From: an uncultured Chloroflexia bacterium
Lineage (GTDB): Bacteria > Chloroflexota > Limnocylindria > Limnocylindrales > CSP1-4
Assembly: GCA_963813305.1 (NCBI GenBank)
Contig: CAWEYP010000019.1
Span: 20,082 to 84,081, forward strand
Length of the DNA stretch: 64,000 bases
Reading direction: 5' to 3'
Numbering within the stretch: the first letter of the stretch is position 1; each line of letters opens with the position of its first letter. The notes under the pieces are model-generated. The model ran no database searches. It saw nothing but the letters and a program-made list of their open reading frames with translations, and was not told the DNA's origin. Both the position numbers and the translations under genes were made by a program. Shown here piece after piece: positions 1 to 64,000 of the stretch.

Positions 1-228
1 CTGCCACTTGACGAGCTCGACGTTGAGCCGGCGAAGCTCCGCTTCGTAGGCCTTCTTCGACAGCTTCGTGTCGTCCTGCTCGCCGATCGGGGTGCCGTGC
101 CCGCCGTCGAGCGCCGTGGCGGGGATCCGCAACGTGTCCCGCTCCGGGCGACGGTTGCGACCCTCGCGGACGCGTGGCCTTGCCGCGCGGGCCTCCCCGG
201 CTGGCGGATCCGACTTTCGCCTGGGCAT
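1..228 (-). CDS. ppk2: Polyphosphate kinase 2, N-terminal part (runs off the window edge)
   Basis: Manual translation from ATG at 228, preceded by AAGGAGAG, gives ...KLSKKAYEAELRRLNVELVKWQ, the typical PPK2 N-terminal helix. Not in the ORF track. Confidence 0.75.
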   Translation of the reverse strand, partial: MPRRKSDPPAGEARAARPRVREGRNRRPERDTLRIPATALDGGHGTPIGEQDDTKLSKKAYEAELRRLNVELVKWQ

Positions 229-283
229 CGCTCTCTCCTTCGGCCCGCAGGTGCGCGGGCTGTTTCGATTATGCTGCGCGGAC

Positions 284-1519
284 GTGACCTTCGAAAGCCT
301 CGGCCTGTCGGCCGAACTCCTCCGCGCGGTGTCCGACCAGGGCTACACCGTCCCAACGCCGATCCAGACGCAGGCGATCCCGCTCGTGCTCGAGGGTCGT
401 GACCTGATGGGCGCCGCCCAGACGGGCACCGGCAAGACGGCGGCCTTCGTCCTGCCGATCTTCCAGCGCCTCCTGCCGCAGGCGAACACGTCCTTCTCGC
501 CGGCGCGCCACCCGGTCCGGGCGCTGGTCCTGACGCCGACCCGCGAGCTCGCGATGCAGGTCGCGGAGATGGCCGCGGCGTACGGGCGGCACGTGCCCCT
601 CCGGTCCGCGGTGGTCTTCGGCGGGGTTCCGCTCGACCCGCAGATCAAGGAGCTCCGCGGCGGCGTCGAGCTGCTCGTCGCCACGCCGGGGCGCCTCCTC
701 GACCTCGTGGGCCAGCGCGCCGCGAACCTCGGCCAGGTCGAGATCCTCGTCCTCGACGAGGGCGACCGGATGCTGGACATGGGGTTCATCCCGGACATCC
801 GCCGGATCCTCGCGCTCCTCCCGGAGCGCCGCCAGACGCTCCTCTTCTCGGCGACCTTCTCCACCGAGATCCGGCGCCTGTCGAAGGAGTTCCTGCACGA
901 CCCTGCCACGGTCGAGGTCGCCGCCCGCAACGCGACGGCGTCCGAGATCCGCGAGGTCCTCTACCCGGTCGACCGCGAGCTCAAGCTCGAGCTCCTGGAG
1001 CACCTGGTCGACGCCCACGACCTCCACCAGCTGCTGGTCTTCACGCGGACGAAGCTGGCGGCGCGGCGCCTCGCGTCCGACCTCGACCGCCACGGCTACG
1101 CCGCGACGGCGATCCATTCGGACCGCACCCAGGCCGAGCGGATCCGGGCCCTCGCCGACTTCAAGGCGGGCGAGGTCGAGATCCTCGTCGCCACCGACGT
1201 CGCCTCCCGCGGCCTCGACATCGAGGAGCTCCCCGTCGTCGTCAACTTCGAGCTCCCCACCAAGGCCGAGGACTACGTCCACCGCATCGGCCGCACCGGC
1301 CGCGCCGGCGCCAGCGGGATCGCGATCAGCCTCGCCTGCCCCGACGAGGTCGACCTGCTGCGGGCGATCCAGCGGCTCCTGCATCGCTCGATCCCGGTGG
1401 AGGTCGTCGAGGACTTCCTGCCCGATCCGGCGACCCCGCCACGCCCGATCCACGCCCGTGGGGAGGGGGCCATCCCGGCGCATCGTCACAAGGCCACCCG
1501 GGTCCACCACCGCGGCTGA
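284..1519 (+). CDS. DEAD/DEAH-box RNA helicase (RhlE-like)
   Basis: Q motif PTPIQ, AQTGTGKT, PTRELA, TPGRL, DEGD, SAT, HRIGRTGRAG. GTG start at 284 (TFESLGLS) lies 8 nt after TATGCT. Confidence 0.93.
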   Translation: MTFESLGLSAELLRAVSDQGYTVPTPIQTQAIPLVLEGRDLMGAAQTGTGKTAAFVLPIFQRLLPQANTSFSPARHPVRALVLTPTRELAMQVAEMAAAYGRHVPLRSAVVFGGVPLDPQIKELRGGVELLVATPGRLLDLVGQRAANLGQVEILVLDEGDRMLDMGFIPDIRRILALLPERRQTLLFSATFSTEIRRLSKEFLHDPATVEVAARNATASEIREVLYPVDRELKLELLEHLVDAHDLHQLLVFTRTKLAARRLASDLDRHGYAATAIHSDRTQAERIRALADFKAGEVEILVATDVASRGLDIEELPVVVNFELPTKAEDYVHRIGRTGRAGASGIAISLACPDEVDLLRAIQRLLHRSIPVEVVEDFLPDPATPPRPIHARGEGAIPAHRHKATRVHHRG

Positions 1520-1625
1520 TCGGGTCGCCACCCCGGCCCCGGATGGGTCGCGCGCCGGTACCATGGCGGAGTTCACCTGGCCCGACCCGTCGTGAAGCAG
1601 GGATCCCCGAGGGAGCACGCGTTTC

Positions 1626-2798
1626 ATGTCCCGTCCACGCATCGGCATCCTGACCGGGGGCGGTGACGTTCCCGGCCTCAACTCGGTCATCAAGAGCGTC
1701 GTCTACCGGTCCACGGAGCTCGGCTACGACGTGATCGGCCTGCGCCGGGGCTGGGAGGCGCTGACCCACATGCGGCCCGGTCCGGACCTCGACCCCGAGT
1801 ATGTCCGCCCCCTCGACCGCATGAACACGAGGACGATCGATCGAACGGGTGGCACCTTCCTGCACTCGAGCCGCACCAACCCGAAGAAGATGCGGCCCGG
1901 CAAGCTGCCGTCCGTCGTCCCGGCCGACCGCCTGCCGTCGCTGCAGTCCGGCGAGGACCTGTACGACTTCACGCCGGTCGTCCTCGAGAACCTCGACCGG
2001 CTCGACATCCACACGCTGATCTCGATCGGCGGCGACGACACCCTGTCGTACTCGAAGGTCCTCGCCGACGCCGGCGTCCAGATCATCGCGATCCCGAAGA
2101 CGATGGACAACGATGTCCGCGAGACGGAGTACTGCATCGGGTTCTCGACCGCCATCACCCGGGCCAAGGACGCCATCAACCGCCAGCGGACGACCCTCGG
2201 CTCGCACGAGCGGATCGGCGTCTTCCGGGTCTTCGGCCGGAATGCCGGGTTCACCGCGCTCTACACGGCCTACGTGACATCCGCCCGGTGCGTGATCCCG
2301 GAGTACCGCTTCGACCTCCAGCATCTCGTCGACCTGCTGGTCGAGGATCGCCAGAACAACCCGAGCCGGTACTCGTTCGTCATCGCCTCGGAGGGCGCGC
2401 TCCCGCAGGGGATGGAGCTCCAGGAGGTCGGCGACGCCGACGCCTACGGTCATCGCCACAAGGCCAGCATCGGCGAGCTCCTGGCCGACGAGATCAAGCG
2501 CCGGACGAAGATCGAGACCGTCAGCTCCGAGTTGACGTACGACCTCCGGTCGGGCGAGCCGGACGCGTTCGACCAGATCGTCGCCATCACCTTCGCGAAC
2601 GTCGCGATGGAGCTGGTGGTCGAGGGGAAGACCGGCCAGATGACGGCGATCCGCGACGGGCGCTACGGCTACTGCCCGATCCCCGAGCCCGGGGCCCGGA
2701 CCGTGGACGTCGAGCACGCCTACAACGCGGACCGCTACCGCCCGCGCTACGAGAGCAAGGTCGGCCTGCCGGTCCTCCTCACGCCGTCCGTCGTGTAG
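1626..2798 (+). CDS. 6-phosphofructokinase family protein with PPi-dependent signature
   Basis: GILTGGGDVPGLN, GGTFLHSSRTN, IGGDDT, PKTMDND, LRSG motifs. Confidence 0.92.
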   Translation: MSRPRIGILTGGGDVPGLNSVIKSVVYRSTELGYDVIGLRRGWEALTHMRPGPDLDPEYVRPLDRMNTRTIDRTGGTFLHSSRTNPKKMRPGKLPSVVPADRLPSLQSGEDLYDFTPVVLENLDRLDIHTLISIGGDDTLSYSKVLADAGVQIIAIPKTMDNDVRETEYCIGFSTAITRAKDAINRQRTTLGSHERIGVFRVFGRNAGFTALYTAYVTSARCVIPEYRFDLQHLVDLLVEDRQNNPSRYSFVIASEGALPQGMELQEVGDADAYGHRHKASIGELLADEIKRRTKIETVSSELTYDLRSGEPDAFDQIVAITFANVAMELVVEGKTGQMTAIRDGRYGYCPIPEPGARTVDVEHAYNADRYRPRYESKVGLPVLLTPSVV

Positions 2799-2870
2799 CG
2801 GGCGCGCGCAGGAAGCCCGACGAGGGCGCCGCGGGCCGACGGGGCACTCGCCGCCCGACCAGCGCCCCCG

Positions 2871-3902
2871 TCAGCGAGATGCGTCGGAGTCCGCGGCTCC
2901 GGCGCGGGCAGCGCGGCGCCGCTCGGCGTACATCCGCTCTTCGGCCGTCCGAACGGCGGTGTCCAGCTCTCCCACGGCGCTGGGGCTCGCCCAGCCCATG
3001 GCAACGTGGAGGGCCACCGCGCCGGCCCGGAGCCAGCGCTCGCACTCCGCGCGGACGCGCTCCACGTAGTTGATCGCCTGGATCTCGTCGGTCTCGGGCA
3101 GCAGCACGAGGAAGCGCCCGCCCCCGACGTGGGCGACCCGGTCGGTCCGCCGGGCGCCGCGCCGCATCGCGCCCCCGACGGCGGTGAGGATACGCTGCGT
3201 CGCCTCCGTCCCGAACTCGCGTTCGAAGCGGCCGAGGCCGTCGAGCTCCGCCACCACGACCCCGACGGGGCGCCGGTAGCGGACATAGCGCGCGTTCTCC
3301 TCGGAGACGGCGCGGTCCCAGGCCGCCCGCGAGTCGAGACCCGTGACGTCGTCGACGTACGGATCGGAGGGCACCACCTCGGCGGCGATCGCCACGCCGA
3401 CGGCGGCGCCGACCGGCGCCGAAACGCTCGGCTGCGGCGAGGCATCGAAGGCGGCGGTCTCGCGGCGGCGCGGCGAGATCGAGAGGAAGCCCTCGATCAC
3501 CTCCTGGTCGCGCGGGTCGTGCACGCGCTGGGCGGCGGCCTCCAGGTCGGCCGACGTGACGCCGGTCTCTTCCGGTCCGTGGCCTTCGTCCGGCGGCGCG
3601 GGATGCTCCGGGACGGGCGCCGTGGCGAACGGCAGGGGTGCGGCGACCTCCGGCACGGTCTGCGGCGGGGGTGCGACGGGGAGCGGCGCAGGCGCCGCCC
3701 ACGGGGTCGCCTGCAGGAGCGCGGGGGCCGGAACCACCGGCGGCGGTGCGGAGACTGCGAGATCCGGGCCGGCGGCGGGCACGGCCGCACCGGCGGCGGT
3801 CCGCCCGCGGCGCGCCAGCAGGGCGCCCGCAAGCAGGAGGAGGATGGCGACGCCCGTGACGACGAGCGCCACGAGGACGTAGGTGATCTGGTCCGACGAC
3901 AC
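2871..3902 (-). CDS. Membrane-anchored degenerate GGDEF-domain protein
   Basis: N-terminal TM helix, Pro/Ala linker, then DDVTGL...HVGGGRFLVLLP...AEERMY. GTG start after AAGGA. Confidence 0.8.
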   Translation of the reverse strand: MSSDQITYVLVALVVTGVAILLLLAGALLARRGRTAAGAAVPAAGPDLAVSAPPPVVPAPALLQATPWAAPAPLPVAPPPQTVPEVAAPLPFATAPVPEHPAPPDEGHGPEETGVTSADLEAAAQRVHDPRDQEVIEGFLSISPRRRETAAFDASPQPSVSAPVGAAVGVAIAAEVVPSDPYVDDVTGLDSRAAWDRAVSEENARYVRYRRPVGVVVAELDGLGRFEREFGTEATQRILTAVGGAMRRGARRTDRVAHVGGGRFLVLLPETDEIQAINYVERVRAECERWLRAGAVALHVAMGWASPSAVGELDTAVRTAEERMYAERRRAARAGAADSDASR

Positions 3903-4191
3903 GAGGTTCCTTCGCTCTTTCCGGTTGTGCGCTCTGCCCGGCGGTGCCCTCGCCGGCCGCCTCGCACGACCGCACTGGCACTCTACACGCGACCGGGGTC
4001 CGAATGGGACTGCCGGGAGGTCCGGGGAGACCATCTTCCGGTGCCGCGGGTCACCGTGCGTCGGCTTCGGTGCGGTCCAGTGGGGTCGAGCCGACGGCGC
4101 CCGGGAGGGCACGACGCGCTCCCGGCCCGCTGCCGGTACTCTTGGTGGCCACCGGCCGAGCCCGCCCGGGCCGCCGACCGCAGGGACCCCG

Positions 4192-5421
4192 ATGACCGAA
4201 CCGACCCAGCCCGACCGCGAGCCGGCGGCCGCCCCGACGCCCGACGCCGCGCCACCCCCGGAGGCGGCCCCATCCCCGGAGGCGACCGCGTCGCCGGAGG
4301 CGGCCCTGTCGCTCGACGCGACCGCATCGCCGGTGCCGACCGCGTCGCCCGAGGGGGCCCCGTCGCCGGACCCGGCATCGGCCGACCCCGCGAACCCGGA
4401 ACAGGTCGCCGCCGTGGAGACTGAAGCGGTGGAGACAGCGCCCGTTGCGGCCGCGACCACGCCGCCCGCCCCGTCGGGCCGTGACCCGGGCGCGATCATC
4501 GGCTCCCTCGTCGTGGCGGTTCTCGCGTTCGTCCTCGGCGTGGGCGCCCTGGCCGTGGCGACGGGCAGCCTCGCCAGCCCCTCCCCGTCACCGTCCCCCA
4601 CCCCGGCTCCGTCCGTGGCGCCGGCCGGCAACGCCGTCGGCGATCCTGACGCCCCGGTCGTCATCGAAGTCTGGGCCGACTACCAGTGCCCCTACTGCCG
4701 CCTCGAGGACCTCCTCTTCGGCGGTGCCCTCGATCGCGAGTACGTGATGCCCGGGATCGCCCGGATCGTCTACCGCGACTTCGCGTTCCTCGGCCAGGAG
4801 TCGACCGACGCCGCGATCGCCGCCCGCTGCGCCGGGGCCCAGGAGCCGGCGGCGCAGCTGCGCTACCACGACGCCCTGTACACGTTCCAGCAGGGCGAGA
4901 ACCAGGGCCGCTTCGTCCGCGCCAACCTCCTCCAGATCGCGGAGATCGCGGGCGTCCCCGACACGACGGCCTTCGAGGCCTGCCTCGACGACCCGGCGGT
5001 GGCCGCTGCCGTCGCGGAGGAGACGACCGCCGGCCGCAACGCCGGCATCTCCTCGACGCCGACCCTGCGCCTGCGCGGCCCGGGCGGCGAGCGGGTCCTG
5101 ACCGGCTTCAGCCAGACCTGGCCGCCGCTGCGTGAGGCGGTCGAGGCGGTGCGCGTCGCCTCCACCGCCTCGCCGGCACCCGGCGGGTCGGCGACCCCCG
5201 CGCCGCCCTCCACCTCCGCGCCGACGCCCTCCACCTCCGCGCCGACGCCCGGGTCCTCCGCGCCGACGCCCGGGTCCTCCGCGCCGACGCCCTCCACCTC
5301 CGCGCCGACGCCGGGGGCCTCCGCGCCGACGCCGGGGGCCTCCGCGAGCCCTTCATCGAGCCCCAGCGCTTCCGCGAGCCCTTCGTCGAGCCCTTCGCCC
5401 ACGGTCACCCCGGCGCCGTAG
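4192..5421 (+). CDS. DsbA/thioredoxin-fold membrane protein with Pro/Ser/Thr-rich tails
   Basis: GDPDAPVVIEVWADYQCPYC and cis-Pro motif GISSTPT, preceded by a TM segment. Confidence 0.88.
   Translation: MTEPTQPDREPAAAPTPDAAPPPEAAPSPEATASPEAALSLDATASPVPTASPEGAPSPDPASADPANPEQVAAVETEAVETAPVAAATTPPAPSGRDPGAIIGSLVVAVLAFVLGVGALAVATGSLASPSPSPSPTPAPSVAPAGNAVGDPDAPVVIEVWADYQCPYCRLEDLLFGGALDREYVMPGIARIVYRDFAFLGQESTDAAIAARCAGAQEPAAQLRYHDALYTFQQGENQGRFVRANLLQIAEIAGVPDTTAFEACLDDPAVAAAVAEETTAGRNAGISSTPTLRLRGPGGERVLTGFSQTWPPLREAVEAVRVASTASPAPGGSATPAPPSTSAPTPSTSAPTPGSSAPTPGSSAPTPSTSAPTPGASAPTPGASASPSSSPSASASPSSSPSPTVTPAP
5210..5345 (+). repeat. 21-bp coding tandem repeat (SAPTPST/SAPTPGS, about 6 copies)
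   Basis: TCCGCGCCGACGCC units recur with a 21-nt period. Confidence 0.85.
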
Positions 5422-5483
5422 GGGTCCCTCGGGCTCCGCCGGCGAGGCCGTGCCCGGCTGCCCGTCGCACGGCGACCGCAGGC

Positions 5484-6296
5484 TCAGCTCGGGGCGGCGA
5501 GATCGCGGCGAGGAAAGAGCCACAGCGCCCAGGCGACGGCAGCCGCCGAGACGCCGACCAGCACGGCGGCGTCCCACGGGCTCGCGTCGCCCGCGAGGAT
5601 CGCAGCCGGCTGGAAGTAGTGGAAGACGGACCACGGCCGCCAGCCGGCCATGTCCGGCCAGAGTGCCCCGAGCAGCTCCACCGCGTACGAGACGATCGCG
5701 AACGCCAGGACGCTCCCGAGGGCCGGGGCGACCCGGTCGAACGAGGCGGAAGCGGCCAGCGCCAGGGCACCGAGCGCGGCGAAGAGGAGGACGGCGTTCG
5801 CCCACACGAGCAGCAGCCGGCCCAGGTCGAGCTCGTCGGCGACGTCGAAGAGCACGGCCCCGGCCATGACGCCAGCGAGGTTTGCGGCCAGCGCGGCGAG
5901 CACGAACACGAACGTCGCGGCAAGGGCCGTGCCGTAGACCCGGCGCCGCGAGATGGGGCGGGCAAGGATCACCTCCAGCGTGCCGCGCTGGCGCTCCCCG
6001 GCCAGCGCCGCGACCGGATGGCCGATCGCGAGGATCGCCACGAGCGCGATCGGGATCGGGTGCAGGAACCCCAGCGCGACCGAGCCGTCGAGGGTGAAGA
6101 CGCTGCCGCCGCCGAAGGCCGTGAAGGCCTCGAAGAGGTCCCCGAAGTAGCCGCCTTCGACCAGCTGCCGGAAGTCGGCGCCGAAGGTGGCGTAGATCAC
6201 CGGGAGCAGGAACCCCCAGGCGGCCAGGCCAGTTGCGACCAAAAGGAGGCGCCAGCGGGCGGCGGCGAGGGTCCGGCGCAGCAGGATCCCGCTCAT
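5484..6296 (-). CDS. ABC-2 type transporter permease
   Basis: Several TM helices and AGERQRGTLEVILARPISR. Start overlaps the ATPase stop. Confidence 0.88.
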   Translation of the reverse strand: MSGILLRRTLAAARWRLLLVATGLAAWGFLLPVIYATFGADFRQLVEGGYFGDLFEAFTAFGGGSVFTLDGSVALGFLHPIPIALVAILAIGHPVAALAGERQRGTLEVILARPISRRRVYGTALAATFVFVLAALAANLAGVMAGAVLFDVADELDLGRLLLVWANAVLLFAALGALALAASASFDRVAPALGSVLAFAIVSYAVELLGALWPDMAGWRPWSVFHYFQPAAILAGDASPWDAAVLVGVSAAAVAWALWLFPRRDLAAPS

Positions 6297-7237
6297 GCGC
6301 TCGGCGCCCCGGCGTCGTCGGCGTAGAACTCCAGGAATGCCTCCTCCAGGCGGGCCGGCTCGATCGTGAGGTCGGTGACGGGCGACCCCGCGATGGCCGC
6401 GAGGAAGGGCCGGACGTCGCCCTCGAGCTGGCACCGGAGATGGCCGTCGACGGTGACGACGTCGGTCACCCCGGCGATCCCCGCGAGCGACGGCACCGGG
6501 CCCGCCACCCGCATCTCCACCGTCCTGCGACGGCGAGCCAGGAGGGCGCCGATCTCCTCGAGCGCGACGAGGCGCCCATGCCGGACGATCGCGACGCGGT
6601 CGCAGACCCGCTCCACCTCCGAGAGGATGTGGGAGGAGAGGAAGACGGTCCTCCCCGCGGCGCGGAGCTCGTCGAGGATCTCGTAGAAGGCCCGCTGCAT
6701 CAGCGGATCGAGGCCCTCCGACGGCTCGTCGAGGATCGCCAGCTCCGGGTCGTGCTGGAGGGCCTGCACGATCCCCAGCTTCTGGCGCATGCCCCGGCTG
6801 TAGTCGCGCACGGGCCGGCCGAGGTCGCGTGGGCCGAGATCCAGGCCGTCGAGGAGCCGCCCGCGGAGCACGGGCGGCCGGCCGTAGAACGACCCCAGGT
6901 AGTCCAGCAGGTCGATCCCGGTCATGGTGTCGTAGAGCGCGATCCCGCCGGGCAGGTAGCCGACCCGGGCCCGAATCGCCACGCCGTCGGCCCGCGTGTC
7001 GAGGCCGAGTACCCGGGCCGATCCCGCGGTCGGGTGGAGGTACCCGAGGAGGAGGCGGATGCAGGTGCTCTTGCCGGCACCGTTGGGACCCAGGAACCCG
7101 AAGATCTCGCCGGCATGCACGCTCAGCCCGACGTCGTCGAGCGCCCGGACCACCTCGGCGCCACGCCCGCGGTCGAACCGCCGCAGGCCGGTCGGCCCGT
7201 AGTGCTTCGTCAGCCCCGCCGTCTCGATCGCGTCCAC
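6293..7237 (-). CDS. ABC transporter ATP-binding protein
   Basis: GPNGAGKST, YSRGMRQKL, ILDEP, SSH. Confidence 0.93.
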   Translation of the reverse strand: MDAIETAGLTKHYGPTGLRRFDRGRGAEVVRALDDVGLSVHAGEIFGFLGPNGAGKSTCIRLLLGYLHPTAGSARVLGLDTRADGVAIRARVGYLPGGIALYDTMTGIDLLDYLGSFYGRPPVLRGRLLDGLDLGPRDLGRPVRDYSRGMRQKLGIVQALQHDPELAILDEPSEGLDPLMQRAFYEILDELRAAGRTVFLSSHILSEVERVCDRVAIVRHGRLVALEEIGALLARRRRTVEMRVAGPVPSLAGIAGVTDVVTVDGHLRCQLEGDVRPFLAAIAGSPVTDLTIEPARLEEAFLEFYADDAGAPSA

Positions 7238-7293
7238 GGCGTGAGGCTACACCGGCCGACCGGCGGCGACCGGATCGGGCATGATCGCCGGCG

Positions 7294-9810
7294 ATGACCT
7301 CCCGCGTCGACACGCCACCGCTCCCGGCCATCGCGGCGCCGCTGCGCACCCCACCGGCAGGCCTCACCGCCGCCGAGGCGGAGGCGCGGATGGCACGCGG
7401 CGAGGGCAACGCGTACCGTCCGCCGACCTCGCGGAGCTACTGGGAGATCTTCCGCCAGAACGCCTACCTGGGGATCAACGGGATCCTGATCGTGGTCTCG
7501 CTGCTGCTCGTCGCCTTCGGCCTGCACATCGAGGCGCTCCTGACCGCCGCCCCCGTCATCGCCAACATCCTGATCGGCGTGATCCAGGAGACGCGGGCCA
7601 AGCGCAAGCTCGACCGGATCGCCCTCCTCAACCGCCCGCGCGCCCGGGTCGTTCGCGACGGCATCGAGCAGGCCATCGACCCGGCCGAGGTGGTCCTCGG
7701 GGACCTCCTGGTCGCCCGTCGCGGCGACCAGGTGCTGCTCGACGGCACGGTCGTCGGCGAGGGTCGCTCGGAGATCGACGAATCGCTCCTGACCGGCGAA
7801 TCGGACCCGATCATCAAGGTCGCCGGCGATCCCGCGCTGTCGGGCAGCGCCGTCGTCTCGGGCACGCTCGTCCTCGAGGTCGAGCGGGTCGGCGCGGACA
7901 GCTTCGCGAACCGGCTCCTGGCCGAGGCCAAGAAACTCGGCGACGAGCGAACCCCCCTCCAGCGGGAGATCGCGGCCACCATCTGGGCCGTCGCCGGGCT
8001 CGTCCTCGTCACCGCGCTCCCGGTCGCGCTCGCCCTCGCCCTGCTGCCCGGCGGCTTCGACTCGAAGGAGACGCTGACCGCCGCAGCGGTGCTCGTGACG
8101 CTGGTCCCGCAGGGCCTCGCGATCATGATCACCGTCACCTATGCCGCGGGCGCCCTCCGGATCACCCGGCTCGGCGCCCTCGTGCAGCGCCAGAACGCCG
8201 TCGAGTCGATGGCCCGCGTGGACACGCTCTGCGTCGACAAGACGGGCACGCTCACGACCCAGCGGATCGCCTTCCACCTCGCGGAGCCGATCGGCGACAC
8301 CGACCGGGACGCCCTCGACACCCTGCTGGGGGTTCTCGCCGCGAGCACGACTGCGCCCAACCGGACGACCGAGGCGCTGGGCGCGGCGCACCCGGGGGCC
8401 GCCATCGCGGTGAACGACGAGATCCCGTTCGCCTCCGAGCGGCGCTGGTCCGGCCTGCGGTTCGGCGACACGCCGGGCGCGACGTACGTGATGGGCGCGC
8501 CGCCGGTCCTCTGGCCACATCTCGCGGATGCCCCCGAGGGTCTTGGCCAGCGGGCGGCGGCGATCGCAGCGGAGGGAGTCCGGGTCCTCCTTCTTGCCCG
8601 CGCCGACGACGACGCGCCCCTGCGCGACGCCGGCGACCGTCCCGCCCTGCCCGGCAGCCTGCGGCCGGTCGCCCTGCTCGGCTTCACGGAGGAGCTGCGC
8701 TCCGACGTCCAGGAGATCCTCGGAGGGCTCGCGCGCGCCGGCCTGGATCTCAAGGTCATCTCCGGCGACGACCCGGCGACGGTCGAGGCCATCGGCCGCC
8801 GGGTCGGCCTGCCCGTCGCGGGCGGCGTCGTGTCCGGCATGGATCTCTCGGAGCTCGACGACGACGCACTCGGTGACGCCGCCGGCCGGGCGAGCATCTT
8901 CGGTCGCGTGGAGCCTGCGCTCAAGGCCCGCCTGGTGGCCATCTTCCGGGCCAACGGCCGCTACGTCGCGATGGTCGGCGACGGCGTCAACGACATCCTC
9001 TCGCTGCGCAGGGCCAATCTCGGGATCGCCATGGAGTCGGGCAGCGCGGCCGCCCGCGGCGTCGCCGATCTCGTGCTCCTCAAGGACGCGTTCGGCGTCC
9101 TGCCGAAGGCGGTCATCGAGGGGCAGCGAATCGTGGCGGCGATGGAAGCGACCCTGATCCTGCTCCTGTCGCGGACGTTCTACGTCCTGCTGATCATCGC
9201 GGGGGCCGCCGTCCTGCAGCTCCCCTTCCCCCTGACCCCGCGCCAGAACTCGATCCTCGCGTTCGCCACGGTCGGGATCCCGCTCGTCGTGCTCGCCATC
9301 TGGGTGCCGCCGCGGCGCCTGCCGCGCAGCCTCATCGGCGAGACGCTGCGCGTCTCCATCCCTGCCTCCATCGGCGTCTTCATCGTCGCGCTGCCCCTCT
9401 ACGCGACGATGATCGACAGCGGCGTGGCCGTCCCCGAGGCGCAGACGGTGCTGACCACGCTGACCGTCTTCTGCGGCCTCGGGCTGCTGCCGCTCATCTC
9501 GTCCGGCGCGCGCGAGGCCGGCAGCGGCCGGTTCATCCGCTGGTGGCCCTGGCTCCTTGCCCTGGTCATGCTCGTGGTCTACCTGTTCATGATCCAGGTC
9601 CCGTTCCTGCGCGACTTCTACGAGCTGACGCCGCTCCCCGCCAGCGTCATCGCCCAGCTCCTGGTGGCGGCCGGCCTCTGGACGCTCGCCGTCCACCTGC
9701 TCCGCCGCACGGGCATCGTCGGGCGCGTGGAGGACGCGCTGTGGGCCGCGGTCGTCCGCGCCTGGCACCGGCTGCGGAACGACCCCGGGACCGATCCCTC
9801 CCCCGCCTGA
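7294..9810 (+). CDS. Cation-translocating P-type ATPase (CtpE-like)
   Basis: DESLLTGES, DKTGTLT, ISGDD, MVGDGVND and TM helices. Confidence 0.93.
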   Translation: MTSRVDTPPLPAIAAPLRTPPAGLTAAEAEARMARGEGNAYRPPTSRSYWEIFRQNAYLGINGILIVVSLLLVAFGLHIEALLTAAPVIANILIGVIQETRAKRKLDRIALLNRPRARVVRDGIEQAIDPAEVVLGDLLVARRGDQVLLDGTVVGEGRSEIDESLLTGESDPIIKVAGDPALSGSAVVSGTLVLEVERVGADSFANRLLAEAKKLGDERTPLQREIAATIWAVAGLVLVTALPVALALALLPGGFDSKETLTAAAVLVTLVPQGLAIMITVTYAAGALRITRLGALVQRQNAVESMARVDTLCVDKTGTLTTQRIAFHLAEPIGDTDRDALDTLLGVLAASTTAPNRTTEALGAAHPGAAIAVNDEIPFASERRWSGLRFGDTPGATYVMGAPPVLWPHLADAPEGLGQRAAAIAAEGVRVLLLARADDDAPLRDAGDRPALPGSLRPVALLGFTEELRSDVQEILGGLARAGLDLKVISGDDPATVEAIGRRVGLPVAGGVVSGMDLSELDDDALGDAAGRASIFGRVEPALKARLVAIFRANGRYVAMVGDGVNDILSLRRANLGIAMESGSAAARGVADLVLLKDAFGVLPKAVIEGQRIVAAMEATLILLLSRTFYVLLIIAGAAVLQLPFPLTPRQNSILAFATVGIPLVVLAIWVPPRRLPRSLIGETLRVSIPASIGVFIVALPLYATMIDSGVAVPEAQTVLTTLTVFCGLGLLPLISSGAREAGSGRFIRWWPWLLALVMLVVYLFMIQVPFLRDFYELTPLPASVIAQLLVAAGLWTLAVHLLRRTGIVGRVEDALWAAVVRAWHRLRNDPGTDPSPA

Positions 9811-9839
9811 CGCCGCGCCTCCGACGCCGCCGCCGAGCC

Positions 9840-10734
9840 TCAGCCCGCCCGGGAGCGGGCGATCCCGGTGAGGACCCGGTCGAACGTCGCCGGCGTCGCC
9901 GGCTGCACGTCGAGCTGGACGTGACCGACGCCGAGCGCGGCGTAGGCGCGAAGGGCATCTGCCACGACGTCGGGCTCGGCCAGGAGCGCGGCAGGCGCAC
10001 CGGGTCCGCCCCATTCGCCGTCCGCCTCGGCCTTGACGGTGAGGCCCACGGTGATCTCGAGCGAGTGCCGGGTCGCGCCCCACCTCGGCGCACGCAGCGC
10101 GCATGTCGGCGAGGCGCTGGCCGAGCCGGTCGTCGGGCAGCCCGAACCAGGCCGTGTTCCAGGCGTCGGCGAAGCGGGCCGTCAGGCGCAGCATCCGGGG
10201 GCCCTTCGCCGCCACGAGCAGCGGGATCCGGGGCCGGGGGCCGCGCGGCAGAATCACGCAGTCCTCGGCCTGGTAGTAAGCCCCGGCGAACGTTACTGAT
10301 CCCTCACGAACCAGTGGCGTGATGACCTGGAGCGCCTCCTCGAAACGGTCGACGCGGTGGTCGAAGGGATACCCGAACGCGCGGTACTCGGGCTCGTGCC
10401 AGCCGCATCCGAGGCCCAGGACCAGGCGTCCCCCGCTGATGGCGTCGAGGGTCGTCGCCATCTTCGCGAGCAGCGCCGGGTTCCGGAAGCTGGTTGCCAG
10501 CACGATCGTGCCCAGCACGACGCGCTCGGTGGCCGCCGCGACCGCCGAGAGCAGCGTCCACGCCTCGTGGATCCCGGAGGCCGGCCCGTCGAGCCGGAAG
10601 ATGAGGTGGTCGTAGACCCAGACGGAGTCGGCTCCCCCGGCCTCCGCCCTCCGGGCCAGGTCGCGGATCGTGGGCCACGCCGGCGTCCCCGCCCCGTCGT
10701 CGTCGCTCATTGGCAGGATCAGGCCGACCTTCAC
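9840..10734 (-). CDS. LLM-class flavin-dependent oxidoreductase (frameshift near 10060-10070)
   Basis: VWVYDHL, RNPALLAKMATTLDAISGGRLVLGLGCGW. The C-terminus is in ORF 9840..10049. Confidence 0.85.
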
Positions 10735-12004
10735 GCACCCTCCTCCGCCAGGAGCTCCCGGAGCACGTCGGCCAGGTAGGCGTACTCGCCCGGGTCGTTG
10801 TGCAGGTGCGCCGATACGCGGAGCAGCCGGCGGCGCCGCTCGCCCGGAGCGGGGTCGCGGGGCCACGCGTGAACGGGGACTTCGATCCCGGCCGCGAGCA
10901 GGCGCACCTGCAGCGGATCGGGATCGGTTGCGCCGCGGGCGGCGAAGCCGGCGTCCGGCGGCAGCTCCAGGGCCGCCATCGAGCCGAGCATCGCCTCGGG
11001 TGCCAGGGTCGGGCGTCCCGCCGCCGCGACGAGCAGCCGCCGCGCCTCCGTCGCCAGCCGGACGTTCCGGGCCATGACCGCCGGCCAGCCGCCGGCGACC
11101 AGCGCCTCGATCGTGTCGAGCGCCGCCGGGACCGACGAGGTACGGCGTCGGGTCGGACGTGCCGGTCCAGTCGAACTCCTTCCGGAACGTCGAGCGACCG
11201 GGCCGCGGGTCGTTGGCCCCGTGGCTGATGGCCAGCGGCCGGACGGCCGCCCGCCGGTCGCGCCGCACGTGGAGGAACGCCGGCTCCCCGGGGCGCGCAG
11301 ACCCACTTGTGGCAGGTTGCCGGTGTAGAAGCTCGCTCCGAGGGCGTCGAGGTCGAGCGGCAGCATGCCCGGCGCGTGGGCGCCGTCCACGAGCACCGGG
11401 ATGCCGCGTGCCTCCAGCGAGGGGCACGAGCTCCTCGACCGGCAGGACGAGCGCGGTCGGGCTGGTGACGTGGCTGACGAGCACGAGCCGGGTCCGCGGG
11501 CCGGTCGCCGCCAGCACGCGCTCCATCGCCTCGTCGGGTCCGCCGGCCGGCAGCGGGATCCGGGCGACCGCCACGCGCGCCCCGTCGCGCGCCGCCGCGA
11601 AGCGGGCCATGTTGAGGGCGGCGTTGTACTCGTGGTCCGTGGTCGCGATCTCGTCGCCGGGACCGAAGCGGAGGCTCCGCAGGACGGTGGCGACGGCGTG
11701 GGTCGCGTTTGGGACGAACGCCAGGTCGTCCGGATCGGCCCGAAGGAAGGCGGCAAGCCGGGCGCGCGCCGCGTCGAGGCGCGGCTCGAGGCCGCGGTCG
11801 AGGAACGCGACGGGATTGGCCTCCATCTCCGCCCGCAGCTCCGCCTGGGCGGCGCAGCACGGCGCGCGGGACCGCGCCGAAGGAGCCGTGGTTCAGGAAG
11901 ACCACCTCCGGGTCCAGCGCCCACGCGTCGGCATGGGGCGCCCGCGGGGGGCGCAGCGGGGCCGGACGGCCATCGGGTGCGGGCATGTCCGGATGATGGC
12001 TCAT
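10731..12004 (-). CDS. Class V PLP aminotransferase (isopenicillin-N-epimerase/C-S lyase-like), several frameshifts
   Basis: FLNHGSFGA, FVPNAT, SHVTSPT, VDGAHAPG, HKWVCAPRG, LRVSAHLHN found across frames. Confidence 0.85.
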
Positions 12005-13333
12005 GCAGCCTCCCTGCGGCGCGGCACGCGGGCCCGCCGAAGGTTGGGGCTCAGGGCGAATCCCAGGCCGGCGGCGATCGACAGGGCGCCCATGATGAAG
12101 AGGGTGGCCGTGCCCCCGATCGCGTCGAGCATCGCCCCGGCCACGAGGGCTCCGATCGGCATCAGCCCCACCGACAGCGTCCGGGCCGTGGCGCCGACCC
12201 TCCCGAGGAGCGCGTCGGGCGAGAGCTGGGTGCGCAGGGTCAGGTACGAGATGAGCACGTTCGCGTTGAGGATCCCGGCGATGAACGCCGCCGCGGCGAG
12301 GACCACGACCGGGACGTCGAGGGCAACCACCACGAGCGTGAGGCCCATGATGACGCTGCCGACGAGCATCACCGGGCCGACGCTGCGGAACGCCATCCGG
12401 GCAGCCACGAGCGAGCCGCCGAGCGAGCCCACGGCGAACGCCGAGAGCACGAGGCCGACGACGCCGGTGCCGAGGTCGCGGTCGATCGTGATGTAGAAGA
12501 TGAGGCCACTGGCCAGCCCCGCGTAGATCACGGAGGTCGTGGTCCACAGGGCGATGACGGCGCGCAGGGTCGGCTGGCGGGCGACGAACGAGATCCCCTC
12601 GCGGATGTCCGCGAGGAGGTGCGTCGGCTCGGTCCGCGTCTCGGGCTTGAGCGGACGGCGGACGAACAGGAGCGCCGCGGCCGAGATCGCGAAGGTGATC
12701 GCGTCGATCGCGATCGTGCGGCCCGGACCAATCGTCGCCGCCAGCAGGCCGGCCAGGGCCGGCCCGACGATCCAGCCAACGTTGAAGAAGGCCTCGAAGA
12801 CGGCATTCGCACGGGCGATCTGGCCGCGCCCGACGAGGCCCGGGCACGGCCGCCGTGAATGCCGCCAGCCAGAGCACCCGGAGCACGTTCATCGGGAAGG
12901 TCACGAGCATGATCAGGGCCAGGGTCGGCCCGTCCAGCCAGACGGAGATGGGGATCAGGGCGGTCAGGGCGGCGCGCCCGAGGTCGGCCGAGAACATCAT
13001 CTTGCGGCGGTCCCAGCGATCGGCGTAGGCGCCGGCTGGCAGGCCGACCACGAGGTCCGGCAGGGTCGAGAGGACGCCGACGACGCCCATCGCGAACCCG
13101 GAGCCGGTGAGGGCCAGCACGAGGATCGGCAGGGCGGTGTTCGTGATCGCGTCGCCGAAGGAGCTCACCCCCTGGCCCAGCAGGACCACCCAGAAGTCGC
13201 GGTTGCCGCGCAGCGGGGCGTCGGGGATGGCCGGGGAGGCGGAGGCCGGGGCGAGGTGGAGGGGCTCCTCCTCCGCACCGCCGGGTCCCGGCGAGACGGC
13301 CGGGTCGGTGCCCGCGGGCATCAACGTCGTCAC
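12001..13333 (-). CDS. MFS transporter (frameshifted)
   Basis: NRDFWVVLLGQGVSSFGD, GAYADRWDRRKMM. The C-terminal half is in ORF 12001..12531. Confidence 0.85.
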
Positions 13334-13356
13334 CGCCGAAGAGTAGTCTCTCGGCG
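13334..13356. promoter_or_regulatory. Palindromic bidirectional promoter for two leaderless genes
   Basis: CGCCGAAGAGTAGTCTCTCGGCG. TAGTCT (+, 13344-49) is 7 nt before GTG 13357, and TACTCT (-, 13340-45) is 6 nt before GTG 13333. Confidence 0.65.
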
Positions 13357-14214
13357 GTGCAGTACGCGGTCGACATCCCCAACTTCGGGTCTGGCGGCGA
13401 TCCGCGCACCCTGGTCGAGCTCGCGGTGCGCGCCGAGGATGCCGGCTGGGACGGCTTCTTCGTCTGGGACCACATCCTGGTCGACGCCTCCTGGACGCTC
13501 GACATCGCCGACCCGTGGATCGCGATGGCGGCAATCGCCCAGGCCACGCACCGGGTCCGCCTGGGGCCGATGGTCGCCGCCCTGCCACGGCGCAGGCCGT
13601 GGAAGCTGGCCCGGGAGACGGCGTCGCTGGACCGGCTGAGCGGCGGTCGGCTGGTCCTCGGCGTCGGCCTCGGCTGGCCGTCCGAGGCCGAGTTCGGCAC
13701 CTTCGGCGACGAGGTCGACCTGCGCCGCAGGGCGGCGATGCTCGACGAGAGCCTCGCGATCCTCGAAGGGCTCTGGAGCGGGGAGCGGTTCTCGTTCGAC
13801 GGGGAGCACTACCGCGTCGGCGGGGCGACCTTCCTGCCGCGGCCGGTCCAGGAGCCGCGCATCCCCGTCTGGGTCGGGGCTCTCCGCCCGGGACCCGACG
13901 CCCCGCTTCGGCGGGCCGCCCGCTGGGACGGCTTCGTCCCGGCCGACGAGAACGGCTACCTGCCGCTCGCGACCTTCGCCCGCGACGTCGCCCGTGTCCG
14001 CGAGCTGCGCGCCGCCGCGGGACTCGCCCCGGACGCGCCGTACGAGATGGTCGCCTCGGGCGCCACCCCGGCCGACGACCGGGCGGCCGCCCTCGACGCG
14101 GTCGCCGCATATGCGGAGGCCGGGGCCACCTGGTGGCACGAGATCGTGTCCGACTGGCTGGGCGGCCTCGACGAGATGCGCGCCCGCATCGCGGCGGGCC
14201 CGCCTCGCGCCTGA
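13357..14214 (+). CDS. LLM-class flavin-dependent oxidoreductase
   Basis: GWDGFFVWDH, RRRPWKLARETASLDRLSGGRLVLGVGLG. Confidence 0.92.
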   Translation: MQYAVDIPNFGSGGDPRTLVELAVRAEDAGWDGFFVWDHILVDASWTLDIADPWIAMAAIAQATHRVRLGPMVAALPRRRPWKLARETASLDRLSGGRLVLGVGLGWPSEAEFGTFGDEVDLRRRAAMLDESLAILEGLWSGERFSFDGEHYRVGGATFLPRPVQEPRIPVWVGALRPGPDAPLRRAARWDGFVPADENGYLPLATFARDVARVRELRAAAGLAPDAPYEMVASGATPADDRAAALDAVAAYAEAGATWWHEIVSDWLGGLDEMRARIAAGPPRA

Positions 14215-14273
14215 CGCCTCGGCGCGTTGCGGAGACCCTGCGGCGCTTGCCGGCCATGCCGGAAGGACGTGCC

Positions 14274-14455
14274 GAGTCGGGATCCGACTCACCTGGGGAG
14301 TGTCCGAGCGTGGCGAGTTCGCCAGCGGCGTCATGCTGGCGTATCTGCCGAGCGTGGTGGCCCCTCGTTCGAGTCGGAAACCGACTCGACCCGCACCGTC
14401 CGTGGGGTCCGCACGGGTCCGCGGGGTCCGCACGGCCCGCGGGGTCCGACTCGAT
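14274..14455. repeat. Intergenic palindromic repeat cluster (REP-like)
   Basis: GAGTCGG-gat-CCGACTC (14274-90), TCGAGTCGG-aaa-CCGACTCGA (14369-89) and repeated GGGGTCCGCACGG between convergent genes. Confidence 0.55.
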
Positions 14456-14524
14456 CGGGACGATCCGCACGGCGGAGTGATCCCGCCGCCCCGCGCATGA
14501 CGCAACAGCGTCGTGGGAGCGCGC

Positions 14525-15454
14525 CTACTCCACGATGTTCGCGCAGGGGTCCTCGTCGCCGGGGAGCAGCGGGCGAACCGTGAGCCCGTGCGTCGCGCTG
14601 GCGGAGGCAGTCGCCACGAACGGCGTCAGCTGGGTGGCCTGGCTGAACGACGGCCGAAGGGCAGCCGCCAGGTCGCCGGAGGCGATCCCGCAGCGGGTGC
14701 CGGGCTCGCCGCGCACCGGCTTCCCGAACGCATCGAGGGCCGGCTCGGCCACCGGCCACACGACCGGGGTCGCGCCCTGCCAGGCCTCGGGCGGGCCGGC
14801 GACGATGACCGCGTAGGACGCCGGCGTGTGCTCGTGCTCCGCGCCGAGCTCGGGCTCCAGCCAGCTCGCCACGTCGAGGAGGCGATACCAGAAGGTGGCG
14901 AATGCGGCCGGGGTGCCGGGGACCGGCGCCGGGCAGCTCTCGGTCGGCGGGCACGGGACCGTCGCGTTTGTGTCGCCGACGAGGTCGTAGGTGACGCCGT
15001 CGGCCACGATCCGCAGCCGGCCCGCGGCGGCGCCCGGAGGCAGGCCCCCGCCGGTGAAGTCGCCGTCGGCGCGCAGGATACCGGCGTCCTTGGCCGCCTG
15101 GACGAGTGCGGCCACGCCCTTCGGGCTGATCGGGCGCTCGACGATCGGGGCGACGAGCGGCCCAGGGTAGATCTCGATCGTGGCGCCCTGGGTGAGCACG
15201 CGGCCGTCCGCCGTCACGACCATCACCGGGACGTTTCCGAACATGGCCCGCGGCGGCAGCGCCTGCGTCCACGACGCGTGGATGACGAACCCGGCCCCGG
15301 CGGGCGTCGCCGACGGAGCGGGTGTCGGGGAGGCGGGCGACGGTGAGGATGGGATCGGCGACGGGCTCGCTCCGCCGCCGCAGGCGGCCACGAGCGCGGC
15401 GACGGCGAACGGAGCGAGGACTCGGGCGAGGCGCCGAGGGCGGGGGTTCTGCAC
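14525..15454 (-). CDS. Putative lipoprotein, function unknown
   Basis: Signal peptide ending VAAC, Pro/Ser linker, then a globular domain. Confidence 0.7.
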   Translation of the reverse strand: MQNPRPRRLARVLAPFAVAALVAACGGGASPSPIPSSPSPASPTPAPSATPAGAGFVIHASWTQALPPRAMFGNVPVMVVTADGRVLTQGATIEIYPGPLVAPIVERPISPKGVAALVQAAKDAGILRADGDFTGGGLPPGAAAGRLRIVADGVTYDLVGDTNATVPCPPTESCPAPVPGTPAAFATFWYRLLDVASWLEPELGAEHEHTPASYAVIVAGPPEAWQGATPVVWPVAEPALDAFGKPVRGEPGTRCGIASGDLAAALRPSFSQATQLTPFVATASASATHGLTVRPLLPGDEDPCANIVE

Positions 15455-15664
15455 GGCGATGGGCTCCGGATGTGTCGGCCGGGGCGTCACGCGGCGCCCG
15501 GCGACCTGGCCCCTCGACGCGGCTCGTGGTCGCGCGGTTCCCGCGACCGGCCGTGCCGCCCTGCACGGCGGCATCGTGTGCGGCACCGACCGGCGACCGG
15601 CGGCGCCCCGGGGGGCTGCCGGAGCGCCCTGCGGACCGGACACGGACGCGCGATCCTTACCCGC

Positions 15665-16354
15665 ATGGACAAGACGGCGCATCCCCACCCCGCATTCGAG
15701 ACAGCCGCGGTCGCGATCGTCGCGGCCGGACGCCGGTTGAGCGCGCGCCGCCTCATCACGGGCTGCGACGGCAACCTCTCCGTGCGCCTCGGCCCGTTCG
15801 CCCTCGCGATCACCCCCGCGGGACGGCGCAAGGACGAGCTGGCGCCGGGCGACATCCTGGCCGTGCCGCTCGACGCCGATGAGCCCCCGCGCGACATTCG
15901 CCGCCGGCCCAGCTCCGACCTCCCGGTGCATCGTGCGGCGTACGTCGCGCGACCCGGGGCGCATGCCATCGCCCACGCCCATCCGCCGGCCGTCCTGGCC
16001 TGCCTCCTGGCCGGCCTCCGCCCGGATGCGGCGGTCCTGCCCGAGGCGCGCGCCATCCTGGGTCGCGTCGCGTACGTCCCGGCACTGCCGTTCGGTGGCC
16101 CGGCCGTGGCGGCGGCCGTCGCCGGCGCGCTGCGGGACCCGGCCGTCGGCGCGGTCCTCCTGGATCGTCATGGCGTGCTGACGATCGGCCGCACGGTGGA
16201 CGAGGCCGTTGACCGGCTCGAGGTGGTCGAGCTTCTCTGCGCCACCTGGCACGCGGCGTGGGTCGCGACCGGCGATCCGCGCCGGCGCACGCGCCGGCGA
16301 CCCGTGCCGGGGGCGGCGGCCCGCACGCCCGCGCCGGTGCGCCGCCGCCCGTGA
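15665..16354 (+). CDS. Class II aldolase/adducin family protein
   Basis: GNLSVR, ITPAG, PSSDLPVH, HAHPP, RHGV. Confidence 0.85.
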   Translation: MDKTAHPHPAFETAAVAIVAAGRRLSARRLITGCDGNLSVRLGPFALAITPAGRRKDELAPGDILAVPLDADEPPRDIRRRPSSDLPVHRAAYVARPGAHAIAHAHPPAVLACLLAGLRPDAAVLPEARAILGRVAYVPALPFGGPAVAAAVAGALRDPAVGAVLLDRHGVLTIGRTVDEAVDRLEVVELLCATWHAAWVATGDPRRRTRRRPVPGAAARTPAPVRRRP

Positions 16355-17418
16355 CCGAGCCGCGCCTGCCGCGGGTGCTGCCCGGCGACGACCCGGCGGC
16401 CATCGCCGAGGCGGCGGCGCTCCTGCGGGCCGGGCGCCTCGTCGCCTTCCCGACCGAGACCGTCTACGGCCTGGCCGCCAACGCCCTCGACGCCGCGGCG
16501 GTCGCCCGCGTCTTCGCGGCGAAGGAGCGGCCGTCGTTCGACCCGCTCATCGTCCACCTGGCAGAGGCCGCCGAGCTGCCGCGGCATGTCCTCCCCGCCG
16601 ACGCCGCCGACCCGCGCGTGGCCGACCTGGCCGCACGCTTCTGGCCCGGTCCCCTGACCCTCGTCCTGCGGAAGCGCGACCACATCCCCGGCATCGTCAC
16701 GGCGGGCCTCCCGACCGTCGGCCTCCGGGTGCCCGACCATCCCGTCGCGCGGGCGCTGATCCGCGCCGCCGGCGTCCCGATCGCGGCGCCGTCGGCGAAC
16801 CGCTTCGGGCGGATCTCGCCCACGCGCGTCGAGCATGTGGTCCGGGGCCTGGGCGACCGCGTCGGCCTGGTCCTCGACGGGGGCCCCTGCCGCGTGGGGG
16901 TCGAATCCACGGTGGTCCTGCTCGCCGACGGCCGAGCTGTCCTCCTCCGGCCGGGCGGCGTTCCCGCCGAGGCGCTCGAGGCGGTGGTCGGCACCCTGGC
17001 TCACCCGGGCGACGATGAGCCGGGCACGGCGTCGCTCGCCCCGGGCCGGGCGGGCGGCCACTACGCGCCGGGGGCACGGGTCGAGATCGTCGATCCGGGG
17101 GATCCCGCGACGCTCGACCGTCTGCGGGCGCGGCCCGGCGAGCGGCTTGGCCTCCTCGCCGTCTCGGCCGCGGGAGCGGCGGCGGCCCGGGCGGTGGGCG
17201 GGCCGTTCGCGGCGTCGGTGACCCTTGCTCTCGACGGCGACCCCGTGGCGGTCGCGGCCGGCCTGTTCGACGCGCTCCACGACCTCGACGCGGCCGGCCT
17301 GGACCGGATCGTCGCCCAGCCGGTGCCGGCGGTCGGCGTTGGGCGGGCCGTGATGGACCGGCTTCGCCGGGCCGAGCTGGGCAGCGCCCCGTCGTACCGC
17401 GAACCGGCCGACGCCTGA
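16351..17418 (+). CDS. sua5: L-threonylcarbamoyladenylate synthase (Sua5/TsaC)
   Basis: AFPTETVYGL, KERPSFDPLIVH, FWPGPLT, APSANRFG, GVESTV, plus a C-terminal SUA5 domain. Confidence 0.92.
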   Translation: MTEPRLPRVLPGDDPAAIAEAAALLRAGRLVAFPTETVYGLAANALDAAAVARVFAAKERPSFDPLIVHLAEAAELPRHVLPADAADPRVADLAARFWPGPLTLVLRKRDHIPGIVTAGLPTVGLRVPDHPVARALIRAAGVPIAAPSANRFGRISPTRVEHVVRGLGDRVGLVLDGGPCRVGVESTVVLLADGRAVLLRPGGVPAEALEAVVGTLAHPGDDEPGTASLAPGRAGGHYAPGARVEIVDPGDPATLDRLRARPGERLGLLAVSAAGAAAARAVGGPFAASVTLALDGDPVAVAAGLFDALHDLDAAGLDRIVAQPVPAVGVGRAVMDRLRRAELGSAPSYREPADA

Positions 17419-17527
17419 CGTCCCGCTGACACGGGGCGCGCGGCGGGCTGACATGACCCGGCGACGCTCCCGGCACCGGCACGGCGTCGCACGGGACGGC
17501 CCGGCCGGGAAGACCAGGGAGATCACG

Positions 17528-18013
17528 ATGCGCCTTCGCCACCTCCTCCGGGCCGCCGCCCTTCCGGCCGCGCTCGCCCTCACGCTCCTCGGGTCGACCG
17601 TGGCCGCCGCGGCCGAGCCGGCGCCCGCCACCACCGGCACGGCGGTCGTCTCCGGCACCGGCCGGCTCGCCGCCGCCGGCGCAGGCGTCGTCCGCGTCCG
17701 GGGCAGCTTCACGATCACTGGCGCCATGAGCGGCGGCTCGCTGCTCGTCGACGGGATCGATCCGACGACGGCCATCCGGGTCACGGGCTGGACCTCGAAG
17801 ACCCGCGTCGACGGCGACTCGCTCCTGTACCGCGGCGTCAAGGGCACCTTCACCGTCGCCGGCCGGACGATCCGGGTGACGATCAGCAGCCCGCAGGTCC
17901 GCTTCGTCGCCTACGGCACGGGTGCCGCTCACCTCCGCGGCGTCGGGGTCTACCGGATCAACGGCGGCCCCTCGATCCCGTGGCCGAGGGCGGGCACCTG
18001 GATCGCCCTGTAG
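17528..18013 (+). CDS. Secreted hypothetical beta-rich protein
   Basis: GGGAG RBS and a Sec-type signal peptide ending AAA-AEP. Confidence 0.65.
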   Translation: MRLRHLLRAAALPAALALTLLGSTVAAAAEPAPATTGTAVVSGTGRLAAAGAGVVRVRGSFTITGAMSGGSLLVDGIDPTTAIRVTGWTSKTRVDGDSLLYRGVKGTFTVAGRTIRVTISSPQVRFVAYGTGAAHLRGVGVYRINGGPSIPWPRAGTWIAL

Positions 18014-18107
18014 GACCGCGGCGCCGGGCCGGCCGCCGGCGTGCTGGCCGGCCCGCGGCCGGCGGCGTGCGGACTCTGCCGGCAGCGTCCAGACCGGGCG
18101 GGCCGGT

Positions 18108-18611
18108 TCAGTAGACGAGCGGCAGCAGCTTCCGGACGCGGCGCCGGTAGTCCGCGTACCCCGGGTACGCCGCGAGGAGCCACGCTTCCTCGCGGCGTGC
18201 CTTCGCGTCGAAGAAGACGCCGAGCACGGCGGCCACGACGAGCGCCGCCGGGCTGGCCGTCAGCAGCCCCCATCCGACGGCGGCGGTGATGATCCCCGTG
18301 TAGATGGGGTGGCGCACGATGCGGTAGATCCCGTGCTCGACGAGCCGGCCGCCCTCGACCGGCCTGGGCACCGCGGTCAGGTTCTCGCGAAGCCCGACAA
18401 GCCCGAGGGTGGCCGCGGCGATCCCGAGGCCGACGAGGCACGCTCCGACGATCCGCCCCAGGACCAGCCACGGGTCCGCCCATGCCGGTCCGGCCGTGCC
18501 GGCCAGGGCGAGGAGGGCGAACAGGGCGACCTGGATCACCACCCAGCCTTCGCCGCGGGGACCCAGCGCGGGCACGCGGGTTCCGGGAGAGGACGGCGGG
18601 TCGGCCTGCAT
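18108..18611 (-). CDS. Isoprenylcysteine carboxylmethyltransferase/PEMT family membrane protein
   Basis: LVEHGIYRIVRHPIYTG and REEAWL...YADYRRRV. Confidence 0.85.
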   Translation of the reverse strand: MQADPPSSPGTRVPALGPRGEGWVVIQVALFALLALAGTAGPAWADPWLVLGRIVGACLVGLGIAAATLGLVGLRENLTAVPRPVEGGRLVEHGIYRIVRHPIYTGIITAAVGWGLLTASPAALVVAAVLGVFFDAKARREEAWLLAAYPGYADYRRRVRKLLPLVY

Positions 18612-18839
18612 CGAACGCATGATCGCCGCCCCCGCGCCATCGCGCCAGCCGTGGCCGAGGCGCGGTGCGGCCGATGGGACGGTGAGCGCGCCGGATGGCC
18701 CTTGTGTCACGCTAGCGGGCGCGGCCACCGTGGCAGGAGGAGTCGCCGGCCTCGGCCGGCAGGCGGCCGACGCACGGTGGCGGCCGGGGCTGGAGGAACG
18801 CCGGTGGCGGATGGAGCGGGCGCGGCTCCCCGGGCGCCG

Positions 18840-20000
18840 ATGCCGCCTGCCTCGACGCCCGACATCCGGCTTGTCGACCTCACGAAGCGCTTCCGGGAGA
18901 TCGTGGCCGTCGACGCGATCTCGCTCGACATCCAGATTGGCGAGTTCTTCTCGCTCCTCGGGCCGTCCGGCTGCGGCAAGACCACCACCCTCCGGATGAT
19001 CGGCGGCTTCGAGCTGCCGACGAGCGGCCGGATCGAGCTCCGCGGGCGCGAGGTCACGCACGATCCGCCCGAGCGACGGCCGGTGAACATGGTCTTCCAG
19101 AGCTACGCCCTCTTCCCGCACCTGTCGGTCTTCGACAACGTCGCGTTCGGGCTGCGGCGCCGCAAGGTCCCGGACGCGGAGGCCCGGAAGCGGGTCGGCG
19201 AGACACTGGAGCTGGTCCGCCTCACGGGCTACGACCGCCGAGGTCCCGGCGAGCTCTCCGGCGGCCAGCAGCAGCGCGTCGCGCTGGCCCGGGCGCTGGT
19301 CTGCGAGCCGACCGTCCTCCTGCTCGACGAGCCGCTCGGCGCGCTCGACCTGAAGCTGCGGCGACAGCTGCAGGTCGAGCTCAAGCGGGTCCAGGTGGAG
19401 GTGGGCATCACCTTCGTGTACGTGACCCACGACCAGGAGGAGGCCCTGGCACTGTCCGACCGGATCGCCGTCATGAACGGGGGTCGAATCGAGCAGCTGG
19501 GGACGCCGGAGGAGCTCTACGACCGGCCGCGGACGCGGTTCGTGGCCGACTTCATCGGGACCACGAACCTGCTGTCCGGCACGGTCGCGACCGTGGCAGG
19601 AGGCGACGCCGTCGTGGAGCTCGCCGGCGGCGGGCGCTGCGTCGTGAGCGCCGACGGGCTCGCCCTCGGGGCGGCCGTCGAGGTGGCCGTGCGTCCGGAG
19701 GCGATGGAGCTCGCCGTGGTGCCCGGTCCGGGCGCGACGGCCGGCGAGGGCCCGGCGGGCGGCGAGGGCCCGGCGGCCGGATCGTGGCTCCGCGGCGCGA
19801 TCGAGCAGTCCGCGTACCTCGGGACGTCGATCAGCTACCAGGTCCGGACCGCCGGCGGTGCACGCATCGTCGCGTCCGTCCCGCGTGCCCAGGACCGCAT
19901 CGCGGCGGGCACGCCCGTCGTGGTGCGATGGCGATCGGAGGATGCGCTGGTCCTCCCTGGACCTGCGATGTCGGGCGACGACAAGGAGGAAGCTCCATGA
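18840..20000 (+). CDS. potA: Polyamine-type ABC transporter ATPase (PotA-like)
   Basis: GPSGCGKTT, VNMVFQSYALFPHL, LSGGQQQRVALARAL, LLDEPLGALDLKLR, C-terminal TOBE domain. Confidence 0.88.
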   Translation: MPPASTPDIRLVDLTKRFREIVAVDAISLDIQIGEFFSLLGPSGCGKTTTLRMIGGFELPTSGRIELRGREVTHDPPERRPVNMVFQSYALFPHLSVFDNVAFGLRRRKVPDAEARKRVGETLELVRLTGYDRRGPGELSGGQQQRVALARALVCEPTVLLLDEPLGALDLKLRRQLQVELKRVQVEVGITFVYVTHDQEEALALSDRIAVMNGGRIEQLGTPEELYDRPRTRFVADFIGTTNLLSGTVATVAGGDAVVELAGGGRCVVSADGLALGAAVEVAVRPEAMELAVVPGPGATAGEGPAGGEGPAAGSWLRGAIEQSAYLGTSISYQVRTAGGARIVASVPRAQDRIAAGTPVVVRWRSEDALVLPGPAMSGDDKEEAP

Positions 20001-21198
20001 GCGACCACGATCCGACTCGGGCGGCGGGGCCGACGCCCGCCCGGCGCCTTCTCGAGGAGCGCCTCTCCCGCCGACGCCTGCTGGCGCGCATGGCGGCGCT
20101 GGGGGCCGGCGTACCGCTCCTTGCGGCCTGCGGCGGTGGCGCCACGGCATCTCCGACGACCGCGCCCGCGAGCGGCACGCCGGCCCCGACCGGAGCCGCG
20201 CCGAGCGTCGAGCCGACGCCGGTCCCGACGCCCGAGGCCGAGCTCTTCGTCTACAACTACACCGAGTACATCGGCGCGGACACGATCCCGTCGTTCGAGA
20301 AGAAGTACGGGGTCAAGGTCACCTACGACTTCTTCGACACGTACGAGACGATGACCGCCAAGATCTCGACGGGGAACAGCGGCTACGACATCACGTTCGC
20401 GACCGGCGTCGACGTGCCGGGCTTTCTGGCCAGAGATCTCGTCCAGCCGCTCGACCATTCGCTCATCCCGAACCTCGTCAATCTCGGCGAGGAGTGGCAG
20501 AGCCCCGCCTACGACCCGGGCAACGCCCACTCGGTGCCGTACATGTGGTGGACCACCGGCTTCGGCTACGACACGAAGAGGATCCCGGAGGACCTCACGT
20601 CGTGGGCCGTCGCTCTGGGACGAGCGCTGGAAGGGCAAGATGGCGATGCTCGACGACTACCGCGAGGCGTTCGCGGTGGCGCTCATCCGCCTCGGCTACA
20701 GCGTCAACACGACGAGCGACGCCGAGCTCGACGAGGCGCTGGCCCTCCTCGAGCAGCAGAAGCCGCTCCTGCGCAAGTACACCGCCGACGACATCGGCGA
20801 CCTCTCGAGCGGCGACGTCTGGCTGAGCCACGCCTGGGGCGCCGACGTCTCCCAGGTCAGCACGGAGCTGGAGTCGGTGACGTACGTGATCCCGTCCGAG
20901 GGCGGGATCCGCGGCTCCGACGCGATGGTGCTCCTGGCGAAGGCCCCGCATCCGATCGCCGCCAACCTGTTCATCAACCACATGCTCGACGCCGAGGTGA
21001 GCGCGGCGAACACGAACTACATCTACTACATGGGCCCGAACGAGGCAGCCAAGGCGTACATCGACCCGGCGATCCTCGCGGACCCGACCCTGAACCCGGA
21101 GAAGGCCGCGATCGAGAAGCTCCAGGAGCTCCTGGACCTCGGGCGCGGACCTGCAGAAGTACCAGGAGCGCTGGACCAAGCTCCGCGCCGGGGCCTGA
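19997..21198 (+). CDS. potD: Polyamine-type ABC substrate-binding Tat lipoprotein (PotD-like), frameshifted
   Basis: SRRRLL...LLAAC signal, LFVYNYTEYI, FEKKYGVKVTYD, DPGNAHSVPYMWWTTG, YVIPSEG. Confidence 0.83.
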
Positions 21199-21232
21199 CC
21201 CGCACGGCGGGACGACGAAGCGAGAGGCGACG

Positions 21233-22085
21233 ATGCGCGACCGGACGCGCGACGCGGTCTTCCTGCTGCCGGGCCTGGCCTGGCTGGTCGCTCTTCTTCG
21301 CCGTCCCGCTCGCGATCATCTTCGTCGTCAGCCTGGGGACGCCGCGACCAGTTCGGGGGCGTGATCCTCGACAACCTCGGCTTCGCAGAACTACCTCCGC
21401 GCGCTCGAGCCCGACTTCCTGCCGACCGTCGCCAACTCGCTGCGGTACGCGGTCGCTCACGACGATCTTCTCGATCGTCGATCGCCTACCCGATCGCCTA
21501 CTGGATCAGCCGCTACGGCGGCCGCCGCAAGATGCTCCTGCTGGTCCTGGTGATGCTCCCGTTCTGGACCAGCTGGGTGATCCGGACCTACGCCTGGATG
21601 ATCATCCTGCGCGACAACGGCGTCGTGAACGGGATCCTCGAGGGCCTCGGGCTCATCGAGCGAGCCGATCGCCCTCCTCAACACCGACCTCGCCGTCGTG
21701 CTGGGGATGACCTACGGCTTCCTGCCGTTCGCGATCCTGCCGCTCTACGTCTCGATCGACCGCCTGGACCCGGCGCTCGTGGCGGCCGCCCGCGACCTCT
21801 ACGCCAGCGGGCGGGCGGCCTTCTGGCACGTGACCCTGCCCCTCACGATGCCGGGCATCATCGCCGCGGCCCTGCTCACGTTCATCCCGGCGATCGGCGA
21901 CTTCGTGACGCCCGACCTGCTCGGCGGCGCCCAGACGATCACGATCGCCAAGGTCGATCCAGACGCTCTTCCTGTCGAGCAAGGACTGGCCCTTCGGGGC
22001 CGCCCTCGGCTTCCTGCTCATCGTGGCCACGATCGTCGGCGTCGTGGGGACCCTGCGGATCCTGCGCCGCGAGGTGATCGGCTGA
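21233..22085 (+). CDS. potB: Polyamine-type ABC permease (PotB-like), frameshifted
   Basis: LVMLPFWTSWVIRTYAW, AARDLYAS, FVTPDLLGG. Confidence 0.82.
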
Positions 22086-22896
22086 TGCGCCGCGACCGCA
22101 ACCCCCTGCTGACCGCTCTACGCCCTGCTCGTCTACGTCTTCCTGTTCGCCCCGATCGTCGTCCTGATCCTCTTCAGCTTCAACGACTCGAAGCGCAACT
22201 TCGTGTGGCGCGGCTTCACCCTGCAGGTGGTACCCGGAGCTGTTCGGGAACGACGCCCTCCTGCGCGGCGCTCGGCGTCACCCTCCAGGTCGCCGTGATC
22301 GCCGTCGTGGCCACGACGATCCTCGGCACGCTCCTGGGCCTGGGCCTGGCGCGCCTGCGCTCGGGCGCGGCCGCCGGGCGCCGCCGACACCCTGATCCTC
22401 CTGCCGATGGTGACCCCCGAGGTGGTGATGGGGATCAGCCTCCTGCTCTTCTTCGCCCTGCTCTTCACGCCGAACGGGTCGATCTGGCAGATCGCGATCG
22501 CCCACATCGCCTTCTCGATCTCGTACGTGGCGATCATCGTGCGGGCCCGGGCCGTCTCCCTGGACCCCCGGATGGAGGAGGCCGCCCGCGACCTCGGGGC
22601 GTCGGCGCGCGGGGCGTTCTTCCACGTGACGCTGCCGCTCATCGCCCCGGCGGTGGCGGCGGGGGCGCTGATCGCCTTCGCCCTCTCGTTCGACGACCTG
22701 ATCATCACCTCGTTCAACGCGGGGGTCGGGCTCGTCGACCCTGCCGCTCTACATCTACTCGCGCATCCGGTTCGGCGTCACGCCCGGAGATCAACGCGAT
22801 CTCCACGATCATCGTGGTCACCACCGCGCTGCTGATCCTCGTCTCGATGCAGGTGAGCTCGCGGCGGGCGCGCCGGCCGGGTGGTCCCGGCAGTGA
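22085..22896 (+). CDS. potC: Polyamine-type ABC permease (PotC-like), frameshifted; 3' end approximate
   Basis: ILFSFNDS, PEVVMGISLL, EEAARDLGAS, LSFDD, PEINAIST. Confidence 0.8.
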
Positions 22897-22928
22897 ACGA
22901 GCGTCCATCCAGCGCAAGGAGCTGACCC

Positions 22929-24389
22929 ATGGCCGTCCACGTCGCTCGCCCGCCCCTGGAGCCGATCCGCTCGCCCTACCGCGTCCGGTTCCTCGGCGAC
23001 GACCAGCTGGACCAGCTCCAGGCCGCGACGCTCCGCATCCTCGAGGAGGTCGGCGTCAGGTTCCCCTCGGCGATGGCGCTCGAGATCCTGGCCGACCACG
23101 GCGCGAAGGTCGACATGGCGAGCCAGGTCGTCCGCTTCCCGCCGGACCTCGTCCGCCGGGCCCTCGCCACCGCGCCGCGCTACTTCACGATGGGCGCCCG
23201 CGTCCCCGAGTACGACCTCCACCTCGCCGACGGCGTCGACCTGGTTCACGACCGACGGCTGCGGCATCGAGACGATCGACTTCGACACGCGCGAGCAGCG
23301 CCCGTCGCGCAAGAGCGACGTCGGCCGAGATGGCCCGGATCGCCGACTACCTGCCGTCGATCGGGTTCTACTGGCCGATGGTGAGCGCCCAGGACCACGG
23401 CCGGACGGCGCCGCTCCACGAGGTCGACGCCGCGTTCAACAACACGGTCAAGCACGTCCAGTCCGAGACGGTCATGGGCGCCGCCCCGGCGCGCTACGTC
23501 GTCGAGATGGCGACCGTGATCGCCGGCAGCCGCGAGGCGCTCCGCGAGCGGCCGCCGTTCTCGGACCTCATCTGCACGATCGCGCCCCTGGTCCAGGACG
23601 ACGCCGGCATCGAGTCGGCCCTGGTGCTGGCCGAGGCCGGCATCCCGGTCGGGTTCCTGGCGATGCCGACCCTCGGCACGACCGCGCCGGCGACCCTGGC
23701 CGGCGCCTTCGCGGTCGGCGACGCCGAGGTCATCAGCGGCGCCGTCCTGCTCCAGCTGGCCTACCCGGGCACGCCCGGTCTTCCACTCGATCATGCAGGC
23801 CTGGGCCGACCCGCGGAACGGCAACTACGTGACCTACTCGGTCGACAGCCGGACGCGCTACGCGCCGGTCGAGATGGCCCACCACTGGGGCCTGCCGTCG
23901 CTGGGCGCCTGCTACGGCACCGACTCGCCGGCCGCCGGCACCTGGCAGGCCGCCGCCGAGGTCGTGCTCGACCCGGTGCTGGCCGGGCTCACCTCGCCCG
24001 AGATCGTCACCGGGATGGGGCTCGACCGGACCTACACCCTCCTCTACCCGGAGGGGCTCCTCCTCGACGACGACATCTACCAGCGGGCCCGCCACGCCCT
24101 CATGGCCCTCGACGTGGACGACGAGACCCTGGCCCTCGACGTCGTCGCCTCCGTCGGGCCGGGCGGCCACTACCTCGCCGAGGAGCACACCCGGACGCAC
24201 ATGCGGACGTCGCTCCGGCGCGGCCTCCCCCACGAGCCCGCCGAGAGCGGCGGCTACCGCGACCCGGTCGAGGTCGCCCGCGAGAAGGTCGCCTGGATCC
24301 GCGAGAACCACCACCCCGAGCCGCTGGAGGCGGCGCAGCAGGCCGAGCTGGCGCGGATCCTGGCCGCCGCCGACCGGGAGATCGGGTGA
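22929..24389 (+). CDS. Trimethylamine methyltransferase (MttB superfamily, non-Pyl), copy 1, frameshifted
   Basis: LRILEEVGVRF, ALATAPRYF, NTVKHVQ, GTTAPATLAG, VGPGGHYL, HPEPL. Preceded by an AAGGAG RBS. Confidence 0.88.
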
Positions 24390-25923
24390 TGGCCGGGCCG
24401 GCGACGGCTCGACCCGGCGCGCGGCCGCCCGGCCGAGCGGCTCCGGCGGCGCCCCGGCGGCGGACGGCCCGAGCGCGACGCCGCCGCTGGAGCCGATCCG
24501 CTCGCATCGCCGGATGCAGTTCCTCGACGACGAGCAGCTCGACCGGCTGCAGGACGCGACGCTCCGGATCCTCGAGGAGGTCGGCGTCCGGTTCCCGTCC
24601 GAGGCCGCCCTGGAGATCCTGGCCGGCCACGGGGCGAGCGTCGACCGGGCGACCCAGGTCGTCCGCTTCCCGCCCGACCTCGTCCGGCGGGCCCTGGCCG
24701 ACGCGCCGCGCACCTTCACGATGGCGGCGCGCGACCCGCGCTTCGACCTCCACCTCGAGGAGGGGGTCAGCTACTTCACGACCGACGGCTGCGGCGTGGC
24801 GACGATCGACTTCGACACCCGCGTGGAGCGGCCGTCCCGCAAGAGCGACGTCGCCGAGATGGCGCGGATCGCCGACTACCTCTCGTCGATCGGCTTCATG
24901 TGGCCGACCGTCAGCGCCCAGGACCACGGCGCGACGTCCCAGCTCCACGAGATCGACGCCGCGGTCAACAACACGGTCAAGCACTTCCAGGGCATGGTCC
25001 AGGGCGGCGAGCCCGCCCGTCGCGCGATCGAGATGGCGACCGTGCTCGCCGGCAGCCGCGAGGCGCTCCGCGAGCGGCCCATGCTGTCCGACCTCATCTG
25101 CTCCATCGCGCCGCTGGCCCACGATCACGACGGCCTCGAGGCGGCGCTCGCCTTCGCCGAGGCCGGGATCCCGGTCGGGATGCTCGCCATGCCGACGCTC
25201 GGCACGACGGCCCCGGCGACCTCGGCCGGCGCCCTGGTCGTCGGCGACGCCGAGGTCATCTCCGGGATCGTGCTCCTCCAGCTGGCCTTCCCGGGCACGC
25301 CGGTCTTCCACTCGATCATGAAGGCCTGGGCCGACCCGCGGACCGGCAGCTACGTCGGCTACTCCATCGACAGCCGGGCGCGCTACGCCCCGGTCGAGAT
25401 GGCCCACCACTGGGGCCTGCCGTCGATGGCCGCCTGCTTCGGGACGGACTCGCCGGCCGCCGGCACCTGGCAGGCCGGCGTCGAGGTGGCCCTCGACCCG
25501 CTCCTCGGCGGCCTCGCGGGCCCCGAGATCGTGACGGGGATGGGCCTCGACCGGACCTACACCCTGCTCTACCCCGAGGCGATCATCCTCGACGACGACG
25601 TCTACCAGCGGGCGCGCCACGCCCTGCTGGCCGAGGAGATCAGCGACGAGACGCTGGCCCTCGACGTCATCGCGAACGTGGGGCCGGGCGGCCACTTCCT
25701 GGCCGAGAAGCACACCCGGACCCACATGCGGACCTCGCTCAAGCGAGGCCTGACCCACGAGCTGGCGCCGGAGGGCGGCTACCGCGACCCGGTCGAGGTG
25801 GCCCGCGAGCGGGTGGCCTGGATCCGGGCGAACCATCATCCGGAGCCGCTCGAGCCGGCCAAGGCGGCCGAGCTGACGCGGATCCTCGCGGCCGCCGACC
25901 GCGAGCTGGGGGCGGCGGCATGA
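24389..25923 (+). CDS. MttB-superfamily methyltransferase, copy 2 (frameshift in the N-terminal extension; core ORF 24514..25923)
   Basis: Same MttB motifs; TGATG overlap with copy 1. Confidence 0.9.
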
Positions 25924-27428
25924 GCGCGACGCCCCCGCTGCGGCCGATCCGGCCGGCCCACCACGCCCGCTTCCTCGACGACGGACAGCTCGCCGACCTG
26001 CGCGCGGCCACCCTGGAGATCCTCGAGGAGGTCGGTGTCCACTGCCCGTCGAAGGCCGTCCGCGCGCTCTACGCCGAGCACGGGGCGCTCGTCGACGAGG
26101 CGCGGGAGGTGGTCCGCCTCCCCGCCGACCTGGTGGAACGGGCGATGGCGCGGGCGCCGCGCGGCTACGTCATGGGCGCGCGGGACCCCGCCTTCGACCT
26201 CGTCCTCGACGGGACCGCCCTGTACGTCGCCACCGACGGCTGCGGGATCGAGGTCCTGGAGCCGGGCGGCCACCGGCGCGCCTCCACGGCCGCCGACGTG
26301 GCGACCGCGGCCCGCCTGGCCGACGCGCTCCCGGCGGTCGGCTTCTACTGGCCGATGCTGAGCGCCCAGGACCATCCTCTGACCGCGCCGCTCCACGAGC
26401 TCCTGGCCTCGTACCCGAACACGGTGAAGCACGTCCAGACCGAGACGGTGATGGGCGCCCGGCCGGCGCGGTACGCGGTGGAGATGGCCCGGGTCCTCGC
26501 CGGCGACGACGCGACGCTGCGGGCGCGGCCGCCGCTCTCCGCGCTCATCTGCACGATCGCCCCGCTGGCCCAGGACGACGAGGGGATGGAGGGGGCCCTG
26601 GTCCTGGCCGAGGCCGGCATCCCGGTCGGCTTCATGTCGATGGCGACGGCCGGCTCCACCGGCCCCGCCACGATCCCCGGCACCGTCGTCGCCGGCGACG
26701 CGGAGATCGTGGCGGCGCTGACGCTCGTCCAGCTGGTCCATCCCGGCGCCCCGGTCTTCCACTCGCTGATGACCGGGATGATGGAGCCGCGCACGGGCGC
26801 CTACCTGGCGACGCCCTGGGAGGGCGAGATCGCCTACGTGGCCGGGGTGGAGCTGGCCCACGCCTGGGGCGTCCCGACCCTCGCCGGCGTCTACGGCACC
26901 GATGCCCGGACGCCGGGCTGGCAGGCGGCCGCGGAGGCGGCGGTGGCCCTGACGCTGTGCGCCCTCGCCGGCGCCGAGACCGGCAGCGGGATGGGCCTCC
27001 TGGAGTCCTGCACGCTCTTCACCCCCGAGCAGCTGGTCCTCGACGGCGACCTCCACGAGCGGGTGCGCTGCACGCTGGCGGCCTTCGACACGAGCCGCGA
27101 GGCGCTGGCCCTCGACGTGATCAGGGCGGTCGGCCCCAAGGGCCACTACCTGTACGAGCGGCACACCCGCGACGAGCTGCGCCGGCGACGCTTCTCCCCG
27201 CTGACCGGGCAGGTGGCCCTCGACGGGACCCCGATCGACCCGGTCGACGCCGCCCGGGCCGAGGCCGCCCGGATCCTGGCCGAGCACCTCCCCGAGCCGC
27301 TCGACGACGCCCGGGCGCGCGAGCTGGCACGCATCGTGGCGGCCGCGGACCGCGAGGCGGAGGCCGGGGAAGGGGCCGCGGCGGCGGCACCCGCCGGTCG
27401 CGGCCACCGCGCGGGGTCGCGAGGATGA
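25920..27428 (+). CDS. MttB-superfamily methyltransferase, copy 3
   Basis: LEILEEVGV, TDGCG, NTVKHVQTE, GSTGPATIPG, VGPKGHYL. Frame intact. Confidence 0.9.
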   Translation: MSATPPLRPIRPAHHARFLDDGQLADLRAATLEILEEVGVHCPSKAVRALYAEHGALVDEAREVVRLPADLVERAMARAPRGYVMGARDPAFDLVLDGTALYVATDGCGIEVLEPGGHRRASTAADVATAARLADALPAVGFYWPMLSAQDHPLTAPLHELLASYPNTVKHVQTETVMGARPARYAVEMARVLAGDDATLRARPPLSALICTIAPLAQDDEGMEGALVLAEAGIPVGFMSMATAGSTGPATIPGTVVAGDAEIVAALTLVQLVHPGAPVFHSLMTGMMEPRTGAYLATPWEGEIAYVAGVELAHAWGVPTLAGVYGTDARTPGWQAAAEAAVALTLCALAGAETGSGMGLLESCTLFTPEQLVLDGDLHERVRCTLAAFDTSREALALDVIRAVGPKGHYLYERHTRDELRRRRFSPLTGQVALDGTPIDPVDAARAEAARILAEHLPEPLDDARARELARIVAAADREAEAGEGAAAAAPAGRGHRAGSRG

Positions 27429-28880
27429 CGACGCTCGTCGAGGTCCTCCCGGCGGCCCGGCGGGAGGAAGTCCGTGAGCGGGCGCTTACTGTCCTGGCGC
27501 GGACCGGGCTCCGGGTCGAATCCGACCGGGCCCGGGCGCTCCTCGGTGCGGCGGGCGGTCAGGTCGACGAGGGCAACCTCCGGGTCCGCCTGCCGCTGGC
27601 CGTCGTCGAGGCGGCGCTTGCGGCCGCCCCCCGCTCGTTCACCCTCGGTGGGCGGCGCGACGGCTGGGAGCTGCCGCTCGACGGGACCGGCTGCAGCCTC
27701 GTCGCCGACGGCGAGGCGCTCCAGACGCTCGAGCTGCCGGCGGGGACCCGGCGCGCGGCGACGGAGGCCGACTGGGAGCAGTCGACGCGCCTCATCGACG
27801 CCCTCCCCGAGGTCGGCGTCTACTGGCGGATGGTCGGCTTCGAGGGCGGCGACCCGGCGCCCGGGCGCGACCGCCCGGGCCTGGGCCGGCGCCTTCACCT
27901 GGTTCGGCCGCCACGTCCAGGACTCGGCGGCCGACGAGGGCGAGGCGCGCTGGCTCCTGGAGATGCTCGACGTCCTCTTCGGGGGTCGCGAGGAGGTCCG
28001 CCGGCGGCGGCCGTTCTCGTTCCTGCTCTGCCCCTTCACGCCGCTCGTCCTCGAGGGGCCGTACACGGACGCCTGGCTGGCGACGGTCGACTGGGGGCTC
28101 CCGGTGGCGGCGATGCCGATGCCGATGATGGGCCTCTCGGCGCCGGTCGGGCTCCTGGCGACGACGGTGCTCGGGACGGCCGAGACGCTGGCGACCCTCT
28201 GCCTGGTCCAGGCCGCGGCGCCCGGCACGCCGTTCATCTTCGCACCGGCCCTTGCGGTCATGGAGCCGCGGAGCGGGCGCTACGCCGGCGGCGCCGTGGA
28301 GCACGCCCTCCTGGGCGCGGCGACGACCGAGATGGCCCGCCACCTCGGGCTTCCCGTCCAGGCCTCGGTCGGCGGGACGGACGCCCACGTTCCGGGCGTC
28401 CAGGCCGGCCTCGAGCGGGCCCTCGGCGCGCTTCTCCCCGTGCTCGCCTGGCCGGACCTCCTCGTCGGCCCGGGGCTCCTCGGCGGCTCGACCGTCTACT
28501 CGCCCGAGCAGCTCATCCTCGACGTGGAGCTCTTCCGCCGGTGCCTGCGCCTCCGGCGAGGCATGGACGGCGCCTTCGAGGAGGCCGTCGAGGCGGCGCT
28601 CGACGAGGCCGGGCCCGGCGGCGACTTCATCGCCCGGCCGGCGACCCGGCGGGCGACCCACGAGGGCGAGTGGCACCTCGACCGGATCGGCGTCCGGGAC
28701 ACCTGGGAGCGCTGGGAGGCGGCCGGGCGGCCGGACGCCGTCGACGACGCACGGGCGCTCGCGACGGAGCTGCTCGCCACCCACGAGCCACCACCCATGG
28801 ACGAGGCGACGGCGCGCGCGCTCGCCGACCTCGTGGAGCGGGCTGCCGCGGCGGACGCGGCGGCGACGAAGGGACGATAG
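27425..28880 (+). CDS. MttB-superfamily methyltransferase, copy 4 (divergent; frameshift near 27860)
   Basis: VLARTGLRV, AAAPRSFTL, PMMGLSAPV, AAAPGTPFIF, AGPGGDFI. Confidence 0.85.
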
Positions 28881-28882
28881 CG

Positions 28883-30317
28883 ATGCGGTACGGGGCAACC
28901 TTCCTCGACGGCGCCGAACGCGACCAGGTCCACGAGGCGAGCCTGCAGATCCTCGCCGAGACCGGCGTGCGCTTCCACGGCGAGCGGGCGCTGCCGCTGC
29001 TGGCCGACGCCGGCGCCCAGGTGGACGCGGAGGCCGGCGTGGCCCGGATCCCGCGCGAGCTCGTCGAGGCGGCCCTGGCGTCGGCGCCCCGCTCTTTCGT
29101 CCTCGGCGCCCGCAATCCGGCCCACGACTACGCCCTCCCCTCCCCGGTGACGCGCTACGCGATCGACGGGACGGCCGCCTTCGCCATCGACTTCGAGACC
29201 GGCGAGCGGCGCTACGGCACGCGGCGCGACTGCGGAGCTGGCGCTGCGCGTCTTCCAGCAGGCGGACATGGGGGTCATGGCCTGGGCGCCGGTGACCGCC
29301 TCCGACGCCCCCGCCGGGACGCGCGCCCTCCACGAGTTCGTGGCGATGGTCCGCCACTCCTCCAAGCACGGGCAGCACGAGCTCCACACCCGGGAGCAGG
29401 TCCCCTTCCTCGCCGAGGCCCTCACGATCGCCGGGGGCGGCGCGGCCGCCGTCCGCGAGCGCCATCCCTGGTCGCTGATCTACTGCCCGGTCGCGCCGCT
29501 GGTCCACGACGGGCCGATGCTCGACGCCTACCTCGACCTCGGCGAGCTCGACCTGCCGGTCATGATCATGCCGATGCCGGTGACGGGCACGACCGGCCCG
29601 GCCGGGCTCCTGGCGAACGTCGCGCTGGCCAACGCCGAGGCGCTCTCGGCGATCGTCGTCTACCAGCTGGCGCACCCCGGGCGGCCGGTGATGTACAGCA
29701 GCGCCACCGGCTCGATGGACTTCCGCACCGGCGCCTTCCTGGGCGGGACGCCGGAGATGGGGATCATGTCGGCCGCGCTCGTCACGATGGGCCGCTCGTA
29801 CGGCCTGCCGGCCACCGCGGCGGGCTGCACGTCCGACGCGCCTGAGCCCGGGCCGGAAGCGGTCATCGAGAAGCTCGTGACGATGCTCCCGCCGGCCTCG
29901 GCCGGCGCCGACATCGTGGTCGGCTTCGGCGAGATCCAGGGCGACCAGGCCCTGGTCCTCGAGCAGATCCTCGTCGACAACGAGCTGGCCCACTACGTCG
30001 AGCGCCTGGTGGAAGGGGTCGGAGAGCCGGCCGACCCCGACTTCGTCGCCGAGGTGGCCTCGGTCGGGCCGGGCGGCAACTTCCTGGCAAGCCGCGTCAC
30101 CCGCCGTGCGGCCCGCAGCCGCGAATTCCTCGTGCCGTCGCTCATCGGCCGCCACGCCTACGAGGCCTGGCGCGACCTCGGCTCGCCGTCGATGTACGGG
30201 CGGGCCCGGGACCGGGTTCGCGAGATCCTCGCCGGACCCGTCGTCGACCCCCTCCCCGACGCCGTCGAGGCCGAGCTGGCCCGCGTCCTCGCCGCCGCCG
30301 ACGCGGAGCTGGGATGA
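28883..30317 (+). CDS. MttB-superfamily methyltransferase, copy 5 (frameshift near 29230)
   Basis: HEASLQILAETGVRF, SSKHGQ, GTTGPAGL, MDFRTG, VGPGGNFL. Confidence 0.87.
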
Positions 30318-30382
30318 CCGACGCCCCCGGCGCCGCGCCCGCCACCACACCCGTTCGCCATGCACCCCCGGAGGACCGAGCC

Positions 30383-31030
30383 ATGACCGAGGACCTGTTC
30401 GCGGCGATGCGCCAGAGCGTGATCGACGGCGATTCCGACGCCGCGGCCGAGCTGGCCAGGCAGTCCCTGGCGGCGGGCATGGACCCCGTCGCCGCCATCG
30501 ACGAAGGGTTCGTGCCCGGGATCCACATTGTCGGCGAGCAGTTCCGCTGCGGCGACATGTTCCTGCCCGACATGATGCTCGCCGCCCGCGCGATGCAGAA
30601 GGCGATCGGCATCCTCGAGCCGGAGATGCTCGCCCGGTCCGCCCAGCGCAAGGTCCTGGGGCGGGTGGTCATCGGGACGGCGAAGGGCGACATCCACGAG
30701 ATCGGCAAGAACCTCGTCGGGATGATGCTCACGGCGAACGGCTTCGAAGTCCACGACCTCGGCGTCGACGTGACGCCGGAGCGCTTCGTGGAGAAGGTGC
30801 GCGAGGTCGGGGCGAACGTCGTCGGCGTGTCGGCGCTCCTGACGACGACGATGGTCGGCCAGCGCGCCGTCATCGCCGCCCTCGCCGACGCCGGCCTGCG
30901 CGACAGCGTCAAGGTGGTGGTCGGCGGCGCCCCGGTCACCCGGGCCTGGGCCGACGAGATCGGCGCCGACGGCTACGGCGAGGACGCCGTCGGGGCGGTC
31001 ACCGTCACGCGGGCGCTCGTCGGCGCCTGA
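30383..31030 (+). CDS. Corrinoid (cobalamin-binding) methyl-acceptor protein, MttC/MtgC-like
   Basis: Cap domain plus GTAKGDIHEIGKNLV (DxHxxG), VGVSALLTTT, VVGGAP, GADGY. GGAGG RBS before 30383; alternative start at 30314. Confidence 0.93.
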   Translation: MTEDLFAAMRQSVIDGDSDAAAELARQSLAAGMDPVAAIDEGFVPGIHIVGEQFRCGDMFLPDMMLAARAMQKAIGILEPEMLARSAQRKVLGRVVIGTAKGDIHEIGKNLVGMMLTANGFEVHDLGVDVTPERFVEKVREVGANVVGVSALLTTTMVGQRAVIAALADAGLRDSVKVVVGGAPVTRAWADEIGADGYGEDAVGAVTVTRALVGA

Positions 31031-31062
31031 GGGTCCAGGATGATGAAGCGCGGGCTCGTGCG

Positions 31063-31674
31063 ATGACCGGCGGCGATGCTCCGGGACCCGTTCCTGCGAG
31101 GCCGTCGCGTTGGCGCGTCGGTCCGCCGGGTGTGCTCGTCTCCCTCGCGACCGCCACCGCGATCGTGATCGCGCTGGACGCGAGCTCCCGGGGGTCGCTC
31201 GGGACGTACCTGATCGCCGCGCCGATCTGGTTCGTGATCGCGGGCGCATGGCTCGTGCGGTTCGGCATGGCCGCGGCGCGAACCCGGCTGCGGATGCCGA
31301 CCGCGCACTGGGCGCGCTGGCTGATGATCCCGGTCGCGATGGGGCTCGTGTTCCTCGTCACGCGGACGGAGGTGCTGTTCGACACCCGGCTCGCCCTCTC
31401 GCGCGGTGCGATGGACCAGATGGCCGCGGACGTGATGGCGGGCGGCTCGGCGGACCGCGGCTGGGTCGGCCTGTACGACGTGGGCGAGGTCGAGCGGACC
31501 GCGAACGGCTTGCGGTTCGTGGTCGATGACAGCGGTCTCTACCGACTGGGGTTCGCCTACTCGCCCGACGGAGAGCCGAGGCTGACCGAGGACAACTACT
31601 CGCCACTCTGGACCGGCGCAACCTTCGAGCCGGTGGGCGGCGGCTGGTGGCTCTGGTCCGAGGCGTGGGACTGA
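31063..31674 (+). CDS. Hypothetical membrane protein
   Basis: Three hydrophobic segments and a C-terminal GFAYSPDG...GGGWW domain. Confidence 0.65.
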   Translation: MTGGDAPGPVPARPSRWRVGPPGVLVSLATATAIVIALDASSRGSLGTYLIAAPIWFVIAGAWLVRFGMAAARTRLRMPTAHWARWLMIPVAMGLVFLVTRTEVLFDTRLALSRGAMDQMAADVMAGGSADRGWVGLYDVGEVERTANGLRFVVDDSGLYRLGFAYSPDGEPRLTEDNYSPLWTGATFEPVGGGWWLWSEAWD

Positions 31675-31829
31675 GGGCCCGTCGTCGAAGGATCCCGTTC
31701 GGCGAGGCCGCGGGGTGGCTCCGGCGGGTGCTCGATGGCGACGTGCGCGAACGCAAGGTCGAACACCTGCATTCCGTGGAGGCTCTGAGGTGCAGTGAGG
31801 TTCGGGCCGCCCATGGGCTGACCTGACGC

Positions 31830-32504
31830 TCACTCGGCCTGATCAGGAGCCGACGTCGTGGCGACGTCCACCTCGTTGCCGGCCGGATCGGCGAGCGTCC
31901 AGAAGCCCTCCTCGAGGTTGTGGCGGACGATCCGGCCACCCGCCGCGAGGCCTGCCGCCACCCGCGACTCGGCCTCGTCCCACGGCACCCACACGACGAG
32001 ATGGATGGTCCCCGCACCATCGGCCCGCAACTCGTCCATGTCCTCGAACCACAACGGAGCCAGGCGACCGTGCGGATCGATCAGATCCTCGCCGGGACTG
32101 TCCGGCCGTCGGTCGTAGCCGAGCACCCCTAGCCAGAACGGCATGATCTCGCGTCTGTCGGTCGCACCGGGGATGATCGAGAGGCTCTGGATCGCCGCTG
32201 GCTCGGCGGTGAGCCCGATCTCCCGGGCAGTCGTCGAGATCGCTCGTGCGAGGTCGAGGTCGCTCTGCACGAGGCCGAAGTCGCGACCCTTGAACGCCCG
32301 GATCATGACGGTCACGCCGTCGCCGCGGATGTCCATGTCGGGCTCGTCGCCCTCACCGACGAGCCCGCTGATCGCGTCGATGAACCGGGCGGACGCGATG
32401 AGCGAGTCGGTCCGGAAGAATGCGTAGGCGCCGTCGGGCAGCACGCGCCACGCCTCGGCGCCCTCCGCCCCGTGGAACTGCCGCGAGAAGATCCTGTCGG
32501 TCAT
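31830..32504 (-). CDS. VOC/glyoxalase-like protein with N-terminal pterin-dehydratase-like domain
   Basis: PFWLGVLGY, DLIDPHG, IHLVVWV, LAAGGRIV, WTLADPAGNEVDV. AGGAG RBS. Confidence 0.8.
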   Translation of the reverse strand: MTDRIFSRQFHGAEGAEAWRVLPDGAYAFFRTDSLIASARFIDAISGLVGEGDEPDMDIRGDGVTVMIRAFKGRDFGLVQSDLDLARAISTTAREIGLTAEPAAIQSLSIIPGATDRREIMPFWLGVLGYDRRPDSPGEDLIDPHGRLAPLWFEDMDELRADGAGTIHLVVWVPWDEAESRVAAGLAAGGRIVRHNLEEGFWTLADPAGNEVDVATTSAPDQAE

Positions 32505-32674
32505 GGGTGCTCCTGAAGTCGTACACGGCCTTGACTGCGAGGCCGATCGTCACCCGACATGGAGCGACCGATCTCCTTCATCGAGGCCTCCATGTTGCAT
32601 GCGCCGATCAAGGCTGGAGCGGCGCCCAGCCCGCGTCAGCCGAGCTGGATCGTTCGACTGCCGGCCTTGAGCCG

Positions 32675-34763
32675 TCAGACGAGATCGCGGGGGATCCGTT
32701 CCTCCCACGTCCGCTCGAAGACCTCCGCGCCGTCCTCGCTGACCGTGAGGTCGATCCGGACCTCGAAGTCGGCCGCGGTCGAGCTGACGACGAGGCTCCC
32801 GTCGGCGGTGACCTGCCGCCCGTCGGAATAGATGACGCGGTAGAAGGTCCGGCCCTCGGCGACGCAGGTCGCCCAGTCGTCGCCTGCCGTGATCCGGAAG
32901 CGCTCCTCCGAGCCGAAGAGGAGGCCGCCGCGCTCGGGGAACCGATGGCCCCCGCCGGCCTCGGAGATGAGCGTCGTCGTCCCGGCCAGCTCATCGCGCT
33001 CGACGCGCCATGCCTCCGGGATCCCGGGACGCTCCTCGGCCGTGCCCGGGTCGAAGGCGCCGGTGCCGAGGTCCTCGGTGGCCGGCGCCCAGCCGGCCGG
33101 CGTCGGGAGGCGCAGGCGCGACGGCCGCTCGACGTCGTGGAACACGGTGAGCGTCACCGGCCCGGGCGGCGGCCAGGCGATCGGGAACGCGGCGCCGGCG
33201 ACGGCGACCCGCAGCCTGTGGCCGGCGGGAACGCGGGCCCCGGTCGCGGTGAGCGGCACCGTCACCGCCATCACCTCGCCGGGGACGACCGGCGACGGCT
33301 CCTCGAACGAGGCCCGCCGGGTCAGGTTGAGCAGGCCCCGGGCGAGGAGCGCGGAGGTCCCGTCCGGGGCGACCGCCTCCAGCCGGACGGCGACCTGGGC
33401 GACCGGTCGGTCGGCGGCCACCCAGAGATCGACGTCGGGGAGGCCGGCGACCAGCATCGGCTCGAGGAGCGGGTCGCCCGTGTACACCAATGCCCGGGCG
33501 TCGTCCGGGCGCTGGTCCAGCGGCCCGCCCTGCGGCTCCCAGCCGGTGCAGGTGAAGGGCGCAGTCATGGCCGACGCGGGGCCGCCGGCCCACGTGTCGG
33601 GGTCCTCGTGCGCGGGGGGTGGCGCGTGGCCGAGCGTCCCCGAGCCCGGCCGCGCCGGCCCCACCGAGGTGGAGCGGGGGCGGCGGGGCGATCCGGAGCA
33701 CGGACGGCCAGCGGCCGATGGCCCACCAGCGACCGGGCGCACGCGGCGGGGCGACCTCGACGGGGAACGGCTCGCCGGCCTCGGGCTCCACGACGTAGAC
33801 CGTGAGGGCGGGTCCGTCGTCGATCCCGTTCCGCTCGTCCTTCAGCCAGCGATCCCACCAGCGGGTCATGAGGCCGACGCCGTCGATCGTCGGGGCCGGG
33901 GCGCCGGCGTGCGGCCAGGCGTGGCCCCACGGACCCAGGATCCCGCGGGCCGGGGCGCGGACGTTGGCCACGGTCTCGAGGACGCTGTCGCGGTACGAGT
34001 CCCCGAGCCCGCCGAGGGCCAGCACGGCCGCCTCGATCGAGCCCCAGTCCTCGATCGCCGAGCCGTGCTTCCAGTGGTCGTCGCGGCGCTGGTGGCGCAG
34101 CGAGCTGAGCGGCCACTGCGGCGTCAGGTCGAGGCGCCGCAGCCACTCCTCGCGCCAGCCCTCCCCGAAGCGCTCGGGGTCGGGCGGCAGGGCGTTCTCG
34201 CCGACCATCTCGACCGGCCAGTAGGCGCTTTCCCCGATGAGGCGGGTGCCGCCCCACCAGTGGACGTCGACGTGGTAGCGATCGTGGCTGAAACAGGCCG
34301 GGATGATCGCCTTCAGCGCCGGCGGCCGGCGCATCGCGGCCTGCAGCGCCGAGAAGCCGCCCCAGCTGATCCCGAACATGCCGACCGTCCCGGCGCTCCA
34401 GGGCTGCGAGGCCAGCCACTCGATGACCGCCACGTTGTCGAGGATCTCGCGCTCGGTGTACTCGTCCTCGGCGATGCCGCGGCTGCTGCCGGTGCCCCGG
34501 ACGTCGAGCCGGCAGCTCACGTACCCGGCGGCGGCGAACGCCCCGTTGAGCGGCCAGTCGCGCGACAGGGTCCAGTCGTCCTTGCGGTACGGGATCGATT
34601 CCAGGACGGCCGGAAACGGGCCGGCGTCAGGCGCGTCGGGGACGTAGAGCGTCGCCGCGAGGTCGATCCCGTCGTCCATCGGGATCCGGATCTCTTCCGT
34701 TCGCACCGGGAGCCCCACGGGCCGGCCGTCGACCACGTAGCGCCGCGTCACGAAGCCTGGCAT
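32675..34763 (-). CDS. CocE/NonD family hydrolase (frameshift near 33690)
   Basis: IPMDDGIDLAATLY, PYRK, DVRGTGSS, nucleophile GISWGG, GPWGH, C-terminal PepX-like domain. Confidence 0.88.
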
Positions 34764-34880
34764 CGCTTCCTCCCGGGACCCCTCGCCGCGCGGGCCGCCG
34801 TCGGCTAGTCTAGGCGCGCGCCGGTCCCGGTTGGCGACGGTGGACGCGGAGGCGGCCGGCGAGGGGAGGTTGTTCGCGCC

Positions 34881-36545
34881 ATGGCCGAGCCGGTCATCCT
34901 CGTCGTCGACGACGAGCCCGCGGTGCTGCGCGCCGTGGAGCGGGAGCTTCGCGGCCACTTCGGGGCCGCCTACACGGTGGTGGCGGCCGATTCCGGCAAG
35001 ACCGCCCTCGACGTCCTCAACCGCCTCGCCCTGCGCGACACGCCCGTCGCCCTGCTCCTCGTCGACCAGCGGATGCCTGGCATGACCGGGATCGAGCTGC
35101 TCGCCGCGTCGCTGGATCTCGTGCCCGATGCCCGGCGGGTCCTCCTCACGGCCTACGCCGACACCGAGGTCGCGATCCGGGCGATCAACGAGATCCGTCT
35201 CGACCAGTACCTCCAGAAGCCCTGGGAGCCCCCGGAGGAGCGCCTCTTCCCCGTCCTCGACGACCTCCTCTCGGACTGGCGGGCCACCTTCCGGCCGCCG
35301 TTCGAGGGCATCCGCCTCGTCGGCCACCGCTGGTCGGCCCGGGCCCACGAGATCAAGGACTACCTGGCCCGCAACCTGGTGCCATATCGGTGGGTCGACG
35401 TGGAGGCCGACACCGAGGCGGCACGGCTGGCTGCCGCCGCCGGGGTCGACGCGGGGCGCGATCCCCTCCTCGTCTTCCCCGACGGGAGCCACCTCCTGGC
35501 CCCGTCCAACGCCGAGATCGCCGACCGCCTGGGGCTGCGGACGCGGCCCGACCTGGCGACCTACGACCTCGTCATCGTCGGCGGGGGGCCGGCCGGGCTG
35601 GCCGCCGCCGTGTACGGCGCGTCCGAGGGGCTCCGGACCCTGCTCGTCGAGCGCGAGGCACCGGGAGGCCAGGCGGGCACGACCTCGCGGATCGAGAACT
35701 ACCTGGGGTTCCCGTCCGGCCTCTCCGGGGCGGACCTCGCGCGGCGGGCCGTCGCCCAGGCGACCCGCCTCGGCGCCGAGCTGCTCACCGCGCGCGACGC
35801 CACCGCACTGGCCATCGAGGACCGTTACCGGCTGCTTACGCTCGACGACGGCAGCCGGGTCTCCTGCGAGGCGCTCATCGTGGCAACCGGCGTCCAGTAC
35901 CGGCGCCTCGACGTTGACGGGATCGACCCGCTGGTGGGCGTCGGCGTCTTCTACGGGGCCGCGATCACCGAGGCGCTGGCCTGCAAGGGTCAGCGCGTGG
36001 CGGTCGTCGGCGGCGGCAACTCCGCCGGCCAGGCGGCAGTCCACCTGTCGCAGTACGCCTCCGAGGTGACGCTGCTCGTGCGGAGCGGCTCCATCGAGGC
36101 CGGGATGAGCGCCTACCTCGTCGACCAGCTGCGGGCGATCCCGAACGTGACGATCCGCCTCAACGCCAGCGTGGCGGCGGTCCGCGGGACGGACAGCCTC
36201 GAGGCGATCACGGTGGAGGACTCCGCCGCCGGCACGCGGGAGGACATGGCGATGGATGCTGTTTTCCTGTTCATCGGTGCGCTTCCGCGCACGGAGTGGT
36301 TGGCGGGCCTGGTGGAGCGCGACGGTGCCGGGTTCCTGGTGACCGGGCCGGCCCTGGCCCGGGCGACGGACGGGCGCGTGGCCGGCTGGCCCCTGGCCCG
36401 GGAGCCATTCCTGCTGGAGACGAACGTGCCCGGCGTCTTTGCCGCGGGCGACGTCCGCAGCCGCTCGGTCAAGCGGATCGCCTCGGGCGTCGGCGAGGGG
36501 TCGATGGCCGTCCAGTTCGTGCACCAGCACCTCGCCGGGCTCTGA
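34881..36545 (+). CDS. Receiver domain + glutaredoxin-like domain + thioredoxin-reductase-like FAD oxidoreductase fusion
   Basis: ILVVDDE, DQRMP, LTAY, KPW; then GGGPAG, GGQ..TSRIENYLGFP, VGGGNSAGQ, FAAGDV. No CxxC. Confidence 0.9.
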   Translation: MAEPVILVVDDEPAVLRAVERELRGHFGAAYTVVAADSGKTALDVLNRLALRDTPVALLLVDQRMPGMTGIELLAASLDLVPDARRVLLTAYADTEVAIRAINEIRLDQYLQKPWEPPEERLFPVLDDLLSDWRATFRPPFEGIRLVGHRWSARAHEIKDYLARNLVPYRWVDVEADTEAARLAAAAGVDAGRDPLLVFPDGSHLLAPSNAEIADRLGLRTRPDLATYDLVIVGGGPAGLAAAVYGASEGLRTLLVEREAPGGQAGTTSRIENYLGFPSGLSGADLARRAVAQATRLGAELLTARDATALAIEDRYRLLTLDDGSRVSCEALIVATGVQYRRLDVDGIDPLVGVGVFYGAAITEALACKGQRVAVVGGGNSAGQAAVHLSQYASEVTLLVRSGSIEAGMSAYLVDQLRAIPNVTIRLNASVAAVRGTDSLEAITVEDSAAGTREDMAMDAVFLFIGALPRTEWLAGLVERDGAGFLVTGPALARATDGRVAGWPLAREPFLLETNVPGVFAAGDVRSRSVKRIASGVGEGSMAVQFVHQHLAGL

Positions 36546-36551
36546 GCCGAC

Positions 36552-38725
36552 GTGGCCGCGCCGCCCGAACCCGCAGTGCCTGAACCCGCAATGCCTGAAC
36601 CCACGCCGCTCAGACCCACGCCGCTCGAGCCGGCACCGCCCCTGCCCGCGGAGCGTCCGCGGCGGGACCCGCCCGACCCGCCGCTGTCCGACGAGGCCGT
36701 CCTCCTCCGCCTTCCCCGTGATGACGACGCGGCGGCGATCGCGGCCGCCTGTGACGATCCCGAGATGGCCCGCTGGATCCCGGTCCCCGTCCCCTACCTG
36801 CCGTCCGACGCGCGCACGTTCATCGGCGAGATGGCCGATGGCTGGGCTGCCGGGACGGCCATCGCCTTCGTCATCGAAGAGCGGGCAACCGCGGCCCTCG
36901 CGGGGATGATCGGCCTCCACCCGGGGGACATGCCGGGGCGGGCGTCGGTGGGCTACTGGCTGGCACCCGAGGCGCGGGGGCGCGGCATGGCGACCCGGGC
37001 GGTCCGGCTCCTGGCGGCGTGGGCATTCGCGGATCCCCGTCTCGAGCGACTGGAGCTGATGACCCTGGTCGGCAACGACGCCTCCGGCCGCGTCGCGATG
37101 CGGGCGGGCTTCCGGCGCGAGGGGATCCTGCGCCGCTACCTGCCGTTCCGGGGCACGACCGTCGACGCGGTGATGTACGGCATGGTCCGCGACGAGGGCG
37201 TCGACGCCGACGGGGACGGCATCCCGGACGATCCGCTGGCCCGCGTGTCGCTCTTCGCGGGCCTGGCGCCGGCGGAGCTGGCCCGGATCCGCGGCGTCAC
37301 CACCGAGGTCGCCCTCGCAGCCGGCGCGACCCTCATGACGGAGGGCGACCCGGGCGACGCCCTGTTCGTCGTGCTCGAGGGCACCCTCGCCGTGTCGACG
37401 CGGGCAGGGACCGGAGAGCTGCCGCTCACGACGGTGGGCCCGGGAACCGTCCAGGGCGAGATCGCGGTCCTCGACGGCGGCGTCCGCCGGGCGACCGTTC
37501 GGGCGGCGACGCCGGCCCGCCTGCTGCGCATCGGGCGCGATGACCTGTTCGACGTGATGGCCCGGGAGCCGGCAATCATCAGGTCGCTCGCCGCCACCGT
37601 GGCCGGGCGGCTCCGAGGCCTCGAGGCGTCCGTGCAGGAGCAGGAACGCCTGGCGTCGCTGGGGACCCTCGCGGCCGGCCTCGCCCACGAGCTGAACAAC
37701 CCCGCCGCCGCGGCCCGCAGCAGCGCGGGCCGGCTGCTCGACGCGCTCGACGAGTGGGACCGTGCATCCGCCGCCCTCGGCGAGCCGATGGGAGCGGTCG
37801 GATCTGCCGGGAGGGGGACGGCCGAGCGGTGGGATCGGCCGGAGCGGTGGGATCGGCCGGAGCCCCGCTGGCCGCCGAGCTGCTGGACACCCTTCGCGAG
37901 GAGGTCGCCCGGCGGGCCGGCGATCCGCCCCTTCTCGACCCCCTCGACGCCGCCGACCGGCGGGACGCCGTGGCCCGGCTGCTCGGCACGCTCGGCCTGC
38001 CCGACCCGGTCGAGCCTGCGGCATCGCTCGTCGCCCTCGGCTGGGACGGCAACCAGCTCGACGACCTGCTGGCGCCCTTCGGGACGGACGAGGCCCGCCT
38101 CGTCGTCGCGGCGTGGCTTGCCGCGAGCGCGCTCGTGCGCCAGCTGCTGGCCGAGGTGACGCTCGCGGCCGGGCGGATCAGCGAGATCGTCGCCGCCGTT
38201 CGCGAGTACACCTACCTCGACCGGGCCCCGATCCAGCGGATCGACGTCACCGCGGGGATCGAGAGCACCCTCGTGATCCTTCGCTCGAAGTGGAGGGCCG
38301 GCGTGACGATCGAGCGCGCCTATGCCCCGGGCCTCCCGCCGATCGAGGCCTACGGCAGCGAGCTCAACCAGGTGTGGACCAACCTGGTCGACAACGCGAT
38401 CGGAGCGATGGGCGGCTCGGGCCACCTGCGGATCACCGCCCAGCTCGCACCCGGGGGCGACGGTGTCGTCGTCGAGATCAGCGACAGTGGACCCGGGATC
38501 GCGGATGACGCCGCGGCCCACGTCTTCGACCCGTTCTTCACGACGAAGGAGATCGGGGCGGGCACCGGTCTCGGCCTCTACATCTCGCGGTCGATCGTGG
38601 AACGGCACGGTGGCCGCCTGGAGATCGCGGCGACCGGGCCGGACGGGACCTGCTTCCGGGCAACGCTCCGAGCCCGCCTCCCCGAGCCTCCCTCCGTCGA
38701 TCAACCGACGGCGGAGGGCCGTTGA
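36552..38725 (+). CDS. GNAT (RimJ/L-type)-cNMP-binding-sensor histidine kinase fusion (frameshift near 37815)
   Basis: VGYWLAPEARGRGMAT, NDASGRVA, GFRREG; EGDPGD...GEIAVL...RRATV; GLAHELNNP; LNQVWTNLVDNA, DSGPGI, FDPFFTTK, GTGLGL. Confidence 0.85.
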
Positions 38726-38756
38726 CAGGGCGGGCGGCGACCCGCAGCATCGCGAC

Positions 38757-41565
38757 GTGGACGGACCCGAACGTCCCCCGACCACGGATCCGCCGGTGAC
38801 GACGCCGGCGGAGGGCGTCGGCGCGCCTCCGGCCCTCCCGACGGGCACCGTGACCTTCCTCTTCACCGACATCGAGGGCTCGACGCGCCTGGCCCACGAC
38901 CTCGCCGACCGCTGGCCCGCGCTCCTCGAGCGTCACCGGCAGATCCTCCGGGCGGCCTTCGGCGCCCACGGCGGCATCGAGGTCCAGACCGAGGGCGACG
39001 GGTTCTTCGTGGCCTTCGCCCGGGCGCCCGGCGCGGTGGCGGCGACCGTCCAGGCCCAGCGAGACCTGGCCGCGGAGCCGTGGCCGCCGGATGGCGCCGT
39101 CCGGGTCCGGATGGGGCTCCACGCGGGCGAGGGCGTCGTCGACGCAGACGGCTCGTACGTCGGCCACGACGTCCACCGCGCGGCCAGGGTCGCGGGGGCG
39201 GCGCACGGCGGCCAGGTGCTGCTGTCACGGACGCCGTCGGGCGCTCAGCGCGGCATCGCTCCCGGCGGGCGTCTCGCTCCGCGAGCTCGGCGAGCACCGC
39301 CTCAAGGACCTGCGGCCGGAGCCGCTCGCCCAGCTCGTGATCGACGGGCTCCGCGCCGACTTCCCCCCGGTGCGCTCGCTCGACGTCCGGCCCAACAACC
39401 TGCCGACGCAGCTGACCTCGTTCGTCGGGCGCGAGCGGGAGCTGGGGACCGCGACGCGCCTCCTCGCGACGACGCGGCTCCTGACGCTGACGGGCCCGGG
39501 CGGCACCGGCAAGACGCGCCTCTCGCTGCAGCTCGCCGCGGCCGGTCGCCGACGACTACCCGGACGGCGTCTGGTTCGTCGCGCTGGAGCCGCTCCGCGA
39601 CCCGTCCCTCGTCGCTGCCGGCGATCGCCCGGACGCTCGGCGTCTACCAGCGGCCGGGCGAGACCGCGCTGCGAGGCCCTGGCGACCGCGGTCGACCGGC
39701 AGGCGCATGCTCTTCGTCCTCGACAACTTCGAGCAGGTGATCGAGGCGGCCGTCGACGTCGGCGACCTCCTGCGCGCCTGCCCAGCCGTGCGGGTGGTCG
39801 TCACGAGCCGCGCCGTCGCTCCGCGTCTCGGGCGAGCAGGAGTACGTGGTGCCGGGCCTGCCCGCGCCGCCCGACACCAGCCGGCTCTCGCGCGTCGAGC
39901 TGGAGAACCTCCCGGCCGGCCTGCGCCACCCGGACCCGGCGTCGCTCGAGCAGTACGAGGCCGTCCGCCTCTTCATCGCCCGCGCCGTCGCCGTTCGCCC
40001 GGACTTCCACGTCACCAACGAGAACGCGCCGGCCGTGGCCGGCATCTGCGCCCGGCTCCACGGCATGCCGCTCGCGATCGAGCTGGCGGCCGCCCGCGTG
40101 AAGCTCCTCGCGCCCGAGCAGATCCTCGAGCGCCTGGAGGGGCAGCTGGGCCTGTTGACCTCGACCGCCCGCGACCTGCCCGACCGCCAGCGGACGCTGC
40201 GGGGCGCGATCGCCTGGAGCTGCGACCTCCTGGACGAGCCCCAGCGCCGGCTGCTTGCTCGCCTGTCGGTCTTCCGGGGCGGCTGGGACCTCGACGTGGC
40301 CGAGGCCGTGGCCGGTGCGGGCGACGGGCCGGCCATCGACGTCCTCGAGGGCCTGGCCGCGCTCGTCGACCAGAGCCTGGTCCGCAGCGCCGAGGAAGCC
40401 GGGGAGCCGCGCTTCGCCATGTTCGAGACGATCCGCGAGTTCGCCGCGGAGCTCCTCGAAGCAGCCGGCGACGCCGACGCCACGCGGGAGCGGCACGCCC
40501 GCGTCTTCCTCGACCTGGCCGAGCGCCTGGCGCCGCTCCTGCAGGGCGCCGAGCAGCGCACATCGCTGGACCGCCTGGAGCGCGACCACGACAACCTGCG
40601 CGCCGCGCTGTCGTGGGCGACCGGGCGGCCGGATCCCGAGACCGCGGTGCGCCTCTGCTTCGCGCTCTGGCGGTTCTGGCAGCAGCGCGGCTACCTGGGC
40701 GAGGCGCGGGTGCGGCTGGACCGGATCGCCGGGCAGGCGTGGGACCTGCCGGCGCCACTCAGGGCACGCTTCGCCGAGACGCTGGGGGGCGTCGCCTACT
40801 GGCAGGCCGACCTGCCCGTCTCGGCCGCCCGCTACGACGAGGCGCTCGCGATCTGGCGGGAGCGCGCCGCCGGCGGTGATCCCGCCGACCGGCGCGAGCT
40901 GGCGAACGCGCTCTACAACCGGGCATTCGTCACGGTGGCCGATGTGACGTGGCTGCAGCAGGGGGTTGCCGCCGATCGCAGACGCCGCCCGCGCGATGAT
41001 GGAGGAGGCGCTGGCGATCTACCAGGAGCTCGGCGACGCGGGCGGCGAAGGCAACGCGCTCTGGGGTCTGGGCGGCCTCGAGCTGTACGCCGACGATCCC
41101 GGACTGGCAGAGCCGTGGTACCGGCGCTCGCTGGAGCTCCACCGGGCTGCGGGCCACCGGACGATGGAGGCATGGTCGCTCCACATGCTCGCCGTCACGA
41201 TGATCGCGCTGGACCGGATCGACGAAGCCGACGAGGCTTCGCGCCACGCCATCGCCCACTTCCGCGATGCCCACGACCTGGCCGGCCTCACGCTCGGCTT
41301 CGATGCCCTGGCCGCGGTGGCCGTCGCTCGCGGCGACGAGGCTCGCGGGGGACGCCTGTGGGGCCTCGCGCGCCAGCTCGAGCGCGTGAGCGGGACCGCC
41401 CTTGCCGCCTGGGACGAGGCCGTCTTCGCGAACCTGCCGTCGTCTCCGCGGTCCCGGATCGAGCCCGCCGTGCTCGAGGCGCTTGCCGCGCAGGGCGCGG
41501 CCCTGCCCCTGGCCGACGGGGTCGCCTACGCCCTCGGCGAGACGGATCCGTTCACCCTCGGGTAG
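38757..41565 (+). CDS. Class III adenylate/guanylate cyclase-STAND ATPase-TPR protein (several frameshifts)
   Basis: TVTFLFTDIEGST, GDGFF, RVRMGLH, VHRAAR; NNLPTQLTSFVGRE, GPGGTGKT, LDNFEQV, GMPLAIELAAA; helical TPR-like C-terminus. Confidence 0.85.
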
Positions 41566-41578
41566 CCGGGGTCTGCGG

Positions 41579-42229
41579 TCAGGCGACGAGGTCGGCGGCG
41601 ATCACGGCCGCGAAGACGAGGATGATCGCGTTCCCCAGCACGATCACCCCGGCGCGCAGGCCGGGCGGCAGCCGCCGGTGGAGGAACGCCCCGACCGCCG
41701 CGATGAGCGTCTGCCATGACAGCGAGGCCAGGAACGCTCCGGTCACGAAGGCTGCCTTCTCGGTGGGGCCGGCGCCGGTCGCGGTCAACCCGAGGATGAG
41801 CGCGGCGAAGTAGGTGACCGTCACCGGGTTAAGCAACGTGATGCCGAGGAAGACCCCGTAGGTGCGGAGCGCGGATCCCCCGCGCTCGGCCGCCTCGACG
41901 TCCGGCGGGATCTCCGCGTCGCCGGCCGGGGTCGCAGCGCTCGCCGCCCGCAGCCCGAGCAGGCCGCGGACCGCGATGACCACCAGCAGCACCACGGCCA
42001 GCACCCGCAGCGGCGTCTCGACGGGGACGAGGACGCTCGCGAGCGCGGCCCCGAATGCGGCCGCCACGATCGCGTAGATGCCGTCCGCCGAGGCCGCGCC
42101 GGCACCCGCGGCGGCCGCCAGCCGGAAGCCGCGCCGCAGGCCCGTCTCCACGATGAGGATGGAGATGGCGCCGACCGGGATCGCGATCCCGTAGCCCGCC
42201 ACGGCGCCCGCCAGGAATGCCGTGATCAC
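41579..42229 (-). CDS. LysE family transporter
   Basis: IAIPVGAISIL, GAASADG, ITLLNPVT. Confidence 0.87.
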   Translation of the reverse strand: MITAFLAGAVAGYGIAIPVGAISILIVETGLRRGFRLAAAAGAGAASADGIYAIVAAAFGAALASVLVPVETPLRVLAVVLLVVIAVRGLLGLRAASAATPAGDAEIPPDVEAAERGGSALRTYGVFLGITLLNPVTVTYFAALILGLTATGAGPTEKAAFVTGAFLASLSWQTLIAAVGAFLHRRLPPGLRAGVIVLGNAIILVFAAVIAADLVA

Positions 42230-42352
42230 CGGGGCACGGTAGGGGCCGAGCTGGCGCTGCGTCAAACTGCGCCCCGCCGGCCGCCGGCCGGCCCGGCTTC
42301 CCGGGATCGCGACCGGCGCCGGCCGCGTCAAGGTCATGGCAGACGACGGGCC

Positions 42353-42570
42353 CATGCACGCGGCATGTTCATTGTCGCCGTGCTGGGGGCCGCTGGCCGG
42401 ATGCGTCGATCCCGCGGACGGGTCACCGGGTCGGCTTCCGGAGCCGAACGCTCACGATGTGAGCATCGGGCCGCCCAGGGCGAGACCACACGCTGCGGGG
42501 CTGTCCGCGGGGCGCCACGTCGAGGCTCGGAACGGGACCTTGGGCCCGGAATGAACATGCCGCGTGCATG
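42353..42570. repeat. 218-bp element bounded by perfect 21-bp inverted repeats (MITE-like)
   Basis: CATGCACGCGGCATGTTCATT (42353-73) and AATGAACATGCCGCGTGCATG (42550-70). Confidence 0.6.
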
Positions 42571-42611
42571 CGGAGGCCACGGAGCCCCGCGGATACGATG
42601 GACACGTGATC

Positions 42612-42695
42612 GAGCGAAGCTGCCCCGTTGGCGAGCGTGACTGCCCCGTTGGCGAGCGAAGCTGGCCCACTGGCAAGCGAAGCTGGCCCGTCGGC
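42612..42695. repeat. Intergenic 21-bp tandem repeat, 4 copies
   Basis: GAGCGAAGCTGCCCCGTTGGC-like units. Confidence 0.8.
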
Positions 42696-42800
42696 GACCC
42701 CGGCATTCGCCCCGCCTGCCGCACCGACCGCTGAACGGAACCCCGTGAGCCTGCCAGGCCGCCGCGTTTACCTGCCCGCCGCGCCCGTTCGGCTGCCGGC

Positions 42801-44157
42801 GTGACGGTGACAGCCCTGCGGCGGTACGCCCGCACCTTCACCGGCTTCGAGCGCGACGCCCGGATCTTCCTCGTCACGACGCTCGTCTACGGCGTGACGC
42901 TCAGCCTCTGGTGGGTCGACTTCAACCTCTACCTGACCTCCCTGGGCTTCGACCCCGCGTTCATCGGGATCAGCGGGACGGTCGGCTCGGCCGCGGGTGT
43001 CATCGCCGCGTTCCCCGCGAGCATCCTGTCGGACCGGTTCGGCCGCCGCCTCGTCCTGGCCCTCGGGACCGCGGGCGCCGGCCTGTCGATCGCCGGCCTC
43101 CTGTTCGCCACCTCGCCGCTGGCGATCCTGCTCCTCGCCGCCGCGATGGGTGCCGCGAACCAGGCCTACTTCGTGGTCCAGTCGCCGTTCATGATGGAGC
43201 GCAGCCGGCCGGAGCACCGCAACGAGCTCTTCTCGCTCCAGTTCGCGATCTCCAACCTGACGAACGTCGGCGCGGCCCTGCTCGGCGGGGCGATCGCGGC
43301 CGTGATCGGTACGGCGACGGGCGCCGGGTCGAGCGACCCGACGGTGCTACCGCATCCTCCTCCTCGTCATGCTGGTCGCGGCGGCCATCGCTACCCTGAC
43401 CGTGCTCGCCCTGCGCGACGACCGGCCGCGGCGGCGCCGGGACTGGCGCACGCTGGAGCAGCGCGCGGCCGACCCGTGGGCCGGCGAGCCGATCGCCGCC
43501 CGGCCCGACCTGCCCGAGATGACGCGCCGGGCCCGGCTGGGGATTCCGCGCCCGGCTGATCCCCGGACGTTCTGGCGCCTGCTGATCCCGGGCTTCCTGA
43601 TCGCCCTGGGCGCCGGACAGGTGATCCCCTACCTCAACGTCTTCATCGAGATCAAGTTCAACCTCGACCTCGCCGCCCTGAACGTGATCTTCGCCATCAC
43701 GAGCCTGGGGACGACGATCGCGATCCTCCTCCAGCCCGCCCTCGCCCGGCGCTTCGGGAAGGTCGGCTCGGTCGTCCTCGTCCAGGGCGTGAGCATCCCG
43801 TTCCTGGTCGTGCTTGGCTTCAGCCCGGTCCTGTCGACGGTGATCATCGCGATGATGGTCCGCAACTCGCTCATGAACGCCGGCAACCCGATCGCCAGCG
43901 CGTTCGCGATGGAGCAGCTCCGCCCGGCGGAACGGGCGGTCTACGCGGCGACCGCCAGCCTCCTCTGGTCGCTTGGCTGGGTGATCGCCGGGCCGTGGTA
44001 CAGCATCCTGCAGAAGACCCTGGGGTTCGAGGCCGGCTACACGGTCAACTTCATCACCATCATCGTCCTCTACTCCGTGGGCACGTGGCTCTACTGGCGC
44101 TGGTTCCACCCGGTGGAGGCGCGCCAGCGCGCCGCGGAGCGACGGCCGGCGGCCTGA
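42801..44157 (+). CDS. MFS transporter (frameshift near 43350)
   Basis: SDRFGRR motif A and many TM helices across ORFs 42801 and 43369. Confidence 0.85.
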
Positions 44158-44217
44158 CGCGGCCATGCGGCCGGCGGCCTGACGCGGCCCAACGGCGACG
44201 GCTATCCTCAGGGAACC

Positions 44218-45114
44218 ATGGCCGAGCAGCCGACGCCCGCCCCCGTCCCCGACCCCGGCGCCGCCGCCGCCCGCGCGAAGACCGGGATCCCGCGCAACCC
44301 GGGCCGCCACGACCTGGGAATGAAGGCGACGCTCCTGTTCCCGAACCGGGAGATCGTCGAGCGCTACTACGTCCCGCTCATCTACACGGCCTGCCGGACC
44401 TGCTACAGCGAGCTGGAGCCGGGCGAGATCTTCCGGCGCGCCGAGGCCGGCGAGATCGACCCCGCGAAGATGCAGAAGCTGATCAGCGGGGTCATCGAGA
44501 GCGGCCACGGCAGCACGATCGAGCACGTCGTCTTCACCTTCGGGATCAGCGGCGTGAGCCGGACGCTCTCGCACCAGCTGGTGCGCCACCGGGCCGGCGT
44601 CGCCTTCGACCAGCAGAGCCAGCGCTACGTCGCGTTCAAGGGGGCGGCCACGATGCTGCCGGGCACGATCGCCGACGCGGACCCGGACCTTCGCGCCCGC
44701 TTCGAGGAGCAGGTCGACGGGTCCCTGGGCCTGTACGGCGACCTGCTGGCGGCCGGGATCCCGGGCGAGGACGCGCGCTTCGTCTTCCCGAACGCGACGC
44801 GGACGAACCTGGTCATGACCGCCAACCTCCGCGCGCTCATCCACATGTCCGGGCTGCGGCTCTGCACGATGGCCCAGTGGGAGATCCGGCGGCTCTTCCA
44901 GCTGATCCGCCACGAGGTCTTCGCGGTCAGCCCGTTCCTCGGAAGCTTCCTCGCCCCCAAGTGCGTGCCGCTCGGCTACTGCGACGAGATGGGCAACCGC
45001 GACGAGCACTGCCCGATCCGACCGCACAAGGACACGGTGCTCGCGGCCTGGGCCGAGAAGGCACGGGCGGCGAAGGCCGCGGGCCGGACGCTACCCGTCG
45101 TCGACGGCGGCTAG
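44218..45114 (+). CDS. thyX: FAD-dependent thymidylate synthase
   Basis: GHGSTIEH, GVSRTLSHQLVRHRAGVAFDQQSQRY, EDARFVFP, NLRAL, AQWEIR. Confidence 0.93.
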   Translation: MAEQPTPAPVPDPGAAAARAKTGIPRNPGRHDLGMKATLLFPNREIVERYYVPLIYTACRTCYSELEPGEIFRRAEAGEIDPAKMQKLISGVIESGHGSTIEHVVFTFGISGVSRTLSHQLVRHRAGVAFDQQSQRYVAFKGAATMLPGTIADADPDLRARFEEQVDGSLGLYGDLLAAGIPGEDARFVFPNATRTNLVMTANLRALIHMSGLRLCTMAQWEIRRLFQLIRHEVFAVSPFLGSFLAPKCVPLGYCDEMGNRDEHCPIRPHKDTVLAAWAEKARAAKAAGRTLPVVDGG

Positions 45115-45121
45115 GCCGGCA

Positions 45122-45796
45122 ATGGATCAGCGCATGGCGATCCGCCTGCAGTTCGATCGGATCCCGCCGGGAGTGGAGATCGGGCCGCACCGCCACGGGG
45201 TCGAGACGCTCGTCTACGTGGCAGCCGGCGAGATCGTCTTCGAGCACGGGCCCGATCTCCGGCGGCGGGCCGTGATCCGCGCCGGCGACGTCCTCTACGA
45301 GGCCCCCGCGGAGTACCACCTGGTCCGCAACGAGTCGTCGATCGATGCCCTCGCGCTTCTCGCCGCGGTCGAGGTCGCCCCGGATCGCCCCGGCGACGTC
45401 CTCCGGACGTGGAACGCGGAGGGCGAGCCGGTCCGGCGTCGCGAGGGGGCGCGCGTGGTCGAGGGCCCGGGCATCCGGACACGCGTGCTCGTCGAGCCGG
45501 GCGACTTCGGGACCGACGCCTTCTTCCTCGGCGAGGTCGAGATCGAGCCGGGCGGCGGCACCGGGTGGCATCGCCACCAGCGATCCGAGCACGTCATCGT
45601 CGTCTTCGAGGGCCGGGGCACGGTGCGTGTCGGCGCGCTCGAAGAGACGCTCGAGCCGCTCAAGGGCGTCCGCGTGGAGATGGGCCTGCCGCACGCGATC
45701 ACGAACACCGGCCGGACGACGCTCCGCTACTACGTCTGCAGCACGCCGGCGGCCGACCCGCTGAGCGACCGGGAGGACGTCGACCCGCCCACCTGA
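45122..45796 (+). CDS. Tandem cupin-domain protein
   Basis: PHRHGVETLVY and WHRHQRSEH...PHAITNTG. Confidence 0.85.
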   Translation: MDQRMAIRLQFDRIPPGVEIGPHRHGVETLVYVAAGEIVFEHGPDLRRRAVIRAGDVLYEAPAEYHLVRNESSIDALALLAAVEVAPDRPGDVLRTWNAEGEPVRRREGARVVEGPGIRTRVLVEPGDFGTDAFFLGEVEIEPGGGTGWHRHQRSEHVIVVFEGRGTVRVGALEETLEPLKGVRVEMGLPHAITNTGRTTLRYYVCSTPAADPLSDREDVDPPT

Positions 45797-45943
45797 TGGG
45801 CGCGTCCGGGCGATGGATGCCCCGGACACGGAACCGCCCCGGAAGGGAGTACCGACACCGGGATGCCGGTCGCGTCCCCACCGGGGCGATCGCCGCGCGT
45901 TCGGGACGACACGAGGCCGGCCCGTTCGTACGGACATGGTTAC

Positions 45944-46088
45944 GCCCAGAGGAACCGAGATCCCGAGCGGCCCCTTGATGCAATCGCAGCGCCTCTCGGA
46001 GGGAGAGCCCCCGGGATTGCTCCCGAGCGTCTCGCCGGACCTCGTTGATGTAATCGCCGTGGTCTCGACTCTCGCGGCCCCTCCGGGC
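45944..46088. ncRNA. Candidate rod-like structured ncRNA (6S-like?)
   Basis: Nested end-to-end complementarity (GCCCAGAGG/CCTCCGGGC, CGAGAT/GTCTCG, CGGC/GCCG, CTCGG/CCGAG) around an AT-richer bubble, between convergent genes. Confidence 0.35.
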
Positions 46089-46129
46089 AAGACAGATCAT
46101 CGCCGGGCGGCCAGGGCACGACAACCGGG

Positions 46130-46204
46130 TTATCCACGAATGTGGCCGGCCGGCCCGTTCGCGCGTCCACGGCTTTTTCCCCCATGTGGAGAACCTGTGG
46201 ACAA
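46130..46204. promoter_or_regulatory. Cluster of DnaA-box-like 9-mers
   Basis: TTATCCACG (46130-38), TGTGGAGAA (46185-93), TGTGGACAA (46196-204), plus weaker copies. Confidence 0.5.
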
Positions 46205-46253
46205 CCCCGTTGCCCGCGCACCACGGGCGGGGATGGCCGGCCGGCCGGCCGCG

Positions 46254-46850
46254 TCAGCGATGCCGGCCCACGGCCGGGCGGACGACCACGGTGCCGGCCC
46301 TCCGGTCGTGGAAGCCGCGCCGCAGCGGATCGACGGCGGCCGTCAGGAACAGGAACGCGTACCAGCCGGTGTTGATCCCCGCCACGGTCGAGATCGGGAG
46401 CGCCCCCGCGGCCCCGAGCGTGCTGCAGCAGAGGGGCAGGAGCTGGAGCACGGCCCAGCGAATCGACGCGGCCGGCGCGGGCACGCGCTCGGGATCCGGC
46501 GGCAGCGTGGGCGGCGCCCCCGGCGTCGGCGGGATCCCGGGTCCGACGGCCCGGACCGCGACGCCGCAGATCCGCTGCCCGGGCGTCATGCCCCAGCGAA
46601 CCCAGCAGCCCGCGTAGTAGGCGGCGTCGGTGACGAGGGTCAGCGTGAGCTCGAGGGCAACTCGGAAGGGATCGACGGCGACGACCACGACACCCGCTCC
46701 GGTGGGGTCGGCTTCGACCAGGACGCCCAGGGCCGTGTCGAGGACGAAGGCGTAGACGACGTAGACCGGGATGAGGATGAAGCCGTCGATGAAGAAGGCG
46801 ACGAGCCGCCGCGTCAACGTCGCGACGGGAGCCGGCGCGTGGAGCGCCAC
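46254..46850 (-). CDS. RDD family membrane protein
   Basis: [36 protein letters not shown]. Confidence 0.87.
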
Positions 46851-46860
46851 CGGCAGGCCC

Positions 46861-47905
<1,045 letters not shown>

Positions 47906-48071
47906 GGTCGGCACATGGTAGACGCGACGCCTGCCCGACGCGCGCGCGGTGTCCGACGCGCGCGCGGCGCGTCCGGCGGCCCCGCCGTGGCCTCGCCGGA
48001 TGCATCCGCGGCGGCCGCCGACCCTCGGTGACGTCGCGCACCGCGCCGGTGCGCCGGGTCACCGATGGGAC

Positions 48072-48110
48072 CCCGCCGGTACCACCGGCGGTGCCCGCTG
48101 GTACCACCAG
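48072..48110. promoter_or_regulatory. Two tandem palindromic operator-like sites
   Basis: CCGGT-acc-ACCGG and CTGGT-acc-ACCAG with a 22-bp period, in a divergent intergenic region. Confidence 0.45.
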
Positions 48111-48199
48111 TCAACTCCACCGCACCGCTCCGACCTCCTAGCATCCGCCGCAGGCGTCAGTGACGCCCGGACCGAACGCGCAGCAGGGGACTGAGCAGC

Positions 48200-49939
48200 A
48201 TGGCAACCACCGATTCCCGAACCGGGTTCCGCCTTCCGTGGAGCACGGACCGGGCGGCCTCCCGGGAGGCGTCGGCCGAACTCTGCCGACGAGCTCTCCG
48301 TCGCCGCGCCGATGGTCGACAGCGACACCGCCGCGGCACCCACGCCCGGACCGGGCGACACCAGCGACCAGGACGCGACCGGGGACAGCGTCCGGGCGCA
48401 GGAGGAGGAACTCGTGACGATCCTCGCGCCCGATACGGCGCAGCATCCCGCAGCGGTCGTCTCCCCGACGCCGGAGCCGGCGAGCGGCCCTGAACACTCC
48501 GCCGCTCCGGACCCGGTTCCCGCGGCGCCGACGCGCCGCCGACGAAGTTCCTGGCGGACCTGACGCGGGCCATGCAGTCGGCGGCCGAGCAGGCGCGCAC
48601 CGCGACGCTCGACCAGTACCGCGCCGAGGGCACCAGCGCCATCGAGCAGATCCATGCCCGTTCCGCGACGGGTGCCACGGAGCTCCGACGCCGCGCCGAC
48701 GACGACGTCGCCGTCATCAAGGAATGGTCCAAGGCCGAGATCGCCCGGATCCGCGAGGAGACCGAGCGACGGGTCACGTCCCGGCGCGAGCAGCTCGAGG
48801 GTCAGCTCGAGCGGCACGCGGCGATCGTCGAGCACGAGATCGAGAAGATCCGCGGCCGCGTCTCGTCCTTCGAGAGCGAGATGGGCGCCTTCTTCGACGA
48901 TCTCCTGGGCGAGCAGGACCCGGGGGTCTTCGCCGCCCGGGCGGCGAGCCTGCCGGAGCCCCCGTCGTTCGAGAATCTCGACGACGACGCCATCGCCGCG
49001 CTCCTCCAGGAGCCGGGTCTCGGCGTCCCCGAGCCGACGGCGGGAGCCGCCGTCGAGGGAGACCGTCGTGGAGACGGCCGAGGTCGACGCATCGAGACAG
49101 AGCCGAGGCCGATACGTCGAGACGGCAGTCGAGGCCGAGGTCGAGGCCACCGCCGAGGTCGTCGCCGAGGCCGAGGTCGAGGTCACCCGGGCCGAGGCCG
49201 TCGTCGAGGCCGACGCCACGGCCGAGGCCGAGGTCGAGGCCCCGCTCGATCGCGAGGCCGCCATGGCCGCCATCCAGGCCGCCGCCGAGGCCGCCGCCTC
49301 CCTGGAGACCGTCGAGGCCACCGGCGACGGGCCCGAGGCGTCCGTCGCCGCCGAGCCGGAGGCAGAGACCGTCGCGCGAGGACGACACGGAGCCCGCGGC
49401 GGAGGAGCAGTCGCTCGTCCCGACACCGCGAATCCGTCACCGAGGCGGCGCCCGAGACGCCGGACCTCACCGAGGCCGCCGCCGAGGTCGAGGCCGAGCC
49501 GGACGTGGACCCGCGCCTCGCGATGCTGGGGCTCACCCCCGACTTCGCCGCCGCCGAGATGGCCGCGGCGGAGGCGGCGGCGGCCGAGATCGACGAGGTC
49601 CCCGAGATCGGCAGCGACGCCCTCGCGGCCCGTCTCTCCGGCCTGGTCCCCGGCGAGTCGCAGGCGCCCGCGACGCCGAGCGTCACCACCCAGGTCGTCG
49701 TCACCGGCCTGGTCAGTGTCGCCAGCATCGCCAGCTTCAAGCGCCATGTCGGCCGCCTGGTCGGGGTCGCCCATGTCGGCGTCTCCTCCGGGCCCGACGG
49801 CGAGTTCCTCTTCGCCGTGGAGCACGATCCGGAGACCTCGCTGCGCGACCTGGTCCCGACGCTTCCCGGCTTCGGGGCCCGCGTGGTGGGCGCCGGCGAC
49901 GGGATCGTCCACGTCAGCGCGCAGGACCCGCAGGACTGA
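48200..49939 (+). CDS. Hypothetical acidic coiled-coil protein (frameshifted)
   Basis: Starts MATTDSRTGFRLPW; heptad-rich core ...EWSKAEIARIREETE...; Glu/Ala repeats; C-terminal alpha/beta domain VVVTGLVSVASIASFKR. Confidence 0.65.
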
Positions 49940-49972
49940 CGTCCGACGGCCAGCACCAGGAAGGACGCAGCG

Positions 49973-51211
49973 ATGGCTCGCCCCTCGATCGCGATCGCCC
50001 TGCCCCGGGACGAGCAGGGCCCCGTGGCCGGCGCTCTCCGCGAGGCCGACCTCGATCCGATCGTGGTCCACCGTCCGGAGGAGCTGGAAGCCCACCTGGC
50101 CACGGGCCGGGACATCGCGGTCGCGATCCTGGACGGCGAGAACGACTTCGACACGTCGCTGGAGTACTACGCCTCCTGCACGAGGCCGGTCGCGACATCC
50201 CGGCCCTGATGGTCCTGTCGGCGCGCGCGCTCGAGCGCGTCGGGGGAGCGCACGCCGGGACGAAGGACGAGTACTTCACGCGTCCCTACTCGGCCGAGTC
50301 GATCCGCTGGCGGATCGAGGCGATGATGATCCGCCGCCTGGCCGTCGACGACGGCAGCGGCGCGGTCATCCAGACCGGGCCGCTCACGATCGACGACTGG
50401 TCGCGCAACGGGACGATGGTCGCCGTCTTCAACCCCAAGGGCGGCGTCGGCAAGACGACCATCGCCGTCAACCTGGCCGCGGCCCTCACCGCGATGGGCC
50501 GCCGCGTCCTCCTCGTCGACGCCGACACGGTGACCGGCCACATCGCGAGCTCGCTCGGCCTGGAGCACGTCCGGACGCTCGTCGACGAGGTCATCGACGC
50601 GAACGAGGCCGGGGTCGACCCGCCGGCCACGCTGGACGACCTGCTGTCCGCGCACCCGTCGGGGATGCAGGTCCTGGTCCTCGCGTCGAGCCCGCTCAAG
50701 ACGTCGCTCCTGGACCCGGCCCACGTCGCCGCCGCGATCGACACCGGGCGGCGCAACCACGACGTCGTCGTCGTCGACCTGCACCCCGACTACGACCCCC
50801 TCAACCGGGCGATCTTCGAGAAGGCCGACCGGATCCTCGTGCCGGTGACGCCCGGACGTGCCGGCCCTTCGCGCCGCCGTTCAGCTGCGGGACGTCGCCG
50901 GCGAGCTCGGGTTCGCCGACAAGCTCGCGATGGTCATCAACCGCGCCAACAGCGGGGTCTCCGTCGGCGACATGGAGCGCACGATCGGGATGCCCTCGCT
51001 GGCGCTCATCCGGTCGGCCGGCCTGCAGCTGGTGAAGTCCGCCAACGAGGGCCGCACGGTCATCGAGCTCTTCCCCCGCGAGAAGGTGACCGAGGACTTC
51101 CGCATCCTCGCCGAACGGGTCGTCGGGGCTCCCCGGGCCAAGAGCGAGGTGCCCTCGCGCCTCAGCCTCGCCTCGCTCTTCGGGCGCCGCAAGGAGTCGG
51201 TCCGGGCCTGA
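49973..51211 (+). CDS. Receiver-like domain + ParA/MinD (CpaE-like) ATPase (frameshifted)
   Basis: NPKGGVGKTT, VLLVDAD, VVVDL, VINRANS, SANEG. AGGAAGGA RBS. Confidence 0.8.
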
Positions 51212-51227
51212 CTCCCTCGCGGCCGGG

Positions 51228-51863
51228 TCAGCCGCTGCCCGACGCCCGGCCGAGCAGCGCCCCGGCTGCCTCCACCGTGCGCCGGTCGACCTGGTCGACG
51301 CCTCGCAGGTAGGACCGGTTGACGAGCACGACGTCGATCTCCGGGTCGTTGAGCGGCTGCTCCCCGAGGAGGGCCACGGCGTCCGTGACGGGCACGAACA
51401 GCTCCGTGCTGCGGTCGAGGAGGCGCTCCGGCTCCGAGCCCGGGAAGAGGAACACCGTGCCGATCACCCGGAACGGCGGGACCTGCAGGGCGACGTCGTA
51501 GGGGACCTTGTGGAGCTTGTAGGCGCTGCGCTCCGCCTCGGTCAGCGACGGCAGCGAGCCGACGCCCGCGAAGACGACGATCAGGTCGAACGGGTCCACC
51601 TTCTCCAGGCCGGGCGCCGGGCTGAGCTCCTCGGAGCCGTCGACGGGCGCCCAGCGGACGTCGGCGATCGGGATCGCCTCCCGCCGATTGAGCACGTCGG
51701 ACAGGCGCCGGTCGATCTCCATGCGCCCGACGAGGCGCCACTCCTCCGTGAGCCCCTCGAACGGGAACCCCGCGGGTTCCCCCCGGGCCGGGGCGCCCGG
51801 GCCGGCGGCCTCGCCGGCCGGGGCCGGCTTCGACTTCTCGCCACGCTTGAATCCGAAGGGCAC
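51228..51863 (-). CDS. Hypothetical protein with two similar small beta domains (DUF6812-like)
   Basis: RLVGRM...RLSDVLN and FRVIGTV...FVPVTDA...VLVNRSYL. Confidence 0.6.
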   Translation of the reverse strand: MPFGFKRGEKSKPAPAGEAAGPGAPARGEPAGFPFEGLTEEWRLVGRMEIDRRLSDVLNRREAIPIADVRWAPVDGSEELSPAPGLEKVDPFDLIVVFAGVGSLPSLTEAERSAYKLHKVPYDVALQVPPFRVIGTVFLFPGSEPERLLDRSTELFVPVTDAVALLGEQPLNDPEIDVVLVNRSYLRGVDQVDRRTVEAAGALLGRASGSG

Positions 51864-51867
51864 GCGC

Positions 51868-53836
51868 TCAGTCCTCCGCCTTGCCGGTGTTCTCGCGGAT
51901 GGCCTCGACGACGGTCGCGTCCGCGAGCGTCGTCGTGTCGCCGAGGATGCGGCCCTCGGCGATGTCGCGCAGGAGGCGCCGCATGATCTTGCCCGACCGC
52001 GTCTTCGGCAGGTCGGGCGTGAACATCAGGTACTTCGGCCGCGCGATCGGCCCGATGACGTACGCGACGTGCTCGCGGAGCTGGACGCGCCAGGGCGTCG
52101 GACGGCTCGCTGCCCGCTCCGCAGGGTCACGAAGGCGAAGATCGCCTGGCCCGAGATGTCGTCGCTCTTGCCGACGACGGCGGCCTCGGCGACGGACGGA
52201 TGGTCGACGAGCGCGGACTCCACCTCGATCGTCGACAGGCGGTGGCCGGCCACGTTCATGACGTCGTCGACGCGGCCCAGGAGCCAGAGGTAGCCGTCCT
52301 CGTCCTTCTTGGCGCCGTCGCCGGCGAAGTACTTCCCGGGGAAGCGGCTCCAGTAGGTCTGCCGGTAGCGCTCCGGGTCGCCGTAGATGCCGCGCAGCAT
52401 CGACGGCCACGGCCGGGTCAGGACCAGGTAGCCGCCGCCGCCCCGCGGGACCGGGTTCCCGGCGGCGTCCACCACCTCGGCCCCGATCCCCGGCATCGGG
52501 AACGTGGCCGAGCCGGGCTTCGTCGTCGTCACGCCGGGGAGCGGGCTGATCAGGATGCTGCCGGTCTCCGTCTGCCACCAGGTGTCGACGATGGGCGCCT
52601 TCGCGCCGCCGATGTGGGTGTGGTACCAGAGCCAGGCCTCGGGGTTGATCGGCTCGCCGACGGAGCCGAGGAGGCGCAGCGACGACAGGTCGTGCCGCCG
52701 CGGGAACTCCTCGCCCTGCTTCATGAAGGCGCGGATGGCCGTCGGGGCGGTGTACAGGATCGTCACCCGGTAGTCCTCGACGATCTGCCACCAGCGGTCC
52801 CAGGCCGGCGTGTCGGGCGCGCCCTCGTAGATGATCCCCGTCGTCGCGTTGGCCAGCGGCCCGAACACGATGTAGCTGTGGCCGGTGACCCAGCCGATGT
52901 CGGCCGCGCACCAGTAGACGTCGTCGGGCTTGATGTCGAAGACGGCGTGGTGGGTGAAGCTGGCCCCCAGGAGGTAGCCGGCCGTCGTGTGCATGATGCC
53001 CTTGGGCTTGGCCGTGGTCCCCGACGTGTAGAGCAGGTAGAGCATGTGCTCCGAGTCGACGGGACCGGGTCGCACTGCGTCCGACTGGCGGTCCACGAGC
53101 TCGTGCCACCAGTGGTCGCGGCCCTCCACCATGTGGACGCCGCCGCCGAGGCGCTCGACCACGATGGAGGCCGTGATCGTCGGGCGTCGACGCCATCGCC
53201 TCGTCGGCGTGGTGCTTGAGGCCGACGTGCCTGCCGCGCCGCCAGCCGCCGTCGGCCGTGATGAGCACCTTCGCCCCGGCGTCGTTGATGCGGTCGGCGA
53301 GCGCCTCGGACGAGAAGCCGCCGAAGACCACCGTGAACGGCGCGCCGATCCGCGCGCAGGCGAGCATCGCCACCGGCAGCTCGGGGATCATCGGCATGTA
53401 GATCGCGACCCGGTCGCCGGTCCCGACGCCGAGCTCCCGCAGGGCGTTGGCGGCCCGGTTGACCCGCGCCTGCAGGTCGCGGTAGGTGATCGTCTGCGTG
53501 TCGCCCGGCTCCCCGATCCAGTGGTAGGCGACCTTCTCGCCGAGGCCGCGCTCCACGTGCCGGTCGACGCAGTTGTAGGCGACGTTGAGCTCGCCGCCGA
53601 CGAACCACTTCGCGAACGGCAGGTCCCACTCGAGGGTCGTGTCGAACGGCGTGCGTCCAGCTGAGACGCTCGCGCGCCTGGGCGGCCCAGAAGGCCTCCG
53701 GGTCTCGCTCGGCCTCCTCGTACAGCTCGGCGGTCACGTTGGCCGTGGCGACGAACGCCGGATCGGGCGCGAACGTGCGCTGCTCGTGCAGCAGCGCCTC
53801 GATCTCGGGCTGGGGCGGCGTCGGTTCGGGCTGCAC
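51868..53836 (-). CDS. acs: Acetate--CoA ligase (frameshifted)
   Basis: [55 protein letters not shown]. Confidence 0.92.
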
Positions 53837-53937
53837 GCCGGGCACCTCCGTGGCTCCGCGGGATGGCCGCATCATACGCAGCCCGACGCCGGCCCGCGGG
53901 CCCGGGTCATGCACCGGGCCGCGCGGCGCGACCGCCG

Positions 53938-54901
53938 TCAGGTGTACTCGGCGCCGCCCTCGGCATCGGCCGCCGGTCTCCGCGTCCGGGCTCGGGGCGC
54001 GCGCGCCACGATGACCGTGCGCCCGGCGGCGAGGTCGATCCCGGCGAGGCGCAGGCCGTCCATGGCCCGCCGGCGGAGCTCCCCCGCCACCTCCCACTGC
54101 TCGCCGGGACGCACCGTCGCGGAGACGAGGATCGGGATGCCCGGGTCGCCGGGCGCGGCGGCATCGACGCGCACGACGCGCGGCGGCTCGATGAAGCGGT
54201 CGTCCCAGCCGTCGGCGGCCGCGAGGGCGACGCACACGTCGTCGAGCACGGCCGTCGCGCGCGCGATGTCGGTGCCGGCTGCGACGGCGAAGCGCTCGTT
54301 GACGCGGGCGAAGGTGCGCGTGAAGTTGGAGGCGACCAGGATCTCGCCGTTGGGCACCGAGTGGACGACGCCGTCGGCGTCGCGCACGACCGTGCGCCGG
54401 AGCCCGACCTCCTCGACGGTGCCGCGGATCCCGGCGATGGCGACGACGTCGCCGACGCTGAACGGGTTCTCGCCGAGGATGAGGATCCCGTTCAGGTAGT
54501 CGCGGACCAGCTGCTGCGCGCCGAAGCCCAGCGCCGCGCCGATGGCCGCGCCGAGCGCCACGCCGAGCGCGCCGAGGGCGGCGATCACCTCCGGGGCGAG
54601 GATCCCGATGCTCGCGAAGACGCCGAACACCACGAGGACCGCCCGGCCCAGCCGCGAGACGAACAGGACGACCGTGTCGAGGCGCCGTCGCCGGATCGCC
54701 TCCTTGACGACCCGTTCCTCCGGCGGCAGGTCGCCCTCGCCGGGCACGGGTGTCGTCGCGGCACGCGCGGCCAGGCGGCGGACGAGCGCCATCGTGACCA
54801 CGTAGACGACGACGAGGGCGACGACGATCAGCCGCGACGACGGCGAGCCGGCCGGCGATGATCAGCGCGAGGTCGACGAGCCGGTCGAGGATGTCCTGCA
54901 C
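53938..54901 (-). CDS. Small-conductance mechanosensitive channel (MscS family), 5' frameshift
   Basis: GFGAQQLVRDYLNG, FSVGDVV, GTVEEVGLRRT, VPNG. Confidence 0.87.
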
Positions 54902-55002
54902 GCGCGTAGCCTAGCGCCGGGCGCGGCGGCGTGAGCGCCGGGCGGCGGCCGGCCGCCGCGCGGCGTGGCCGGCCGCCGGCGTATCTGCCTGCGGCCCCCG
55001 GG

Positions 55003-55932
55003 TCAGGCGGCCGCGCCGCCCAGGCGGGCCGTCACGGCGGCAGCGGCCGCCCGGGTGCTCGTCACGATCTCGGCGACCCGTGCCGGCGTGACCCGGTAGG
55101 AGGGGCCCCAGACGCCGATGGAGGCGATCACCCGCCCGCGGGCGTCCACGACCGGGACCGCGATCCCGTTCGTGCCCTCGATCCACTCCGAGAAGGCCGT
55201 CGCGTAGCCGCGCCGGCGGACCTTCGCCAGCTCCTCCATGAGCCCCTCGAGGCCGGTGATCGTCCGCTCGGTGCGCGCCGTCAGCCCGGGCCGGGCGATC
55301 CGCATCACGTCGCGCTCGGCCATCGCCGCGAGGAGGACCTTCCCCGACGCGATGCAGTGGAGCGGCGTCGTCCGCCCCGTCCAGTCCGGGCACGCCACCA
55401 TGTTCGGGCCGTCGACCTGGGCGACCGTCAGGTACACGTCGCCCTCGAGGATGCCGAGGGTGACGGTCTCGCGGGTCGCCCGCGCGAGGCGCTCCAGCTC
55501 GGGCAGGGCGATCCCCTTGAGGTCGAGCGTGCGCTCGGCGCGCTCGGCGAGGCGGATCACGACGAGGCCGAGGCGATACTTGCCGGTCTCCTCGTCCTGC
55601 TCGACCAGGCCGCGCCGCTGGAGCGTCGCGAGCAGCCGCGACGCCGTGCTCTTGTGGAGCCCGAGACGCCGGGCCAGCTCGGTGACGCCCGCCTCCGCGG
55701 CGCACTCACCGAGGGCGAGCAGGAGCGCCGCGGCCCGGTCGACCGAGCGCACCGCGTTCCCGTCGAGAAGACGCCGGTCGGCCTCGCCGGCCGATGCTCG
55801 CGTCGTGGGTCGAGGCTCGGCCGGCGCCGCCGCCGGCGCCGTGCCGGGCATGGAGGGAACCCCGTTCGATCGGCGCCCGAGCGCCACGGCCGGAACCGAT
55901 GGCGCGCGCGGCGGGGTGATCTCGATGGCCAT
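55003..55932 (-). CDS. IclR family transcriptional regulator
   Basis: VRSVDRAAALL, GVTELARRLGLHKSTASRLLATL, YRLG, PLHCIASGKVLL, IAVPV. Confidence 0.92.
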   Translation of the reverse strand: MAIEITPPRAPSVPAVALGRRSNGVPSMPGTAPAAAPAEPRPTTRASAGEADRRLLDGNAVRSVDRAAALLLALGECAAEAGVTELARRLGLHKSTASRLLATLQRRGLVEQDEETGKYRLGLVVIRLAERAERTLDLKGIALPELERLARATRETVTLGILEGDVYLTVAQVDGPNMVACPDWTGRTTPLHCIASGKVLLAAMAERDVMRIARPGLTARTERTITGLEGLMEELAKVRRRGYATAFSEWIEGTNGIAVPVVDARGRVIASIGVWGPSYRVTPARVAEIVTSTRAAAAAVTARLGGAAA

Positions 55933-57336
55933 CAGCCGGCCGCCGGACCGACCGCCGCCTCGTAGGCGGCCTCGGTCTCGTGGGGGAGCGGCTTGCCCTG
56001 CGCTCGAAGCTCGAGCGCCGCGTGGAACGAGTCCGCGAAGATCGAGATGACCCGGTCGACGATGTCGCCCTGCGCGTGGGCCTCGCAGACGAACCATGGC
56101 TCGCGGCTGTCGGGCTCGGGCATCGCCCCGCGGGCGTGCATGCCGACCGCGATCGCGTCGTACAGCTCGTGGTCGGTGGTTGCCCAGTCCCGGTACTCGC
56201 TGGGGATCTTCTCGGTGAACATGATCCCGAACATCGAGGGATGCCCGGTGATCTGGTAGGCCAGGCCCTTCGCGTCGATCAGCCCCCGGATTCCGGCCTG
56301 GATCCGCTCGCCGGTTGCCCTGATCGTCTCGAGGACAGGTGTGTCGCGCAGGATCTCGAGGGTCTTCACGGCAGCCGCGGCGGCGACCCGGTTGCCGGCA
56401 TACGTCCCGCCGTGGCTGACCTTGGAGGGCAGCATCTCCATGACCTCCCGGCGTCCGCCGAACGCGGCCGCCGGGTAGCCGTTGCCCATCGCCTTGGCGT
56501 AGGTCGCGATGTCGGGCCGGATGCCGAAGTACTCCGCGGCACCGCCCAGCGCGAAGCGGAAGCCGGTCTTCACCTCGTCGAAGATCAGGAGGATCCCGAA
56601 CTCCTCGGTGAGCGCCCGCATGGCCTCGTGGAAGCCCGGCATCGGCATGATCCCCTGGGCGTTGCCCAGGACCGGCTCCACGATGATGGCGGCGATCTCG
56701 TGGCCCTGGCGCTCGAAGAGGCGGCGGAGCCGCTCGATGTTGTTGTAGCGGGCCGGGATGATCGTGTCGGCGACCGGCCCCGGGATGCCGCGACCCCAGG
56801 TCAGCCGGACCGGGTTGTCCGCGTCGCCGAGCTCGGACATGTCGTTCGGGGCAACCGAGATCAGGGCGTAGTCGTGGACGCCGTGGTACTGCCCCTCGAA
56901 CTTCACGATCTTGTCGCGCCCGGTATAGGCCCGCGCGATGCGCATGGCGTGCATCGTCGCCTCGGTGCCGGAGACGGTCATGCGCGCCATGTCGACCCAG
57001 CCGGTCAGCTCGCACAGGAGCTCCATCGCCCGGACCTCGTCCTCCGAGGTCAGCGAGAAGCTGACGCCGCGGCGCATCCGCTCGTTGACGTAGTCGTCGA
57101 CGCGATCGTCCGCCGTGCCCCAGGATGACCGGCCCGTACCCCATGCGCAGGTCGATGTACTCGTTGCCGTCGAGGTCCCAGACGCGGCCGCCCTTGCCGC
57201 GATCGATGTAGACGGTGTCCTCGCCCCAGGCACGGAAGTTGGAGTCGGTGCCGCCGGGCAGCGTCCGCATCGCCCGGTGGTACATCGCGGTCTGGACGTC
57301 GCGCTTCAGGCTGGGGGTGGCGGACTCTGGCGCCAT
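55932..57336 (-). CDS. Class III PLP aminotransferase (glutamate-1-semialdehyde aminomutase-like), frameshift near 57115
   Basis: DLDGNEYID, SGTEATM, KFEGQYHG, IIVEPV, FDEVKTGFR, AKAMGNGYP, HGGTYAGN. Confidence 0.9.
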
Positions 57337-57425
57337 GGTTCCTCCGCGGCTCGACCGTCCCGTCCTCCCCGACCATCGCCGCGGCGCACGGCGGATCGGC
57401 GCCGGGCGGCGCGGCGTGGTTGGGT

Positions 57426-57485
57426 GTTCCGGTGGACGGAACGGGTGATGTCCCGATGGTGCCACGCGCTCGTTGAGCCTGTCAA
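57426..57485 (-). promoter_or_regulatory. Sigma70-like promoter with palindromic operator (probable IclR site)
   Basis: TTGACA-18-CACCAT on the minus strand, followed by GTTCCG-N5-CGGAAC (57426-42). Confidence 0.6.
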
Positions 57486-57708
57486 CGATCTTCGCGCTCA
57501 TCTGGAGCCGCACGTGCGAATCACGCACGATTGGGGACGCTGTCGTGCGATCTACGAACGCGATGAACAGCGAGGCGGTGCACCGGGAGCCGGCGGAGGC
57601 TCGCGAGCCGGCGGGCTGCGGCGCCTGCCGGATCGCCGGCTCGGCGGTGAGTCGGCTGCCGGATCCGACGGGTGCCGCCCTCCGGGCTCGCCGCGTACAC
57701 TCGGCCCG

Positions 57709-58024
57709 ATGCCCGGCCTGTACTTGCCTTGCGATCGTCGGCGCGTTCGCCGGCGTCGCCCTGCTCGGATCGTCGCTTCCAGCTCGGCCTGGCGAGCCTC
57801 GCCCACGCTGGCGGCGATGGCGATCGTCGTCGAGACCGCCTTCCTGGCCTTCGACCTGCTCGGCGCCAGCCGTGGCTGGTTCGCCACCAACACCGACTGG
57901 GTCGTCGCCTACTGGCCGCCCGCGGATCCCGCCCGAGGAGCCGCTGCTTCTGGCCCTCATCACGGCGTGGGCGATCGCGCTCTACCGGCTGGCGGGCCGG
58001 TGGACCGGCGAGGATCCCTCGTGA
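57709..58024 (+). CDS. Lycopene cyclase domain protein (CrtYe/CrtYc-like), frameshifted
   Basis: MPGLYL...LDRRF...FLAFDLLG...IPPEEPLLL; small and hydrophobic. Confidence 0.7.
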
Positions 58025-58321
58025 TCCCCGGCTACACGGTGGCGGGGATCGCCTGGCTGGCGGGTGCGCTCCTGCTCGCCGGCGGCGGCGGGCATCCTGT
58101 GGCGGCGCAGCACCTGGCTGGCGTTCGGCGCGTTCTTCCTGTTCACGGTGCTCCTCGACGCCGTCTTGACCGGGCTCCCGATCGTGATCTACGGCAGCGC
58201 CCACGTCTCCGGGATCCGCCTCGGGACGACGCCGGTCGAGGACTACCTGTACGGGCAGGCGCTCTGCCTGACCGCCATCGCGGCCTACGAGATCGCCCGC
58301 CGGTGGTCGCGCGCCCGGTGA
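58021..58321 (+). CDS. Lycopene cyclase domain protein (CrtYf/CrtYd-like), frameshifted
   Basis: FTVLLDAVLT...IYG...SGIRLGTTPVEDYLY. Confidence 0.75.
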
Positions 58322-58482
58322 CCCGCTTGCGCGCGGTCCTCGCTGCCAGCCGGCCGTTCTCCTGGATCAACACTGGACTGCCGTTCCTGGCTGCCGTCCC
58401 TGGGACCACCGGCGTGCCGACCGGCGGCCCTGCACCTTCGGGCTCCGGCGCGCGCGGCGGGTCGGGCACAATCGCGCCGTGA
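58318..58482 (+). pseudogene. Truncated UbiA-family prenyltransferase (lycopene elongase CrtEb-like) N-terminus
   Basis: VTRLRAVLAASRPFSWINTGLPFLAA, then similarity is lost near 58400. Confidence 0.6.
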
Positions 58483-60626
58483 ACCCAGACCCACCCGTCT
58501 CCTCCCGGCTCGCGACCGGCACATCGGGCGCGACCGCGCGCGAGGGCCGGGCGCACGTCCTCACGGTCGTGGGTGGTGCGCTGAAGCTCGCGGCTCCGTT
58601 CCTCGAAGCCGATCCGACTCAGCTGCCCGGCCAGCTCACCGGCCGCTTGCTCGGCTCCACGGAGCCGGAGATTGCCCGCCTTCTCGAGGAGGTCCAGGAC
58701 CGCGCTCCGAGGCCGTGGCTCTGCCCGCTTACTCCGGCTCTCACGCCGGCGGGCGGTCCCCAGGAACGGATCCTGGCGGGAGGCCGGGTGCGGGCGGTGG
58801 CCGTCACACCCGACGGCACCCGCATCGTCTCGGGCAGCGAGGACGGAACGGTGCGGGTCTGGGACCTCGCCAGCGGCGAGCTCGAGCGCACGCTCGAGGG
58901 CCATGCCGGCCACGTGCTGGCGGTGGCGGTCACCCCGGACGGCACCCGAATCATCTCGGGTAGCGAGGACCGGACGGTGCGGGTCTGGGACCTCGCCAGC
59001 GGCGAGCTCGAGCGCACGCTCGAGGGCCACACCAGCGACGTGACCGCGGTGGCGGTAACGCCCGACGGCACCCGCATTCTGGCGGGCGGCGGCGACAGCC
59101 ACATGCGCGTCTGGGACCTCGCGACCGGCCAGCTGGAGCGCACGCTCGGCGGCTCCTCCGAATACGTGCTCGCCCTGGCGGTCACCCCCGACGGCACGTG
59201 CCTTGTCTCGGGCGACCGCTACCGCACGGTGCGGGTCTGGGATGTCGGGACCTATCCTCACGTCGAGCTCCCGGGCCACACCGGGTTCGTGACGGCGGTG
59301 GCGGTCACCCCCGACGGCACCCGGATCGTCTCGGGCAGCGAGGACCGCACCGTGCGGGTCTGGGACCTCGAGAGCGGGGCGCTCGAGCGCACGCTGCGAG
59401 GCCATGCCGCCTACGTACTGGCGGTGGCGGTCACGCCCGACGGCACCCGGATCGTCTCGGGCAGCGAGGACCGCACCGTGCGGGTCTGGGACCTCGCCAG
59501 CGGCGAGCTCGAGCGCACCTTCACGGGCCACGGCAGCGACGTCACCACGTTGGCGGTCGCCCCGGACGGCGCCCGCATCGTCTCGGGCAGCCGCGACGGG
59601 ACGGTGCGGGTCTGGGACCTCGCGAGCGACGCCCCCGAGCGCACGGTCGAGGGCCATGCCGAAACCGTGGACGCGGTGGCGGTCGCCCCGGACGGAGCCC
59701 GCATCGTCTCGGGCAGCCGCGACGGGACGGTGCGGATCTGGGGCCTCGCGAGCGACGCCCCCGAGCGCACGATCACCGGCTACACCGACTGGGGGGATCC
59801 GGTCTGGGTGAAGGCCGTGGCCATCTCCCCCGACGGCACGCGAATCGTCGCGGGCAACGACGACCGCAGTCCCTCGGGCGCACGCCCAGTGCGGGTCCTG
59901 GACCTCGCGGGCGGCGGACTCGGGCGCACGCTGGAGGGCCACCTCGACGAGGTGGAAGCCGTGGCCATCTCTCCCGACGGCCAGCAGATCGCCGTCGCGG
60001 GCAGCTACGGCACGCTGGGCGTCTGGGATCTTGCGAGCGGCCGCCGGCGGCGGATCCTCAAGGGCCACGCCGACACGGTGTTCGCGGTGGCGGTCACCCC
60101 GGACGGCACCCGCATCGTCTCGGGCGGCCGTGACCGGACGGTGCGCACCTGGGACCTTGCGAGCGGCCGACTGCGACGCACCCTGGAAGGGCATGCCGAC
60201 ACGGTGTTCGCGGTGGCGGTCACCCCGGACAGCACCCGCATCGTCTCGGGCGGCCGTGACCGGACGGTGCGCGTCTGGGGCCTAGCGAGCGGCGGACTCG
60301 AACGCACGCTCGAGGGCCACACCGGAGATGTCACCGCGGTGGCGGTCACCCCGGACGGCGCCCGGATCGTCTCGGTCAGCCTGGACCGGACGGTGCGGGC
60401 GTGGGACCTGGCGAGCGGCCAGGAGCTCGCGCGCTGGACCACCGAGCCGGGGGTCGGCGTGCATTCCTGTTGCACCGTCCCAACCGACGCCGCGCTCGTC
60501 GTGTACGGCGATTCGGCCGGCGGCGTGCACGTCCTGCGGCTGCTGGAGGATCGGCCGCCGGCCCGCCCCGCTCCGCCACCGGTCGTACCCACTCCCCACA
60601 AGCGGTTCGGCTTCCTCACGAGGTGA
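58479..60626 (+). CDS. WD40-repeat protein (about 14 repeats)
   Basis: 13 clear GH...AVTPDG..IVSGS.D.TVRVWD repeats plus one degenerate repeat. Confidence 0.93.
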   Translation: MNPDPPVSSRLATGTSGATAREGRAHVLTVVGGALKLAAPFLEADPTQLPGQLTGRLLGSTEPEIARLLEEVQDRAPRPWLCPLTPALTPAGGPQERILAGGRVRAVAVTPDGTRIVSGSEDGTVRVWDLASGELERTLEGHAGHVLAVAVTPDGTRIISGSEDRTVRVWDLASGELERTLEGHTSDVTAVAVTPDGTRILAGGGDSHMRVWDLATGQLERTLGGSSEYVLALAVTPDGTCLVSGDRYRTVRVWDVGTYPHVELPGHTGFVTAVAVTPDGTRIVSGSEDRTVRVWDLESGALERTLRGHAAYVLAVAVTPDGTRIVSGSEDRTVRVWDLASGELERTFTGHGSDVTTLAVAPDGARIVSGSRDGTVRVWDLASDAPERTVEGHAETVDAVAVAPDGARIVSGSRDGTVRIWGLASDAPERTITGYTDWGDPVWVKAVAISPDGTRIVAGNDDRSPSGARPVRVLDLAGGGLGRTLEGHLDEVEAVAISPDGQQIAVAGSYGTLGVWDLASGRRRRILKGHADTVFAVAVTPDGTRIVSGGRDRTVRTWDLASGRLRRTLEGHADTVFAVAVTPDSTRIVSGGRDRTVRVWGLASGGLERTLEGHTGDVTAVAVTPDGARIVSVSLDRTVRAWDLASGQELARWTTEPGVGVHSCCTVPTDAALVVYGDSAGGVHVLRLLEDRPPARPAPPPVVPTPHKRFGFLTR

Positions 60627-60645
60627 CGCCACCGCCGCACGGGCG

Positions 60646-61284
60646 TCAGGACGCGGAGCGATCCTCCCGCTGCGGGAGGCCGAGGAGCCGCCGGAGCGCC
60701 GCGGGCAGCAGCTCCGGGTCGACCGCGCCCGGCTCCAGGTAGTGCTGGAGGATCAGCCCGGAGCCGATCGCGGAGACCAGCGTCCCGAGCTCCTCCCCGG
60801 TGAACGGCGTCTCCAGCCCCTCCTCGACGAGCTTCGCCGCGACCAGCGGGCCGAGCTCCGCGCGCATCTGCCGGTAGTCCTGGGCGATGACCGAACGGAG
60901 CGCCGGGTCGCGCATGGCAGCCAGCCAGACCTCGATCGTCAGGACGTCCCAGGCCTCCTCGCGGGCCGCCTGCGACCGGAGCGTCTCCCCCATGCCATCG
61001 ATGAAGTCGGCCAGCGGCGTGCTGACGATCTGCTCTCGCTGGGCGTCGATGTTCGCGGAGAGGCTCCGTCGCTCGGCGAGGGCGAGGAAGAGCTCGGTCT
61101 TCGAGGCGAAGTTGGAGTAGACGGCGCCCTTCGTGTAGCCTGCGGCCTCGGCGACCGCCTCCAGGGAGGCGCCGTGGTAGCCGAGCCGGTTGAAGACCTC
61201 GGCCGCCGCGTCAAGGAGGCGTTCGCGAGTCTGGGCGCGACGCTCGTCGCGCGTGAGGCGCCCGGGCCGTTCGAGGGGGTCCAT
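60646..61284 (-). CDS. TetR family transcriptional regulator
   Basis: TRERLLDAAAEVF...ASLEAVAEAAGYTKGAVYSNFASK. ATG lies 6 nt after TATCCT. Confidence 0.92.
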   Translation of the reverse strand: MDPLERPGRLTRDERRAQTRERLLDAAAEVFNRLGYHGASLEAVAEAAGYTKGAVYSNFASKTELFLALAERRSLSANIDAQREQIVSTPLADFIDGMGETLRSQAAREEAWDVLTIEVWLAAMRDPALRSVIAQDYRQMRAELGPLVAAKLVEEGLETPFTGEELGTLVSAIGSGLILQHYLEPGAVDPELLPAALRRLLGLPQREDRSAS

Positions 61285-61292
61285 GCGGTGAG

Positions 61293-61362
61293 GATACCAC
61301 GCAGTATCAAGATCCTCGCGAGTCTTGACATACTCTACGGTATGTGCATACTCACCGGTATC
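61293..61362. promoter_or_regulatory. Three TetR-type operators overlapping divergent promoters
   Basis: GATAC-N6-GTATC (61293-308), CATAC-N6-GTATG (61329-44), CATAC-N6-GTATC (61347-62). TTGACA at 61325 and CATACT at 61347. Confidence 0.75.
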
Positions 61363-61406
61363 GACTCGATCCCCGAGCGCTCCGACAGCAGGGGGAACCA
61401 CCCGCG

Positions 61407-62414
61407 ATGCTTCTCGAGATCTCCGGCCTGACCAAGACCTACCGCAAGGGTGCCCGGGCCAACGCCGGCATCGACCTCTCGGTCGAGGCCGGCGAGGTGT
61501 ACGGCCTCCTCGGCCACAACGGCGCCGGCAAGACGACGCTCGTCAACCAGGTCGTCGGGCTTCTCCGCCCCGACGCCGGGACGATCGCGATCGACGGTCG
61601 CGACGTCGTCGCCGACCCGACCTACGCGCGCCGTGTCTGCTCCATCCAGCCGCAGGCCCAGGTCCCGCTCGACGGCCTCACGCCGCGCCAGGCGATCGAC
61701 CTCGTCGGGCGGATCCGCGGCGGCAGCCGCGCGCAGGTCCGCGAGCGGTCGGCCCACCTCGCCGAGGCGCTCGACATCGGCGAGTGGATGGACCAGGACG
61801 GCAAGAAGCTGTCGGGCGGCGTCAAGCGCCTCGTGTCGTTCGCCATGGCCGCCGTCGTCCCCGGCCGGCTGGTCGTCTTCGACGAGCCGACGAACGACGT
61901 CGACCCGGTCCGCCGCCGGCTCCTCTGGAGCCAGGTCCGGGCCGTCGGCGACGAGGGCGCGGCCGTCCTGCTCGTGACCCACAACGTCGTCGAGGCCGAG
62001 CGGGCCGTGGACCGGCTGGCGATCCTCGACCACGGCCTCGTGATCGAGACCGGAACGCCGGCGGAGCTCAAGGAACGGGTCGCGGACGACCTCCGGCTCG
62101 AGCTGGTCCTGGAGCCGGGCATGAGCGCGCCGGCGATGCCCGACTGCGTGGTCCGCTCGGTGGGCGCCGGCCAGCGCCTCGTGGCCACCGTTCACGCCGC
62201 CTCCGCCTCGGAGGCGGTGGGCTGGGCCGTCGACCTCAAGCGCTCGGGCGTCGTCGAGGAGTACCGCCTGGGGCCGGCGACGCTCGAGGACGTCTACGTC
62301 GAGCTCGTCGGACGTGCCGATGCGCTCGCCAACGGCAACGGCGGCGCGCCCGCCACGACGGCGACGACCGCGTCGATCACCGACAAGGAGGCCGTCGATG
62401 GCCGCGCTGCGTAG
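61407..62414 (+). CDS. ABC transporter ATP-binding protein
   Basis: GHNGAGKTT, LSGG, VFDEPT, VTH. Confidence 0.92.
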   Translation: MLLEISGLTKTYRKGARANAGIDLSVEAGEVYGLLGHNGAGKTTLVNQVVGLLRPDAGTIAIDGRDVVADPTYARRVCSIQPQAQVPLDGLTPRQAIDLVGRIRGGSRAQVRERSAHLAEALDIGEWMDQDGKKLSGGVKRLVSFAMAAVVPGRLVVFDEPTNDVDPVRRRLLWSQVRAVGDEGAAVLLVTHNVVEAERAVDRLAILDHGLVIETGTPAELKERVADDLRLELVLEPGMSAPAMPDCVVRSVGAGQRLVATVHAASASEAVGWAVDLKRSGVVEEYRLGPATLEDVYVELVGRADALANGNGGAPATTATTASITDKEAVDGRAA

Positions 62415-63132
62415 CTACCTGCTGCTCGTCAAGTGGCAGGCCCTCCGGTCCAAGAGCTTCCTGCCGTTCGCGATCATCATCCAGGGGCTCTTCTCGCTGG
62501 GCATCGTCGTCGGCTTCCCGCTCCTCTTCCCGCAGATGGACGACACGACGATCCTCTACCTCGCCACCGGCGCCCCGGCCATCACCCTGATCACGATGGG
62601 CCTCGTCGCCGTGCCCCAGATGGTGGCCCAGGCCAAGACCGAGGGGACGCTCGACTACATGCGGACGCTCCCGATCCCGCGGGTCGTCTACCTGCTGGCC
62701 GACCTGACGGTCCAGCTGGCGATCGTCCTGCCGGGCGTCGTCTTCGGCGTCGTCATCGCCACGCTCTGGTTCGACCTGCCGTTGCGGCCGAGCGGGCTCG
62801 TGATCCCGTCGGTCATCCTCGTCGTCCTGACCGCGACCGCCGTCGGCTACGGCCTCGCCGCGGTCCTCCCGCCGCTCATGGCCAACCTGATGAGCCAGGT
62901 CCTGGTGGTCCTGGTGTTCATGTTCAGCCCGCTCAACTTCCCGGCCGAGCGGATGCCGGACTGGCTGGCGACCCTGCACTCGGTGCTGCCGATCCAGGCG
63001 ATGGGCGAGGTCCTCCGCGGGTCCCTGGCGCCGCAGTCGTTCCCGCTCACGTGGGGTGCCTACGCGATGCTGGCGGTCTGGGCGGTGGCGGCCTTCGCCG
63101 TCACCTGGCGGATCCTCGCCCGCCGGGGCTGA
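62398..63132 (+). CDS. ABC-2 transporter permease
   Basis: About six TM helices; FSPLNFPAERMPDWL. Confidence 0.9.
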   Translation: MAALRSYLLLVKWQALRSKSFLPFAIIIQGLFSLGIVVGFPLLFPQMDDTTILYLATGAPAITLITMGLVAVPQMVAQAKTEGTLDYMRTLPIPRVVYLLADLTVQLAIVLPGVVFGVVIATLWFDLPLRPSGLVIPSVILVVLTATAVGYGLAAVLPPLMANLMSQVLVVLVFMFSPLNFPAERMPDWLATLHSVLPIQAMGEVLRGSLAPQSFPLTWGAYAMLAVWAVAAFAVTWRILARRG

Positions 63133-63171
63133 CGGACCGGTCCACCCGGGCGAGGTCGCGACGCGTCCCGG

Positions 63172-64000
63172 TCAGGACCGGAGCGCCAGGTCGAGGGCGA
63201 GCCCGATCGCGCCGACCAGCGGCGCCCGCTCGCCGAGGGTGCCGGTGACCACGCGCGGGGGCTGCGCGGCGAGCGTTGCGACGTGGGCGCGGACGGGCTC
63301 GAGAAGGGCGTGGATCGCGCCGACGCCGCCGGACAGGACGACGACCTCGGGATCGGTGATCGCGGCGATCGCCGCGATCCCCAGGGCAACGTACCGGGCC
63401 TCCTCGTCCAGGAGCCGGCGGGCGACCGCGTCCCCCGCGGCGGCAGCCTCGGCGACCGCGGCGAGCCCGGCCCCGGCCTCCAGCGACGTCTCCTCCCCGC
63501 CGCCGAGCGCCGCCTCGATCCGGGCCCGGACTGCCGGTCCGGCGACCGCCGCCTCGTACGCGCCGACCGCCCGGTGGCGCTCCGCCCAGGGGTCGGTGCC
63601 GAGCGGCAGGAAGGCGATCTCGCCGGCGCCGCCGTGGGCGCCCCGGAGCAGCCGGCCACCCGCCACGATCCCGCTGCCGATCCCCGTCCCGATCACGACC
63701 ACCGCGAAGTCCGCCACGCCGACCGCCGCTCCCGCCCGTCCCTCGCCGAGCGTGGCGCAGTTGGCGTCGTTCTCGAGGGCGACCGGCACGCCGAGTGCCC
63801 GCCCGAAGGCAGCGATGGCGTCGAGACCGCCGAGCCCGGGCACGTTGTGGAACGACCAGCTGGTGCCCGTCCGCGGGTCGACGGCGAGGGGAACCCCGAG
63901 CCCGGCGGCCCGCACGTTCGCGACGGCCGTGCCCGACCGCGCCGCGAGCGCCGCGAGCGCCCCCGCGACCTGGGCGACGATCTCGTCGCCGGACCCACGG
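63172..64000 (-). CDS. ROK family protein (5' end outside the window)
   Basis: VALENDANCATLGE, IGTGIGSG, GAHGGAGEI, VVLSGG. Confidence 0.9.
   Translation of the reverse strand, partial: RGSGDEIVAQVAGALAALAARSGTAVANVRAAGLGVPLAVDPRTGTSWSFHNVPGLGGLDAIAAFGRALGVPVALENDANCATLGEGRAGAAVGVADFAVVVIGTGIGSGIVAGGRLLRGAHGGAGEIAFLPLGTDPWAERHRAVGAYEAAVAGPAVRARIEAALGGGEETSLEAGAGLAAVAEAAAAGDAVARRLLDEEARYVALGIAAIAAITDPEVVVLSGGVGAIHALLEPVRAHVATLAAQPPRVVTGTLGERAPLVGAIGLALDLALRS

What the first reader, a model, noticed from the sequence alone, without database searches (positions are those of the whole stretch)
18840..31030. PotABCD-like importer + five tandem non-pyrrolysine MttB methyltransferases + one corrinoid protein: candidate demethylation system for an unknown methylated amine or polyamine
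Seen: ten co-oriented genes, with ATGA/TGATG overlaps at 19997, 22083, 24387, 25920, 27425 and 30314. They encode a polyamine-class ABC importer with a Tat-lipoprotein binding protein, five MttB paralogs of graded divergence, and one DxHxxG corrinoid protein. No in-frame TAG was seen at the approximate Pyl position; by eye alignment it is G,G,G,G,T before TDS/TDA/SDA. Known: non-Pyl MttBs such as MtgB (glycine betaine), MtcB (carnitine) and MtpB (proline betaine) demethylate quaternary amines onto a corrinoid protein, and mtgB is linked to a BCCT-type transporter. Inference: a Pot-type importer plus five enzymes sharing one corrinoid suggests stepwise or multi-substrate demethylation of N-methylated diamines or polyamines, a substrate class I do not know to be described for this family.
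Basis: partly seen in the sequence, partly recalled or inferred. Interest (0 to 1): 0.85.

Follow-up and report, generated by a model that had tools for sequence, protein, structure and literature searches.

The report
Amine importer plus corrinoid demethylase operon
An uncultured Chloroflexota bacterium carries an operon that joins a polyamine-type uptake system to five vitamin-B12-dependent methyl-removing enzymes for a still unidentified methylated amine, but in this assembly most of its genes are broken by single-base insertions that look like sequencing errors.

Summary
In the window, however, six genes are split by 23 lone +1 insertions, and a 68-nt insertion cuts off MttB2's N-terminus. 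A relative (G013, ~87% nt identity) has all ten genes intact. Environmental contigs omit the extra bases, and unrelated genes are also frameshifted. I therefore read the breaks as assembly errors, not decay.

The organism is Chloroflexota (Limnocylindria-like), not an actinobacterium. The transporter-MttB linkage recurs in 22 of 80 related loci. The MttBs form three conserved classes: A (triplicated here), B and C. Each has its own pocket signature, and none of 69 orthologs keeps the arginine that binds the acid group in every characterised family member. The binding protein keeps PotD's four acidic residues but replaces the critical W255 with Gly and F254 with Arg/Lys in 75 of 75 orthologs.

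More distant copies of the transporter sit beside GbcA-like, DmdA/GcvT-like and MttB-like genes. Best reading: import and corrinoid-dependent demethylation of an unidentified N-methylated amine. A polyamine substrate remains speculative. This is a new variant of a known kind.

The parts
18840..20000 (+). PotA-like ABC ATPase (ABC_tran + TOBE_2), intact
   Evidence: Pfam. NCBIfam: best hit PotA NF006987 at 375 bits (below cut-off 482); potA subfamily TIGR01187 at 353.6, just under cut-off 355.6. The G013 ortholog passes with 366.8.
19997..21198 (+). PotD-like solute-binding protein with Tat motif and lipobox; split into 3 frames by +1 insertions near 20610 and 21148
   Evidence: The G013 ortholog matches E. 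coli PotD 1POT at E 5e-49. NCBIfam PotD 172.6 bits, below cut-off 582.
21221..22085 (+). PotB-like permease, in 4 frame pieces (7 lone insertions); start approximate
   Evidence: G013 ortholog: best NCBIfam hit PotB at 232 bits, below cut-off 348.
22085..22896 (+). PotC-like permease, frameshifted (7 lone insertions)
   Evidence: G013 ortholog: best NCBIfam hit PotC at 231.9 bits, below cut-off 326.
22893..24389 (+). MttB1 (class A), GTG start; 3 lone insertions at about 23237, 23322 and 23778 give 4 frame pieces
24514..25923 (+). MttB2 (class A), open from ATG 24514; conserved N-terminal segment cut off by the 68-nt insertion at 24402-24473
   Evidence: NCBIfam TIGR02369 349 bits, below cut-off 525.
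25920..27428 (+). MttB3 (class A3), intact
   Evidence: NCBIfam TIGR02369 320 bits, below cut-off 525. PDB comparison.
27425..28880 (+). MttB4 (class B), one frameshift near 27863, TAG stop
28883..30317 (+). MttB5 (class C), one frameshift near 29232
30314..31030 (+). Cognate corrinoid protein (B12-binding_2 + B12-binding, DIHEIG), intact
   Evidence: NCBIfam TIGR02370 230.6 bits, above cut-off 215.3.

Best explanation
This is a genuine, conserved catabolic operon of Limnocylindria-type Chloroflexota. A PotABCD-class ABC importer, whose PotD-type binding site has been remodelled, takes up an N-methylated, positively charged amine. Three specialised classes of non-pyrrolysine MttB methyltransferases (A, present here as MttB1, 2 and 3; B = MttB4; C = MttB5) transfer its methyl groups to the Co(I) form of the corrinoid protein encoded at the end of the operon. 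An unlinked pterin-binding methyltransferase then passes the methyl group to tetrahydrofolate, an MTHFR oxidises it, and a RamA-type activase repairs oxidised cobalt.

Shown: the gene families, the conserved linkage, the class-specific pocket residues and the remodelled binding site.

Inferred: the substrate (unidentified), and whether the classes act stepwise on successive methylation states or on several related substrates. I favour stepwise.

The frameshifts in the window are assembly errors, not gene decay.
For: Families. All five MttBs match PF06253. The corrinoid protein passes TIGR02370. The transporter's best hits are PotA, PotD, PotB and PotC.

Operon packing. There are start/stop overlaps at 5 junctions, and the gene order is the same and fully intact in G013.

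Linkage. 22 of the 80 loci kept (from 493 confirmed relatives) have MttB genes directly downstream of permease 2 and co-oriented with it. The other 58 have none adjacent, but 16 of them have a distant MttB homolog within 10 kb. Among the 45 of those 58 longer than 15 kb, 28 carry a Rieske oxygenase (best NCBIfam hit GbcA), 20 a GcvT-like gene (best hit DmdA) and 15 an MttB-like gene next to the transporter. The whole transporter clade therefore sits in demethylation neighbourhoods.

Enzyme classes. At the positions equivalent to MtgB Y97 / R312 / F356, class A (28 sequences) has C / L or M / Y. A3 (16) has C or S / L / C. B (11) has E in 10 and Q in 1 / variable / S or A. C (14) has T / variable / D in 14 of 14. 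None of the 69 has Arg at the R312 position. G001 has just one each of A, B and C.

Binding site. D168, E171, D257, W229, Y37 and Y293 of PotD are kept (D168 is Glu in 3 orthologs), while W255 is Gly and F254 is Arg/Lys in 75 of 75 orthologs.

Downstream steps. A RamA-MTHFR-Pterin_bind-corrinoid operon is present in 4 of 4 relatives searched.

Error reading of the frameshifts. There are 23 lone +1 insertions and 0 lone deletions. No stop codon lies inside any in-frame piece. Identity to G013 is about the same in the broken stretch (88.1%) and the intact stretches (89.5% and 84.8%). Contigs of 4 environmental runs omit one letter at 9 of the same sites. Frameshifts also occur in unrelated window genes and in MetH, SelA and SelB elsewhere in the genome. 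The genome scores only 56% complete despite having just 22 contigs.
Against: No expression or biochemical data exist for any member of this clade.

The RamA/MTHFR/pterin methyltransferase operon was not found in the window's own assembly, although that assembly is incomplete.

An in-cluster corrinoid gene was seen in only 4 of the 22 linked loci besides the window, and G001's cluster has none. Several loci end too early to tell.

Loss of the arginine that every characterised non-Pyl member uses could mean a different chemistry or no activity, rather than a new substrate.

The class signatures rest on sequence alignment only. HMMER and MAFFT differ by one column for class B at the Y97 position.

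The 22 insertions within 3.2 kb (20610-23778) are far denser than in the rest of the window (about 5 shifts in the other syntenic genes). An error model has to assume a locally bad stretch.

The environmental contigs are relatives (90-99% alike), not the same strain. They show that the extra bases are private to this assembly, not that the cell's DNA lacks them.
Confidence: 0.62

Rival explanations
1. The substrate is an already known acidic quaternary amine (glycine betaine, carnitine, gamma-butyrobetaine, proline betaine or similar). 'Pot-like' is only a family label, and the paralogs are redundant or cover several such betaines.
For: Every characterised non-Pyl MttB acts on an acidic quaternary amine (PMC12155760 passages; PMC13080624 Discussion). 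The binding protein has an invariant Arg/Lys at the PotD F254 position that could hold a carboxylate. Distant copies of the transporter neighbour GbcA-like and DmdA-like genes. The corrinoid protein's second-best NCBIfam hit is MtgC (230.6 bits, below cut-off 310).
Against: None of 69 orthologs has the R312-equivalent arginine, and Y97, H348 and F356 are not kept as a set. The paralogs score about equally against MtgB and Pyl-MttB in the PDB (155-195 bits). The binding protein keeps four acidic residues typical of polyamine sites. All 22 solved structures matching at E <= 8.3e-31 are named as putrescine/spermidine/polyamine-binding or transport proteins, except 4gl0, titled 'Lmo0810 protein'.
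Confidence: 0.25
2. One reading: the substrate is an N-methylated diamine or polyamine.
For: The transporter components are most similar to PotABCD. The acidic tetrad E36/D168/E171/D257 is kept (E36 as Asp or Glu in most). The bulky W255 and Y85 are replaced by Gly and Val/Thr/Ile, which would make room for methyl groups. The MttBs have no carboxylate-binding arginine.
Against: W255 is described as critical for spermidine binding (PMC11414716 passages) and is absent in 75 of 75 orthologs. A conserved basic residue sits next to the pocket. No polyamine catabolic genes lie in the cluster or its flanks. The demethylation neighbours of the distant transporters point to betaine-like compounds.
Confidence: 0.15
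3. In this strain the operon is a decaying pseudogene cluster: the frameshifts are real mutations.
For: Insertions are far denser in 20610-23778 (22 in 3.2 kb) than elsewhere in the window. Within the genus the cluster is accessory, seen clearly only in G001 and G013 among the relatives listed.
Against: All lone changes are +1 insertions. There are no nonsense substitutions and no excess divergence. Housekeeping genes are frameshifted too. Completeness is 56% with only 22 contigs. Relatives and environmental contigs lack the extra bases.
Confidence: 0.1
4. The transporter is an ordinary polyamine importer that merely lies next to MttB genes, with no functional link.
For: Adjacency alone does not prove a shared substrate. 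Annotations of close homologs call it a spermidine/putrescine binding protein.
Against: The permease 2 / MttB1 junction overlaps (GTGA at 22893-22896; ATGA in G013). The linkage holds in 22 loci. The binding site is remodelled across the whole clade. Even the unlinked copies sit beside demethylation genes.
Confidence: 0.07

Closest known systems
MtgB/MtgC/MtgA glycine betaine:THF methyltransferase system of Desulfitobacterium hafniense (MtgB structures 2QNE and 9YCE)
   Same: A non-pyrrolysine MttB-family TIM-barrel enzyme methylates a small DxHxxG corrinoid protein of the TIGR02370 family. A pterin-binding methyltransferase and a RamA-type activase complete the pathway.
   Different: The glycine-betaine-binding residues Y97, R312, H348 and F356 are not kept (C/E/T; L/M/Q/T; no His; Y/C/S/D). 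Match scores are only 155-195 bits. There are three enzyme classes and five genes instead of one. Uptake is by an ABC Pot-type importer. MT2 and RamA are unlinked. The host is an uncultured Chloroflexota lineage.
Aerobic MtgBCD(E) system of Ruegeria pomeroyi (PMC12478193)
   Same: PF06253 enzymes are used outside strict anaerobes. The corrinoid, pterin-binding methyltransferase, MetF-like and RamA genes are scattered or in separate operons.
   Different: That system acts on glycine betaine, uses a BCCT-type transporter and doubles as a split methionine synthase. Here a full-length MetH is also present in the genome, and the transporter is Pot-type.
Eubacterium limosum MtcB, MtpB, MtyB and MthB (carnitine, proline betaine, gamma-butyrobetaine, phosphocholine)
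   Same: Several MttB paralogs with different specificities occur in one genome, each methylating a corrinoid protein.
   Different: All those substrates are acidic quaternary amines, and the R312-equivalent arginine is reported as conserved (PMC13080624 main text). It is absent in all 69 orthologs here. I could not obtain those sequences, so no joint tree was built.
Pyrrolysine-containing MttB/MttC of Methanosarcina (7XCL)
   Same: Same fold family, with a similar match score (177-190 bits). Like the proteins here, it lacks an Arg at the R312 position (it has Tyr).
   Different: There is no TAG codon. Gly or Thr stands at the pyrrolysine position. Scores of 304-349 bits are far below the TIGR02369 cut-off of 525.
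Escherichia coli PotABCD spermidine/putrescine importer (PotD 1POT; complex described in PMC11414716)
   Same: The same four components, each with Pot proteins as best hits. PotD residues E36 (as E or D), D168, E171, D257, Y37, W229 and Y293 are kept.
   Different: W255 is replaced by Gly, F254 by Arg/Lys, Y85 by Val/Thr/Ile, and W34 is often Tyr. The binding protein is a Tat-signal lipoprotein. The binding protein and both permeases score far below the NCBIfam equivalog cut-offs.

Membership tests
MttB superfamily (Pfam PF06253) | Significant full-length match to the MTTB profile | tested here: met
   Window MttB2 scores 218.8 bits and MttB3 213.5 bits; pieces of MttB1, 4 and 5 score 43-173 bits. 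The intact G013 orthologs score 182-245 bits over profile positions ~25-499.
Pyrrolysine-type trimethylamine methyltransferase MttB (NCBIfam TIGR02369 equivalog) | Score above the equivalog cut-off (525 bits) and an in-frame TAG (pyrrolysine) at the active-site position | tested here: not met
   Scores are 304-349 bits. There is no in-frame stop in any coding piece. The Pyl column is G,G,G,G,T.
MtgB, glycine betaine methyltransferase | Glycine-betaine-binding residues Y97, R312, H348 and F356 (PMC13080624) | tested here: not met
   Alignment to 9YCE and MAFFT columns. The Y97 position has C/E/T. The R312 position is never Arg (0 of 69). H348 falls in a gap in MttB2. The F356 position has Y/C/S/D.
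Characterised non-Pyl MttB enzymes acting on acidic quaternary amines (MtgB, MtcB, MtpB, MtyB, MthB) | Conserved arginine equivalent to MtgB R312 that pairs with the substrate's acid group | tested here: not met
   0 of 69 orthologs have it. The conservation claim comes from the main text of PMC13080624. Its supplementary alignments were not available to me.
Methyltransferase cognate corrinoid protein (NCBIfam TIGR02370) | Score above cut-off 215.3; B12-binding_2 cap plus B12-binding domain; DxHxxG motif | tested here: met
   230.6 bits. Both Pfam domains are present. DIHEIG is present.
PotA polyamine ABC ATPase (NCBIfam TIGR01187 subfamily) | Score above cut-off 355.6 | tested here: inconclusive
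   The window protein scores 353.6, just under the cut-off. The G013 ortholog scores 366.8, above it. The PotA equivalog NF006987 scores 375-388, below its cut-off of 482.
PotD spermidine/putrescine-binding protein (NCBIfam NF007048 equivalog) | Score above cut-off 582, with the spermidine-site residues: acidic E36, D168, E171, D257 and aromatic W34, Y37, W229, W255 | tested here: not met
   172.6 bits. The acidic residues are kept, but W255 is Gly in 75 of 75 orthologs and W34 is Tyr in the window-type copies. It belongs to the wider PotD/PotF structural family: E 5e-49 to 1POT.
Complete corrinoid methyltransferase pathway (MT1 + corrinoid protein + MT2 + RamA activase) | Presence of a methylcorrinoid:THF methyltransferase (Pterin_bind) and a RACo/RamA activase in the same genome | tested here: inconclusive
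   Not found in the window's own, incomplete assembly. Present as a RamA-MTHFR-Pterin_bind-corrinoid operon in 4 of 4 same-genus genomes searched.

The most novel reading that the evidence does not exclude
The operon encodes the first complete, three-step corrinoid-dependent N-demethylation route in the MttB superfamily for a substrate that is not an acidic betaine. Candidates are a methylated di/polyamine or a methylated basic amino acid such as trimethyllysine. Class A (hydrophobic/aromatic pocket) would take the quaternary or most methylated form. Classes B and C would use a conserved pocket Glu and Asp respectively, in place of pyrrolysine, to activate the tertiary and secondary amine products. 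The methyl groups would feed tetrahydrofolate-linked C1 oxidation in abundant soil and wetland Chloroflexota.
Probability: 0.15. Interest if true: 0.85.

Novelty: new variant of a known kind. Interest (0 to 1): 0.55.

Why it matters
It has a conserved operon that names its own importer. It has three enzyme classes with distinct, conserved pocket residues and no acid-binding arginine. Its binding protein should be easy to express for ligand screening. The hosts are uncultured Limnocylindria-type Chloroflexota; the window itself matched wetland and sediment metagenome runs only at small word shares, so I name no habitat. The pathway may represent an unrecognised sink for methylated nitrogen compounds and a demand for cobalamin. 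The case also carries a practical warning: in error-prone long-contig MAGs, a reader working by eye can take a heavily frameshifted stretch for intact genes.

Tried and rejected
I used blastn traceback and tblastn instead.

2. A regular-expression scan for the active-site motif across the genome found nothing because the pattern was too strict. MAFFT columns replaced it.

3. Selenoprotein idea. selA, selB and selD flank the cluster in relatives, so I looked for in-frame stops in the MttB genes of the 22 linked loci. The only one found was a terminal stop. Rejected.

4. Pyrrolysine idea for the MttB on contig C9, which was flagged '1 TAG'. The TAG lies after a frameshift near the C-terminus, and the Pyl column reads Leu. 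Rejected.

5. I first took an ORF after MttBc in G001 to be a corrinoid gene. It is a spurious Arg/Ser/Ala-rich frame, and there is no B12-binding hit there. Corrected in the notebook.

6. The sigma-70 promoter and intrinsic terminator scan of 17400-31600 gave nothing above shuffles.

7. The flanks of the second MttB cluster on C16 were annotated in the hope of finding a contrasting betaine transporter. None is there; the flanks hold heme biosynthesis genes, DAO, M24, MFS and ABC-2.

8. The flanks of the window cluster are unrelated: Sua5, class II aldolase, S15 peptidase and a glyoxalase-like gene. The rest of the window is unrelated too.

9. I could not build a tree with characterised MttB members. 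PDB bit scores serve as a rough proxy.

10. The look-up of sequencing runs found only small shares (0.12-0.17) in wetland and sediment metagenome runs. I draw no habitat or strain conclusion beyond what the laid contigs show.

11. I ran no structure prediction, fold search, complex prediction, protein-atlas search or representative search, because none would identify the ligand.

12. Supplementary files of the papers were closed. Figures S2 and S3 of PMC13080624 (alignments behind the R312 conservation claim) could bear on that claim.

Full report
**What is in the sequence**

The window has about 74% G+C, so open frames alone are uninformative. I located genes by third-position GC, Pfam on stop-to-stop frames and tblastn with intact paralogs and orthologs. 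On the + strand the order is:
- an ABC ATPase with a TOBE_2 domain (18840-20000);
- a solute-binding protein (19997-21198);
- two permeases (~21221-22085 and 22085-22896);
- five PF06253 MttB genes (22893-24389, 24514-25923, 25920-27428, 27425-28880, 28883-30317);
- a B12-binding_2 + B12-binding protein (30314-31030).

The binding protein has SRRRLL followed by LLAAC, and the corrinoid protein has DIHEIG; reading the first pair as a Tat motif and a lipobox is from my own knowledge. No coding piece contains an internal stop. The pyrrolysine column reads G,G,G,G,T.

Most of these genes are not open in the window.
- The binding protein lies in 3 frames, permease 1 in 4, permease 2 in at least 2, MttB1 in 4, and MttB4 and MttB5 in 2 each.
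- Aligned to the syntenic cluster of a same-genus genome (G013, 85-90% nucleotide identity), the window has 23 lone single-base insertions between 20610 and 29232 and no lone single-base deletion. Twenty-two of them lie in 20610-23778.
- A 68-nt insertion private to this assembly (24402-24473) separates the ATG of the TGATG at 24387 from the MttB2 frame. MttB2 can therefore only start at ATG 24514 and loses a conserved N-terminal segment.

**Errors or decay?**

I read these changes as assembly errors, with about 85% confidence, for these reasons.
- In G013 all ten genes are single open frames.
- The broken stretch is no more diverged from G013 (88.1%) than the intact stretches (89.5% and 84.8%).
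- There are no nonsense substitutions.
- Unrelated syntenic genes in the window are also frameshifted, at 12040-13351, 32678-34957, 46870-47860 and 50173-51205.
- So are MetH, SelA and SelB on other contigs.
- The genome scores 56% complete although it has only 22 contigs and 2.85 Mb, while relatives of 3.0-3.6 Mb score 91-95%.
- Contigs from four environmental runs (90-99% alike) leave out exactly one letter at or next to 20610, 21291, 21660, 21956, 22116, 22727, 22782, 23322 and 23773, in most though not all of the depth at each site.

Two caveats apply. Those contigs come from relatives, so they show only that the extra bases are private to this assembly. And the local density of insertions is much higher than the window's background, so real decay in this strain keeps about 10%.

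**Which organism**

Relatives of the binding protein in the species-representative genome collection are almost all MAGs titled 'uncultured Chloroflexia bacterium', 'Candidatus Limnocylindrales bacterium' or Chloroflexota. The sister family in the same order has genomes of about 1.1 Mb and no MttB homolog in the 12 searched. The host is therefore a Limnocylindria-type Chloroflexota. One paper notes, at the level of KEGG annotation, that mttB-type genes are common in Limnocylindria MAGs (PMC11264602, passages).

**Family placement**

- ATPase: the best NCBIfam hits are PotA models. The potA subfamily cut-off is narrowly missed by the window copy (353.6 against 355.6) and passed by the G013 ortholog (366.8).
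- Permeases: best hits are PotB and PotC, below the equivalog cut-offs.
- Binding protein: it matches E. coli PotD (1POT) at E 5e-49. All 22 solved structures matching at E <= 8.3e-31 are named as putrescine/spermidine/polyamine-binding or transport proteins, except 4gl0, titled 'Lmo0810 protein'.
- The five MttBs: they score 304-349 bits against the pyrrolysine-type equivalog (cut-off 525). In the PDB they are about equally distant from MtgB (9YCE/2QNE) and Pyl-MttB (7XCL), at 155-195 bits.
- Corrinoid protein: it passes TIGR02370 (230.6 against 215.3).

**Three enzyme classes**

Pairwise identities define three classes.
- Class A: MttB1 and MttB2 are 77% identical, and MttB3 is 52-54% identical to them.
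- Class B is MttB4 and class C is MttB5.
- A, B and C differ from one another at 31-38% identity.

G001 has the same transporter followed by just one A, one B and one C. The core is therefore a trio, and the five genes here result from a triplication of A.

For MtgB, a 2026 study showed by mutagenesis and a ligand-bound crystal structure that Y97 and F356 hold the quaternary nitrogen and that R312 and H348 hold the carboxylate. It states that R312 is conserved in all members of known function, whose substrates are all acidic quaternary amines (PMC13080624, Results and Discussion). A 2025 paper makes the same point for phosphocholine and MthB (PMC12155760, passages).

I took 69 orthologs from 22 loci, after dropping HSPs that covered under 80% of the query or were under 50% identical. 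The equivalent columns are class-specific and conserved:

| Class (n) | Y97 position | R312 position | F356 position |
|---|---|---|---|
| A (28) | C | L or M | Y |
| A3 (16) | C or S | L | C |
| B (11) | E (10), Q (1) | variable | S or A |
| C (14) | T | variable | D (14 of 14) |

None of the 69 has Arg at the R312 position. The other MttB paralogs in this genome also lack it.

Conserved, class-specific pockets argue for specialised roles rather than redundancy. An acidic residue in B and in C but not in A would fit enzymes that must protonate a tertiary or secondary amine, with A taking a permanently charged quaternary form. That last step is my inference from alignment columns only.

**The binding site**

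According to the PotD-PotABC structure paper, PotD binds spermidine with four acidic residues (E36, D168, E171, D257) and four aromatic residues (W34, Y37, W229, W255), and W255 is critical (PMC11414716, passages). I mapped these through the 1POT alignment onto 75 orthologs, having dropped 5 of the 80 loci for incomplete HSPs.
- Kept: D168 (Glu in 3), E171, D257, Y37, W229 and Y293.
- E36 is Asp or Glu in 18 of the 19 linked copies but in only 38 of the 56 unlinked ones.
- W255 is Gly in 75 of 75.
- F254 is Arg or Lys in 75 of 75.
- Y85 is Val, Thr or Ile.

So this is a polyamine-family pocket that has been enlarged and given a basic residue. That fits a cationic ligand bulkier than spermidine, and possibly one that also carries an acid group. 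It does not settle the ligand.

**Conserved linkage**

One search confirmed 493 relatives of the binding protein and kept the best 80 loci, each with 10-kb flanks.
- Twenty-two loci (binding protein at least ~61% identical) have MttB genes directly downstream of permease 2 and co-oriented. They carry one to three A copies. B and C usually follow, or lie a few kb away on the other strand. Three loci show only A copies within reach.
- The other 58 loci have no adjacent MttB. Sixteen of them have a distant MttB homolog (25-28% identity) within 10 kb.
- In the 45 of those 58 that are longer than 15 kb, the transporter is followed on the opposite strand by three kinds of gene: a Rieske/Ring_hydroxyl_A oxygenase in 28 loci (best NCBIfam hit GbcA, 209 bits, cut-off 670); a GcvT-family protein in 20 (best hit DmdA, 316 bits, cut-off 410; next the C-terminal part of TMAO demethylase); and an MttB-family protein in 15.

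The whole transporter clade shares one binding-site signature and sits beside methyl-removing enzymes of three unrelated kinds. This is the strongest evidence that its ligand is a methylated onium or amine compound. It also weakens the polyamine idea, because the nearest named relatives of those neighbours act on carboxylate-bearing substrates.

**The rest of the pathway**

- The cluster's immediate flanks are unrelated, as is the rest of the window.
- In the window's own assembly I found no RamA-type activase. The only Pterin_bind matches are one on contig C7, which I did not follow up, and one on C22 followed by a B12-binding domain, which I read as MetH.
- Four of four same-genus genomes searched carry an unlinked operon of RamA (Fer2, Raco_middle, RACo_C_ter), an MTHFR with the DUF5981 C-terminal domain, a pterin-binding methyltransferase and another corrinoid protein. 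This mirrors the MtgD-MetF2/RamA arrangement described for aerobic Ruegeria (PMC12478193, Results).
- In 9-10 of the 22 linked loci, selA and selB lie just upstream and selD lies among the MttB genes. Four loci carry a molybdopterin oxidoreductase nearby, which I take to be formate-dehydrogenase-like. None of the 58 unlinked loci has these genes. In the window's genome they lie on contig C9 near another MttB. That is compatible with oxidation of the methyl group to formate and CO2, but it is circumstantial.
- An in-cluster corrinoid gene was seen in the window and in 4 of the 22 linked loci. G001's cluster has none.

**Comparison with what is known, and novelty**

The system works like the MtgB/MtgC-type corrinoid methyltransferase systems, and its MttBs are members of the MttB superfamily. 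It fails the tests for the pyrrolysine-type enzyme, for MtgB, and for the arginine that unites all characterised non-Pyl members. Its importer works like PotABCD but fails the PotD equivalog test and lacks W255.

Full-text searches for MttB together with Pot, polyamine, Limnocylindria, Chloroflexota, methylated polyamine, N-methylputrescine or trimethyllysine found no paper describing this linkage (I saw listings only, except for the papers cited above). I file it as a new variant of a known kind.

My rough odds for the substrate are:
- a carboxylate-bearing betaine of some kind: about 35%;
- a methylated di/polyamine: about 15-20%;
- a methylated basic amino acid such as trimethyllysine: about 15%;
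- something else (choline-like compounds, simple methylamines, other): the remainder.

**Limits**

- There are no expression or biochemical data.
- The class signatures rest on alignment columns, not structures.
- I could build no tree with characterised enzymes.
- Only the best 80 of 493 related loci were examined.
- Supplementary files of the papers were closed.

Noticed in passing
window 20610-23778, plus 27863 and 29232: The lone inserted bases are not in homopolymers. At least 8 of the 23 fall in a GTC-to-GTCG or GT-to-GTCG context (for example GGTC[G]CT, CGTC[G]AT, CGT[C]GAC). This looks like a systematic base-calling or polishing error at a sequence motif.
   Followed up: partly
window 24402-24473: A G+C-rich 68-nt insertion (58 + 10 nt in the alignment) between MttB1 and MttB2 is absent from G013. 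It puts the conserved MttB2 N-terminus out of frame with the ATG at 24389.
   Followed up: partly
L034:16048-17190 (-), L044:6543-8006 (-), L037:4624-6606 (-), L034:4909-6588 (-); G000:C9:78564-98589: selD, selA, selB and a molybdopterin oxidoreductase (which I take to be formate-dehydrogenase-like) flank or interrupt the Pot-MttB cluster in 9-10 of the 22 linked relatives and in none of the 58 unlinked loci. In the window's genome the same genes lie on contig C9 near another MttB. No MttB gene has an in-frame TGA.
   Followed up: partly
L107:5089-10452 (= G001:C2:238088-243451); also G013:C9, G007:C1, G004:C1: A conserved operon holds RamA (Fer2 + Raco_middle + RACo_C_ter), MTHFR with DUF5981, a pterin-binding methyltransferase and a corrinoid protein. 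It is the likely MT2/activase module for all MttB systems of the genus. It was not found in the window's own assembly.
   Followed up: yes
G000:C16:60194-65389 (L001-L003): A second cluster, conserved across the genus: MttB, corrinoid protein, MttB, MttB. The three MttBs are only 29-33% identical to one another and all intact here. The cluster lies next to heme biosynthesis genes, a DAO oxidoreductase, an M24 peptidase and an MFS transporter. It has the same 'three divergent MttBs plus one corrinoid' architecture as the core of the window cluster.
   Followed up: partly
L048:12971-14461 (-), L059:14354-15613 (-), L050:15956-17590 (-) and 40-odd similar loci: Copies of the Pot-like transporter with a 50-60% identical binding protein are followed on the opposite strand by a GbcA-like Rieske oxygenase, a DmdA/GcvT-like protein and a divergent MttB. 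This is a second conserved demethylation neighbourhood, built from three unrelated enzyme types.
   Followed up: partly
window 12040-13351, 32678-34957, 46870-47860, 50173-51205: Genes unrelated to the cluster are also split over two or three frames relative to their G013 orthologs, including an S15 X-Pro dipeptidyl-peptidase at 32678-34957.
   Followed up: partly
window 58272-60623 (+) and 34809-36542 (+): A 784-aa protein made almost entirely of WD40 repeats (12 repeats by Pfam), and a response-regulator receiver domain fused to a pyridine-nucleotide-disulphide oxidoreductase.
   Followed up: no
G000:C9:73631-75061: Another frameshifted MttB paralog. It has Tyr at the R312 position (as in Pyl-MttB) and Leu at the pyrrolysine position. 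The TAG flagged by the genome search lies after a frameshift near the C-terminus and is not a pyrrolysine codon.
   Followed up: yes
L060 (record titled uncultured Gaiellaceae bacterium): One of the 80 transporter loci carries an actinobacterial label, while all the others are Chloroflexota. This could be mis-binning, mislabelling or horizontal transfer.
   Followed up: no
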